Shown here: one piece after another, positions 1-43,136 of the stretch
How the letters are laid out: each line of letters begins with the position of its first letter
Position numbering within the stretch: the stretch's first letter is position 1
From: a virus
Lineage: Duplodnaviria; Caudoviricetes
Reading direction: 5' to 3' (one strand)
Virus record (IMG/VR): IMGVR_UViG_3300026484_000486
Coordinates: 1-43,136 of that record
DNA length: 43,136 nt
The notes under the pieces: model-generated
Seen by the model: the letters and a program-made list of their open reading frames with translations, nothing else
What the model was told of the DNA's origin: nothing
The model's database searches: none
Made by a program: the position numbers and the translations under genes

Positions 1-445
1 GGTCTGATATGTAGAGCTCATTATCAACATACTTGTAGTAATGTTTAGGAATGTAAACAAGTACACTTCCGTTTGCATCTGTATAGTTTCCATAGTTTGG
101 AGATGCTATATCATTGTGACCGCTCATTCCAACCCATCCAGATGGAAGCAAATCAGCAGGGCATGTAGCCACCCCGAATCCTATCTCTCCAGGAGTGCCA
201 ATACTAAAAATCTTGTCATTTGTAAGTGCTGTTGAAGATTCAAGTGCTTTTAAAACATATGCAATCTCTTTTGCACTACTTGTTGCACTAAGTTCATTTA
301 CTTTTGTGTTTATTGCACTAGAGAAAGTACTGCCAAGCTGTCCACTGTCCGCTAAACTCTTTACGAGATAACTCACATCTTCTAATGAAGACGCGCTGTT
401 AATAAGCTCTAATGAACGTTCTTTTAATGTCTGTGTAGTTGTCAT
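1..445 (-). CDS. Tail fibre / receptor-binding-like protein, N-terminal part (runs off the window start)
   Basis: Not in the ORF track. Manual translation from ATG at 445 (RBS AAGGAA) is open to the window edge: MTTTQTLKERSLELINSASS...GTPGEIGFGVATCPADLLPSGWVGMSGHNDIASPNYGNYTDANGSVLVYIPKHYY. It follows the fibre gene 460..1296. Confidence 0.6.
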   Translation of the reverse strand, partial: MTTTQTLKERSLELINSASSLEDVSYLVKSLADSGQLGSTFSSAINTKVNELSATSSAKEIAYVLKALESSTALTNDKIFSIGTPGEIGFGVATCPADLLPSGWVGMSGHNDIASPNYGNYTDANGSVLVYIPKHYYKYVDNELYISD

Positions 446-459
446 TTATTATTCCTTTT

Positions 460-1296
460 TTAAAAATTGAAACCGAGAAAATTTTCAATACAGTTTGTTT
501 TTAGTGTAAGTGCGGTATCAATTTGTGCTTTGTCATATGCTTCATTTGCAAGACCACTTCCTATGGTATGTAAAATTTTAGAAGCATCTACGCTTGCAGC
601 GCTGTCTGCTGCGTTAGCCTCGCTTGCCTTAGCATTAGATTCGCTTGCAGCTGCATTAGATTCAGAAGTTTTTGCACTATCCTCACTTATTTCTGCTGCA
701 CTTGCACTTGAAGCTGCTGCATTAGCTTGATTGACAGCATCTAAGACAGCACTCATATTCCCGCTTACATTAACGATATCGCTTAATTTTGCAAATATTG
801 CATCTAATGTATCTTTGTTTGTATAGAGACTATCAAGTATATTTTTGTCAGCAAACAAAGAATCAAGTGTTGCTTTATCTGCAAACAAAGAATCAAGTAT
901 TACTTTATCTGCAAACAAAGAATCAAGTATTACTTTATCTGCAAACAAAGAATCAAGTGTTACTTTATCTGCAAACAAAGAATCAAGTGTTACTTTATCT
1001 GCAAACAAAGAATCAAGTATTACTTTGTCTGCAAACAAAGAATCAAGTATTACTTTATCTGCAAACAAAGAATCAAGTGTTACTTTATCTGCAAACAAAG
1101 AATCAAGTGTTACTTTATCTGCAAACAAAGAATCAAGTGTTGTTTTATCCGCATAAAGGCTATCGAGTACTGTTTTGTCATTTGCAAGTGAAACCATCTC
1201 TGCTTGTATTGGTTCTAAGATAGTTACCGCATCTATTGATGTTATAATGCTGTTCATTTTTGCATATATTTCGTTGACTTGTATTATAAAACTCAT
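460..1296 (-). CDS. Tail fibre shaft-like protein with 10-aa tandem repeats (DKVT/ILDSLFA) and an Ala/Ser-rich segment
   Basis: About 12-13 decapeptide repeats followed by AAASSASAAEISEDSAKTSESNAAASESNAKASEANAA, typical of phage side-tail-fibre stalks. Confidence 0.65.
   Translation of the reverse strand: MSFIIQVNEIYAKMNSIITSIDAVTILEPIQAEMVSLANDKTVLDSLYADKTTLDSLFADKVTLDSLFADKVTLDSLFADKVILDSLFADKVILDSLFADKVTLDSLFADKVTLDSLFADKVILDSLFADKVILDSLFADKATLDSLFADKNILDSLYTNKDTLDAIFAKLSDIVNVSGNMSAVLDAVNQANAAASSASAAEISEDSAKTSESNAAASESNAKASEANAADSAASVDASKILHTIGSGLANEAYDKAQIDTALTLKTNCIENFLGFNF
851..1150. repeat. 30-bp tandem repeat, 10 near-identical units (GCAAACAAAGAATCAAGTRTTRCTTTRTCT), with degenerate units at 791-850 and 1151-1180
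   Basis: Directly visible in the sequence. Confidence 0.97.
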
Positions 1297-1823
1297 TGTA
1301 TATCCCCTGTTTGTAATGTAGATAAATATGCATCCATAAGACGGATAACATCTATTGTTGAAGTTGTAGAGATTACATTGTCGGCATAGTATTCATAGAG
1401 AGTGACGACATCCTGTTCTCTTACATTAAAATGTGCATTACCACCGCTAAAATAGACATCAAGTTTTTTAAGAAATGAATTTTCTAATTTTTTTGTATAT
1501 TTATTGATGATAGATGCAACACATCCAAATTGAAGAAGTGAGTATAAATCATGGGGTGCAGAACTCGAATCAGACAACCGCAACTCAAAATTATAATAAA
1601 TACCATTTTCAAGCGTTATTTTGTAGTGAGATAATACATCCATTGCCTCATTTTCAAGAAGTGTTTTACTAAATACAGTATTTGATAGTGTTATAGTCTC
1701 ATCGACACCATAACCGTCACTTGCACGTGTGCATAAGTTTCCCATACTGTCAACAAGTTCTAGTTTTATAACATCGCCGACATTAAGACCGATTAATGAT
1801 ATACCTAGAGTAACATCTCTCAA
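1293..1823 (-). CDS. Hypothetical virion/tail-associated protein (176 aa)
   Basis: ORF with TTG start and GAGGTG RBS; first gene behind the promoter at 1851-1898; overlaps the next gene by 4 nt. Confidence 0.6.
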   Translation of the reverse strand: MRDVTLGISLIGLNVGDVIKLELVDSMGNLCTRASDGYGVDETITLSNTVFSKTLLENEAMDVLSHYKITLENGIYYNFELRLSDSSSAPHDLYSLLQFGCVASIINKYTKKLENSFLKKLDVYFSGGNAHFNVREQDVVTLYEYYADNVISTTSTIDVIRLMDAYLSTLQTGDIQ

Positions 1824-1850
1824 AAAAACACCTCTTCAAATTATTAAAAA

Positions 1851-1898
1851 AGTGTAGCTGTTTTTAAAGCGTTAACTATACGCTCTAAAGAGGAGTTT
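1851..1898 (-). promoter_or_regulatory. Phage promoter motif copy 1: TTTAGAGCGTATAGTTAA-N13-GC-TACACT
   Basis: Same motif with the same 13-nt spacing to a -10-like hexamer at 31492-31541, 38331-38379 and 11081-11116. Confidence 0.75.
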
Positions 1899-3449
1899 TC
1901 ACACTCTCCATTTTGCCCTTGGATGTCCTCTGTTCGTTCTGTCTGCTATATTCACAGTTTTTGATTCTCTTTTTACTCTTGGACTTACAAAAGCATTGAT
2001 AACAACATTTGCTATGGTTTCTATGCAGTCATCCTGCTTTGAGTCCTTTTCTGGATGAAAACCAAGATATTCTTGCTTTACCTGTTGCTCTCCATCTGCA
2101 CCGACCAAAAATCGTATTTGATGATTTTTTAGATAAGTTATGCTCTGATCGATCTTCTGGTTTTTACTTATCTTTGTTTTTGGATTAAATAAAATAACTC
2201 TGTTTGTAATGATTGGTTTGCCGGATGATTTAAGCTTATAGTTTACTTTTTGTATCTCTTTTTTTAAGTATTGCTCCGTAATTATTCCGCCGCCACTACT
2301 CTCCATAAAAACAGGAACATTAGGATTTTCAAGCATAATCTGTATGATGTGAGTAATAAACTCCTCATTGCTCCACTTTCCAAACCATGTGCCATAAACA
2401 TTATAAAGATCTATCTTTTCACTGCTTAAACTCACTCCAACAAGACTTATAGCGCGATTGTCACTTGTCTCCTTAATACTCTGCGCAGGATCTATACTAA
2501 TACACTTATTATCTTCATCAATCTCCCATTTTGCAACACTTACAAAATCTTCACTGCTTACATACCCTGTTTCTATTGTTCTAGGATCTTGCATATATTG
2601 AGAATACCAGTCCTCTTTCATTACCACTTTTTGTCGTTCTAATTTTTCAACATCTTCAAAATAAGGATTAAGTGGTTCATTGGAAGCTCTTTCATAATGA
2701 AAATCAAAAAAATCATATACACGGGGTTCGCTCTCAATTCCTGTAAGATTTATATGTGTCCAAATGTCTGGCTCTTCATCAAGAAGATATCCGACAAGGT
2801 CATCTTCATGAAGTCGTTGCATTATGACAATAATAGCACTGTTTGGATCATCTTTTCGAAGCCGTGAAGAGATGCTTCCTCGATAAAAGTTCTTTACCAA
2901 GTCTCGTGTTGCTTTAGAATTCTTTTCTATCGCTTTCATCGGATCATCAATAATGACGACATTGCCATGAAAACCTGTAATACCACCACCAACAGTAGTA
3001 GAGAACATACCACCGTTAGATTCTAAATACCACTCTTTATCAGCTTTCTTTCTCCCTAAACTTACACCTTCAAACACTTTTTTATAAGCACTTGAAGTTA
3101 TAAGCTCTTTCACTTCTGCCGGTGTTTTTGTTGCTAAATCATCACTGTATGAAGTATATATAACTCTCTTTTTGGGCGCATTCCCTAAAAACCAAGATAC
3201 AAAAAGACGAACGGCAAATTCTGTCTTTCCATATGCAGGGGGCATATTTACAATAAGCCTAGTAACTTCTCCGCTTGCAACTTTCATTAAAGCATCACAT
3301 AAAAGTTTATGATACCAAGATTCCAAAAGAAGAGTTTCATACTCCTCCTCAAATATATATCGCCCATAATGCAACAAATCTTTTCTAGCCATAGCCAAAC
3401 GAATAGGCTCGGCTTTTTTCTTTGCAAGGGCTTTTTGTATCTCATTCAT
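1899..3449 (-). CDS. terL: Terminase large subunit
   Basis: Walker A region (VNMPPAYGKTE), Walker B (VVIIDDP), coupling motif (IMQRLHEDDL), nuclease motifs (SIDPA, KQDDCIE). Confidence 0.95.
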   Translation of the reverse strand: MNEIQKALAKKKAEPIRLAMARKDLLHYGRYIFEEEYETLLLESWYHKLLCDALMKVASGEVTRLIVNMPPAYGKTEFAVRLFVSWFLGNAPKKRVIYTSYSDDLATKTPAEVKELITSSAYKKVFEGVSLGRKKADKEWYLESNGGMFSTTVGGGITGFHGNVVIIDDPMKAIEKNSKATRDLVKNFYRGSISSRLRKDDPNSAIIVIMQRLHEDDLVGYLLDEEPDIWTHINLTGIESEPRVYDFFDFHYERASNEPLNPYFEDVEKLERQKVVMKEDWYSQYMQDPRTIETGYVSSEDFVSVAKWEIDEDNKCISIDPAQSIKETSDNRAISLVGVSLSSEKIDLYNVYGTWFGKWSNEEFITHIIQIMLENPNVPVFMESSGGGIITEQYLKKEIQKVNYKLKSSGKPIITNRVILFNPKTKISKNQKIDQSITYLKNHQIRFLVGADGEQQVKQEYLGFHPEKDSKQDDCIETIANVVINAFVSPRVKRESKTVNIADRTNRGHPRAKWRV

Positions 3450-3462
3450 TCTTTAACAAACC

Positions 3463-4023
3463 CTAAAATGGAATTTCATCTTCATCAACTTCCACTACAG
3501 GTATCTGGCTTCCATCTTGCTTTGTGTAACTCTGTTGTGTTTCTTGTTGAGCATAGCTGGCTTGTGCAGGAGCACTATTTTGCATATCTTGATTTTGCAT
3601 TTTTCTATATGGCTCCGCAACAACATTGTAAAGATGATTTTCATCTAGTTTTTTATCTGCATCAACACTGAAAAGTGTAAAGTAAATAGCCTCTTCTTGA
3701 ACAAAAGGATCAAATATCTTTGCTCTTTTATACGCTAAACCGTTTTCACTTACTGCATCTTTAATATTTCCGACAATAACAGAAGGCAAACTCTCTCCTC
3801 GATTACTTAAATTTGTCCAAATATGATAATCAGGATGATCCTCTTTACCTTGAACAGGCACACCACCTTGTGCTACTGTTTTTCCCTCGGGAAATTTTAT
3901 TTTATTAACAGATATAGTAAACTTCTTTCGCACTGTAATTGTTCTAATGTCTAAAGTAATCAAAGGAATTACATTCCCACCTTTTATATAACTGTCTTTA
4001 TAGACTCTTCCTATTTGTGCCAT
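3463..4023 (-). CDS. DUF736-like protein with SSB-type acidic C-terminal tail, putative ssDNA-binding protein
   Basis: HPDYHIW motif, Gln-rich linker, C-terminus VDEDEIPF; lies directly after the helicase. Confidence 0.6.
   Translation of the reverse strand: MAQIGRVYKDSYIKGGNVIPLITLDIRTITVRKKFTISVNKIKFPEGKTVAQGGVPVQGKEDHPDYHIWTNLSNRGESLPSVIVGNIKDAVSENGLAYKRAKIFDPFVQEEAIYFTLFSVDADKKLDENHLYNVVAEPYRKMQNQDMQNSAPAQASYAQQETQQSYTKQDGSQIPVVEVDEDEIPF
3880..3894 (-). other. Candidate parS site 1 (TTTCCCGAGGGAAAA on the sense strand)
   Basis: Exact 15-mer found five times in the window. Confidence 0.7.
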
Positions 4024-4105
4024 CTTATTTTTCTCCTTTTTCTAATCTAGCTTTTCTTTTTTTTCTTAGCTTTTTTTTCTCACTTGCTCTCATGTCTTCA
4101 TATCC

Positions 4106-5446
4106 TTACATAAACTCAGGCATCTCAAACGATGCAGGTTCATCGTTTGGTATCTCTTCATAGACTGTCTCTATGACTTTCACCGGAGGTTTTCTAAATT
4201 TGTCTAACGGTTTTGCAGCATTACCGTGTTCATCAACTTCTACTCTATAAAAATCACTTGTCTGTGGAACAAACATCAATGTTTGAGCAGGATGCTTGTG
4301 CGTATCTTTGTTTTTATTCCATATTACAGTACGCATCTCATCCTGTGGATCTTTTGGCTTAGCTTTGCTAAGATGGAACCAAACATATGCCTCATGGTCT
4401 GCATTCATACTTCCCTTCACGCTTATCATGCTTGATTTCAAATCCTCTTTTGAACTCTGTACTACAACAATAATTGGAATTTTTAACTCCTTAGATAATT
4501 TTCCAAGTTTTGAAAAAGTCTCACTAATTCGTCTCTCATCTGTTTTAAGATCAGGGTTGTTATTTGTCATACGCATCATAGAGTCAAGTGCTACAAGTTT
4601 TATATCGTGGAGCTTATGTTGTAATCGAATCTCTGCCATAATTGCATTTATCTCATAAACATCATCAAAAGTATAAATATTGTCAATGTTCCCATCAAAA
4701 TTACCATCTTCTTGCTGCTGCTCTACATTCTCATCATAAAGATCTTGCCCAAACTCCATACTTCCAAACATTACAGGATGTTCACGGCTCACATTTTCTA
4801 TAAGTCGTGTAAGAACAAAAGTTTTCCCACTCTGCTTAAGACCGCTAATAAAAAATAACCCCTCGTTTCGAATGCCTTTGTTCCCGTGCTTATCTGTCAA
4901 TACAGTGTCTATAAAAGGTATATGTGTTTTTATTCTCTGTACAGGTGGTAATGCTTTTCGAAGTTTTCTTACATCGCTAAGTCGTTTTGTAGATGACGAG
5001 TTGTTAAGACTGACTTGTTTGTCTATAGCGTTTTGTATCATCTGTTGTACAGCATCGGAACCTACGCTTGAATCTTGCAGCATTGTTGTAATGTCTGTGC
5101 TCAGTGCTTGCAACATTTTTTTATGATAATCTTCTCTTAAAAGTGCAATATGCTCTAAAAGAACACTTTGTGAAACTTCTTTTTCAGACATAACCCTTAA
5201 AAGAAGATCTTCAGGATGTGAAACATTGGCTTTTTTCATATACTGCAAAACAGTACTGTCATCAAAGCCAATATCACCATCATAGAGCAATTTCATAACA
5301 TCAAACATGCTCTGTTGTGCAGCATCTTCAAAAAGCTCACGGGACACGCCACTAGCCATTACGGCATTGATATCAATCGTATTAAAATCATTTGCCGTAA
5401 GAATGCTTCCAAGAACAAGCAAGCGAATCTGTTCTAAATTATTCAC
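4106..5446 (-). CDS. DnaB-like replicative helicase
   Basis: N-terminal DnaB-like helical domain (EQIRLLVLGSIL...LF...QQSMF), Walker A SGLKQSGKT, SMEF, VALDSM, LSKELKIPIIVVVQ. Confidence 0.85.
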   Translation of the reverse strand: MNNLEQIRLLVLGSILTANDFNTIDINAVMASGVSRELFEDAAQQSMFDVMKLLYDGDIGFDDSTVLQYMKKANVSHPEDLLLRVMSEKEVSQSVLLEHIALLREDYHKKMLQALSTDITTMLQDSSVGSDAVQQMIQNAIDKQVSLNNSSSTKRLSDVRKLRKALPPVQRIKTHIPFIDTVLTDKHGNKGIRNEGLFFISGLKQSGKTFVLTRLIENVSREHPVMFGSMEFGQDLYDENVEQQQEDGNFDGNIDNIYTFDDVYEINAIMAEIRLQHKLHDIKLVALDSMMRMTNNNPDLKTDERRISETFSKLGKLSKELKIPIIVVVQSSKEDLKSSMISVKGSMNADHEAYVWFHLSKAKPKDPQDEMRTVIWNKNKDTHKHPAQTLMFVPQTSDFYRVEVDEHGNAAKPLDKFRKPPVKVIETVYEEIPNDEPASFEMPEFM

Positions 5447-5636
5447 AAATCATCCCTTCTGCCTCAAAGCTGTGTCGCTCTAGCCATTCATAAATTTTCT
5501 TACGAGAATAAAATATAAAACCACCTATCTTGGAGTATGGTATTGTTTTTTCGCTTCTGTATTTTGCCTGTGTGCTTTGTGCTATTCCAAACTCTTCTTC
5601 AAGAGTTTTTGTATTGAGCCAGTTCCCGTCTTTCAT
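5439..5636 (-). CDS. Small HTH_17/excisionase-like DNA-binding protein
   Basis: WLNTKTLEEEFGIAQSTQAKYRSEKTIPYSKIGGFIFYSRKKIYEWL has the MerR/Xis-type winged-HTH pattern. Confidence 0.8.
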   Translation of the reverse strand: MKDGNWLNTKTLEEEFGIAQSTQAKYRSEKTIPYSKIGGFIFYSRKKIYEWLERHSFEAEGMICE

Positions 5637-6076
5637 TAGTAAAACCCCACTTTCAAATCAGCTATTAATTTACAATGTACAAGATTGTCAGCATCTTGCA
5701 TATTTGCCAAGAATGGTTGATACTTCATCATAAGCTCTTTAACATCTTGTTCAAGCTTGATAAAGTGCATCCCTTTGATGGTTATATATTCAAACCACTC
5801 TTCACCTATATTTTTCATAAACTCTATGCGGTTTAAAAATATCTCTTTACGAACACTCAATGTATCGGCAAGTTCACCGACTGGAACATAATTGTCAAGA
5901 TTTGTAACTTTTTGTTTAACACTCTCGTCTAAAATATCCTTGTATATATATGAATTATGACGAATAACAAATACCTTTTCCGGATATTGTTTTTTTAAAC
6001 ACTCAGAACTCCATTCCAAACCATCTATATCATCAATCTCTTTTAATAAAACCAAACCATCAAGCATTCGTATCAT
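5636..6076 (-). CDS. Hypothetical protein, possible HTH-containing regulator
   Basis: 146-aa ORF translationally coupled to its neighbours; YVPVGELADTLSVRKEIF resembles an HTH. Confidence 0.55.
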   Translation of the reverse strand: MIRMLDGLVLLKEIDDIDGLEWSSECLKKQYPEKVFVIRHNSYIYKDILDESVKQKVTNLDNYVPVGELADTLSVRKEIFLNRIEFMKNIGEEWFEYITIKGMHFIKLEQDVKELMMKYQPFLANMQDADNLVHCKLIADLKVGFY

Positions 6077-6702
6077 CCGTAAAGTCCTCTCATTCCATTT
6101 TCGCCGTCATTTGCATGAAACTTTTTGTAATTTCTGCACCAAGTCGAATAAGCACTTAACCAATTCGCAAAAGCATTACCATTTTTCACATGATGTTCTA
6201 TAAAAATATCAAACTCACTAAATGGAACGCTGTGTTTTTCACTCATCTCTTTTGCTCTTGATTTTAATATTACAAGATATTCGTCTTTAAGATTTTCAAA
6301 ACGAACTTTTTTAGTAAGTGTCAGTATTGGTTTTTTTCTATTTTTTTGTGGAGACTGTTTAATATTTGTTATTTCATTCTTTGAAAATGATGTAATGTAC
6401 TGAAGTGCTTTATCTGTGAAAATATATGCAGGATATTTATTATTATCATTCGATTTAATCAGTGCAGCGTCTTTAAGTTCTTTGATTGCTCTTGATAATG
6501 TTCTTTTGCTTTTTATAAAATATGGAATTTGATTCATTACCATATTTTGATAAAGAATAGTATATCTCTCATCTTCGATAATCGTCTGTTCAATGTATGG
6601 AAGAGACATAAGTTGTTTAAATGTCTCAAACACTATGAGAGCATTTCCACTTATGTTTTCTTCTTTTGCCATTTTTTGATTAAGATAAAGATTATAGAGC
6701 AT
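6073..6702 (-). CDS. Putative replication initiator (winged-helix N-terminus); probable start at 6702 rather than 6765
   Basis: KSKRTLSRAIKELKDAALIK wHTH motif; C-terminal F...H...NG..FANWLSAYSTWCRN pattern of phage O-like initiators; position between Cro-like gene and helicase; ATG at 6702 overlaps the upstream gene end. Confidence 0.6.
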   Translation of the reverse strand: MLYNLYLNQKMAKEENISGNALIVFETFKQLMSLPYIEQTIIEDERYTILYQNMVMNQIPYFIKSKRTLSRAIKELKDAALIKSNDNNKYPAYIFTDKALQYITSFSKNEITNIKQSPQKNRKKPILTLTKKVRFENLKDEYLVILKSRAKEMSEKHSVPFSEFDIFIEHHVKNGNAFANWLSAYSTWCRNYKKFHANDGENGMRGLYG

Positions 6703-6928
6703 TACTATTTTTCGCCGCCATTTGCGTTTTTTTACTTCGTGTAGCAGATGCAATATAATCTTCAATATTCTTCTTTGTAAAACGAACGGATCCTCTTACT
6801 TTCAAATAATCAATAGCACCATCCATTACCAGTCTATCAACAGTCACGTAACTGACATTTAAAATTTTTGCAAGATCATCTTTTGTAACAGGAACTGCAA
6901 AACATTCCATTTTATGTTCATATTCCAT
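6692..6928 (-). CDS. Cro/excisionase-like HTH_17 protein
   Basis: TKDDLAKILNVSYVTVDRLVMDGAIDYLKVRGSVRF; first gene divergent from the CI-like repressor. Confidence 0.85.
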   Translation of the reverse strand: MEYEHKMECFAVPVTKDDLAKILNVSYVTVDRLVMDGAIDYLKVRGSVRFTKKNIEDYIASATRSKKTQMAAKNSNAL

Positions 6929-6980
6929 TTTAAGCCCTTTCCAACGCTGTTTTAGTTATAATTGATATATATAGTGTGTA

Positions 6981-7009
6981 ATTGTAGTACAAAAAAGGTA
7001 TAAAGTCAA
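6981..7009 (-). promoter_or_regulatory. Sigma70-type early lytic promoter TTGACT-N17-TACAAT
   Basis: The reverse complement of 6981-7009 is TTGACTTTATACCTTTTTTGTACTACAAT, upstream of the Cro-like gene. Confidence 0.75.
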
Positions 7010-7023
7010 GAAAAGGATTACAA

Positions 7024-7437
7024 ATGTTTGAATTCAATACGACAATGGAACGATTAAAGGAATACTTTGCAGTAAAAACTAACGCTGATGTGGCAAGGAA
7101 GCTCGGAATTGACTATAATCAAATAAAAGGGTGGAGCACAAGAAAAAAGGTTACAGTCGCTAATCTTCTTGAATATTTAAAAGATGAGCCAATAAATCTT
7201 ACTTGGCTAGTACACGGAAAAGGAAATATGCGAATAGGGGAGAGTGATGATATTTTAAATGCTATCACAAAAATTGAGCTTGCATTTGAAAAGGATATTG
7301 ATCCAAAAATAATAGAACGCATTAGTGAAGATGAAAAACTCCAAAAACTTCTCTCTCTTTTGGAATATGCTCCAAATGAATTTTTAGAGCAGATAATTAG
7401 CAGACTAGAAGAGTTTAAAAAACTATCTGAAATTTAA
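7024..7437 (+). CDS. CI-like repressor (Phage_CI_repr-type HTH, no S24 peptidase domain)
   Basis: MERLKEYFAVKTNADVARKLGIDYNQIKGWSTR...INLTWLVHGKGNM; divergent from the Cro-like gene. Confidence 0.85.
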   Translation: MFEFNTTMERLKEYFAVKTNADVARKLGIDYNQIKGWSTRKKVTVANLLEYLKDEPINLTWLVHGKGNMRIGESDDILNAITKIELAFEKDIDPKIIERISEDEKLQKLLSLLEYAPNEFLEQIISRLEEFKKLSEI

Positions 7438-8470
7438 AAAAGAGTGTTGCATATATATACTCTTTAAAAAAGAGTATAGGTATTATATATATACCCGCCA
7501 TTTTTACCTCTATAAATTTTACTCTATTGATGCCATTTTTACCTCGATAATGTAAAAATAAAAAAAATAAAAACTCGCCGTCATTTGAAATTTTTTAAAC
7601 GAAAAAATAAGCAATTCCAAAGATAGGCTTCGCCGTCATTTGAAAATTTTTTAGAAAAACACACTAAATAATGTGTTCAATTAATCTAAGAAATAAAGAA
7701 ATGTAAGGTTAATCTGATAACTTATTGTGCATATATCGCATATGTATGTTAGAGAGCAGCCCTGCTGGGGAATGTACCTCCCCCTCAATTTATCAGATTC
7801 AAAAATCAGAAAAATAAACACGCTGCATAAGAGTGCAATATAATTTTAATCCTCACGCAAGATCCTATAGATATCAATTAAAACAGACAAACCTTAAGCC
7901 ATAATCCATAAAAAACAGCCTTGAACCTTAAACACACACCAAAACTTAAACAAACAGCCCTAAACCTTAAACTAAACATATTAAAATAAATAAAAAAATA
8001 TGTTTTGACCACTGTGACCATTTTCCTTACATCAAGAAAACGATACACCTTTGCAGCAGATATAAAAGAAAATCCACTAAAAATAAAAGAAAGACCACCA
8101 AAACCAAAACCGAAAACTCCGAAAAAAATATAAAAAACCAAACTCACCCACCACTTCCTTCGTAAAAATGTGCATTTTCACGACTGTTCATCTCTCATAG
8201 CTTCAAGTTCAACTCTTTTATTTAATTGTTCATCTCTTTGATATTTAATATTTCATAAAAAACCGAAAAGTGTCAAAAAAACCTAAAAAAATTTCAAATG
8301 GCGGCGAGTTTTTTGGTGGTGGTGGAGTTGTGCAGATGGATGTCGAATTGCTTGAAAGTGGCTGTTTTAGGGCTTTTTGTTAAAAAAAGAGGCTCATATA
8401 AAGCCCTACAAGGACTTTTTATGCTTCAAGAGGTGTCTTAGTATTAGTTGAAGTGTTCTGTGCAATGTTT
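7438..8470. other. ~1 kb non-coding region, candidate replication origin/control region
   Basis: Direct repeats GCCATTTTTACCTC (7497, 7532), TCGCCGYCATTTG repeats, 27-bp inverted repeat (7570-7596 / 8285-8311), palindromes at 7456-7495, and a switch from A/C-rich to G/T-rich strand skew near 8200-8300. Confidence 0.55.
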
Positions 8471-8839
8471 TTAAAATTTAAGATTTTTATAGAACATTGT
8501 AGGATCTGTTTTGCCAACTGTATGATGTCCGTCAGTTGAACCTGTATGAGCTGATATTGAATTGTCTTTGTTGCTGCGTGAGCTTGTTCCTGTTGCAAAG
8601 CTGTTCCACTCTGCTATGGCATCATTGACAGCTCTTGTCTCTTTATTTGCTATAGCTCTATGCTTCCGTATAAAATCATCCATACAAGCTTTATATCTGT
8701 TTGCATCGGCATTATAATTGCGAACAGCTCTGTTGTCCGTAAATGACGTCGGCTTAATAGGTCTTGCACATTGAGGCTTTGGAATTTCTGCGTGGAGTGT
8801 TACTATTAGCAATAGTGAATACAGTGCGACTTTATTCAT
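8471..8839 (-). CDS. Exported protein with signal peptide and two Cys (moron/lysogenic conversion candidate)
   Basis: MNKVALYSLLLIVTLHA signal peptide; C..P.KP..F...Y..C...F...AI.EWN pattern. Confidence 0.7.
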   Translation of the reverse strand: MNKVALYSLLLIVTLHAEIPKPQCARPIKPTSFTDNRAVRNYNADANRYKACMDDFIRKHRAIANKETRAVNDAIAEWNSFATGTSSRSNKDNSISAHTGSTDGHHTVGKTDPTMFYKNLKF

Positions 8840-8859
8840 AATTTAGTCCTTTTTGTAAG

Positions 8860-9195
8860 TTATTTAACATCACAAGCGATATTTACAGCAACCATTGCAG
8901 ATATGTATTCGTTTTTATGTCTATCGTCTGCAGAATCTATGATAATTGCAGCTCTGTTTGCAATATCTTTAATATTTAATATCTTCTTACACTTATTATA
9001 TGCATTTGAAGAGTCTAATATAGATTTAATATATCCTTTAAACTCAAAATAGCTGAAAGCTGTATCAAGATTGTTTATATAATCAAAATCTTTATTATAT
9101 GCAACATTGTAATCATGTGCAAGCCTATATATGCTTTTATCTTCTGCGCACAAAAGAGCAGCAGATAAAAGAAACAAGGTTATTATTTTACTCAT
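8860..9195 (-). CDS. Exported protein, possibly Rap1a/Tai-like immunity fold; probable start at 9195
   Basis: MSKIITLFLLSAALLCA signal peptide; GYIKSILD...C and a terminal AC, reminiscent of Rap1a; ATG overlaps the stop region of 9188..9394. Confidence 0.55.
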   Translation of the reverse strand: MSKIITLFLLSAALLCAEDKSIYRLAHDYNVAYNKDFDYINNLDTAFSYFEFKGYIKSILDSSNAYNKCKKILNIKDIANRAAIIIDSADDRHKNEYISAMVAVNIACDVK

Positions 9196-9394
9196 CTCGT
9201 TCAACCTTGTCACTTATGACATCTTTTATCTCTAAAAGTTTTTTAATCTTATGTATATCAAGATCGTTCACTTTGCAAAATGCTCCTATCTTTACCAAAT
9301 CAAGAAGAACTGGATGATTTACACGCCAATTCTTTATAGTACCTTCTTTTTTCCCTAACATCTCTGCTATATCTCTGTATAGTATATTTTTCAT
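9188..9394 (-). CDS. Small HTH regulator (68 aa)
   Basis: YRDIAEMLGKKEGTIKNWRVNHP HTH; divergent from the plus-strand operon, with palindromes between. Confidence 0.75.
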   Translation of the reverse strand: MKNILYRDIAEMLGKKEGTIKNWRVNHPVLLDLVKIGAFCKVNDLDIHKIKKLLEIKDVISDKVERDE

Positions 9395-9441
9395 GCTTCA
9401 ATTTTAACAAAAATCACTAATAAATTAACTTAAACATATTA

Positions 9442-9527
9442 AAGTAATATATTCATTACTTTTTTAATATGTTTTTAAGGTAACTAATTATAGACTTTCA
9501 ATATAACAAGTCATTAATAAGTGACTT
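9442..9527. promoter_or_regulatory. Three 20-bp operator-like palindromes, consensus AAGTNA-N8-TNACTT (9442-9461, 9478-9497, 9508-9527)
   Basis: AAGTAATATATTCATTACTT, AGGTAACTAATTATAGACTT, AAGTCATTAATAAGTGACTT in the divergent intergenic region. Confidence 0.6.
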
Positions 9528-9544
9528 ATAAAGGAAAAAACAAA

Positions 9545-9661
9545 ATGTTAGTAGATAATTTAAACCAAACCCGAACAATAGTTGAAATCGCTTTAATTAC
9601 AGTCCCGAGTATATTTTATATACTTCAAATGTTTAAAGTATATAAAACGATCAAAGGATAA
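9545..9661 (+). CDS. 38-aa single-TM peptide (MLVDNLNQTRTIVEIALITVPSIFYILQMFKVYKTIKG)
   Basis: Below the ORF-track cutoff; AAGGA RBS; hydrophobic stretch; first ORF of the operon. Confidence 0.55.
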   Translation: MLVDNLNQTRTIVEIALITVPSIFYILQMFKVYKTIKG

Positions 9662-9665
9662 GAGA

Positions 9666-10055
9666 ATGAAATATTATGAATATAAACAAACGAGAGAAAC
9701 ACAAGTGACAGAACTGTTTAATAAGTATGAAGTGTTTTTTGCTTTTAGCAAATCACAGCTTGAAGAAAAGAAAAAAGATGGTGTTAAGTACTACTCTTTA
9801 GATGGAGGAATGTTTATACCTCAATCAAATTATGATCTGTTTAACGATGAATTTAAGCAACAAGATATGAACTTTATAAAAAAAGCAAAAGAACTTTTTT
9901 CTCCTATTGAAATAATAAGATATGAGCTTGCAAATCACGAGTACTGCATAACTTATGATCTAAGTGATACAAAGGATGTACTTGAAGAGTTTAATTTTAG
10001 TGATGAACAATATAAAGCAGCAATAAAAGACTATTTGTTGCATTGTGAATTTTAA
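9666..10055 (+). CDS. Conserved phage hypothetical protein (FFAFS...YELANHEY)
   Basis: 129-aa ORF with AAGGA RBS. Confidence 0.75.
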   Translation: MKYYEYKQTRETQVTELFNKYEVFFAFSKSQLEEKKKDGVKYYSLDGGMFIPQSNYDLFNDEFKQQDMNFIKKAKELFSPIEIIRYELANHEYCITYDLSDTKDVLEEFNFSDEQYKAAIKDYLLHCEF

Positions 10056-10073
10056 AACGGGAGGAAAAGAAAC

Positions 10074-10157
10074 ATGGCAAAGCTAGTAAAAAAAGCAGAC
10101 TCACTGTTCCAGAAGTTTGAAAGCAAAATGGAACAATGGGCTGAAAGATTGTTTTAA
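10074..10157 (+). CDS. 27-aa peptide (MAKLVKKADSLFQKFESKMEQWAERLF)
   Basis: Strong GGGAGG RBS, amphipathic helix, fills the gap between genes. Confidence 0.5.
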   Translation: MAKLVKKADSLFQKFESKMEQWAERLF

Positions 10158-10158
10158 A

Positions 10159-10210
10159 AATCATTTATCAGATTACAAGTAGTGAGATACTTGTAATCGA
10201 ATGAGTGATT
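10159..10210 (+). other. Long RNA hairpin (possible RNase III processing or regulatory stem)
   Basis: AATCATTTAT-CA-GATTACAAGTA-GTGAGA-TACTTGTAATC-GA-ATGAGTGATT; lower-stem mismatches are G-U on the transcribed strand; no U-tract. Confidence 0.6.
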
Positions 10211-10235
10211 ATATCACAAAAAAAGGAGTCTAATT

Positions 10236-10463
10236 ATGAGAAATGTGGTACATCGTGAACTTGTCATTAAAAACAAAGAAATTTTTGAAAGATACAAGAA
10301 TCTTACAGATGAAAATATTATCTATTTTGATGAAGATATTGATGGAATAATTATAGATATTGAAGACATCTTAGAATTTAATCTTTCGCAAGAGTATCAA
10401 TTTGTAAAAGTTATAGAACAAAACATGTTTTATTACAGCGTTATAATAATTTACAAGGAGTAA
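10236..10463 (+). CDS. Hypothetical protein (75 aa)
   Basis: AAGGAG RBS, in operon. Confidence 0.65.
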   Translation: MRNVVHRELVIKNKEIFERYKNLTDENIIYFDEDIDGIIIDIEDILEFNLSQEYQFVKVIEQNMFYYSVIIIYKE

Positions 10464-10466
10464 ATC

Positions 10467-11060
10467 ATGGCACGTCCAAAAGGAACAACACGAGCGAAAA
10501 AGCCCATACTTAAGAGAGAGTTTGAGCGACTCATAAACGCAGTAAACAGAAGCTTGGAGATAAAAAGCCCTACAAAGATGAAATTAACGAGAGCTTTTAC
10601 ACTTTTGTATCTTACTGGGTGTCGCGTGAGCGAAATAGCAGAACTAAAAACAAGTGATGTTTCGTATATGATAGAAGAGAACGAGTACTCTTTAGCAAAT
10701 AACACAAAGACAAAGAGTGCAAGACTTATCTCGTTTGATGAAGATTATATGCAAATAGAATTTCTAAAAAAGATACTACCTCTTGATGACGGGTATCTTT
10801 TCGCAAAAAACAACTCAAACAAAGCTATGACAGTAAGTGCTTTAAAATTACTAATGAATAAATTTATTCATAGAGTTTTAGGAGATTTTTATTCTACGCA
10901 TAGTTTTAGATCAGGCTACATTACAACTGCACATCAGCTCGGTTTATCTCTTGAGCATATTAAAACAGATATAGGGCATAAAAACATAGCAACAACTGCC
11001 CGCTATGTAACAGTTACCAGTGCAGAGATTTCCCGAGGGAAAACTTTGCGTGAGTGGTAG
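10467..11060 (+). CDS. Short tyrosine recombinase (catalytic domain only), resolvase-like
   Basis: Full catalytic set R (GCRVSE), K (TKTK), HxxR (HSFR), H (GHKN), Y (TARYV); no arm- or core-binding N-terminal domains; immediately upstream of parA. Confidence 0.9.
   Translation: MARPKGTTRAKKPILKREFERLINAVNRSLEIKSPTKMKLTRAFTLLYLTGCRVSEIAELKTSDVSYMIEENEYSLANNTKTKSARLISFDEDYMQIEFLKKILPLDDGYLFAKNNSNKAMTVSALKLLMNKFIHRVLGDFYSTHSFRSGYITTAHQLGLSLEHIKTDIGHKNIATTARYVTVTSAEISRGKTLREW
11029..11043 (+). other. Candidate parS site 2
   Basis: Exact 15-mer, ~110 bp upstream of parA. Confidence 0.72.
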
Positions 11061-11065
11061 TGAAT

Positions 11066-11130
11066 TTAACTATACGCTTTTGAGCGTGTAGTTATGAAAA
11101 AGTATAGTTATACAATATGAAACTATACGC
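11066..11130 (+). promoter_or_regulatory. parAB promoter with four copies of the (T)AACTATAC(G) half-site, including palindrome TAACTATACG-N8-CGTGTAGTTA, and -10 TACAAT
   Basis: Half-sites at 11067-11076, 11085-11094 (inverted), 11102-11110 (inverted), 11121-11130; TACAAT at 11111-11116. Confidence 0.7.
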
Positions 11131-11152
11131 ATTACTAATGAGGGGTTAGAAA

Positions 11153-11764
11153 ATGACAATAACAGTAGCACATACAAAAGGCGGAGTAGGTAAGAGCACA
11201 CTTGCGTGGCATCTTGCACATGCTTTAAAAGAGATAGGGAAGAGTGTTACACTCATAGACCTTGATTTTCAACAGACACTTTACTTCGTAAACCAGATAA
11301 GAGGTCTCGAGGATATAGAAGTGCTGCAACCGCAGACAGTGCAAGAGGTTATGAAGCTTCTTGTTGGAAGTGAGCATAAAAGTGATTATTACATAGTTGA
11401 TGTAGGTGGATTTGACAGCGACATCAACAGAACAGCTTTAGAGTTCTCTCATAAAGTAGTTGTTCCAATAAGTGAGAGTGTTACAGAAGTCTTAGGATTT
11501 AAAACATTTGAGGGCATCATTAACGAGCTTGTACTTAAAGATACGGAGTTTAACATTGTTCTTAATAACATCCACCCACTCACACGTAACTTTTCTATCA
11601 TAAAAGAAGCCATAGGAAAAAATTACAAACTCTTAAATACAGTTATACGAAGCAGAAAAGTATATAAAACAACCCTTGGTGTAGGTGCTAGTGTATTTGA
11701 TACAAAAAACGACCTGGCAAAAGAAGAGATAAGAGGGCTTAGAGATGAACTTATCAGCCATTAA
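11153..11764 (+). CDS. parA: ParA family partition ATPase (short, no N-terminal HTH)
   Basis: Deviant Walker A TKGGVGKST, LIDLDFQ, YIVDVGG. Confidence 0.93.
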   Translation: MTITVAHTKGGVGKSTLAWHLAHALKEIGKSVTLIDLDFQQTLYFVNQIRGLEDIEVLQPQTVQEVMKLLVGSEHKSDYYIVDVGGFDSDINRTALEFSHKVVVPISESVTEVLGFKTFEGIINELVLKDTEFNIVLNNIHPLTRNFSIIKEAIGKNYKLLNTVIRSRKVYKTTLGVGASVFDTKNDLAKEEIRGLRDELISH

Positions 11765-12584
11765 CAAAGCAACAGCAGGGAAAACGCGAACAGGTGGGGT
11801 AAGTCCTTTTATGGAACTGCCTTTAGATAAAGTATATGCAAATCCACAGCAACCACGAAAAAAGTTTGACGACATCGAGGAGCTTGCCAGAGCTATCAAA
11901 CAAGATGGACTACTGCAGCCTATTGTTGTTGTTAAACGCAGTGACGGATATATGATAGTAAGTGGTGAGCGAAGATACCAGGCTCACAGACAAAATAATG
12001 CGACTACGATTAAAGCACACATCATAGAAGCAGATGAACATAAGGTCTTAGAACTCTCACTCATAGAAAATATACAAAGGGATGATCTTACAGACTATGA
12101 AATAGCAATGCACATTTCTAAACTATGGCTCTCTAAACGATACAGCTCCAAAAAAGAACTTGCAAATGCAGTCGGAAAGTCACAAACATATCTTTCTAAA
12201 GCTTTTGGATGTCTCAATCTTCATGAAGATATACGAAAAGATTTAGAGTTTAACAAAAGAGAGATAGGTCTAACAGTACTAGAAGAGCTCTCACGCATAA
12301 AAGACAAAGATATGCAGCTAGAGGCTTATAAACTCTACAATGATGGGGAGATAAAGAGAGATGACATAAAAGGGTGGAGAGATAAAGAGTGCCCTAAAAA
12401 ACTCAAGCCGGTAAAAACAGAGAAGAAAAAGTATGTTTCCTATGGTTTTGGAACAGTGAATGAGTTTGGAGACTTCATTACGATCATTAAAGGCGATGTG
12501 GAAGGAAGAATGTCTATAGATACACAAGACATTGTAAAAACAGCAAACAACTGTAATTACAAAATCACAATAGAGGAGATATAA
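11745..12584 (+). CDS. parB: ParB/RepB/Spo0J family partition protein
   Basis: NPQQPRKKF, LLQPIVV, CTP-binding GERR motif, LIENIQRDDL, HTH (KKELANAVGKSQTYLSK). Confidence 0.93.
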   Translation: MNLSAINKATAGKTRTGGVSPFMELPLDKVYANPQQPRKKFDDIEELARAIKQDGLLQPIVVVKRSDGYMIVSGERRYQAHRQNNATTIKAHIIEADEHKVLELSLIENIQRDDLTDYEIAMHISKLWLSKRYSSKKELANAVGKSQTYLSKAFGCLNLHEDIRKDLEFNKREIGLTVLEELSRIKDKDMQLEAYKLYNDGEIKRDDIKGWRDKECPKKLKPVKTEKKKYVSYGFGTVNEFGDFITIIKGDVEGRMSIDTQDIVKTANNCNYKITIEEI

Positions 12585-12642
12585 AAATGTTTTGGACAAA
12601 TCTAAAGTTTGAAATAAAAATAACTTTATCAAGGTTTAAAAG

Positions 12643-12936
12643 ATGGCTACAAAAATAAGAACATATGGTGAAGCTTGTATAGCCGAACAAGATTCTATTG
12701 TTCTTAACAATGGTGTTTGGACGCAGAAGCTTCATGTATATAACAAGCCAAAAAGATTGCCAAAAGATAAAGCAGGAAAATATTACAACAAAAAGTTGTT
12801 TGATTACTGGATGGAACAGATGGAAGTAAAAAGAACAAAAAAAATAAAAGAGAAACGACTAAAGTTTCTAATGTTCTGGTCACCAGATCGAGAGCGATTT
12901 TATGAAATAGAGGAGGAAGATAATGAGAGAGATTAA
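12643..12936 (+). CDS. Hypothetical basic protein (97 aa)
   Basis: ORF in operon. Confidence 0.6.
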   Translation: MATKIRTYGEACIAEQDSIVLNNGVWTQKLHVYNKPKRLPKDKAGKYYNKKLFDYWMEQMEVKRTKKIKEKRLKFLMFWSPDRERFYEIEEEDNERD

Positions 12937-13324
12937 ATTTAGGGCGTTTGAAAAAACAGAAAATCTTTTGATAGGTGTTGGAACATTTTATTTTACTTAT
13001 AAATCTATCTTACTTGATAATGGAGAAGAGTATTGTTTTGATGAAGTAGAGCTTATGCAATATACAGGCTTAAACGATAGAAATGGTGTTGAGATTTATG
13101 AAGGGGATATTTTTTATGATGATGCAGATAATCATATAGGAGTTGTTACATTCTTAAACGGAGCATTTGTTTGTGAAAGCTATTTTGATGGGTTTGAGAA
13201 AGAAGAATTAGAACCGTCAGATAATAGATGTTTTTTAGCAGAAAGGTTAATTAGAGATTATGGAAACGTGTTTGAAGTAATCGGTAACTTTTACGAAAAT
13301 AAGGAGCTGTTAGATGAAAGATGA
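12923..13324 (+). CDS. YopX family phage protein
   Basis: MREIKFRAF...LMQYTGLNDRNGVEIYEGDI...EVIGNFYENKELL signature. Confidence 0.92.
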   Translation: MREIKFRAFEKTENLLIGVGTFYFTYKSILLDNGEEYCFDEVELMQYTGLNDRNGVEIYEGDIFYDDADNHIGVVTFLNGAFVCESYFDGFEKEELEPSDNRCFLAERLIRDYGNVFEVIGNFYENKELLDER

Positions 13325-13481
13325 ATATTTAATTGTAAAAGAAGACAAAGACGGGCAATTTTATGTAAATGGTATAGAAAATACATTTGAAAATGCTAAA
13401 CAATGGATTTATGATGCCAATAGTTTTGATGGTACTAATACTAAATACACGATTTATAAGAAGGTAGAGTGCGATGACTAG
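13314..13481 (+). CDS. Hypothetical 55-aa protein (MKDEYLIVKEDKDGQFYVNG...KKVECDD)
   Basis: Below the track cutoff; AAGGAG RBS; overlaps both neighbours. Confidence 0.6.
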   Translation: MKDEYLIVKEDKDGQFYVNGIENTFENAKQWIYDANSFDGTNTKYTIYKKVECDD

Positions 13482-13710
13482 AGAAGAAGCAAAAAAATTT
13501 GAATTTTTTCAACACGACAGAGAAGACATAGAAAAACATATAGATAAAATCTATGACGACTTTGAGAGTGAAAAAACTTGTAACAATTGTAAATGGTATA
13601 ACGAACCTATATGCTCAGCCTCTAAATGTGAAGATATAAACGAGTTAGGTCAATATGTTGTTCGTCCTACTTTTGGATGTAATGAATGGGAAGGCAAAGT
13701 TAATGACTAG
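13474..13710 (+). CDS. Small Cys-rich protein (MTREEA family, copy 1)
   Basis: CNNC...C....C...FGCNEWE, Zn-ribbon-like. Confidence 0.7.
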   Translation: MTREEAKKFEFFQHDREDIEKHIDKIYDDFESEKTCNNCKWYNEPICSASKCEDINELGQYVVRPTFGCNEWEGKVND

Positions 13711-14149
13711 AGAAGAAGCACTTGAATTTAGAGCCAAATGGAGTAGTAGCGCAGAAACAATAGCATTAATAAACCAAATATACGACGACTTTGAAAAAGA
13801 CTTGACAATAGCAGTCAGTGAAAAAACTTGTGATGGATGCATCCATAAACCAAAAGCAAATGAAAATTATCCTGAAGAATGTGGAGTATGTAGTAGATTT
13901 TATGCTGATGAATTTGTGATGATGATAGATGAAAAAAACACAAACCCTGAAATTCTTGCACTCTATCTTTTATATATAGAGTTTCAAGACGCTCCAGACA
14001 AAAAGATGAGCAGCATATTTAAAAAATGTAAAGAGTTTGATTATTTCTCTATGATCATAGAAATAAGCGAAAACATAGGTCTCACAAAAGATGTAAGTGA
14101 TTACATGTATAACAGCGCTCATAAAATGATAGAGGCAGTAAAAAGATGA
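13703..14149 (+). CDS. MTREEA family copy 2 (Cys-rich N-terminus) fused to an unrelated helical C-terminus; probable start at 13703
   Basis: Shares ATGACTAGAGAAGAAGCA, YDDFE and SEKTC blocks with 13474..13710. Confidence 0.65.
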   Translation: MTREEALEFRAKWSSSAETIALINQIYDDFEKDLTIAVSEKTCDGCIHKPKANENYPEECGVCSRFYADEFVMMIDEKNTNPEILALYLLYIEFQDAPDKKMSSIFKKCKEFDYFSMIIEISENIGLTKDVSDYMYNSAHKMIEAVKR

Positions 14150-14346
14150 ACAACACAGTGAAGAGTATTATAAAAAATATTAAAAATATGGGTTTCAATG
14201 AACTTGAAGCACTTAAAGAAAAAGTATATAGTTCTCTTTTAAGTGGTGCAGAAAAAGATGTTCTTGTCTCTACCATAGAAGAAAGATTGCTAAATATGGA
14301 CAGGAATGAAGCAATGGTAGAGTTTAGTGAGGTTGAGCTTGATTAA
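14146..14346 (+). CDS. Hypothetical protein (66 aa)
   Basis: Coupled ORF before the primase. Confidence 0.6.
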   Translation: MNNTVKSIIKNIKNMGFNELEALKEKVYSSLLSGAEKDVLVSTIEERLLNMDRNEAMVEFSEVELD

Positions 14347-15946
14347 AAACATAGATGCACTCAAAGCACAGCTTGATATAGTTGATATTGTTTCAAATTC
14401 TATTGAGCTTAAAAAAGCAGGAGCAAATTTCAAAGCAAACTGCCCATTCCATGATGAAAAGAGTGGCAGTTTTGTTGTAAGTCCTGCTAAACAGATATGC
14501 CACTGTTTTGGATGCGGATGCACTTATGACGCTATTGGTTTTGTGCAAGAGTATAAAAAACTTACTTTTGTTGAAGCTGTGGAAGATATAGCGAACGATA
14601 TGAATTTTACTTTGGAGTATGATGCAACAGCAAAGAAAAAAGACTACTCTAAATTAATGGAACATACAAACAGCTTTTATCTTAAAAATATGGATGCAGA
14701 TATTCACTCGTATTTGATTGAAAGAGGATTGACGAATGAAAGTATTGAAAAATTTGAAATAGGCTATGCACCATCATCAAATGCTCAAACGGCAGAAATA
14801 AACAAACATCTTTTTAGCACTCAAGAAGCTATAGAGTGTGGAATACTTGCAACAGATGAAACAGGAAAAACCTATGCAAGACTTACAAACAGAATATCTT
14901 TTCCTATTAGAAATCATGCAAACAAACTCATAGGATTTGGTGGAAGGATTATAAAAGGAGACAGAGCAAAGTACATAAACTCCCCACAAACACAACTCTT
15001 TGACAAGTCAAGACAACTCTACGGATATAACTTGGCAAAAGAACATATTTATAAAAAAGGTACTTTTACCATAACAGAAGGGTATCTTGATGTAGTTATG
15101 TTTCATCAAGCAGGCATACAAACAGCAGTTGCAACAATGGGAACAGCACTTACAGAACTACACTGTAACATCATTAAAAAAGCTCACGCAAAGGCACTTT
15201 TATGTTTCGATGGAGATAAGGCAGGAATAAACGCAGCATTAAAAGCAAGTAAGCTTTTATCATCTCACGGAATTTTTGGTGGTGTTGTGATTTTTCCCGA
15301 GGGAAAAGATCCTGCAGATATGGTAAAAAGTGGAAATACAAAAGAACTTTTTGAACTTATGAAAAAACCTACTCCTCTTATAGATTTTACACTCAATACA
15401 ATTGCAAACAGTTTTAATCTAAATAAGCCGGATGAAAAAGAAAAAGCACTGCGTGAGATAGAAGCATTTTTAAAAACACTTAGCCCTGTTGTTGCAGATG
15501 AGTATAAAGATTACACTGCAAAGCTGCTGCAAATAAATATAAATCACATACATACACCAAAGGAGACACAGCATTATGAGAAAAACAATCAACGCACCAC
15601 CGTAAATTTAAGCGAAATGAACATTATTAAAACGGCAAATGAGAATGAAACAAATCTCAACGCAGTACTCGATCTCATTGATGGTTCAATGTTTTTGTAC
15701 CATGCTAAAGAATTTGAGATGCTTTTGCATAAAGATATAGAACTGCAAGGATTACTTCTAAGAGAAGATATAAAAGTATATAGCTATGATGAGCTTTTAC
15801 AAGAAGTCTCTATTTTAAAGTACAAATATTATGAGAGTGAGTTAAAAAAACTACTCAACTCTAATCAAAGCTATGAGAGGGTTTCATTCGAGATGAAAAA
15901 AATAAAACTCAAAATGCTTGATTTAAAAAAAGGAATGAAAAGATGA
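14327..15946 (+). CDS. dnaG: DNA primase
   Basis: CHC2 zinc finger (CPFHDEKSGSF...CFGCG), KYINSP, TOPRIM (EGYLDV, CFDGDKAG, KDPAD). Confidence 0.96.
   Translation: MRLSLIKNIDALKAQLDIVDIVSNSIELKKAGANFKANCPFHDEKSGSFVVSPAKQICHCFGCGCTYDAIGFVQEYKKLTFVEAVEDIANDMNFTLEYDATAKKKDYSKLMEHTNSFYLKNMDADIHSYLIERGLTNESIEKFEIGYAPSSNAQTAEINKHLFSTQEAIECGILATDETGKTYARLTNRISFPIRNHANKLIGFGGRIIKGDRAKYINSPQTQLFDKSRQLYGYNLAKEHIYKKGTFTITEGYLDVVMFHQAGIQTAVATMGTALTELHCNIIKKAHAKALLCFDGDKAGINAALKASKLLSSHGIFGGVVIFPEGKDPADMVKSGNTKELFELMKKPTPLIDFTLNTIANSFNLNKPDEKEKALREIEAFLKTLSPVVADEYKDYTAKLLQININHIHTPKETQHYEKNNQRTTVNLSEMNIIKTANENETNLNAVLDLIDGSMFLYHAKEFEMLLHKDIELQGLLLREDIKVYSYDELLQEVSILKYKYYESELKKLLNSNQSYERVSFEMKKIKLKMLDLKKGMKR
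15293..15307 (+). other. Candidate parS site 3
   Basis: Exact 15-mer within dnaG. Confidence 0.7.
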
Positions 15947-16590
15947 AGATAAAACTTCTTCACAGTACCCCGCTGCATATTGCAGATATGGCAATAGGAA
16001 AATGTTGGAACAAAGGCTGTATGCAAACAGAAGAAAAAGCACAGGAACGAATGGACAGAGTTGCAAATAAAAACAAACATGCCTCGACAATAGAACATTT
16101 AAACTATAATTTTAACATAGACGGAATAAGTAGAGCTTGCCTTCAAGAATTGGCAAGGCACAGAATAGCATCGCTTAGTGTAAAATCAAGTCGCTATACA
16201 CTCAAAGAACTAAAGAATGAAGATGCCTTTGTAAATGAAGCTTTATCGCGGTACATATTGGATGATGAGATGAAGCAAAGAGCACAAAAATATGTTGTAC
16301 TTACAGAATATGAAGATGTCAATGCGAGTATTGTTCTTGGCCTTGAATGTTTACGATGGTGTATTGTTCAAGGGGCAAGCAATGATTTTGCAAAATACAC
16401 ACTACCAGAAGCCTATAAAACAAGTTTAATATGGAGCATAAACGCAAGAAGCCTGCAAAACTTCTTAGAGCTGAGAACAAATAAAGCTGCTTTATGGGAG
16501 ATACGAAAACTTGCAAACGAGATTTATGATAAATTACCACAAGAGCATAAATTTTTATTTTCAGAAAAAATATACAAAGAGGAAAAATAA
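15943..16590 (+). CDS. thyX: FAD-dependent thymidylate synthase
   Basis: HASTIEH, RHRxxxxxxxSxRY (RHRIASLSVKSSRY), NARSLQNFLELR, WEIR. Confidence 0.96.
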   Translation: MKIKLLHSTPLHIADMAIGKCWNKGCMQTEEKAQERMDRVANKNKHASTIEHLNYNFNIDGISRACLQELARHRIASLSVKSSRYTLKELKNEDAFVNEALSRYILDDEMKQRAQKYVVLTEYEDVNASIVLGLECLRWCIVQGASNDFAKYTLPEAYKTSLIWSINARSLQNFLELRTNKAALWEIRKLANEIYDKLPQEHKFLFSEKIYKEEK

Positions 16591-16592
16591 GT

Positions 16593-17597
16593 ATGAAGAA
16601 AATATATAATCCAGATAGTACAGAGACACAAAACAAAGTAGTAAACGGGAACCCTACAGGAATTGCAAACTTTGTAAATCCATCAAGAGTTATTTATAAG
16701 ACTATATTCGAGGGACAGATAGCAAGATTTTGGAATCCTGCTACTGTTAATCTTGTTGCAGATAAAAAAGCAGTAAAAGGTTTAAGTGAAGCAGAATTTA
16801 GATCATATGAACTGACTTTTGGAAAATTAATCTTTAATGATAGTGTCATTACAAACAGACTTATGGACAACATAAACAACATCATCACAGATCCAATAGC
16901 AAATGCTTGTATTGCTTTTCAAAGTGGAGAAGAAGCACTTCATAGCTATTCGTATGCTTTTATTGGCGATGATGTTTTAGGAAGTACAGATATTTATGAA
17001 CTTTTTAGAAAAGATGATCAACTTAAATTACTTGCAAATAAAATTAATGCAAGATACAGTATCTTTGATGAACAAAGAGAGATAAGTGATGGAGAAAAAG
17101 CATTTGCAGCTATTGCAAACCTTTGTCTTGAAGGGGTAAGTTTTCCTGCCGGTTTCATAGTTGTATGGGCACTTGGTAGCAAAATGCAGGGAAGTGCAAG
17201 TATGATAACAGAGATTAGCCGTAACGAACTAGGATCACATTTGCCACTCTATGTAAATATCTACAATCATATAAAAGAAGATACAGGGATTAACATAGAT
17301 AAACTAGCAAGAGAAACAGTGATACAAGCAGGAGAAGATGAAAAAGAGTACCTTTTATACTCCACTAAGGGAGTAATGGGATTTAGTGAAAATTCTATAA
17401 ATAATTTTATGGATTGGATAGTGGATAGCAGACTAAGAGAGCTAGGGCTCAAAAGACTCCCTCAAACCATAAATATAAATGATGGACTCATCAAAATATT
17501 TAAGAGCTACTCGGAACTCAATGAAACGAAAACAAACTTTTTTGAGGGAACAGTAAAAAACTACTCAAAACAGAGTTTAGATATGGATGGCTTTTGA
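16593..17597 (+). CDS. nrdB: Ribonucleotide reductase class I beta (R2) subunit
   Basis: FW, D (FNDS), ExxH plus radical Tyr (EALHSYSY), LEG.SF, RNELGSH, C-terminal TNFFEG..NYSK. Confidence 0.9.
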   Translation: MKKIYNPDSTETQNKVVNGNPTGIANFVNPSRVIYKTIFEGQIARFWNPATVNLVADKKAVKGLSEAEFRSYELTFGKLIFNDSVITNRLMDNINNIITDPIANACIAFQSGEEALHSYSYAFIGDDVLGSTDIYELFRKDDQLKLLANKINARYSIFDEQREISDGEKAFAAIANLCLEGVSFPAGFIVVWALGSKMQGSASMITEISRNELGSHLPLYVNIYNHIKEDTGINIDKLARETVIQAGEDEKEYLLYSTKGVMGFSENSINNFMDWIVDSRLRELGLKRLPQTININDGLIKIFKSYSELNETKTNFFEGTVKNYSKQSLDMDGF

Positions 17598-18668
17598 TTA
17601 TTTTACAATAGTATCTATAACTCCACTAGCCATTTCACTAGACTTCAGATAGTTCATAGTGAGATACTTCTTAATTGTATTGGGGTCATTATGCCCTAAT
17701 GCACCACTAAGATGAATACTGTCAAAACCTTGCTCTGCCATAGCAGAAACTATTACATTCCTAAGATAGTGAATTCCAAAATTATTATCGCCTAGGCGTT
17801 TTTTGAGTTTATCTGTTACTCGCCTTATATCTACTATATGATGCCCGGTAATCCTAGATTCAAACACCCATCCGCTCTCATTTTTAAAAAACTCTAAATT
17901 TTCTTTTATGACATTTGGTAAAAAGATTTTTTGCTCTTCATTATTTTTGGTGTCTCTCAAAATATAATAGTTGTTTTTAAAATCTATATCTTCCCATCTA
18001 AGCGAAAGTATCTCGCCCCGTCTTCTGCCTTGTAAAGCAAAAAGAAATAAAGAAAGATAAAACGGATCATCTCCAAACTCGTCATATATAGCTTTGTGAA
18101 TTTTAAGGAGTTCTTCACTTGCATGAGATACTATCTTTTTTGTTTTTGGGAGTTTTATTTTTATTCCATCTAACGGATTAAAAGATATAAGCCTGTTTGC
18201 TATTGCATTTTTAAATGCCGGAGCTAAAACTTCAAGAGTCTGTTTAATGGTACGAGGGGACAATCCTTTTTCTTCTTGAAATTTTATAGAATTTCTAATG
18301 TGCAATTGCCTCAAATCTACAACACGCTTCATTCCACAAATCGGTTTTATGTATCGTTCATAGTGACTGATTCTTATTTTAGTGTAGTTTGTGTCTGGCT
18401 GCTGTTCAAAAAACTTTTCCATAAAGTCGTTAAGTGTTATCTTTTCATTCAGTACAGTATCTTTCTTTTTATACTTTATAGAAATAAGTTCTGACTTTGC
18501 AAAGGTTATTCTATCTTTTTTATTCCATGAACTCTTTTCTCTTAAATCAATAAGTCCTCTATACCTCTTCTTTTCAAACATAAAATTATAAAAAAATACA
18601 GTATATTTACCATTTGCCCACAAATTGTTTTCAACTTTATGAGGATAATCTTCTTTATTAATAGCCAC
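17598..18668 (-). CDS. int: Phage integrase (tyrosine recombinase)
   Basis: 356 aa; R (GRRRGEI), K (TKN), HYLR, LGH, Y (KKYL); adjacent to arm repeats and att core. Confidence 0.95.
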   Translation of the reverse strand: MAINKEDYPHKVENNLWANGKYTVFFYNFMFEKKRYRGLIDLREKSSWNKKDRITFAKSELISIKYKKKDTVLNEKITLNDFMEKFFEQQPDTNYTKIRISHYERYIKPICGMKRVVDLRQLHIRNSIKFQEEKGLSPRTIKQTLEVLAPAFKNAIANRLISFNPLDGIKIKLPKTKKIVSHASEELLKIHKAIYDEFGDDPFYLSLFLFALQGRRRGEILSLRWEDIDFKNNYYILRDTKNNEEQKIFLPNVIKENLEFFKNESGWVFESRITGHHIVDIRRVTDKLKKRLGDNNFGIHYLRNVIVSAMAEQGFDSIHLSGALGHNDPNTIKKYLTMNYLKSSEMASGVIDTIVK

Positions 18669-18692
18669 AATATAATCCCTACTTTATATTAA

Positions 18693-18728
18693 TTAGGTGT
18701 TCACTTAGGTGTTCACTTAGGTGTTCAC
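18693..18728. repeat. Integrase arm-type sites, left: 3 x TTAGGTGTTCAC
   Basis: Exact 12-bp tandem repeats directly upstream of int. Confidence 0.85.
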
Positions 18729-18832
18729 TTTAAAGATAAAAGTATATCTAAATAGAGATAAATATAGAAATCAATCATCATAAAATAGGCGTATATAGGG
18801 GATAACATAGCAATATATAAAATAGCCTCTTT

Positions 18833-18842
18833 GGCTCATAAC
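18833..18842 (+). other. attP core GGCTCATAAC (tRNA-CAT anticodon loop)
   Basis: Lies between two clusters of arm repeats and shares GCTCATAACGG with the anticodon arm of the adjacent tRNA. Confidence 0.75.
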
Positions 18843-18902
18843 GGAATTGTGAGAAGTATGGTAAAGCCCTAAAACATAGGCTTTAAAAGGTTTTAATTTT
18901 AT

Positions 18903-18926
18903 TTGGGTGTTCACTTGGGTGTTCAC
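18903..18926. repeat. Integrase arm-type sites, right: 2 x TTGGGTGTTCAC
   Basis: One-base variant of the left arm repeat, same orientation. Confidence 0.85.
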
Positions 18927-18940
18927 TTTGTTTTCTAAGT

Positions 18941-19017
18941 GGGTTGTTAGCTCAGTTGGTTAGAGCTCGCCGCTCATAACGGCGCGGTCGAGTGTTCGAG
19001 TCACTCACAACCCACCA
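18941..19017 (+). tRNA. tRNA with CAT anticodon, non-initiator (Ile2-lysidine or elongator Met), encoded CCA
   Basis: Full cloverleaf: GGGTTGT/ACAACCC acceptor, GCTC/GAGC D stem, CGCCG-CTCATAA-CGGCG anticodon arm, GAGTG-TTCGAGT-CACTC T arm, ACCA end; G1-C72 pair excludes fMet. Confidence 0.95.
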
Positions 19018-19678
19018 CTTTATTACTTTCAATTACTTTTTCTTTTTCCTGTTTCATTAACTGCTCAAGCTGTTCAACACTCATTTCATTAAGATCTTCT
19101 ATGTTGTAGTCACCATTATTATTAAATATAACAGTATCCGGTGATTTACCAAATCGCGCCTCTTTTGCAAGCTTATGAATCTCACTGCTCGCTTTAATGT
19201 CTGCCTGCTTTATTTTCGTAACATCTTTTTTAACTTGATTAGAAAGTACAATGCTACTCAACATTGAGTTCTTAAACATTTGGGCATCAAAGTAATCAGC
19301 TTGTACGGAAGCAAGTAGTGTTATGTCGGCTTCTGCTTTTGCCTGCAGTTCTGCATTACTGTTTGAAAGATTCAGTATTCCATTTACTTCTATCTCTCCA
19401 TCTTTTGTAACACCATGATACTTAGTAATTCGATTTTTCATCTCATCATAAACACTCGTAGCTTCTAACTCTTTTCTTAACTGCTTTGCTGTCTGTTCTA
19501 CTTTACCTGCCTTAGAACCTTTTAACCATATGCCACCATACTCTTCTCGATCATCATTCTTCCAATCACTCAGTGTTGCAAGTCCTACATTTTCCTGCTT
19601 AGATATATCGCTCAAAGTCATATTCATAACTTCAAACAAAGCTCTACATCTAAATCTTATCTCAACATCCCAAGCCAT
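19001..19678 (-). CDS. Putative terminase small subunit
   Basis: N-terminal HTH (TLSDISKQENVGLATLSDWK), central helices, C-terminal DLNEMSVEQLEQL pattern typical of TerS; last codons overlap the tRNA 3' end. Confidence 0.55.
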   Translation of the reverse strand: MAWDVEIRFRCRALFEVMNMTLSDISKQENVGLATLSDWKNDDREEYGGIWLKGSKAGKVEQTAKQLRKELEATSVYDEMKNRITKYHGVTKDGEIEVNGILNLSNSNAELQAKAEADITLLASVQADYFDAQMFKNSMLSSIVLSNQVKKDVTKIKQADIKASSEIHKLAKEARFGKSPDTVIFNNNGDYNIEDLNEMSVEQLEQLMKQEKEKVIESNKVVGCE

Positions 19679-19963
19679 TTATTTTCCCTCTCTATCAAAA
19701 GCATCTAAAAACATAAGGTTACATGCGGCATGATATAAATGCGAGACACCTGTCTCTTCATCACACTTATTCCCCTGCAAGTAGTCATATATATGTCTTA
19801 ACAGTGCATCTTCGTATCTTTGTCTGTCTTCACACTTTTTCCAATTTCCAACGCTGTACTTCTTAGCACCAATCGTTAAAACTTTTGCAGTTCCTTTTAT
19901 AAATTGTGGTTCTATGAGAGAGAGCATTATCTTCCCATTATCATCTTTTGCAAATTCACTCAT
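19679..19963 (-). CDS. dATP/dGTP diphosphohydrolase domain protein (DUF5664-like)
   Basis: K.D.GK...SL, VLTIGAKKY...NWKK, YEDALLRH, DEETGVSHLYHAACNLMFL. Confidence 0.88.
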   Translation of the reverse strand: MSEFAKDDNGKIMLSLIEPQFIKGTAKVLTIGAKKYSVGNWKKCEDRQRYEDALLRHIYDYLQGNKCDEETGVSHLYHAACNLMFLDAFDREGK

Positions 19964-19964
19964 C

Positions 19965-22900
19965 TTATTTTCCCTCCTGTATCTTTTTCAACTGTTTTTC
20001 TATCTGTGTTGTAATTATTTGTAGCTCTTCATTCTTTTTATCATAAGCACTTTTTATCATACGTTCTTTTTGTGCTTTAGATAACTTCTTATCATATTTT
20101 GTAGTTTCAACACCTACTTTGATTTTTGTGAGCGTTCTATTTACTTTTTTCAACATAATGTCTAAAACAAAATATGCTTGATTCTCTTTAGAAGACATAT
20201 ACTCTTTTACATTTTTTCCTTTATCTATAAAAGCCTCTTTCTTCTTTTTATTAAAACTTGCTTTTACTGCACTTGCTTTTTGCATAAGCTCATAATATTT
20301 CTCAGTATATTTTGTGCGAGTATCTACAGGCTTGCCTCGAAATCTGTATGTTAAAAACTCTATCGGGTTACGAGCAAAAGGTCTTTCCCCCCACGCTTTT
20401 TTATTCCATAACATATTTTCAGTAGCCTCTTCAACCATTTTTGCAGTAAGCCCAAGATAACCATCAACATAATGCTGCATTTTAATAGGACTCGCCCCGG
20501 TTGCTTTTCCTACTTCTTTATAAAGTAACGGAGTTGTTGCAAAATACTGATCACTTAAATCATCAAGATTTTGCATATAGTGAGGTATTATCTGCGCTCC
20601 TGTCCAATTCTTATTTGTCATGTCTTCAAGTATAGGCTGAAAAAGTCCACTCACATCACCAACACTAAACATTGTTTTTGCGCTCCACATAAAATCTGTT
20701 GCAGCTTCTTTTCCATGCTTTGTGTATATTCCATCTGCTACTATTTCCGGTATTGCAGAAAATGCAAAACCTATGTCGTATGGTCTTGGAATTTTTATAT
20801 GCTTGTCTCCAACAAAAAAGTGCCAATATAAAAGCTTTTCATCTCGAGTTAGTTTTTTATATCTGTCATCATCTCTGTTTTGCAACCAAAGAGCAAGGGT
20901 AAAACCTACGATCATTCCACCCGTAGCATAGATTTTTATCTTGTGTCTTTGTATCTCTCCGAGTTGATTTTTAAATTTAACAGCGTTGCTAAATTTCATT
21001 TCTCCACTTATAGTAAATATTCTTCTTGCTGTTTTGTCTATTCCTACTATTCCTGCTTTCATAAATGGAACAGTAGCCATAAACCCACTTAATGCTCTAT
21101 CGCTGCCTTTTATTGCGAAATCTGTACTCACTTCTCTCGCTTCAAAAGCACTTTGCATATTGCTTTTCCCTGCTTTTTTTGAGAGTTCAAAATCTCCAAC
21201 TCTAGTGCCATACTCAAATATATCCGCACCATATTCCATAGCACTTATTACTCTTGAAAGAACATTAAAACCACGAGCTACTTTTAACATCTCCATAGCT
21301 TGTGACTCGCCGCCAAGAGAAGTTCTCCGTGTTCCATATCCTGCACCACTTGCCATAAATTCTTTATATACCTTGCTTTGTGATATAAAATGATACATCC
21401 CTTTTAAACTTGTATAAACAGGTATAAATTTATTTTTACTTAATACTCCTGCACTTACCGTATCTCTTGTAAAGTTTGTAAGATAAAAGAGAGGATTGTT
21501 TGTAATATTCCAAGTCATAATGTTTTTTATGCTCATCATTGCTTGAACCGCATAATTATATTGCTCTCCTCTAAAAGATGTGAGGGCATCCACAAGTGCA
21601 GCATCTTTTGTTTCAAAATATACTCTCGTATCATTTATGATCACACTGTCTATATAACTGCTTCCATCTCCAACCGGTGGATGACCGTGAGTCCAAAACT
21701 CCAATGCAGCAGGATTGTCTAAAAGATTTTGCTCTATTTCACTCACATCAACTATAAGGTCACTCTGCATATCTCCACTGAGTATTTGCCCGTCTTTTGA
21801 AACTGTTACACCAAGTTCAGCCATTATCTGCGCTACTTTTTTCGCTTGTTGTTGCAAATCACTTTTCACGAGTTTGTCTGCACTGCTTATCTTTGTAGCA
21901 TATACACCACCCATGTTGCTTTTCTCTAACATTTCATAAAACTTTGTTTTCCCTCGGGAAATTAAAGCCTCTTTGATGTTTGCTTCAAGACCGTCTAAAA
22001 TATTCTCCATAATGTTTCCAAGAGAATGTGTTCCACCTGTAAGGCGTTTTCCTATAGCAGCACTTCCAACACCGCCATTTTGAATGGACTCTATAACACG
22101 GTTAAAAGGAACATAGTTTTTATTCATCTCTCTAAAATTAGCTCTTTGAGACGTTGTTATAAGATTCATGTCCACATAAAAATCAAGCATCTTGTTGTTG
22201 AACTCTTGATAATCATCAAACACATCTAAAAATTCAGGGTATTGTTTTTCAAGTTGTAACCCTGCTTCTATCTCATCTTTTGTTATAAGGTTCTCTCTTC
22301 CTTGCGCCATCAACTCTTTTGCTCTTTTTGCCACAAGGTAATCGCTAAAGAGTCTTACTCTCTCTTCGCCTTGACTTGTAACAGGTTCAAGCACTGCATT
22401 AAACGACTTGCCACTGTATGTAATGTCTCCGTTTTCTTTTACAGTAGGTACACCAAAATTCATTGTAGAATGGAGTATGGAACTCACACCATTAACAAGT
22501 TGTAGCGACTTGTAAGCACTATCCATAGCATCACCGCTTACATCGCCTTTTATCTCTGCCTCAATACGTTTGATAGTATGTAGTCTGTCTATAACCTTTT
22601 GTCTTATATCTCTGCTTATCTCTTTTTGGCTACGCTCTATTTTCTTAGCTGTCTTGTTGAGCTTCCCACCTTGTTTGGAACGTAAAGATACATCACTTCC
22701 TTGATAATAAAATTGATGCATACCCTCTTGAAGTCTTGTGAGCTTGTCATGCAATGTTTTATCACTTGCAAGTTTTGCTTCAAAATCTGCTAACATATTT
22801 GGAGCAACAGATTCAAGTATATTGTAGTTCGTGAGATAAAGTCTTATAAACTCTGCAAACCCTTCACTAATAGATAATTTTGGATCTGTTGTATAACTGA

Positions 22901-25900
22901 GTGCTTTTACCTCTTCTTTGTTTTTGAGTATTGCAAGTCTAAAGAAACTCCCCTTTGCTTTCTTACTAGGATTTTTATAAAAGTAGTCTAGGTAGTGAGC
23001 CATCTCATGCGCCATTATTTCAACGTCACTATAATTTTTAACACGAATAGCACTGTCATCTCTCTTGTAAATACCAAGAGCACTTTTACCTTTTATCTTT
23101 CCATCATAAAGACGGTTACCGATTATATCGCTCATATAAACACGAATAGAATCTGCATTCATAGGCTCGTCAATAGTAGGAAGTGCTATCGCTTTTGCAC
23201 CAATATAGAGAACATCTCCGATAGGTCTCTCTGGCAACCCACTAAAACTGTAACACGGTACATAATTTACACCGGCTTCATCATATCCATTCGCTCTTGC
23301 ATAACTGTTTGTTGCTTCTGTTTCTTGAAGAACTGACTTTTTCAAGTTATTTTTGCTCTCTATTTTAAGTTCAGTAGTAGCATCTAAAGTTTTGCCGACA
23401 ACAGGAGTTCGCATAAAACTTGTATTTGCTTCTGTGCTAGTATCATTGTTTTCACTCTCAAGTATCTGCTGCTCTGTATAAGCCTCTTTGATTTTTTCAA
23501 TAGCAACATTTTTTGCATCATGTGTAAACTCATCGGTAATAAATTTTGTTTGTGCTATCTGGTCTGTTTGCTGTTTCTCTCTCTCTTTGAGCTTTGCCTC
23601 AATCTCTTTTATCTCATCTTCATACTCTTTGATGGTGTTAAAATACTTCGCTTTTCTTTCATTAAGCCCATCTATATGCTTTTGTAGTTTTTGTGCTTTC
23701 TCCTGCGCATCTTTGATATTCTCATACTTAGGAAGATTTTTTTCTTTAAGATTTTCATCTATGCCGTCTATTGCATTTTTGTAGTTTTGTATAGAACCTT
23801 TTTTTATCTCTATATCAGATTTTAATTTTTCTACAATGTTGCGTAAATTATTTGCATCTACTACTGCATTGTCAATGACTCTCTGTTTTCTCAGCCGCTC
23901 TCTCTCAAAAGGATCACTCTCCAAGTCTATTATCGCTTGATACGGATCAGTTGTGTTCGTGTTGCTTATTGAAGAGACACCATCCTCAACATCTATATCA
24001 CTATTATCTGTAAATCCATATATATCATTAAATCCTCGTTTTGCTATTACAATGTCATAACTTCTTTTGTCAAATGTCCCAAGTTGAAAAAATTGATGTA
24101 CACGTACAGATGCGTTTTCATTTCCTTGTCTCACACCTCTATTGCTCCTTTGTTCTATCTCATCTGGACGGAATGGAATATCAAGCTGATATATGTCCGT
24201 TGTTTTTTTATTGAGATCTACACCAACACCAAGCTTTGAAGTATTTCCTATTATTACTTTTATCTTCCCGTCATTATACATATCCATTATCTTGTTAAGC
24301 ATATCAGGCTTGATTGAGCCTTTCGACACTTTCCCAGTATTAGGGTTTACAAATCCACCGCCATTAACAAAGACGACTTCATTGTCATCATACAAGCCAC
24401 TTGCAAGTATCTTGCTTCGTATCTCTTCATGCGTACTTGTAGTAGTACCGTCTGCATTTTTTACAGTCAATCTGTCAAGAAATATTATCTGCCCACTGTT
24501 TGAATTCTTTTTATACTGCTTGGAAACAAGCTCTATTGTTTTTTCTATTTTGTTGTTTTCTGCTGACTGTTCATTTTCTTCTATCAGCTTCGCAAGGTCA
24601 TCTGGAGATAATTGTGATTTTCCTTTTTTACCAACATCATACAAACGCAAATCAATACTCGCACTTCTTCCTGCTCCCATAGCGACAAGTGGTATCTCTA
24701 CATTTTCAGGCAATTCCTGTCCGCTTTTTACTTTTTTTCCATCTTCTATGGCTTGAAGCAGTCTATGCTGCACATCGCCAAATATAACCTCTCCTGCTTT
24801 TGAAAGTTTTAAGTAGTGCTGCACATCTATCTGCTTAGGTCGTGGTAAGTCTGGCATAGACTCAAAACCTTTGTAGTCCACAAATCTATCAAGTATCTTT
24901 GATAACCAGTCAAGGTTTTTCATGCTCGCTAAACCTTCACGCTTTACTATCTTACCAGTTGAGTCTGTAGTCTCATAATTTTCTATATCATAAAATGTAT
25001 CGACAAAATCTTTAGAACTCTCAATGCCGTACTCTTTTAGTATATTTTCATCAAGATGTTGCAAAAGCGTATAAAGTTCAAGTGGTTTGTTTGGTGTTGG
25101 TGTTCCTGTAAGCAGTATTACGTTGTTTCCATTATTGTGTTGAGAAACATATTTACTTTTAAATCTAAAGTCATAACTTCTCATACTCCCCAGTGTTGCA
25201 CTGTATGGCTGCGCTCCCTCTTTTATATCCTTTGTTGTAAGGGCTTTACCGCTTTTTGAGAAGTATTTTATAGAAACAGTTGCACCAAGTCCACCTTTTA
25301 CATCATTGCCCTGCATTCCTATATTTTTATAGTACTGCACTTCATCTGCTATAAGTCCATCAAAACCAAGCTTTGCAAAATCAAACTCTACATCTCCACC
25401 ATATGCAGCTCTTAGCCCATTCTTTAGTGCTTGTCTTTTGTTCTCAGCACTTACTATTTCTTTTTGCTTTTTCTTGCTTGCACCTTCCTCTACGTCTTCA
25501 GCTTTTATCATCTGTGCTACTAAATCATCTACATAATCACTCAGCACTTCACTAGGCAGTCCAAACTTTTGAAACATTGTATCGCCTATGATTGTAAAGT
25601 CATAACGATTATTTGCAAGGTCAAAAGCCATCTGCTCTTTTTCATCCTTACTTAACTGTGTCCACTCTTTAGCATTTCCTTTGTTTTTCCCTGTTTTTAC
25701 TTTTGGAAATTCAAATACACTTGCATCTGGATAAAGTTCCTTAATTGTATCTTCCCACTGTGCTATTGTATTTACAGGAACTACAAAAAGAGGTTTTTTC
25801 ATTACACCCTGATCAAGAAGATTTTTTACAGCAACTACGGCTGTGATTGTTTTTCCACCACCAGGAGCAAAGGCTAGGACTCCTTTTTTATTAAACACTA

Positions 25901-28900
25901 TCTTCTCGGCACCCTCTGCTTGATGCGATTGCATTTTAAAAGGTTTTCCTCTAAAGCTTTTAGGTATATCACGAAGCAGAATTCCTGTCATAGCAGGGCG
26001 AACATAAAAGTTTGAATGACGATTATACTCATCTGTAAGCATCTCAGAAAGACCCTCTTTTTCTATGAAACGCATTACATCAGGTATAAGAACTTCGTTT
26101 AACTGCTTCTCTGCGTCCATTGTTCTTTGTATATTTTCTGAATCACTCTCATCCTTGCCTTTTGGTGCAAGTGCCATTTTATTCAAGTATCTGTTATAAA
26201 GTTCTACTCGATCATATTTGCCATCAAATACTTCAGGGTTTACACTAAGCTCCCCTGTCTGCTTTTTAAGGAGCTTACTTTTTATAGCTTGAGGAAGCCA
26301 ACTCTCTCCACCTTTTACTTTTATTGATTTGAAGGGTATCGGAGTAGGGATTATCTCTTTTAGTTTTTTATGTTGAGCCTCATAGGCTTTTTTGCTTATA
26401 GTGCCAGCCTCATGCATTATTTTTAATGATTCAAGTTTTTTATATACATTTCCTGCATAGTACATAAATGCAAGTTGCACTTCATTTTCTGCATTTCTTA
26501 CAAACAACCCTTTGTCTTCAAGCTCTTCTATCTCTTTAGCGCTTAAAAATTCATACCCTTTTGATGTGTCGATAATACTGTCACTATTTGAGTAGAACAA
26601 TGCTCTGTCAATCAGCGGACTTTTTTCATCTATTTTTAATTTTCCACTGTCTTTAAATCGTGTCTTCTCACCATATATAGGAGCAGGGTTAAAATCTTTA
26701 TCAAAGTAGCTCATATACTCTTTGAGTTTTATCTCTGCTCTATGGTTTTTCATAAACTTCTTAAAAGCCAAATCATTATGTGGAGACTTCTCATATATTG
26801 CCTTGTAAGACTCTATCTCTTTAAGCGCAGTATTTAGTAAATTCTTATCTTCTTGCTTAACGGCATCTTCAGTAAGTGTCATTATTCTATTTAAGTGAAG
26901 TGCTTTATTTGTATTTACACCGCGTAATATCTCTCCAAACATAGCTTCTTGATCGCTCTCTTGAAATTTAGCTTCTTTGTCAAAATATATAAATGTATCA
27001 GCATTTATCTCACTATGAGGTTTTATTGTATCTACTATCTTAAATATATAACCATTATTTTTTGCATACTCTGTTGCATCTTCAAAGTTTATAAAGTAGT
27101 TCTCCTCTTTTTTGCTCTTTTTGAGTTTTTTGTAAGGCTCATAACTCAGTTTGATATTTTCAAATTTTGGCTCACCCTTTACTATCCATCCCTCTTTACC
27201 CATTTTTGTTTTATCTTTTCCTATGACAACTTCATCGCCTAGAAGATTTTCAGGATGCGCTATAAAATATTCATTCATAGCATAACCGTTCTTTGAGCCT
27301 ATATTTACAAACTGATTATTAACATCTGCCTGTCTTGACTCTACACCTGCAGGACGCTTTTGAATAAAGATAATATCTATCATTGTATCTGTATGTGCAT
27401 TCTTAGCTTGTGATTTTTCAGGAAGTCTAAATGCGCCTATCAGATCACCTCTGTCCATAAGATACTTTCTTAAAACTTTTGCAGTAGTTGTTCCATCCAT
27501 TGTGCCAGTACTTGTCATAAATGCTATGACGCCATTGTCTTTTACTTTATCTATCGCATGAGCAAAATAAAAATTATGTATTGCTTTAAATGCAGGTTTT
27601 ATTGTCATAGCATGCTCACGCATTAACATTTGCTCACTTGCAAACGGAACATTAGAGATTATAAGGTCGTAGTTTTTACCTTTAAATGTTTCAAAAGTCT
27701 CAGTATGAAAGTTTTTTATTTGTGGATAGAGTCTTTTTGTAACCTCTATATTATTCTTGTCTATATCTACAACATCCCATGAAACATCAGGATTAAAACC
27801 AACAAAGTTACCACTTCCAACGGCAGGCTCTAAAGATTTATCCATAACTACACCTGCTTTTTTGAGTGCATTGTACATAGCTTTTACTGTGGCATAATTT
27901 GTATAGTGTTGATTTACGGAGTTTTCATTAACAGTGTCAAGCCCACCCTCTCCAGTGTAGTGACGAAGCATTTCTCTGTCGGCTTCTGTAATATCTTCAA
28001 GTGGTTTTTTTATAACTTCAAGCGCAGCTTTGTTAAACTTCTTTCGTTCACCTTTTGTAAGTTCAACAGGTGCTTTGCCCTCTAAGCTGTAGCTCTTTGT
28101 GTCATTGCTTGATGCATCATGTTTTGATAGAACTGTGTTTGCATGAGTTGATTGTTGCTCATTATGTTTATTTGTTTGAGTGGTTGCAAGTCCGTCCACT
28201 CGTTCATCTGCATTGGATAATTGAGTTTTATCGCTTCCATCTCCACGAGATCCTGCAGGTCGTTTATCGTCTGTTGGTACTTTTTTTCTGTCGTTTGTAT
28301 CATTGTTTTTGTCAAGTGTGCTTTGTTTTGAAGTTGATACTCCAGATTTATCACTTGCTCTGTTAGCATCCTCACTGTCCGTATCAACTGCTCTTGGTGT
28401 TTCATTATTTACTCCTTGCTTTGCATCATTCTTTATTATAGCACTATCTACCAAAGATTGTATATCTTTTGCAAATTTATTACTTGTAAGCTCACTGTCA
28501 TTTACAAAGTGATTATTTCCAGATTCTCCTGTTTTTCGATTTACAGTTCTGTATAACTGCCCATTGAGTATATTTCCATTGAGATAATATGTATCATAAT
28601 TTGCATCTTCACTCATTCCTGCATCATAGTTTAGATTGACATATATTCCTATGTCACTGTTTGGCTTATAGAGCTCAAAGCTCATAGATCCTCCTGCAGG
28701 TGCTAAGTTTTTATTGACTCCATTAAATGTTTTCTTTTTACCTTTATTATCAACTGCAAATTCATATCCTAGTATTTTAGAAAGTTGTGCAACATATTTT
28801 GCTACATCTTTTTGTATTGTTTTTGCAACAGTATTATGTGGATACTCATGGTTTATTCCATCAGTAGAGTAAACTTTTTTCGTATCAAATACTAATCTTT

Positions 28901-31463
28901 TATCATCCTTGCTATCGGGTACACTTCTATCACTCTCTTTTTCGCTTCTGCTTTTGTGTATCCCTTGCTCTGCAGTGTTTTGTAAAGCTCCATTATCTTC
29001 GGTCTGAGTCTGTTTAATTCCTGCCTCTGTTTTTGTTGTGCTGCTCTCTCTTTGTCCGAGTGTTCCATCCTCTTCTCCTTGTAAATGATTGTTTAAAACT
29101 TTTGCAAGTTCACTTAGCTCTGTCTCTTCAAGTGGATTAAGATTCCATCTTTGGCTTAATTCATCAAATCTTTTTACTTCATTTTCAAGATGCGGATCTC
29201 CTGCTTTGTGAAGTGCTTGCATAGCTCTGTCTGATAATTCACTAGGCTCACCGTTTTTTGCATCTGTTAATGCTGTAATAACATCAGAGTAGGGCGTAGT
29301 ATCGCTTACTATATCTTTTGCCCAAGTCGGTGTTACATATTGCGTACTGCCCTTTGTATCAAACAGCGCATTTTGTCCTTTTGATTCAAGTCCTGCAAGT
29401 GTTCCTTGTTCTGATTGTATTTTTTTTGTGTCAGTACTTAAAAAATCATAGGCTCTATTAATCTCAGAAGGATGATATTTATTTCTAAGATGTTCTTTGT
29501 CAAGCTCTGCAATATCTGCTTTATTATAACTTTTTAGTTCACTGTCTAAGCTTTTTTGTGTCATAAGCTTTTTCACATGCTCAGCCGTAGCATCTTCACT
29601 GCCACCAATTGGAACAACACTGACATTTTGCAACTCCTCAGCTCTTGCACTTAGTTTCTTTGGAATTTTCTTTTTCTTTTTATCACTATTTATAATTTCA
29701 TCACTTCCAAGCTCTTTGAGTCTTACAGTGTCTATTTTGCTTTCAGGCTTGATGTTTTTTGTACTATCTTCTCCTGGAAGAGGAACTTCACGCTTTTCTT
29801 GTTCTTCACTAGCTTTAGGTTGCATATCTTCAACGCCGCCTATTTCAGACTCCAACTCTTTAAAACCTTTATCTATTGCATTAAGCCCGTTATTGTCGCC
29901 TACATCAATACCGCTATCTTCTGCTTTTTTTACAACTTCTTCTTGCACCGCAAGATTATCAACAGCTTCTACGGGAACTTCTATGTCAGGATTGTTTATA
30001 ACTAAATTTTCAAATTTATTTTGGATATCTTTTACTTTTGCATCAAGTGAACTTTTAAAATCAGCATACTCTTTGTCATCAACAGTTATATTTTTACCTG
30101 CTCCAAGAAGTTGTTTATTGTAAGAATCTTGAACAAATGCCTCGCGCTGTGCATCTTTTTTTTCTTTCGTGTAGCTGTTAAATACTTCTGTCCCTGTTGC
30201 AGTTGCACCACTCATAGCAGCACCCATTACACCACCGGCAACAGCTCCCGAAACAGCACTCTCAACATAATCGCCAACACTGCTAAGACCGTGTTTTGTA
30301 TTTTGCTCTTCTCCAAATTGTTCAAGAGGATTTTGTATTCCTTCTGTTCCTCCCTCTTTAAGCACACCATCTTTTGCCTCTTTGGCAATAACTTTTAGAG
30401 TATCTTTGAGCGTACCGTCAAGTGCAGTTTTGCCGACTTTTTGAACGACATCTTCAGTAATTCCTTTTAAACCAAATCTATCAAGCATAACACTTCCCAT
30501 AACAGTAGGCATTACATTTGCATAATCACTTTTATTTGGAGTAGCTCTATTGTTATTTTTAGCTCTTTTCTCAGCACTCTCTTGCACTCTTGATGCAAAG
30601 TAAAGCGGCAGAGTCCCTACCATTTCAAGCATATCGGGAATACTTGCAACACCTTCACTTGCTGCATAGCTTCCAATTTCCTGCCAACTGTCGACATCAA
30701 AAACGCCTCCAGAACTAAAAGCTTTTTTAACCTCATTCCAATCGTGCGTAGGTTTTTTCGCATCATTTATCTGCAACCTATTTTTCTCATAAATGAAGTT
30801 GTTCAAGTTATCACTTGCTTTACTAAACCATTGAGTTTTTTTCTTTGCAAGCTCTTTTTGATCTTTTGTCTGCAATCCTAAATGTTCAAGAGGTGATGTT
30901 GTAAAAAAGTCGAGGAGTTTATATGTAGATTGAATTGCATTTGATGTAAGTTCGTTTGTTCTGTTTACAGCTCTTTTTCCTACTTCGCTCAGTATGTCCG
31001 CATCTGGATTTTCATACTTTTCTCCATCTCCAAATAGAAGCTTTTTGCTTTTTTGCAGAAGGCTTTTATCGTCTTCTTTAGTAATATCGACATCGCTTAT
31101 TGGTTTAGTAACTGTAGCATCTTCACTTATTACGCTTTGTGGGGGAATAGTCCCAAAGGTTTGTGACGGAGTTATCTCTTGTATTTGATCTATCTTGTTT
31201 TTACTCTGCACAACATTTCCATCTTCATCAACGCTTGGAGCTATAGGATCATTATTAACTGCAAATTTTGTAGTAGTATTTACACTTCCATCTGTCTGTG
31301 CAAGAAAAAAGTTATCTTTAATGAGGTTTTGTTTCTCTTGCGGAAGTTGTACAAAAGAATCATCTGCAAGTTCTTTATCAAAGTAATTATGTATGATTTT
31401 TTTTCTTTGTGGTTCATCAAGAGCTTGGAACTCTTTGTCTTTAAATATATCAAGTTGTGCCAA
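19965..31463 (-). CDS. Giant (3832 aa) polyvalent DarB-like protein: adenine MTase + SNF2 helicase + HExxH metallopeptidase-like + LPD38-like C-terminus; probable ejected internal virion protein
   Basis: MTase motif I EPAVGSGNF (~27804-27830) and motif IV NVPF (~27642-27653); Walker A APGGGKT (~25848-25868); DEVQ (~25335-25346); LTGTP; QRSNRGVRQGN; AHEMAH (~22995-23012); KIPRPYDIG (~20770-20797). Confidence 0.85.
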   Translation of the reverse strand: MAQLDIFKDKEFQALDEPQRKKIIHNYFDKELADDSFVQLPQEKQNLIKDNFFLAQTDGSVNTTTKFAVNNDPIAPSVDEDGNVVQSKNKIDQIQEITPSQTFGTIPPQSVISEDATVTKPISDVDITKEDDKSLLQKSKKLLFGDGEKYENPDADILSEVGKRAVNRTNELTSNAIQSTYKLLDFFTTSPLEHLGLQTKDQKELAKKKTQWFSKASDNLNNFIYEKNRLQINDAKKPTHDWNEVKKAFSSGGVFDVDSWQEIGSYAASEGVASIPDMLEMVGTLPLYFASRVQESAEKRAKNNNRATPNKSDYANVMPTVMGSVMLDRFGLKGITEDVVQKVGKTALDGTLKDTLKVIAKEAKDGVLKEGGTEGIQNPLEQFGEEQNTKHGLSSVGDYVESAVSGAVAGGVMGAAMSGATATGTEVFNSYTKEKKDAQREAFVQDSYNKQLLGAGKNITVDDKEYADFKSSLDAKVKDIQNKFENLVINNPDIEVPVEAVDNLAVQEEVVKKAEDSGIDVGDNNGLNAIDKGFKELESEIGGVEDMQPKASEEQEKREVPLPGEDSTKNIKPESKIDTVRLKELGSDEIINSDKKKKKIPKKLSARAEELQNVSVVPIGGSEDATAEHVKKLMTQKSLDSELKSYNKADIAELDKEHLRNKYHPSEINRAYDFLSTDTKKIQSEQGTLAGLESKGQNALFDTKGSTQYVTPTWAKDIVSDTTPYSDVITALTDAKNGEPSELSDRAMQALHKAGDPHLENEVKRFDELSQRWNLNPLEETELSELAKVLNNHLQGEEDGTLGQRESSTTKTEAGIKQTQTEDNGALQNTAEQGIHKSRSEKESDRSVPDSKDDKRLVFDTKKVYSTDGINHEYPHNTVAKTIQKDVAKYVAQLSKILGYEFAVDNKGKKKTFNGVNKNLAPAGGSMSFELYKPNSDIGIYVNLNYDAGMSEDANYDTYYLNGNILNGQLYRTVNRKTGESGNNHFVNDSELTSNKFAKDIQSLVDSAIIKNDAKQGVNNETPRAVDTDSEDANRASDKSGVSTSKQSTLDKNNDTNDRKKVPTDDKRPAGSRGDGSDKTQLSNADERVDGLATTQTNKHNEQQSTHANTVLSKHDASSNDTKSYSLEGKAPVELTKGERKKFNKAALEVIKKPLEDITEADREMLRHYTGEGGLDTVNENSVNQHYTNYATVKAMYNALKKAGVVMDKSLEPAVGSGNFVGFNPDVSWDVVDIDKNNIEVTKRLYPQIKNFHTETFETFKGKNYDLIISNVPFASEQMLMREHAMTIKPAFKAIHNFYFAHAIDKVKDNGVIAFMTSTGTMDGTTTAKVLRKYLMDRGDLIGAFRLPEKSQAKNAHTDTMIDIIFIQKRPAGVESRQADVNNQFVNIGSKNGYAMNEYFIAHPENLLGDEVVIGKDKTKMGKEGWIVKGEPKFENIKLSYEPYKKLKKSKKEENYFINFEDATEYAKNNGYIFKIVDTIKPHSEINADTFIYFDKEAKFQESDQEAMFGEILRGVNTNKALHLNRIMTLTEDAVKQEDKNLLNTALKEIESYKAIYEKSPHNDLAFKKFMKNHRAEIKLKEYMSYFDKDFNPAPIYGEKTRFKDSGKLKIDEKSPLIDRALFYSNSDSIIDTSKGYEFLSAKEIEELEDKGLFVRNAENEVQLAFMYYAGNVYKKLESLKIMHEAGTISKKAYEAQHKKLKEIIPTPIPFKSIKVKGGESWLPQAIKSKLLKKQTGELSVNPEVFDGKYDRVELYNRYLNKMALAPKGKDESDSENIQRTMDAEKQLNEVLIPDVMRFIEKEGLSEMLTDEYNRHSNFYVRPAMTGILLRDIPKSFRGKPFKMQSHQAEGAEKIVFNKKGVLAFAPGGGKTITAVVAVKNLLDQGVMKKPLFVVPVNTIAQWEDTIKELYPDASVFEFPKVKTGKNKGNAKEWTQLSKDEKEQMAFDLANNRYDFTIIGDTMFQKFGLPSEVLSDYVDDLVAQMIKAEDVEEGASKKKQKEIVSAENKRQALKNGLRAAYGGDVEFDFAKLGFDGLIADEVQYYKNIGMQGNDVKGGLGATVSIKYFSKSGKALTTKDIKEGAQPYSATLGSMRSYDFRFKSKYVSQHNNGNNVILLTGTPTPNKPLELYTLLQHLDENILKEYGIESSKDFVDTFYDIENYETTDSTGKIVKREGLASMKNLDWLSKILDRFVDYKGFESMPDLPRPKQIDVQHYLKLSKAGEVIFGDVQHRLLQAIEDGKKVKSGQELPENVEIPLVAMGAGRSASIDLRLYDVGKKGKSQLSPDDLAKLIEENEQSAENNKIEKTIELVSKQYKKNSNSGQIIFLDRLTVKNADGTTTSTHEEIRSKILASGLYDDNEVVFVNGGGFVNPNTGKVSKGSIKPDMLNKIMDMYNDGKIKVIIGNTSKLGVGVDLNKKTTDIYQLDIPFRPDEIEQRSNRGVRQGNENASVRVHQFFQLGTFDKRSYDIVIAKRGFNDIYGFTDNSDIDVEDGVSSISNTNTTDPYQAIIDLESDPFERERLRKQRVIDNAVVDANNLRNIVEKLKSDIEIKKGSIQNYKNAIDGIDENLKEKNLPKYENIKDAQEKAQKLQKHIDGLNERKAKYFNTIKEYEDEIKEIEAKLKEREKQQTDQIAQTKFITDEFTHDAKNVAIEKIKEAYTEQQILESENNDTSTEANTSFMRTPVVGKTLDATTELKIESKNNLKKSVLQETEATNSYARANGYDEAGVNYVPCYSFSGLPERPIGDVLYIGAKAIALPTIDEPMNADSIRVYMSDIIGNRLYDGKIKGKSALGIYKRDDSAIRVKNYSDVEIMAHEMAHYLDYFYKNPSKKAKGSFFRLAILKNKEEVKALSYTTDPKLSISEGFAEFIRLYLTNYNILESVAPNMLADFEAKLASDKTLHDKLTRLQEGMHQFYYQGSDVSLRSKQGGKLNKTAKKIERSQKEISRDIRQKVIDRLHTIKRIEAEIKGDVSGDAMDSAYKSLQLVNGVSSILHSTMNFGVPTVKENGDITYSGKSFNAVLEPVTSQGEERVRLFSDYLVAKRAKELMAQGRENLITKDEIEAGLQLEKQYPEFLDVFDDYQEFNNKMLDFYVDMNLITTSQRANFREMNKNYVPFNRVIESIQNGGVGSAAIGKRLTGGTHSLGNIMENILDGLEANIKEALISRGKTKFYEMLEKSNMGGVYATKISSADKLVKSDLQQQAKKVAQIMAELGVTVSKDGQILSGDMQSDLIVDVSEIEQNLLDNPAALEFWTHGHPPVGDGSSYIDSVIINDTRVYFETKDAALVDALTSFRGEQYNYAVQAMMSIKNIMTWNITNNPLFYLTNFTRDTVSAGVLSKNKFIPVYTSLKGMYHFISQSKVYKEFMASGAGYGTRRTSLGGESQAMEMLKVARGFNVLSRVISAMEYGADIFEYGTRVGDFELSKKAGKSNMQSAFEAREVSTDFAIKGSDRALSGFMATVPFMKAGIVGIDKTARRIFTISGEMKFSNAVKFKNQLGEIQRHKIKIYATGGMIVGFTLALWLQNRDDDRYKKLTRDEKLLYWHFFVGDKHIKIPRPYDIGFAFSAIPEIVADGIYTKHGKEAATDFMWSAKTMFSVGDVSGLFQPILEDMTNKNWTGAQIIPHYMQNLDDLSDQYFATTPLLYKEVGKATGASPIKMQHYVDGYLGLTAKMVEEATENMLWNKKAWGERPFARNPIEFLTYRFRGKPVDTRTKYTEKYYELMQKASAVKASFNKKKKEAFIDKGKNVKEYMSSKENQAYFVLDIMLKKVNRTLTKIKVGVETTKYDKKLSKAQKERMIKSAYDKKNEELQIITTQIEKQLKKIQEGK
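21947..21961 (-). other. Candidate parS site 4
   Basis: Exact 15-mer within the giant gene. Confidence 0.7.
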
Positions 31464-31491
31464 AACAGAGCCTTTATTTTATATAAAGACT

Positions 31492-31541
31492 ATATTAGCA
31501 AGTATAAACGTCTTAACTGTATGCTCTAAGCCGTATAGTTA
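31492..31541 (-). promoter_or_regulatory. Phage promoter motif copy: palindrome TAACTGTATG-N8-CGTATAGTTA with proximal half N13 from GC-TAATAT
   Basis: The minus strand reads TTAGAGCATACAGTTAA-N13-GCTAATAT upstream of the giant gene. Confidence 0.75.
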
Positions 31542-32495
31542 CTATTGATAATCTTTCCAAGACTGTTTTGGTTTATCTTGAACCTCTTGTTTTTGTTTTT
31601 TTAAGATGATTTTATTATCGTTTGTAAACTCATATAAATCTGGATTTTCATATACATGAATAGCCAAAGATGGCTCTAGGTTATATTTTTTAGATATCTT
31701 TGCAGCACCAGATACAGTATCTTGATACTCTTTTTTAACACTGTCATCAAAATTAAAGTTTGGTGCGTCCATACCCATGGCAGTTTTAACCTGTGCTGCT
31801 ATTTTAGAATCTACACTTGCATCATACTTAAAACCTCCGCCTGTTTTTTTATCCTTATTCAGTTTTGCCTGCATAGCAAGAAGTTTTCTTGCTGTATCTG
31901 CCTTCTCTTTTTGTGATTGCAGTTTTGCAGCTGTTGTATCTTTTGATGAGAAATATTTATCAATCTTTGCCATTGTTACACCATCTGCATTTTTAACAAG
32001 TTCAGGGTTCTTCTCTACAAATGTTTTCATATCTTTATATCCACCTGTAACTGAGCTCTCTATTGCAGTATCATTAAATTTAGACTGTGCGAGATCATCT
32101 TGCTTTTTAAAGTAGTCAAGAGCCTCTTTTTTTGCAGGAGCAGAAGCAAGGTCAAAACCTCCGATATTGTCTTCTTTAAGATGTGTCTCAAATGCATCTT
32201 TTGTTCTATATCTTGTATAGTCACTTGAAAATGCGTCATCGATGCTCTTTTGTGTTTTTGTATCATTGAGCGACGCAAGATTAAAATCCTGCACTTTCTG
32301 TTTTGTATTTTGAAGTTTTGTTTGTGCTCCAATAAGCGCTTCATTGGAACGAGCTTTATCCACCTTAAGCATGCTATCGCCTATCTTCGTAAAAGCATCA
32401 CCGAAGTTCTTAGCTGCACTTCCACTGCTGCTTGTCATTGGTAAAACATTTACACGATTTACATGTGTTGGTTTATACGCATCATACCATCCCAT
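31542..32495 (-). CDS. Putative internal virion/ejection protein
   Basis: Helical Lys/Ala/Gln-rich protein between the portal and the giant protein, as in podoviruses. Confidence 0.55.
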   Translation of the reverse strand: MGWYDAYKPTHVNRVNVLPMTSSSGSAAKNFGDAFTKIGDSMLKVDKARSNEALIGAQTKLQNTKQKVQDFNLASLNDTKTQKSIDDAFSSDYTRYRTKDAFETHLKEDNIGGFDLASAPAKKEALDYFKKQDDLAQSKFNDTAIESSVTGGYKDMKTFVEKNPELVKNADGVTMAKIDKYFSSKDTTAAKLQSQKEKADTARKLLAMQAKLNKDKKTGGGFKYDASVDSKIAAQVKTAMGMDAPNFNFDDSVKKEYQDTVSGAAKISKKYNLEPSLAIHVYENPDLYEFTNDNKIILKKQKQEVQDKPKQSWKDYQ

Positions 32496-32497
32496 TT

Positions 32498-34366
32498 TTA
32501 CACTCTCCTCATAGCATCAAGTTGATTTTTGTCCATCTTAGCCTGTACACTCTGCTTTGCAACAAGTGAATTACTAAAAGCTTTTTGAAGATCTATTTTA
32601 TTTTTATCTATCATCGCTTTTGCCTTTGTGTTGTTTAGATTTGCTTGTGACTGCTTAAGCATCATATTGAGACGATTGTTCTCGGCTTCAAGCTGTTGCT
32701 GTTGCTGTGCCTGTGGAGAATTTTGTTGCTGTGCATCTTTTTGTTCTATAATCTCTTTTATCTTTTTAGCACTAGGGGAATCACTGTCTTTGAGAATGTC
32801 AGGTATGAGATACTTCACAAGTTCTGGGTTTGTACTTTGCAGCACTTTTAAAAGCTCTACATTTTGTCTGAGTCTCTCTGCACTTGCACTATTGCTCTTT
32901 GGCTTCGCAGTAAATATTAGATCATATTTCCCTACATCAATGGCATTGTTAACGCGAGGTTTTAGCACTCCGCCATCAACACTGTCAAACGCAACACCGC
33001 CATGTTCATTTCTTATGACTTCATTCATTGTCACATAGTTCTGCATTAAATCTTCATCTATAATGCTCACGACTCTTTGTGTGTTGTAATATTGCTTTAT
33101 AAACTCTACAACTTTTTTAACTATCTTCTTTTGTAGATTATCGCTTGAACTCATAAATCTACTTAAACCGACAAGCCCCGTCTGTATTCTCTGCTCTTGT
33201 CCGACACCGCTCATTCTGTTGTTTGCAGTTCCTAGCAGCTCTTTATTTGAGTTTAGGAGTTCACTTATCTGGTTTCTTCCATCTATGATGATATTGAGTA
33301 TCTGTTGTATTTGAACATTTTGCTTAATATCTTTAATGCCGTTAATGTCTTCTACCATTACCGTGGCATTGTCCAGGCTCCACTCATCATTAAACTGCTC
33401 TATATCTTCATTGATTAAGGCACTTTTGTTTATGAGCGTTTTATTATTTGCAAGCATATTTTGCAGTCTAAGCTTTGCATAATTTATGTGATCTTGAATC
33501 GGCATTATATCTCTGTATAATCCCCAGTATTTTATCTTGCCTAAAAAGTCTCTATTTAAAAACTCAACCTCATAAGGAAAACCTTTGAAGTTAAAAGGCG
33601 ATTCATTTTGCAAAAGTATAGTAGAGTTACTCCAAAAACAATAGTAATATTTATCTTGCTTACTCTCTTCATCCCATTTTCTGTACCATGTGTAAGAGAG
33701 CAGTACTCTTTTTCTGTAATTCTCATCTGTAAGCAGATCATCATCAACCATATCACTCATATAATTAAGATTGGAACACTCTTCTATTTTCTCTTTGTCA
33801 AATCCAAGACCGAGCATATCTTCTCTGTCTATCCAAAAACAGCGAGTTAAGTAGCGGGCATCGTCATTATAATTTTTCCCTCGGGAAAACGGATCAAGAA
33901 AAGCTTCACTTGATGGTACATGATGAAGTTCTACATCTTTATGCTCTCTTCCAAACTCATCATATTCTCCTGTTGCTCCTATGCTAAGCTCTGCTATGCT
34001 CACACCTTCTAATGCAAGTTCCATATCAAGACTGTCAATTTGTTCTTGATAATCCCCAACCTGTGTAATTGCTTTGACAAGTGCATTAAGCATATCCGCA
34101 CCGGCTTTGTCTTGTTGCTGTCTTCCAAAAAGCCGAATGTCTATCTCACGCTCTTTTTTAAAACCGAGTATGGCATTATTGTGTTTTGCGATGTTGTTCT
34201 CATACTGCTCAGGCTGTCCGCGATTTGCAAGTATGTTTTTCACAGTAACATCAAGCTGATCACCGTTATAATACTCTCTTACTTTTTTTGAAAACTCTTT
34301 TGTTTTTTTAAAATGATTAGTGGACTCTCTAAGCCACTCTATTAAAAGAACTGTATCTTCAAACAT
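32498..34366 (-). CDS. Portal protein (P22-like)
   Basis: YYNGDQ...L..RGQP...N.I, DPFS...DARY, WGLYRDIMPIQDHIN, GKYDL, C-terminal Gln-rich barrel coiled coil. Confidence 0.9.
   Translation of the reverse strand: MFEDTVLLIEWLRESTNHFKKTKEFSKKVREYYNGDQLDVTVKNILANRGQPEQYENNIAKHNNAILGFKKEREIDIRLFGRQQQDKAGADMLNALVKAITQVGDYQEQIDSLDMELALEGVSIAELSIGATGEYDEFGREHKDVELHHVPSSEAFLDPFSRGKNYNDDARYLTRCFWIDREDMLGLGFDKEKIEECSNLNYMSDMVDDDLLTDENYRKRVLLSYTWYRKWDEESKQDKYYYCFWSNSTILLQNESPFNFKGFPYEVEFLNRDFLGKIKYWGLYRDIMPIQDHINYAKLRLQNMLANNKTLINKSALINEDIEQFNDEWSLDNATVMVEDINGIKDIKQNVQIQQILNIIIDGRNQISELLNSNKELLGTANNRMSGVGQEQRIQTGLVGLSRFMSSSDNLQKKIVKKVVEFIKQYYNTQRVVSIIDEDLMQNYVTMNEVIRNEHGGVAFDSVDGGVLKPRVNNAIDVGKYDLIFTAKPKSNSASAERLRQNVELLKVLQSTNPELVKYLIPDILKDSDSPSAKKIKEIIEQKDAQQQNSPQAQQQQQLEAENNRLNMMLKQSQANLNNTKAKAMIDKNKIDLQKAFSNSLVAKQSVQAKMDKNQLDAMRRV
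33874..33888 (-). other. Candidate parS site 5
   Basis: Exact 15-mer within the portal gene. Confidence 0.7.
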
Positions 34367-34607
34367 TGAGAGTGTCTTTCTTTTTCTTTTTGTTTGGATT
34401 CAAATCAGAATAGGAAAAAGCATCATCAAGATTGTCCTGTGCTTTGTTTTGTTTTGCAAGTGCTAAAGCATCTTGTTTTTTTGCATAGTTAAACTGATCT
34501 TGTAAGAGCTTGTTTCTTTTTTTACTTGTTTTGTACTGTCCCCATGCACTTGCAAGTGAACCTATCCCTTGTAGTGCTAAAGCTGAATCTTTGTTATCCC
34601 ATGCCAT
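34359..34607 (-). CDS. Small virion/ejection-like protein
   Basis: Hydrophobic Gly/Ala N-terminus (ALALQGIGSLASAWGQY) followed by a basic helix. Confidence 0.5.
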   Translation of the reverse strand: MAWDNKDSALALQGIGSLASAWGQYKTSKKRNKLLQDQFNYAKKQDALALAKQNKAQDNLDDAFSYSDLNPNKKKKKDTLNV

Positions 34608-34609
34608 TA

Positions 34610-35197
34610 TTAAATCCTTTGATAGTTTGATGTGATGTTTATTGGTCGCAGTTGTTGATTGCGTTTTAGATTATCAAGTTCATACTCATACAATTTTAAA
34701 TAATGAGTAGAGAGGTTTCGCTCTTTTGTGTTGCGGGTAGGCTTTTCATGTATTTCACTCATAAACAGAAGTCGCAATGCTTTATACCAACTATTTGGAA
34801 TAGCTACTTCACAATGAAGCGTTTTTATCTCTTCGTTATATCTGTAAACAACAACTGCATTCGTATCTCTTTGTAAAGCAGGATAAAACAGAAGTCTGTC
34901 ATTGTCAAATGTATAAGTAAAATTTTTTGACTCTACATAAAAATGTCCTATGTCTGTGTACGCATATGAAATACCATCTATGCTTAAGCCTATGTTTTGT
35001 GTAGGAGCGTTTGCTAAGTAATATTCACTTGTACCCTTTGGTATAACAAAAGTTTCTTTTTTTATAAAAAAGGGTAGGGCGAACTGCAAAGCGATATAAC
35101 TTCTTTGCAGCTTTACAAATAACTCTTCATCGCTCCAGTGTTGAGACTTCTCCTGAAGTTCCACTCTGGTTTGTATGATAAAGTCATGTGCTCTCAT
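34610..35197 (-). CDS. Putative head-tail adaptor protein
   Basis: R.ELQ....WSDEEL pattern and LLFYP...Y; position after the capsid cluster. Confidence 0.6.
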   Translation of the reverse strand: MRAHDFIIQTRVELQEKSQHWSDEELFVKLQRSYIALQFALPFFIKKETFVIPKGTSEYYLANAPTQNIGLSIDGISYAYTDIGHFYVESKNFTYTFDNDRLLFYPALQRDTNAVVVYRYNEEIKTLHCEVAIPNSWYKALRLLFMSEIHEKPTRNTKERNLSTHYLKLYEYELDNLKRNQQLRPINITSNYQRI

Positions 35198-35199
35198 AA

Positions 35200-35544
35200 T
35201 TACTCACCGTCTCCAGATGCATCATCTGAATCTTTTGTTGCTTCATCTTCACTAATGATTTCCAAAGCAACAGCAAGCTCCTCTTTGAGCTTCTCATTTT
35301 CATCTTGAAGTTGTTCAACTATTTCTGCATTCTCTTTGTCTGCTTTTACAAACTCAATAGCATCAACAGAAACAAACTCGCCAAAGCCTTTATTGACAAG
35401 ATTAAACGCAGTAACTTTGTCAACAATGACAATGTCGCCTTTTTTAAGCGTAGGTTTTGGTCTGGCTAAGGAGGTATTAAATACCTTAGCCTTAGTGCCA
35501 ACATATTTGATAGCTTTGTACGGTTCATAATACACCTTTGCCAT
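35200..35544 (-). CDS. Hypothetical head-associated protein
   Basis: ORF in the head operon with an acidic coiled-coil C-terminus. Confidence 0.6.
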   Translation of the reverse strand: MAKVYYEPYKAIKYVGTKAKVFNTSLARPKPTLKKGDIVIVDKVTAFNLVNKGFGEFVSVDAIEFVKADKENAEIVEQLQDENEKLKEELAVALEIISEDEATKDSDDASGDGE

Positions 35545-35554
35545 AACCTGCCTC

Positions 35555-35956
35555 CTAATATTCTTGTTTTGAAACAGGAAGTTTTGCGTACATTACTGTA
35601 ACAGTAGCTTTACCTGTTGTAGCTACTCCGCCTGTAATATCAACAAGTACAGACATTGTATGGTTTGCTGTAAGTTGACGATTGTTAAAAGCAATACCTT
35701 TAACATCATCAACAATAGTTGCAGGAACAAAACGTGCTACATCGCCCTCAATACCAACACTAATGTTGTTATTATTATTTGTTCCGTCTGTACCATTAAA
35801 GGCTTCATCCACTGTTACATTTGCACCAATAACTCTAAACCCTTCAGGAATACCCATAAAATCATAAGTCTTTCCAACATCACCGGCAACAACATCAAAA
35901 CTGATGAAGCCGCTATCGCGAATCTCACGCTCTTTTCTTTTTACTGTAATAGCCAT
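35555..35956 (-). CDS. Putative capsid decoration/cement protein
   Basis: Beta-rich 133 aa (IPEG...V.V.EAFNG...ISVG...ATTGKATVTVMY) directly after the major capsid gene. Confidence 0.65.
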   Translation of the reverse strand: MAITVKRKEREIRDSGFISFDVVAGDVGKTYDFMGIPEGFRVIGANVTVDEAFNGTDGTNNNNNISVGIEGDVARFVPATIVDDVKGIAFNNRQLTANHTMSVLVDITGGVATTGKATVTVMYAKLPVSKQEY

Positions 35957-35966
35957 AATCTATCTC

Positions 35967-37124
35967 CTAGTTTCCAGTTGATGCAACTACGGCAATAACA
36001 CCATAATCTTTACCATCAAAGATGCTATCCTCTAAGATACCATCATTAGCACTTGCACTGTATTTTGTTTTAGCAAGCCCAAACACGCGGTCAATACCTG
36101 CATTCATACGACGAGGATCATTTTTGTCTTCCCAATCATAATATGCAACGCCCTGATCAACAACAAGACTACAAGAACCTGCACCTACTAACAAGTTAAT
36201 CTCTGTAACTTGTCCATCTTTTCCAGTATATTGTCCAAGATCTGATTTTTTTACATTTCCAAATCCTACAAATTTACTTTTTGAAGTTAAAACACCAGAC
36301 TGACGAGTAGTATCAGTTTTCACATCAAGCAAAAGTACACCATCCCAGAAACCTAATGCACCACTAAAAATAGGGTTTGTTTTCCCTCTCTCAAGAGCAT
36401 CTCTTCTAGCAGCATCCCAGTTGGCATCATTTTTAATATGACGAGCCGAATTTGTTCCAACGAACATTACAAAGTATTCAACCTCTTCATAATAACCCAT
36501 ATTCTCATTTTGAGTCGTACGAACCGGTAAGAGTGGCGGTACTTCATTTCCGGCAGCATCTACACCAAGAAGAGCTCTTCTTTTTGCCTCTTCAACATCA
36601 GCAGTCGTAAGCACATCTGCTGTGGCAATGTTTGCAGTTGCAATGTCTGTATGATGTCCACAAGCTACAATGTTTGTACAATCAGCACTCATCTGTGAAA
36701 AGAAGATTTTATCAAACTTCATTGTTCCCCAGTTAGCAAGAGAGTTTTTAGCACGAGACTTAAAAGTGTTTGCGTTTCTCTGATTTACAATAGGAAGTGT
36801 AGAAGGCACAGCGTGCTGAAATCTATCAACTTTTACAAATTGTTTAATCTTTTTCAGTTCTTCACCACTTGCTGAAAAATCAACGTTTCCAACAGCTCCA
36901 CTCTCGACAAGAGCATCTTCAAGCTCTAAGCCAACCACATTTCCGAGTTCACATGTTTTAAGCACTGTTTTAACGATACTTGTAGTATCTGCTTCACTTG
37001 TTGCGATGAAAGGTTTTACCTTAGAACGCTTTGTTACCTCACGAGTAATCGTTTTACTGTAACCTATTTTTGTATCGGCATCAGATAAAAAATCTTGTGC
37101 TGACAATCCACCAAAAACACTCAT
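35967..37124 (-). CDS. Major capsid protein (N4-gp56/DUF4043-like); probable start at 37124 (MSVFGG)
   Basis: G..GN.DF....E.L, NPIFSGALGFWDGVLL, FGLAKTKY, DGKDYGVIAV; AAGGAA RBS before ATG 37124. Confidence 0.85.
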   Translation of the reverse strand: MSVFGGLSAQDFLSDADTKIGYSKTITREVTKRSKVKPFIATSEADTTSIVKTVLKTCELGNVVGLELEDALVESGAVGNVDFSASGEELKKIKQFVKVDRFQHAVPSTLPIVNQRNANTFKSRAKNSLANWGTMKFDKIFFSQMSADCTNIVACGHHTDIATANIATADVLTTADVEEAKRRALLGVDAAGNEVPPLLPVRTTQNENMGYYEEVEYFVMFVGTNSARHIKNDANWDAARRDALERGKTNPIFSGALGFWDGVLLLDVKTDTTRQSGVLTSKSKFVGFGNVKKSDLGQYTGKDGQVTEINLLVGAGSCSLVVDQGVAYYDWEDKNDPRRMNAGIDRVFGLAKTKYSASANDGILEDSIFDGKDYGVIAVVASTGN

Positions 37125-37174
37125 AATATTTCCTTGTTTTGTTTTCAATGCCATAAAGACATTTTATTTTTTTG

Positions 37175-37251
37175 CCTACCCTAAACTAAGTACAGAAACA
37201 AAGCGACACTTAGGGAAGGCTTCTTTGCAACTGTACTTAGCTTAAAGTAGG
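37175..37251 (-). other. Long RNA stem-loop in the capsid 5' leader
   Basis: Minus-strand CCUACUUUAAGCUAAGUACAG pairs with CUGUACUUAGUUUAGGGUAGG over 21 bp; all three non-Watson-Crick pairs are G-U on the coding strand only. Confidence 0.75.
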
Positions 37252-37269
37252 ACAAACCTACCTCAAGCT

Positions 37270-37497
37270 CTAAATTCCCAGGGCTTTTTTCAAGTCACCG
37301 TCTGCAACGGCTTCCATGCTAACCTCTACACCACGGTTCTCTTTTATCATCGTTTTTGCTTCTGCAAAACGCTCTTTATCTTTTATGATTGTCAAAAACT
37401 TTTTAATAGTACGAACATCATCCTTAATCTCCCACTCACTACGTTTCTTCTTTTCACTTTTCTCTTCTACTGCTTTAACAACCGGTTCTTCTGGCAT
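37270..37497 (-). CDS. Hypothetical protein (75 aa)
   Basis: AAGGAA RBS, between scaffold and capsid. Confidence 0.65.
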   Translation of the reverse strand: MPEEPVVKAVEEKSEKKKRSEWEIKDDVRTIKKFLTIIKDKERFAEAKTMIKENRGVEVSMEAVADGDLKKALGI

Positions 37498-37519
37498 TAC
37501 TTATTCCTTGTTTTAATTT

Positions 37520-38299
37520 TTAAAGACCTAAAGCCTCTTTAAGCTTCTCATCCTCGCCCATCAAATCGGCATCGGTGTCGTTGCTTTTTGTAGGTTCTTT
37601 ACGAACATTGTTAACATTTGGAATATTTGGGGCTTTTACATCTTCAATTTTTGCAGGATGAAGTGAAAGGTATTGCTTGTAAGTATTTTCATACACATCT
37701 TCATAGCTTGAAGAGGATGAGAGTATTTTATTTTGTTGTGATTTACTAAGATCTTCATTGAAGTACTCTACCATTTTTTTATGGTCATAATCAGGATACT
37801 TTGTAGAAACAGAAACAATTGCATTTTGTCGTTCATAAACAGCCTCAAGTTCTTCTTTTTCTTTTTTTAACTCTTCTAAAGCTTCACTCTGAGAGTTTTT
37901 TGCTTCATACTCTCTTGCCTTTTCATTTACAAGTTTCATATAGGCGGATTTATCATCAAACTCTAGTTGTTGTTCTGCTTCACTAAGTTCGTTTTCAATG
38001 TTTGCAAAAAAAGCATCCATATTAACAGTTGATTTTTCAAGTTCTTCTATCTTTACATCAATCTTTGCAATATCTTTTTGAATAGAAATTTGCTCAGGTG
38101 TCACAACCTGCGTCTCAGTTATTTGCTTTTTCTCGACTTTTTCATCATCAGCTTTTTTCTCGTCTTTTTTTGGAGTATCTTCTTTTTTTTCATCCAATAC
38201 TTTTTTATCGTCTTCTTCTACAATATCTTCTTTTGTTTCTCCAAGACCGAGCATATCTTCTAACTGATCCACAACTTCCTCATTTTTTTCATTTCCCAT
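37520..38299 (-). CDS. Putative capsid scaffolding protein
   Basis: Highly acidic, charged coiled coil upstream of the capsid. Confidence 0.7.
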   Translation of the reverse strand: MGNEKNEEVVDQLEDMLGLGETKEDIVEEDDKKVLDEKKEDTPKKDEKKADDEKVEKKQITETQVVTPEQISIQKDIAKIDVKIEELEKSTVNMDAFFANIENELSEAEQQLEFDDKSAYMKLVNEKAREYEAKNSQSEALEELKKEKEELEAVYERQNAIVSVSTKYPDYDHKKMVEYFNEDLSKSQQNKILSSSSSYEDVYENTYKQYLSLHPAKIEDVKAPNIPNVNNVRKEPTKSNDTDADLMGEDEKLKEALGL

Positions 38300-38330
38300 A
38301 ACGTGTCCTTTACTTTTTTATTATGGGAAA

Positions 38331-38379
38331 ATAGTAGCTACTTTTTTTTTATTAACTATACGCTCTAAATAGGAGGTTT
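38331..38379 (-). promoter_or_regulatory. Phage promoter motif copy: TTTAGAGCGTATAGTTAA-N13-GC-TACTAT
   Basis: Shares TTAACTATACGCTCTAAAnAGGAGnTTT with 1872-1899, with identical spacing to the -10. Confidence 0.75.
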
Positions 38380-38384
38380 GTATT

Positions 38385-39545
38385 TTATGAGTACATTGTA
38401 GGAGGAATAACACTGAAATTATTATCGCCTGCCATATTTCCAAGCATACGAAAAACTTCTGGGTTTGCAAACTCTACACCCATATCAGGTATTTTATTCG
38501 TATCTTCAAGACCTAAAAAGCGGACAGTATTCATATTTCCCATTACATTAAACATAACATCTCCTGCACGCGGAGCATCATACAAGCTCCCTCCTGCCAT
38601 CCAAGAGTTAATGTCTCCACTTAAAAGAAGATTTGAAAACCCATTCGTGTCTTGACGAATAGTAGGATTAAATACACTCCCACCTGCATCAAAAGTTGGA
38701 TCAACCATCCAGAAGAAATGTACATCCCATTCACCCTTACTTGCTTCGTTTTGCTTTGCTTTAGCAATCGCATATCTACTGTTATAATCATTAATAGCAT
38801 TAGCATACTGCTTTTGAAACTCGCCGAGCTGTGCCTGCAATGTTTCTATCTCTCTGGAATGGTCTGTATTGTCAATTCGTGAATAGTCTGATGATAAAGC
38901 ATCTGCCATCTCAAGATCATTAATCTGCTCTTCTAAAGAAACAATATTTTGAGCTAATGCATCTATTCCAAGTGTTCCTGCTCCATACAGACCATTGTCA
39001 TGTCCATCTGTGAGCATATTTAAATTTTGTTGTTTAACCTGACTGTTAAAATCTGTATTTGCTTTTAACTCATCTGAATATTCAATTGTTTGTAAATTTT
39101 TTACAAGATTTTCGAATTCAGTATATGCAGGATTATCAATGTAAGAATAAGTTTTTTTACCATATTTTTCAGTATATCCTGTTGCTACTTTTTTCGAATA
39201 AGGATTTATCGCATTTTTTGGATCACCAAATTGCTGTAATATATCATTTGATGAAAATGCACTATGAAATAAATTGCTATTTGTTTTATATCTAATTGTC
39301 CATGTACTTCCATCTAATTTTGTACTCCACCCAGAAAGTTTAGTATCTACTTGTTTAAAATTAGACCAATCTACTTGTGCTTGTGATTTGGCTGCATCAA
39401 CATCAAGATGCGCTTGATATGCAGCTGGACTTGAATATCCATGATTACTACTGTTTATATTATTAAAGATATTAGTATCAACTGTATAGTCGACAGTTAT
39501 AGAACCACCGCCACTGCCACCACCGCCATAAACTAAATCACTCAA
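38385..39545 (-). CDS. Hypothetical virion-associated protein (386 aa)
   Basis: Long ORF with TTG start in the structural operon. Confidence 0.65.
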   Translation of the reverse strand: MSDLVYGGGGSGGGSITVDYTVDTNIFNNINSSNHGYSSPAAYQAHLDVDAAKSQAQVDWSNFKQVDTKLSGWSTKLDGSTWTIRYKTNSNLFHSAFSSNDILQQFGDPKNAINPYSKKVATGYTEKYGKKTYSYIDNPAYTEFENLVKNLQTIEYSDELKANTDFNSQVKQQNLNMLTDGHDNGLYGAGTLGIDALAQNIVSLEEQINDLEMADALSSDYSRIDNTDHSREIETLQAQLGEFQKQYANAINDYNSRYAIAKAKQNEASKGEWDVHFFWMVDPTFDAGGSVFNPTIRQDTNGFSNLLLSGDINSWMAGGSLYDAPRAGDVMFNVMGNMNTVRFLGLEDTNKIPDMGVEFANPEVFRMLGNMAGDNNFSVIPPTMYS

Positions 39546-39548
39546 AAC

Positions 39549-40268
39549 CTATGCCTTTACAATCGTCGTATCTGTAGGATTTGCGCTGACATCAACATTC
39601 AACCCTTTTACCATATTGAAAAATGCACTCCACATGTCCGAACTTATAACAAGCCCACCGGCTCCCATTGTACCTATCATATTCCCATAAGAATTGAGTG
39701 ATTTTATCTTGTTGTTGTAGGTAACAGAAAGCCCAAGCTGTGTTCTTTGCTCATCAACAAAAGCAGTATCTTTTTGTAGCTTAAGCACTTGATTGTCAAT
39801 AAGTATCTTTTGCGCAGCTTTGTTTTTTAAATCCTGCGCAGATTGTGCATCACGAACAGCAGTAGAGCTTGCAATGTCAAGTGCTTTATTCGTTTCTGTA
39901 ACTTTTTGCGCATCAACAAAAGCAGTATCTTTTTGTAGCTTAAGCACTTGATTGTCAATAAGTATCTTTTGCGCAGCTTTGTTTTTCAAATCCTGATCAG
40001 ACTGTGCATCACGAACAGCAGTAGAGCTTGCAATGTCAAGTGCTTTATTCGTTTCTGTAACTTTTTGTAAATCTAAAATTTCTATTCTTTTTAACACTTC
40101 CAATGCACCGATGCTCTCGCGCATTGCAGCAGCTATAATGCTTGCACTTGCAGCAGCTATCTGTTCATCTTCCATTTGTGTCTCTTTTTGAAGAGATTTC
40201 AGATTATCAAGCCCTTTTGTTAAAAACTCGTCATATATTATACTGAGATCTGTTGTTGTAATTGCCAT
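39549..40268 (-). CDS. Virion protein with a 53-aa internal duplication
   Basis: Two near-identical 159-bp units at 39752-39910 and 39911-40067. Confidence 0.7.
   Translation of the reverse strand: MAITTTDLSIIYDEFLTKGLDNLKSLQKETQMEDEQIAAASASIIAAAMRESIGALEVLKRIEILDLQKVTETNKALDIASSTAVRDAQSDQDLKNKAAQKILIDNQVLKLQKDTAFVDAQKVTETNKALDIASSTAVRDAQSAQDLKNKAAQKILIDNQVLKLQKDTAFVDEQRTQLGLSVTYNNKIKSLNSYGNMIGTMGAGGLVISSDMWSAFFNMVKGLNVDVSANPTDTTIVKA
39752..40067. repeat. 159-bp tandem duplication (2 copies)
   Basis: Directly visible; only a few substitutions. Confidence 0.93.
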
Positions 40269-40717
40269 TATTTAGCTCCTGCTGTTGTTTTTGTTGTATC
40301 TGTCTGAGTTCCACTTCCATCTTCTGTATCTGCAATTGTACTATCGACATAATCATGTGCATGTGTGCTATATTCTTCACTGCTAAGTGTTCCATCACTA
40401 TTAAATACAATTGAAAATATTGCAGCAATAGTATCTATCTTCTGATTAATAAGTGCAATATCAGTATCATTAGAATCTATACGACCACTTAAATTTGAAA
40501 TATCAGTATCATTGGAATCTATACGATCACTTAAATTTGAAATATCAGTATCATTAGAATCTATACGACCACTCAAAACTGCTATATCATTATCATTAGA
40601 GTCTATTCTGTCACTCAAATCTCCAACTGTTGTGCTGTTGAGCTTATCTATAAGAGCTTGCAGAGTAGCAGCTTTCCCCATTGCAACTGCCCCAAGATTT
40701 GAGTTTGCATCAGTCAT
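40268..40717 (-). CDS. Heptad-repeat coiled-coil protein (tail needle/fibre-like); probable start at 40717
   Basis: LS(G/D)RIDSNDTDISN x4; GAGGT RBS before ATG 40717. Confidence 0.6.
   Translation of the reverse strand: MTDANSNLGAVAMGKAATLQALIDKLNSTTVGDLSDRIDSNDNDIAVLSGRIDSNDTDISNLSDRIDSNDTDISNLSGRIDSNDTDIALINQKIDTIAAIFSIVFNSDGTLSSEEYSTHAHDYVDSTIADTEDGSGTQTDTTKTTAGAK
40457..40624. repeat. 42-bp tandem repeat, 4 units
   Basis: AATATCAGTATCATTRGAATCTATACGAYCACTYAAATTTGA-like units. Confidence 0.9.
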
Positions 40718-41123
40718 TTTTAACAACCTCACGTAATCTGTCACTTAGCTCTCTTGCTCTTCTTGGAGAATCGCTTCTTGCCCACTTACTGTCAAGCATC
40801 TCTTCACTTGCCTTTTTAAATTCCCAATCTTCTAAATACCTCCATGTATTCTTAAATTTCAATACACCGACAACACCCATTTGATACGACATCTCATACA
40901 AAACTTCTTGCACAGGATTAGGAAGAGAAACAATAAAAGGCTTTGCATCTTGAAGATGTTTTATCTTTTGCTTTAATCTATGCTCAAGTATCATTGAACA
41001 CTCTTGTTTGGAAAGTGGCATCTTAGTACCATACCCTACAGTATCAAAACCAAGTGAATCTTTATATACATGATCCACAAACCCTTCATGCTCTTTTATG
41101 CTTTTTACAATAGTATCAATCAT
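40710..41123 (-). CDS. Endolysin, GH24/T4-lysozyme-like muramidase
   Basis: IKEHEGF...YKDSLGFDTVGYG (E-x8-D-x5-T triad), M.YQMGV.GVLKFK, EMLDSKWA..P.RA. Confidence 0.92.
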   Translation of the reverse strand: MIDTIVKSIKEHEGFVDHVYKDSLGFDTVGYGTKMPLSKQECSMILEHRLKQKIKHLQDAKPFIVSLPNPVQEVLYEMSYQMGVVGVLKFKNTWRYLEDWEFKKASEEMLDSKWARSDSPRRARELSDRLREVVKND

Positions 41124-41356
41124 TTACAAATCTCCTCATTATGCTTCATCTCTACAATGCACTCAAGCATTGCACTTATTACTTCTGTATCAGTTCGCCT
41201 ACTAAAAGTACAATTAGTATCAGGTATAATGCACTTAACAGGGACATTAACCCGATATGGTTTATCCACATACTTAATAGTTGGTTTTGTGCTACAATTT
41301 GTCATAGTCAATATGACGAATAGCATCAATAGTGTTTTTAATATCTTTACAATCAT
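41120..41356 (-). CDS. o-spanin (Rz1-like lipoprotein)
   Basis: Lipobox-like LTMTNC after a signal peptide; Pro/Cys-rich; overlaps the i-spanin. Confidence 0.75.
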   Translation of the reverse strand: MIVKILKTLLMLFVILTMTNCSTKPTIKYVDKPYRVNVPVKCIIPDTNCTFSRRTDTEVISAMLECIVEMKHNEEICK

Positions 41357-41678
41357 TACTTTTTACCTCCCTGATTTTAGTTATTATCTTATACTTAATA
41401 CTAGGCGGCTTTGCTCTCCATTCTAATAACTTCTTTTTTGCTAAACTCTCGTTAATTCTTGCATCTTCTATTTCCTTACTTTGAACATCTAAAATATTTT
41501 TATATCTCTCACTTTGTAGTTTGAGATTAGCTGCTTCCATATAGCTATCTTTTAGCGTATTTTGTAGATTGTCTATTTGTAGTTTTAGCAAATGAATATA
41601 AAAATATAAGCCTAATATTAAAGTAAAAACTATGCTACCTATAATCAAGTTTTTATATATATTTAATTGAGCAAACAT
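41292..41678 (-). CDS. i-spanin (Rz-like)
   Basis: N-terminal TM plus periplasmic coiled coil, late Cys. Confidence 0.75.
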   Translation of the reverse strand: MFAQLNIYKNLIIGSIVFTLILGLYFYIHLLKLQIDNLQNTLKDSYMEAANLKLQSERYKNILDVQSKEIEDARINESLAKKKLLEWRAKPPSIKYKIITKIREVKSNDCKDIKNTIDAIRHIDYDKL

Positions 41679-41881
41679 TATTCTTCTACCTTAGTCTCAA
41701 AATGCGATTTAATTACAAAAGTTAATGCCCCAAATACTGAGCCATAAATAGCACTAGTAGCAATTTCTCCTATATCTTTAATCTTATTAGCATATTCAGG
41801 TTGTATTAGTTCATAAGCCAAATACATAAAATAACCCAATACAATATACCTTGCTAATAACTTGATATCATTTTTTTTCAT
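41678..41881 (-). CDS. Putative holin (2 TM)
   Basis: 67 aa, two hydrophobic segments, charged C-terminus, in the lysis cassette. Confidence 0.6.
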   Translation of the reverse strand: MKKNDIKLLARYIVLGYFMYLAYELIQPEYANKIKDIGEIATSAIYGSVFGALTFVIKSHFETKVEE

Positions 41882-42288
41882 TGTTGTTTCCTACCTACTG
41901 AGGTATAAGTAGAGATAGTATCGAGAAAATCGTCGAGCTTTCCCTCCATCTTCTCTACTTTTTGATTTGTATTTTTTGCAACTAATTCTAGATTCCTAAG
42001 ATGTAGCTCTAATTCCAACTTAGACACAAATTTCGCCTCTGCTTTTCCCATGTCCAAGTGAGTAGCTGTGTTTTGCTCTAGCACTACAATACGCTCAACA
42101 TTAGCGTCTGTTTTCTTAAACTGTGCATTAAGCTTTCTGTCTAAATCTTTTGCGTTTGAACTACTTTCAGTTACATGTTTTTCCATATCTTCTTCGAGCC
42201 GCTCAACTCTGCTTCTTAATACTGCATATGTGCCGATAATTCCAACAATAGCTATGGCAATGTTTACCATCCAACTCTCTAAATTCAT
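41878..42288 (-). CDS. Single-TM coiled-coil protein (holin/antiholin-like)
   Basis: N-terminal TM (WMVNIAIAIVGIIGTYAVL) then coiled coil. Confidence 0.55.
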   Translation of the reverse strand: MNLESWMVNIAIAIVGIIGTYAVLRSRVERLEEDMEKHVTESSSNAKDLDRKLNAQFKKTDANVERIVVLEQNTATHLDMGKAEAKFVSKLELELHLRNLELVAKNTNQKVEKMEGKLDDFLDTISTYTSVGRKQQ

Positions 42289-42620
42289 ATTAACTCTTTC
42301 ATTGTTTTTTGTTTCCCATAGTTAAAGTACTTCTTACCAAATATCCTAACTGCCTTGTAGTAGGTGTAAGCCCACGCTGAATAATACATACGCTTAAATC
42401 TACCATCTTCATTCATTATGTCAAGCGTCATATACTTGTAAAAAGTTTTATCAGCCGTTTTTCTGTCTTCTTCCGTGCCGCCTCTCCAATAGCAGAAATC
42501 ATGCTGATTGCAGGATGCGTGAAAAAGGAACTCAGGAGGATTAACAAACCCTCCTTTTGCCCCACATCCATTACAGATTCGCTTCTTTTGTTTAGGTGTT
42601 AAATCTCTATAATGTAACAT
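42285..42620 (-). CDS. Phospholipase A2-like / DUF1353-like small phage protein
   Basis: CNGCG...ASCNQHDFCY...RKTAD..F matches the CxxHDxCY...AD motif. Confidence 0.6.
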   Translation of the reverse strand: MLHYRDLTPKQKKRICNGCGAKGGFVNPPEFLFHASCNQHDFCYWRGGTEEDRKTADKTFYKYMTLDIMNEDGRFKRMYYSAWAYTYYKAVRIFGKKYFNYGKQKTMKELI

Positions 42621-42622
42621 TT

Positions 42623-43136
42623 TTACAGCCCTATTTTCTCTAGCATCATTTTTTGTGTAACTTGTTTGTCACTAAGTGCTTTTGCACTCAGTTGCATAAA
42701 CTTGCTATTGTTATCAAGTATTGCAGTAGCGAGGTCATCAATAGTAATACCTTTCGCATCTGCTAAACTTTTTAGAAAAGGAGTATCGGCATTATTATCT
42801 GCTTTATATACAAGTGCTTCCTCTTTTTGAATAGCCCAAGTCTCACGCTCTTCTTGTGGATATTTTGTCTTAATATCCTGTAATGCAAGCGCAAGGTTAG
42901 AAGAGACTACGTCTAAGATTCTTTTAACTTGTGAACTGCTTGAAACAAGTACTTTAAATTCATCTTGCGTAATATCTTCACAATTAATATCACTTACCTG
43001 TGCATCAATAAGGGCATTAATATCGTCTTCATTCTCCGCTTCAACACTAACGACATTAACACCAGTGAAATAATTTACTTTTACAGTGTCGTCACCACCT
43101 CTAAACTCTAAAACAGTTGTATCAGTTTCAACCCTA
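42623..43136 (-). CDS. Tail fibre assembly/chaperone-like protein, C-terminal part (start outside the window)
   Basis: Not in the ORF track; manual translation ...KYPQEERETWAIQKEEALVY....TPFLKSLADAKGITIDDLATAIL..., a pattern common in tail fibre assembly proteins. Confidence 0.65.
   Translation of the reverse strand, partial: RVETDTTVLEFRGGDDTVKVNYFTGVNVVSVEAENEDDINALIDAQVSDINCEDITQDEFKVLVSSSSQVKRILDVVSSNLALALQDIKTKYPQEERETWAIQKEEALVYKADNNADTPFLKSLADAKGITIDDLATAILDNNSKFMQLSAKALSDKQVTQKMMLEKIGL

Follow-up and report, generated by a model that had tools for sequence, protein, structure and literature searches.

A phage of Sulfurimonas-like vent bacteria with an integration module and a candidate ParABS partition module

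An uncultured phage, whose hosts are Sulfurimonas-like vent-dwelling bacteria, can likely persist in two forms, integrated or as a free circle that is partitioned. The window, i.e. the whole stretch of DNA that was analysed, is its complete 43-kb viral record (IMGVR_UViG_3300026484_000486, positions 1 to 43,136). As an initial annotation of positions 10467..19017 had claimed, it holds a complete integration module (integrase, arm repeats, 11-nt core and full tRNA-Met) together with a maintenance module (an intact 197-aa tyrosine recombinase, ParA, ParB and five 16-bp palindromes, three of which fall beyond those coordinates; Table 1). We infer maintenance in a plasmid state, and give about even chances to the reading in which the phage integrates in the host tRNA-Met and, while its genome is a free circle, relies on a ParABS of its own to stay in dividing cells as an episome of low copy number. 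The choice between integration and a partitioned episome that the annotation had proposed stands insofar as both modules are intact and conserved together, whereas a replicating, partitioned prophage was nowhere seen.

Table 1. Coordinates of the features discussed (positions in the window)
Feature	Positions	Strand	Basis or remark
Operon-head motif, further copy	1872-1889	-	
parS-like palindrome 1	3880-3895	.	within g3463
DnaB-like replicative helicase	4106-5446	-	
HTH_17 (Xis/Cro-like) gene	6692-6928		divergent from CI-like repressor
CI-like repressor	7024-7437	+	sub-threshold Pfam; PHROG repressor E 9e-6
Tyrosine recombinase, 197 aa	10467-11060	+	Pfam Phage_integrase 59.1 bits; catalytic domain only, basic N-terminal tail
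parS-like palindrome 2	11028-11043	.	recombinase gene 3' end, ~110 nt upstream of parA
Imperfect 11-6-11 palindrome	11067-11094	.	directly 3' of recombinase stop codon; candidate recombination site or parA operator
Operon-head motif at parA operon	11078-11095		18 nt, promoter-associated
ParA, small Walker-type partition ATPase, 203 aa	11153-11764	+	KGGVGKST; Pfam CbiA, AAA_31, MipZ
ParB, Spo0J/Noc-type CTPase-fold, predicted centromere-binding, 279 aa	11745-12584	+	ParB_N, TIGR00180
DnaG-type primase	14327-15946	+	Pfam, PHROG; in parA operon
parS-like palindrome 3	15292-15307	.	within dnaG
Tyrosine integrase, 356 aa	17598-18668	-	Pfam, PHROG
P arm, 12-nt arm-type repeat AGGTGTTCACTT, three in tandem	18695-18730	.	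repeat search
attP core GCTCATAACGG	18834-18844	+	equals tRNA-Met anticodon stem-loop, positions 18972-18982
P' arm, 12-nt arm-type repeat GGGTGTTCACTT, two copies	18905-18928	.	repeat search
Complete tRNA-Met (CAT), phage-borne	18941-19017	+	beyond arm sites
parS-like palindrome 4	21947-21962	.	within giant polyvalent-protein gene
Operon-head motif upstream of giant gene	31513-31530	-	
parS-like palindrome 5	33874-33889	.	within portal gene
Operon-head motif, further copy	38352-38369	-	

Integration module and regulatory genes

The integrase matches Pfam Phage_integrase with 56.4 bits (cut-off 27.1) and the PHROG integrase family with an E-value of 2e-38, and it is 66-75% identical in seven relatives. 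Its gene adjoins attP, where arm repeats flank a core common to attB, as in a lambda-type module. When the sequence between the arms was shuffled 2000 times, a core match of 11 nt was reached twice. Both attL and attR of three relatives (G002, G004 and G008) bear the same core at the crossover as well as arm repeats, and the tRNA-Met arrangement recurs within attL of the same three; likely, the phage tRNA-Met is a replacement for the host tRNA-Met split by integration.

Two HTH switches had been annotated. The pair formed by the CI-like repressor and the HTH_17 gene is clear and sits outside 10467..19017, while the second (9188-9394 versus 9666-10055) is putative, with a sub-threshold match only. 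The initiator-like gene of the same annotation was not confirmed, the ORFs at 12643-14346 being without an initiator-family match in Pfam, PHROG or NCBIfam. Searches of Pfam, PHROGs and NCBIfam gave no Rep family match for a plasmid-type replication initiator, and iterons were not found; the sole initiator-like lead is g6073 (6073-6765, outside 10467..19017), which is DnaB_2/Phg_2220_C-like by language-model features only.

Partition genes, palindromes and the small recombinase

ParA has the deviant Walker A motif KGGxxK[ST] at residues 9-16, kept in all eight family members, and matches NCBIfam NF041546 over its full length with 111.9 bits, below the cut-off of 180. ParB scores above the cut-offs of ParB_N (79.4 versus 26.3 bits) and TIGR00180 (113.9 versus 58.45) and slightly below that of HTH_ParB (21.8 versus 22.6); its alignment with the best solved relative, H. 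pylori Spo0J (4UMK, E 9e-27), runs through the HTH. GERRY and ENIQRDDL correspond to the CTP-fold motifs GERRxRA and ENxQRxDL. KorB is also among the solved relatives, and the best NCBIfam match is Noc (131.5 bits, cut-off 315), a non-partition paralogue. The two genes overlap, ParA with intact Walker motifs always adjoins ParB, and all 8 members share GKSQxYxSKA as the recognition helix of ParB. Their nearest plasmid homologues are partition pairs on Campylobacterota plasmids. Within the family, identity is 39-83% for ParA and 46-65% for ParB, compared with 81-87% for TerL; this faster divergence than that of neighbours is as expected of incompatibility determinants. That frames, catalytic motifs and palindromes are nevertheless kept, also in integrated prophages, points to purifying selection.

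The window contains exactly five TTCCCNNGGGAA 16-bp palindromes where 0.26 are expected, a number reached by none of 100 shuffles. They lie in five unrelated genes and two different reading frames, and across relatives their arms are kept and the central NN is free. Palindrome 2 is found as an exact TTCCCNNGGGAA at the same place in eight loci (G001, G006, G004, L125, L126, L128, L129 and L130) and with one mismatch in L011; the dnaG copy is present in 10 of the 11 dnaG-holding relatives, and the portal-gene copy also in G001, G006, G004, G002 and L127. No canonical parS occurs in the window within 3 mismatches. In their half-site, TTTCCC, the palindromes agree with the Noc-binding site, and ParB shares with Noc the Gln that follows G-K-S (PMC7383237). 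Judged by sequence, the five conserved palindromes are strong candidates for the ParB-bound centromere.

The AACTATACGC/TTTAGAGCGTATAGTTAA repeats were also considered as parS and rejected: each of four operons has a single copy at its head, in the orientation of the genes and 48-57 nt ahead of the start codon, and the repeats vary between relatives with an unchanged ParB recognition helix. The operon-head motif is common to parA and three virion-gene operons, 48-57 nt before each start codon. Together with the presence of dnaG, thyX and an RNR gene in the parA operon, this speaks for expression alongside lytic functions. We discarded the idea that the giant 3832-aa gene product is a virion RNA polymerase reading this motif: its SNF2 helicase, methyltransferase-like and LPD38 parts make it a polyvalent protein.

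The small recombinase has the R-K-H-R-H/W-Y catalytic residues of tyrosine recombinases (R53, K81, H145, R148, H171 and Y180, invariant in 8/8 family members) and is 66-86% identical across 14 related loci. It aligns solely with the catalytic domain (residues 108-269 of archaeal XerA 4A8E; positions 85-260 of the XerA model), the core-binding domain expected of Xer/Cre-type multimer resolvases is absent from its 197 aa, and it scores far below the NCBIfam cut-offs of XerA, XerC and XerD. Recombinase, ParA and ParB follow each other in the same order in 12 of the 14 loci, the other two (L014 and L127) holding the recombinase without ParAB. The 11-6-11 palindrome is found at the corresponding place 3' of the recombinase in seven relatives. 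It overlaps the operon-head motif at the parA operon, its right arm being the very motif that also precedes three other operons, and extra half-sites lie at 11102 and 11121.

Relatives in integrated and attP form

Relatives were recovered by alignment-based searches. Integrase and ParAB are both present in all seven whose contigs reach far enough. Among eight relatives of known state, four are integrated in tRNA-Met, some with exact attL and attR, which makes integration a proven lysogenic mode, and four (G001, L011, L128 and L130) are, like the window, in the unintegrated attP form. Exclusive integration of homologues, which the initial annotation had named as speaking against its proposal, is thus not what is seen. 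The contigs in attP form may just as well derive from virions or from lytic DNA. The L011 bin also holds an intact tRNA-Met attB, identical to the L011 attP over ~52 nt.

Three sequencing runs, X1 (possibly the source sample), X2 and X3, yielded contigs that span the attP core of the window, those of X2 and X3 with one copy fewer of the P-arm repeat AGGTGTTCACTT. No attL or attR junctions were among the matches listed when contigs of four runs were compared with attP (59 loose ends lay outside that list); as contigs drop rare variants, the missing junctions say nothing about absence. One bin, G007, holds a 1.9-kb piece of the phage, a weak host link, and the tRNA-Met found in it differs from the core by one base; no attB of the window itself was found. 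Word depth, which does not give copy numbers, was ~9-13 (X1) and ~10 (X2) for G007 contigs against ~20 for the phage; in X3, G007 contigs are almost absent and the phage is present.

PLSDB contains no plasmid with a portal of the phage family, the best matches being at most 28% identical and from unrelated taxa. A portal search of 401 Campylobacterales species genomes found the family in G002 only, six others having portals of 32-37% identity. Scanning viral contigs with ParB as a single protein gave no relatives, nor did a ParB scan of metagenome contigs covering 1 of 64 parts find family members (best identity 44%, generic ParB patterns being dominant).

Possible roles of the partition module and known systems

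In the dual mode that we propose, the integrase would insert the phage into the host tRNA-Met gene, and the phage DnaB-like helicase and DnaG primase would replicate the circle. ParB would load at the five palindromes and then spread, ParA would separate sister copies over the nucleoid, and the small Xer-like recombinase may resolve dimers, possibly at the palindrome adjoining its own gene. The episome could persist as a stable alternative to the integrated form, or could hold the genome for a time, ahead of integration or once it has been excised. It is unlikely, in our judgement, that ParABS is confined to the lytic or replicative phase, spreading or positioning replicating genomes within infected cells, with lysogeny purely integrative. 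Such a role would agree with the place of parA in an operon with dnaG, thyX and RNR, headed by the motif of three virion operons, and with the four integrated relatives out of eight; however, partition brings no obvious gain to a cell about to lyse, and we know of no described case in which it serves the lytic phase only. The fast divergence of ParA and ParB instead fits incompatibility pressure between co-resident replicons, and a dimer-resolving recombinase adjoining the partition pair is typical of stable plasmids.

ParB might also act chiefly as a CTP-dependent clamp on DNA, with a role in regulating or organising the phage genome as for KorB or BisD, and not as a centromere protein, which we regard as quite unlikely. 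Loading at the five scattered sites would let it extend over the entire 43 kb and switch operons off or on, with ParA as partner or modulator. The sites are indeed spread around the whole genome, 4-13 kb apart, unlike the clustered centromeres of plasmids, and the KorB and Noc matches of ParB point the same way; ParB-family regulators of mobile elements are known, and BisD of ICEclc is reported to activate genes at a distance (PMC12409273). Yet ParA is full-length with intact Walker motifs, its gene always adjacent to and overlapping parB, the pair is homologous to Campylobacterota plasmid partition pairs, and the palindromes are intragenic, the motif associated with promoters being different in sequence. 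There is but a slim chance that ParB-CTP clamps from the five Noc-site-like palindromes coat the whole 43-kb genome and set the phage state beyond the CI-like repressor alone, the coat keeping the free circle silent and segregated, as a dormant episome of slow-growing vent bacteria, until it integrates or is induced; if true, a phage would here have a genome-wide switch of the KorB/Noc-like kind. It is highly improbable that an ancestral phage-plasmid gained an integrase and left the partition module behind as a relic with no maintenance role: phage-plasmids are described as converting to integrative prophages that retain partition genes (PMC10879196), but the conservation of frames, motifs and palindromes across diverged relatives indicates purifying selection.

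Other phages, as well as ICEs, are already known to occur in both integrated and episomal states. If ParABS maintains the unintegrated genome, the phage would be a natural case of hedging chromosomal versus plasmid lysogeny in chemolithoautotrophic Campylobacterota of hydrothermal vents, from which, to our knowledge, no phage has been cultured. The statement of the initial annotation that the host group has no characterised example still applies, as far as the search went, the main texts of two Sulfurimonas phage papers being silent on partition. If it does maintain the unintegrated genome, the module would also provide an orthogonal ParABS set of small size whose site is Noc-like, a possible genetic tool for vent hosts. 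Comprising integrated as well as free genomes, and attP of two designs, the family is a clean comparative system, suited to asking why integrating elements retain partition genes, so far mainly a question about ICEs.

The temperate phage P1 likewise combines a Walker-type ParA and an HTH-bearing ParB with a tyrosine recombinase, and has a centromere, for which the window offers candidates. It is without a chromosomal integrase or attP and has a RepA/iteron replicon and one clustered parS, whereas the window has integrase and attP, lacks a recognised Rep, has its five palindromes scattered and encodes a recombinase devoid of a core-binding domain. Cre of P1 is described as a multimer resolver (PMC10879196). 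Phages with dual states are noted in PMC7969092: E. coli P88, Pseudomonas phiC725A and Staphylococcus phi80b/phi84b are temperate and integrate or stay episomal. They are likened to the window by these reported states and differ in hosts, none being Campylobacterota, and in unrelated virion modules. The closest cultured phages are Helicobacter KHP30 and relatives (TerL ~34%, portal ~29% identity); KHP30 is reported as an episome despite an integrase gene, and a KHP30-like prophage as integrated in one strain (PMC7688985). KHP30 is only distantly related; the genomes of KHP30 and its relatives are ~26 kb versus 43 kb for the window. No Helicobacter phage is among 131 ParA-matching phage records (organism tally, two genera unnamed) or the 10 organism names listed for 62 ParB-matching records (8 more unnamed; 23 'Bacteriophage sp.').

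Hydrogenimonas pISO32_1 has a small ParA and a Spo0J-type ParB encoded by overlapping genes (41% and 35% identity); unlike in the window, the pair sits in a rep-dnaB-parA-parB plasmid replicon, and the 12.6 kb examined contain no TTCCCNNGGGAA sites. Likeness to Noc/NBS and chromosomal ParB-parS lies in the 16-bp palindrome, the Gln after G-K-S and the CTPase motifs, with the TTTCCC half-site as in the NBS consensus TATTTCCC-GGGAAATA. The TTTCCC blocks of the window are, however, one base farther from the dyad, the other three specificity positions are not Noc-like in a manual alignment, and a ParA partner is present. SXT/R391 ICEs have a different, actin-type partition system. Their excised circle replicates and is actively partitioned according to PMC4489591, so that they too are integrative elements partitioning an extrachromosomal form, although conjugative and not phages. 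Cluster A actinobacteriophages are temperate and are described as using parABS for prophage inheritance in place of the integration cassette, one or the other per phage (PMC5559632), whereas both modules occur in every checkable member of the window's family.

Record and gene content

The window takes in an entire IMG/VR virus record (43,136 bases), designated 'linear' and 90% complete (CheckV). Open frames extend past both of its ends within a tail-fibre region, which makes an assembly break at this point most likely. In-frame tandem repeats form three sets (730–1209, 30 nt x ~15; 39746–40063, 159 nt x 2; 40406–40615, 42 nt x 5) in tail-fibre-like and neighbouring genes, in the same region as the record ends. 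Family scans identified a virion and lysis set (P22-like portal, major capsid protein, TerL and lysozyme), listed together with a DnaB-like helicase, a CI-like repressor and HTH_17 proteins, while 10467–19017 displays a 197-aa tyrosine recombinase, ParA, ParB, YopX, DnaG, ThyX and the RNR small chain, as well as a 356-aa integrase and tRNA-Met. A giant polyvalent-protein gene occupies a quarter of the genome and is followed by a gene with a dATP/dGTP diphosphohydrolase N-domain. TerL and the portal share ~34–36% and ~29% identity, respectively, with their Helicobacter phage/prophage counterparts. Close relatives were found in genome bins of Sulfurimonas and Campylobacterales, and the sequencing runs holding the phage are hydrothermal-vent metagenomes.

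Table. Positions of the giant gene, attP arm repeats and operon-head motif copies in the window
Feature	Coordinates	Strand	Remark
Polyvalent protein, 3832 aa	19965–31463	-	SNF2 helicase, methyltransferase-like, DarB-like and LPD38 parts
P-arm repeats, three AGGTGTTCACTT	18695–18730
P'-arm repeats, two GGGTGTTCACTT	18905–18928
Operon-head motif TTTAGAGCGTATAGTTAA, 18 nt	1872–1889	-	before gene g1293
Operon-head motif TTTAGAGCGTATAGTTAA	38352–38369	-	before gene g37520
Operon-head motif, 3 mismatches to TTTAGAGCGTATAGTTAA	31513–31530	-	before giant gene
Operon-head motif copy	11078–11095		part of 11-6-11 palindrome 11067–11094, before parA

Integration at tRNA-Met

The initial annotation described an integration module made of an integrase gene, arm repeats, a core and a tRNA; all of these are present, and relatives have junctions at the same core. 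Within the 174 nt separating the two groups of arm repeats, the longest match to the neighbouring tRNA is the core GCTCATAACGG (18834–18844, equal to 18972–18982), which corresponds to the anticodon stem-loop; a match of this length was reached in 2 of 2000 inter-arm shuffles. The junctions in relatives prove that the core is the actual crossover site and that the phage family integrates. On the 422-kb contig of G002, the left junction consists of the host tRNA-Met 5' half, the core, two arm repeats, a complete second tRNA-Met and the homologue of window gene g19001, while the right junction consists of the integrase, arm repeats, the core and the host tRNA 3' half. Both junctions lie at contig ends in G004:C47, whose arm repeat is that of the window, and the left one is present in G008:C235. 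In G006 (L022, 1–7800), classed as a provirus, the integrase-side junction is followed by a second integrase-bearing element. The integrase of this neighbour is 51% identical and its arm repeats differ (GGGTACCACTT); the arrangement resembles two elements in tandem at a single tRNA-Met.

The unintegrated attP form was observed in the window, G001, L011, L128 and L130, and the L011 bin also contains an intact tRNA-Met, identical to the L011 attP over ~52 nt. The window's core is bridged by contigs of runs X2 and X3. For run X1, possibly the source sample, the core is crossed by a contig of 977 nt, and others that overlap carry on over attP. The X2 and X3 contigs have two P-arm repeats instead of three, with a 12-nt deletion at window 18693–18704, which is copy-number variation of arm-type sites between populations.

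Two attP designs exist in the family (window 18695–19017; L020 7126–7298; L021 1960–2125; L027 1–235; L041 1490–1700; L006 15636–15900). In one of them (G001, L011, L130 and G006) the tRNA-Met 3' half comes after the core, and integration therefore restores the host tRNA. In the other (window, L128, G002, G004 and G008) the 11-nt core stands alone between the arm sites, so that the host tRNA-Met is split on integration. The complete phage-borne tRNA-Met just beyond the P' arm likely replaces the split host copy.

The recombinase-ParA-ParB module and its candidate sites

The 197-aa recombinase is predicted to be catalytically intact, as initially annotated, since R53, K81, H145, R148, H171 and Y180 are kept in 8/8 members; its alignment covers the XerA catalytic domain only. 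ParA has the motif KGGVGKST. ParB, with the motifs GERRY and ENIQRDDL, scores above the cut-off of TIGR00180 and finds its best solved relative in H. pylori Spo0J. The order recombinase-parA-parB is found in 12 of 14 related loci, the exceptions being L014 (10004–18136) and L127 (10001–16550), where polyvalent-protein genes directly follow the recombinase in place of parAB. The integrase is also carried by all seven relatives reaching far enough (G001, G006, L011, G004, G002, L128 and L130). ParA (39–83% identity) and ParB (46–65%) diverge faster than TerL (81–87%). Among plasmids, the nearest ParA homologues are those of Campylobacterota, and pISO32_1 has the order rep-dnaB-parA-parB, with a ParB that is 35% identical.

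Five parS-like sites had been claimed, and exactly five copies of (A/T)TTTCCCGAGGGAAAA were counted, at 3880, 11028, 15292, 21947 and 33874, when 0.24–0.26 are expected and 0/100 shuffles reach this number; they are candidate sites for ParB. All five lie within coding DNA, where three genes translate the palindrome as (I/F)SRGK and the other two as FPEGK, so it is the DNA that is conserved and not a peptide. In relatives the arms TTCCC/GGGAA are kept while the central dinucleotide is free, and the palindrome is held by homologous genes (recombinase 3' end, dnaG, giant gene, portal); relatives without the recombinase copy have one in parB or TerL instead. In ParB, the sequence of the recognition helix, GKSQ(T/S)Y(L/I/V)SKA, is conserved in 8/8 members. 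Canonical parS was not found in the window with up to three mismatches. Jalal et al. (PMC7383237) give TGTTTCAC-GTGAAACA as the parS consensus and TATTTCCC-GGGAAATA as that of NBS, and show Gln for Arg after G-K-S to be one of four specificity switches toward NBS. The phage ParB has this Gln, and the palindrome has the NBS half-site, shifted outward from the dyad by one base. In a manual alignment, the remaining three switch positions did not resemble Noc.

The operon-head motif occurs once per operon head in four operons, always co-oriented with the downstream genes and 48–57 nt before their start codons. At the four homologous places, G002, G004 and G006 show a variant of the motif (...ATACCACTTAA); the motif in relatives is 28 nt long. 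It varies between relatives while the ParB helix is constant. Likely, the motif is a promoter-associated or operator element of a single regulon to which parA belongs. The palindromic copy that follows the recombinase stop codon may act as such an element or as that enzyme's own site. In the window such a palindromic copy follows the recombinase and another precedes the giant gene; with polyvalent-protein genes right behind the recombinase in L014 and L127, this may mark a rearrangement point.

Proposed episomal maintenance and its alternatives

The initial annotation proposed that the phage may choose between integration and a partitioned episome. The first half stands for the family, and integrated as well as unintegrated attP forms are found among relatives; the second is more conditional, and we give about even chances to ParABS maintaining a free circle, stably or transiently. 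Partition genes of plasmid type that are intact, conserved and fast-diverging, a plausible centromere and frequent attP-form contigs all suggest such maintenance. That the module is a relic is very improbable. Against episomal maintenance we count that no plasmid record of the phage family was found, that family searches of the window returned no Rep (one lead only), that parA is under seemingly lytic-like control and that the evidence is all metagenomic. With the operon-head motif before it, parA appears to share the control of the three virion operons, an argument against an exclusively lysogenic role. A function of ParABS in the lytic phase is unlikely, and a ParB acting as a regulatory clamp slightly more doubtful still.

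Phage-plasmids may alternate between states, P88, phiC725A and phi80b/phi84b being named (Pfeifer et al., PMC7969092), and P1-like phage-plasmids that turned into integrative prophages have retained their partition genes (PMC10879196). The excised form of SXT/R391 ICEs is partitioned (PMC4489591), and KHP30 bears an integrase yet is reported as episomal (PMC7688985). In Cluster A actinophages it is one or the other, integrase or parABS (PMC5559632). ParB and partition go unmentioned in the main text of two papers on Sulfurimonas phages. Elements of this kind are thus known elsewhere, and the phage family represents one more, from a host group that lacks a characterised example.

Follow-up and report, generated by a model that had tools for sequence, protein, structure and literature searches.

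A Campylobacterota phage attachment site predicted to split the host tRNA-Ile2 gene and to replace it with a tRNA that the host promoter likely drives

INTRODUCTION

A phage genome that carries a complete tRNA gene behind its own attachment site raises two questions: what becomes of the host tRNA gene upon integration, and which promoter drives the phage copy? The window analysed here, which is a whole virus record of 43,136 bp, poses both of them. An earlier note on this DNA had proposed an attP with only an anticodon-loop core, which would break the host tRNA rather than rebuild it, followed by a replacement tRNA positioned to capture the host tRNA promoter. In our judgement, it is quite probable that this attP splits the host tRNA-Ile2 gene, that the spare tRNA replaces it and that the host promoter likely drives the spare.

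RESULTS AND DISCUSSION

Genome and integrase of the phage

The window contains structural and lysis genes (terminase, P22-like portal, capsid and lysozyme); it also encodes a primase, ThyX, NrdB, ParA, ParB and two tyrosine recombinases. One recombinase is the integrase beside the attachment site, in which R215/R216, K241, H300-x-x-R303, H326 and Y335 are invariant among 34 homologues. At E<=1e-20 the integrase has 363 homologues; the named ones come from Sulfurimonas, Sulfurovum, Sulfurospirillum and other Campylobacterales, and the genome loci of the closest integrases are mostly in Sulfurimonas and Sulfuricurvum assemblies. Among integrases of phage records, none of the 25 listed exceeded about 30% identity, and all 153 were below 60%. 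The public runs that best hold the phage are labelled hydrothermal vent metagenome; none of the listed public runs containing it was an RNA run. The window is likely a temperate phage of a Sulfurimonadaceae host, and its att module is a candidate integration vector for Sulfurimonas and Sulfuricurvum. One 3,832-residue protein (19965-31463), with matches to SNF2-type helicase, LPD38 and DarB-like proteins, occupies more than a quarter of the genome.

The features referred to below are as follows:

10467-12584: second tyrosine recombinase (197 aa), then parA and parB; the integrated prophages of genomes G002 and G020 carry the same trio
17598..18668, minus strand: tyrosine integrase, 356 aa (PF00589, E 4e-15; phrog_1 integrase, E 2e-38), pointing away from the core
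18693..18728, plus strand: left (P) arm-type repeats, 3 x 12 nt TTAGGTGTTCAC, exact copies
18834..18844, plus strand: common core GCTCATAACGG, the stretch shared with host tRNAs
18835-18841, plus strand: predicted 7-nt overlap CTCATAA, equal to the tRNA-Ile2 anticodon loop
18863..18884, plus strand: imperfect palindrome in the P' spacer; a related motif lies in most spacers of sites with the same layout (type A, below)
18903..18926, plus strand: right (P') arm-type repeats, 2 x 12 nt TTGGGTGTTCAC, about 70 nt from the core
18941..19017, plus strand: complete replacement tRNA(CAT) with encoded CCA, tRNA-Ile2 class (Rfam tRNA, 65.6 bits, E 7e-14)
19001..19678, minus strand: 225-aa phage gene, convergent with the tRNA, its last 17 nt overlapping the tRNA 3' end

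Arms, core and spacer of the attachment site

The arm repeats reported in the earlier note, three of TTAGGTGTTCAC and two of TTGGGTGTTCAC, were found in their places as five exact copies in 234 bp; three further matches, with 1-2 mismatches each, occur in the 43 kb. Relatives have repeats at the same place as the left arm of the window, the units being element-specific. In run X2, a single contig of 2,019 bp spans the module from the integrase gene to the tRNA, including arms and core; it shows 6 differences from the window and lacks one arm repeat. Run X3 covers the layout up to the tRNA anticodon; in both, the left arm has only 2 copies. Because two more runs show it, the layout is not an assembly accident.

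For the core, the earlier note had named the 10-mer GGCTCATAAC at 18833-18842. The 10-mer is present, but a second exact copy at 27136 within a gene makes it weak evidence by itself, and the spacing places the true shared core at 18834-18844 (GCTCATAACGG), G18833 being part of the phage arm. The motif CTCATAA was found 128-166 nt upstream of the integrase gene in 49 of 56 related integrase loci (duplicates counted; of the 7 without a core, two lack it through missing sequence); in 42 of these 49 core-bearing loci, it is separated from the proximal left arm by 115-117 nt. In the window, this distance, counted from the third left repeat, is 115 nt. On the left side of the loop, the related loci have no fixed bases (TGG, TGT, AGA, CAA), in contrast to the CCG of host genes, and the overlap is therefore predicted to be the 7-nt anticodon loop. 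The core flanks are variable up to the loop in attR, and from the second base past the loop in one attL. The 10-mer as core, which would also suit fMet genes, was ruled out by this spacing and by the 3' halves at attR.

As claimed earlier, no tRNA 3' half follows the core: in 18400-19300 Rfam detected only the one tRNA, and the folding of the stretch does not stand out from that of its shuffles. The palindrome in this spacer is likely a site for an accessory protein; it forms part of a 32-nt run that recurs unchanged in a fossil spacer of genome G219 (below). A sigma-28-like reading of the GCCGATAG spacer motif was dropped, as the motif is not kept in the spacer of the window. A promoter-like site on the minus strand of the right arm (18896-18925; chance level of the scan, 1.9 sites) matches the consensus and faces the integrase gene across the core; integration would sever the two.

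Identity of the spare tRNA

The tRNA(CAT) on the strand of the core is complete and ends in CCA, as the earlier note had it, and the choice between Ile2 and Met that the note left to a check falls to Ile2. Besides fMet and elongator Met, the hosts contain a third class of CAT tRNA genes. The window tRNA scores 73/77 to the nearest host tRNA of this class, compared to 57 for elongator Met and 42 for fMet. It has G3:C70, C29:G41 and A73; in the third class, G3:C70 is present in 44 and C29:G41 in all of 46 distinct genes, whereas C3:G70 is found in all 8 fMet and all 3 elongator Met genes. The window tRNA does not share the pairs C4:G69 and C5:G68 of E. coli; it has T4:A69, as do 39 of the 46 third-class genes. 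G3 or A3 and C70 or T70 are described as marks of tRNA-Ile(CAT) (Silva et al., PMC1635315). The spare is thus of the same class as the target gene described below, with Ile2 signatures.

The tilS gene scored above cut-off in five of five hosts, and a search for tRNAs with a TAT anticodon gave chance-like matches only, though the same search also missed the GAT tRNA. tRNA-Ile2 is required for AUA codons, and it is presumably essential in these hosts. In run X1, the 77-nt tRNA forms a separate contig with a depth of 81, compared to ~22 for its flanks; the excess indicates near-identical tRNA sequence on other molecules in that sample.

Integrated relatives split the host tRNA-Ile2 gene

An exact pattern for the Ile2 5' half was run on 353 genomes of the Sulfurimonadaceae (the family of G001). 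It matched in 253 genomes, once in 223, a single copy thus being the rule, and two or three times in 30; all of these 30 were inspected and classified. In 15 of the 353 genomes, the 5' half runs into CTCATAA and a non-tRNA spacer, and a complete tRNA follows 96-141 bp on (G001, G002, G005, G006, G007, G020, G062, G063, G105, G118, G140, G219, G260, G284 and G285). In G003, the host gene is restored and followed by arms and then a complete spare; the remaining 14 of the 30 hold duplicates, copies at contig ends or other insertions. The left junction (attL) of the related elements is composed of the host -10 box, host 5' half, core, spacer, arms and complete element tRNA, and the right junction (attR) of integrase, arms, core and displaced host 3' half.

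Two of the 15 elements are prophages close to the window: those of G002 and G020 share 78-79% identity in the portal, 73-84% in the capsid and 73-75% in the integrase. Both have the split 5' half and the spare at one end, and the integrase, core and host 3' half at the other. In the window, the final five codons and stop of the 225-aa gene (19001-19017) overlap the tRNA 3' end on the opposite strand, and homologues of this gene (76-79%) stand after the spare in both prophages. No match to the virion genes of the window was found in the islands of G001, G003 and G005; of their 67 long ORFs listed, the 39 scanned have metabolic, type I restriction or unknown functions.

These elements bear out, in relatives, what the earlier note had deduced from the letters of one genome: the site is an attP, integration splits the host tRNA and the spare comes to lie ~100 bp behind the host 5' half. 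They also support tRNA-Ile2 as the target: it is the third CAT class that is split while fMet and elongator Met genes are separate. In all five split genomes searched for CAT 3' halves, both latter genes stand apart and the sole intact third-class gene is that of the element. The two split-site matches are the only ones in 14 of the 15 split genomes, so that the element provides the only intact copy found there, although exact patterns, applied to host assemblies most of which are incomplete, could miss extra Ile2 copies; in G020, a different contig additionally holds the empty attB. No attL or attR of the window phage was found among the loose ends listed for public runs. Beyond this family, the tandem pattern (spacing 114-144 bp) was found in 0 of 250 genomes of the family of G009, where positive controls were recovered in 3/3 and the 5' half matched in 5/5; a sample of the phylum gave 2 of 401, both known already, and the pattern may not fit the Ile2 genes of other families.

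Based on these relatives, we propose that the integrase recombines the 7-nt core with the anticodon loop of the host tRNA-Ile2 gene. Because the phage carries no 3' half, the host gene would be split, and the complete tRNA-Ile2 behind the right arms would become the only intact copy of the cell, to be charged, lysidine-modified and presumably essential for AUA decoding. The window phage is expected to integrate like its relatives, and such split-and-replace integration is, from the sequences compared, highly probable. Island finders that seek a duplicated 3' half would likely mis-map such sites, because only repeats of 7-11 bp and an intact-looking tRNA are left.

As the same 11-nt core also occurs within the phage tRNA and many relatives restore the gene, one could suppose that the crossover takes place in the phage tRNA itself, in ordinary restoring integration, and that the upstream core is vestigial. 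We consider this scarcely credible: only the upstream core has arms at conserved spacing on both sides, and the junction lies at this core in the 15 genomes, two of them with close prophage kin.

Another reading makes the phage mainly a plasmid-like prophage whose tRNA serves lytic AUA decoding. It draws on ParA, ParB and the 197-aa recombinase (10467-12584), and on ATA usage, as ATA makes up 58% of the Ile codons in long ORFs of the window compared to 28-39% in host loci. The same three genes are present in the integrated G002 and G020 prophages, in which the ATA share is 47% and 24%, respectively; ATA use therefore does not track the tRNA, and with kin so inconsistent, codon use was rejected as the reason for the gene. 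Close relatives with a restoring site, moreover, have no tRNA within 700 nt of the integrase gene. Although phages with the second recombinase and parA/parB may have both integrated and plasmid states, we regard this reading as very unlikely and retain split-and-replace integration.

Several unusual loci were also observed. A damaged element-type Ile2 copy is located on a second contig of 118 kb in G093 (L215, G093:C2, ~80430-80490), the chromosomal gene being intact. In G026, another island, of 7.4 kb, occupies the same gene (L211, G026:C1, 33198 and 40586), with a longer repeat that reaches into the D arm. In G261 (L200, G261:C331, 1425-1529), the integrase-side leader is followed by one pair of arm repeats and an element-type tRNA, with no core; this form may have arisen either by arm-repeat deletion or by assembly collapse.

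Promoter of the replacement tRNA

If the host promoter is used, one transcript would run from it through the 5' half and the spacer into the spare (~155 nt from the -10 box) and would presumably be trimmed by RNase P. Of 58 distinct host Ile2 loci, 56 show a clear -10 box at a distance of 13-38 nt upstream. We made a promoter matrix from the host Ile2 promoters only; with leave-one-out scoring, held-out hosts had a median of 17.3 and a 10th percentile of 8.6. The best scores in 20 element spacers, which are partly near-copies and not independent, were <= -0.4 and within the shuffle range, and none of the 20 was host-type. Loose -10 hexamers numbered 8 in the spacers compared to ~15 in shuffles, two hexamers within 4 nt of the tRNA being unscored. 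Weak or other-sigma promoters, which are outside the single promoter type of the matrix, may be present.

The spare could instead have its own promoter in the spacer or arms, its proximity to attP being mere linkage of a split-and-replace system. Phage Fionnbharth, the one published case tested, sets this precedent with a tRNA that has its own strong promoter (PMC10865867). The spacers are AT-rich and contain the few loose -10-like hexamers, but no hexamer position is conserved and none of the 20 scores near host promoters. A TATTAT stands 14 nt before the tRNA, at host-like distance, in three of the 20 (the arm-less cases of G005, G105 and G118); in the window, the arms end 14 nt before the tRNA and thus occupy the place where a promoter would sit. 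One consensus match on the plus strand (18662-18690) is located in the left arm and would move to attR. We therefore consider an own promoter unlikely, though well short of negligible.

After integration, the host promoter is the sole recognisable one upstream of the spare, because the downstream gene is convergent and the integrase gene points away. G219 retains an intact host -10 box (score 11.4), whereas the anticodon and a D-loop G are gone from the first 5' half behind it. What counts against drive by the host promoter is that the transcript would have to pass the palindrome of the spacer and integrase bound to the arms. Weighing these points, we lean towards the host promoter as the main driver of the spare tRNA. 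If the spare depends on it, the rescue of the cell is switched on by the integration event, and an element tRNA can in the end become the host's own.

Self-immunity and serial replacement

The earlier note suggested that a C in the phage tRNA, where the core has its first G, may stop the tRNA from acting as an attB. This is not supported: the CCG-loop-CGG of the spare is identical to that of host genes, and a replacement tRNA in G219 has itself been split by a second element. Stem positions 27-28 differ between host and spare in 13 of the 15 split genomes, and might confer a weaker form of self-immunity, but hosts vary there too.

In G219, the host -10 box precedes a decayed 5' half, which differs from the next half by 8 mismatches and an indel and no longer has its anticodon. 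A first spacer follows, which has no arms and contains the 32-nt run identical to that of the window; behind it, another 5' half is interrupted at CTCATAA, and a second, arm-bearing spacer leads to a complete tRNA. The simplest reading of this sequence is that the spare of one element was kept after the loss of its arms and then served as attB for another element. Spacers without arms precede the Ile2 gene in 4 of the 353 genomes. In G005, G105 and G118, an arm of the restoring type follows the spare, and the left junction of a restoring element in G006 contains a type A element whose integrase is 46% identical. The attB sequence is complete in the spare, where another element can insert. Judging from intasome geometry, the integrase of the window is probably unable to use its own spare in cis, because the spare is only 138 bp from the core and the arms lie in between.

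Comparison with known systems

By its anatomy, the attP of the window appears to be one of tRNA-dependent lysogeny, here in Campylobacterota. Guerrero-Bustamante and Hatfull (2024) described this lysogeny in the actinobacteriophages Fionnbharth K4, Cluster L and Gaia, with Ile2-CAT targets in OneUp and Mollymur (PMC10865867). The anatomy of the window and its relatives corresponds to the sequence-level definition given there (PMC10865867). Shared traits are a tyrosine integrase beside an attP with arm-type sites, an attB in a host tRNA gene (seen here in relatives, including the two close prophages), a short core (11 nt here, 8-17 bp there) from which the tRNA is not rebuilt, and an element tRNA of the isotype of the target. 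An overlap of the spare with the 3' end of an opposite-strand gene is likewise seen in Fionnbharth (gene 37 there; PMC10865867). Different from Fionnbharth, the spare of the window lies 14 nt behind the right arms, is co-oriented with the host gene and has no recognisable promoter. Different from the cases of PMC10865867 in general, ours belong to another phylum, are sequence-based and include natural integrated elements, non-phage islands, an intermediate form and serial replacement. The actinobacteriophage report found restoring and non-restoring sites among close relatives, speculated on a tandem spare acting as attB, and left open how frequent such lysogeny is outside Actinobacteria and how it originated from restoring systems; the words Campylobacter and Proteobacteria are absent from its main text (PMC10865867).

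Outside Actinobacteria, a mid-gene break of a tRNA with an element copy as replacement is known, also on sequence evidence, from Sinorhizobium meliloti prophages like vB_MloP_Lo5R7ANS, which break tRNA-Leu(UAG) (PMC11476347), and from Lactobacillus johnsonii Lj965 (cited in PMC10865867). The S. meliloti case concerns two strains and another isotype, and the main text does not contain the word 'promoter' (PMC11476347). In ICEKp1, ICEclc and ICEEc1, an element gene comes under the adjacent host tRNA promoter after integration (PMC13023037); the captured gene there is the integrase, whereas here it would be the replacement tRNA, the integrase being at the other end. In the literature covered, mostly open main texts, we found no report of such a system in Campylobacterota, nor of host-promoter drive of a replacement tRNA. 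New here are a site with the anatomy of tRNA-dependent lysogeny in a new phylum, a natural intermediate series and, likely, the promoter-trap layout, all within one integrase family of sulfur-oxidising Campylobacterota that shows this anatomy in 15 natural integrated elements, phages as well as non-phage islands.

Conventional restoring integration at the anticodon loop reportedly belongs to the sublocation scheme of Williams 2002. The restoring members of our integrase family use it with the same 7-nt anticodon-loop crossover and arm layout; different from them, the attP of the window has no 3' half and a right arm ~44 nt shorter.

Types of attachment sites and their evolution

The related sites are of two main types. 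Type A (the window, L002, L005 and L062) consists of the core, a spacer of ~60 nt, arms and a complete tRNA, and the free type A layout also occurs in run X2. The restoring type B (L003, L004, L006, L080 and L087) consists of the core, a tRNA 3' half and arms, with no whole tRNA within the 700 nt examined. The distance from core to right arm is 69-71 nt in the 10 type A sites with arms called and 109-116 nt in restoring sites, which makes up the ~44-nt difference between spare-only and restoring attP. A helical-phase argument for this shortening was abandoned, as 44-45 nt are not clearly whole turns.

After removal of duplicates and of the 7 loci that lack a core, we placed the labels on a tree of 40 integrases (8 type A, 9 type B, 3 ambiguous and 20 unlabelled). 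An integrated element was labelled on the assumption that attL and integrase in the same genome form a pair, with which the arm units agree wherever they were compared. For each label the tree requires 4 changes, which well-supported branches impose, compared to an average of 6.5-6.8 in shuffles. Three loci with integrases 93-96% identical have a restoring site (L035), both forms (L043) and a spare only (L036), which makes the order of steps testable. This series fits a gain of the spare and then a loss of the 3' half, the second scenario of PMC10865867; module recombination or loss of the spare would fit as well.

A wider proposal, to which we give slightly better than an even chance, is a promoter trap: phages and islands of Sulfurimonadaceae would carry a promoterless tRNA-Ile2 in an attP arm that turns on only after correct insertion behind the host tRNA promoter. 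An essential single-copy tRNA would then be replaced serially, since the spare is again an attB and outlives the arms, and restoring, restoring-plus-spare and spare-only sites would be steps by which dependence is gained or lost.

Further variants were seen among the relatives. L042 and L070, with a 56%-identical integrase, have the core upstream of the integrase gene followed by an fMet-type 3' half, which reads as a target switch among CAT tRNAs. In the restoring site L114 (G008, ~1655-1670), a few bases resembling a tRNA start lie behind the arms, in the place of a type A spare; they are possibly the trace of a deleted spare. In L109 (G002, 1520-1575), the spacer is 42 nt shorter than in the other type A sites and contains no palindrome.
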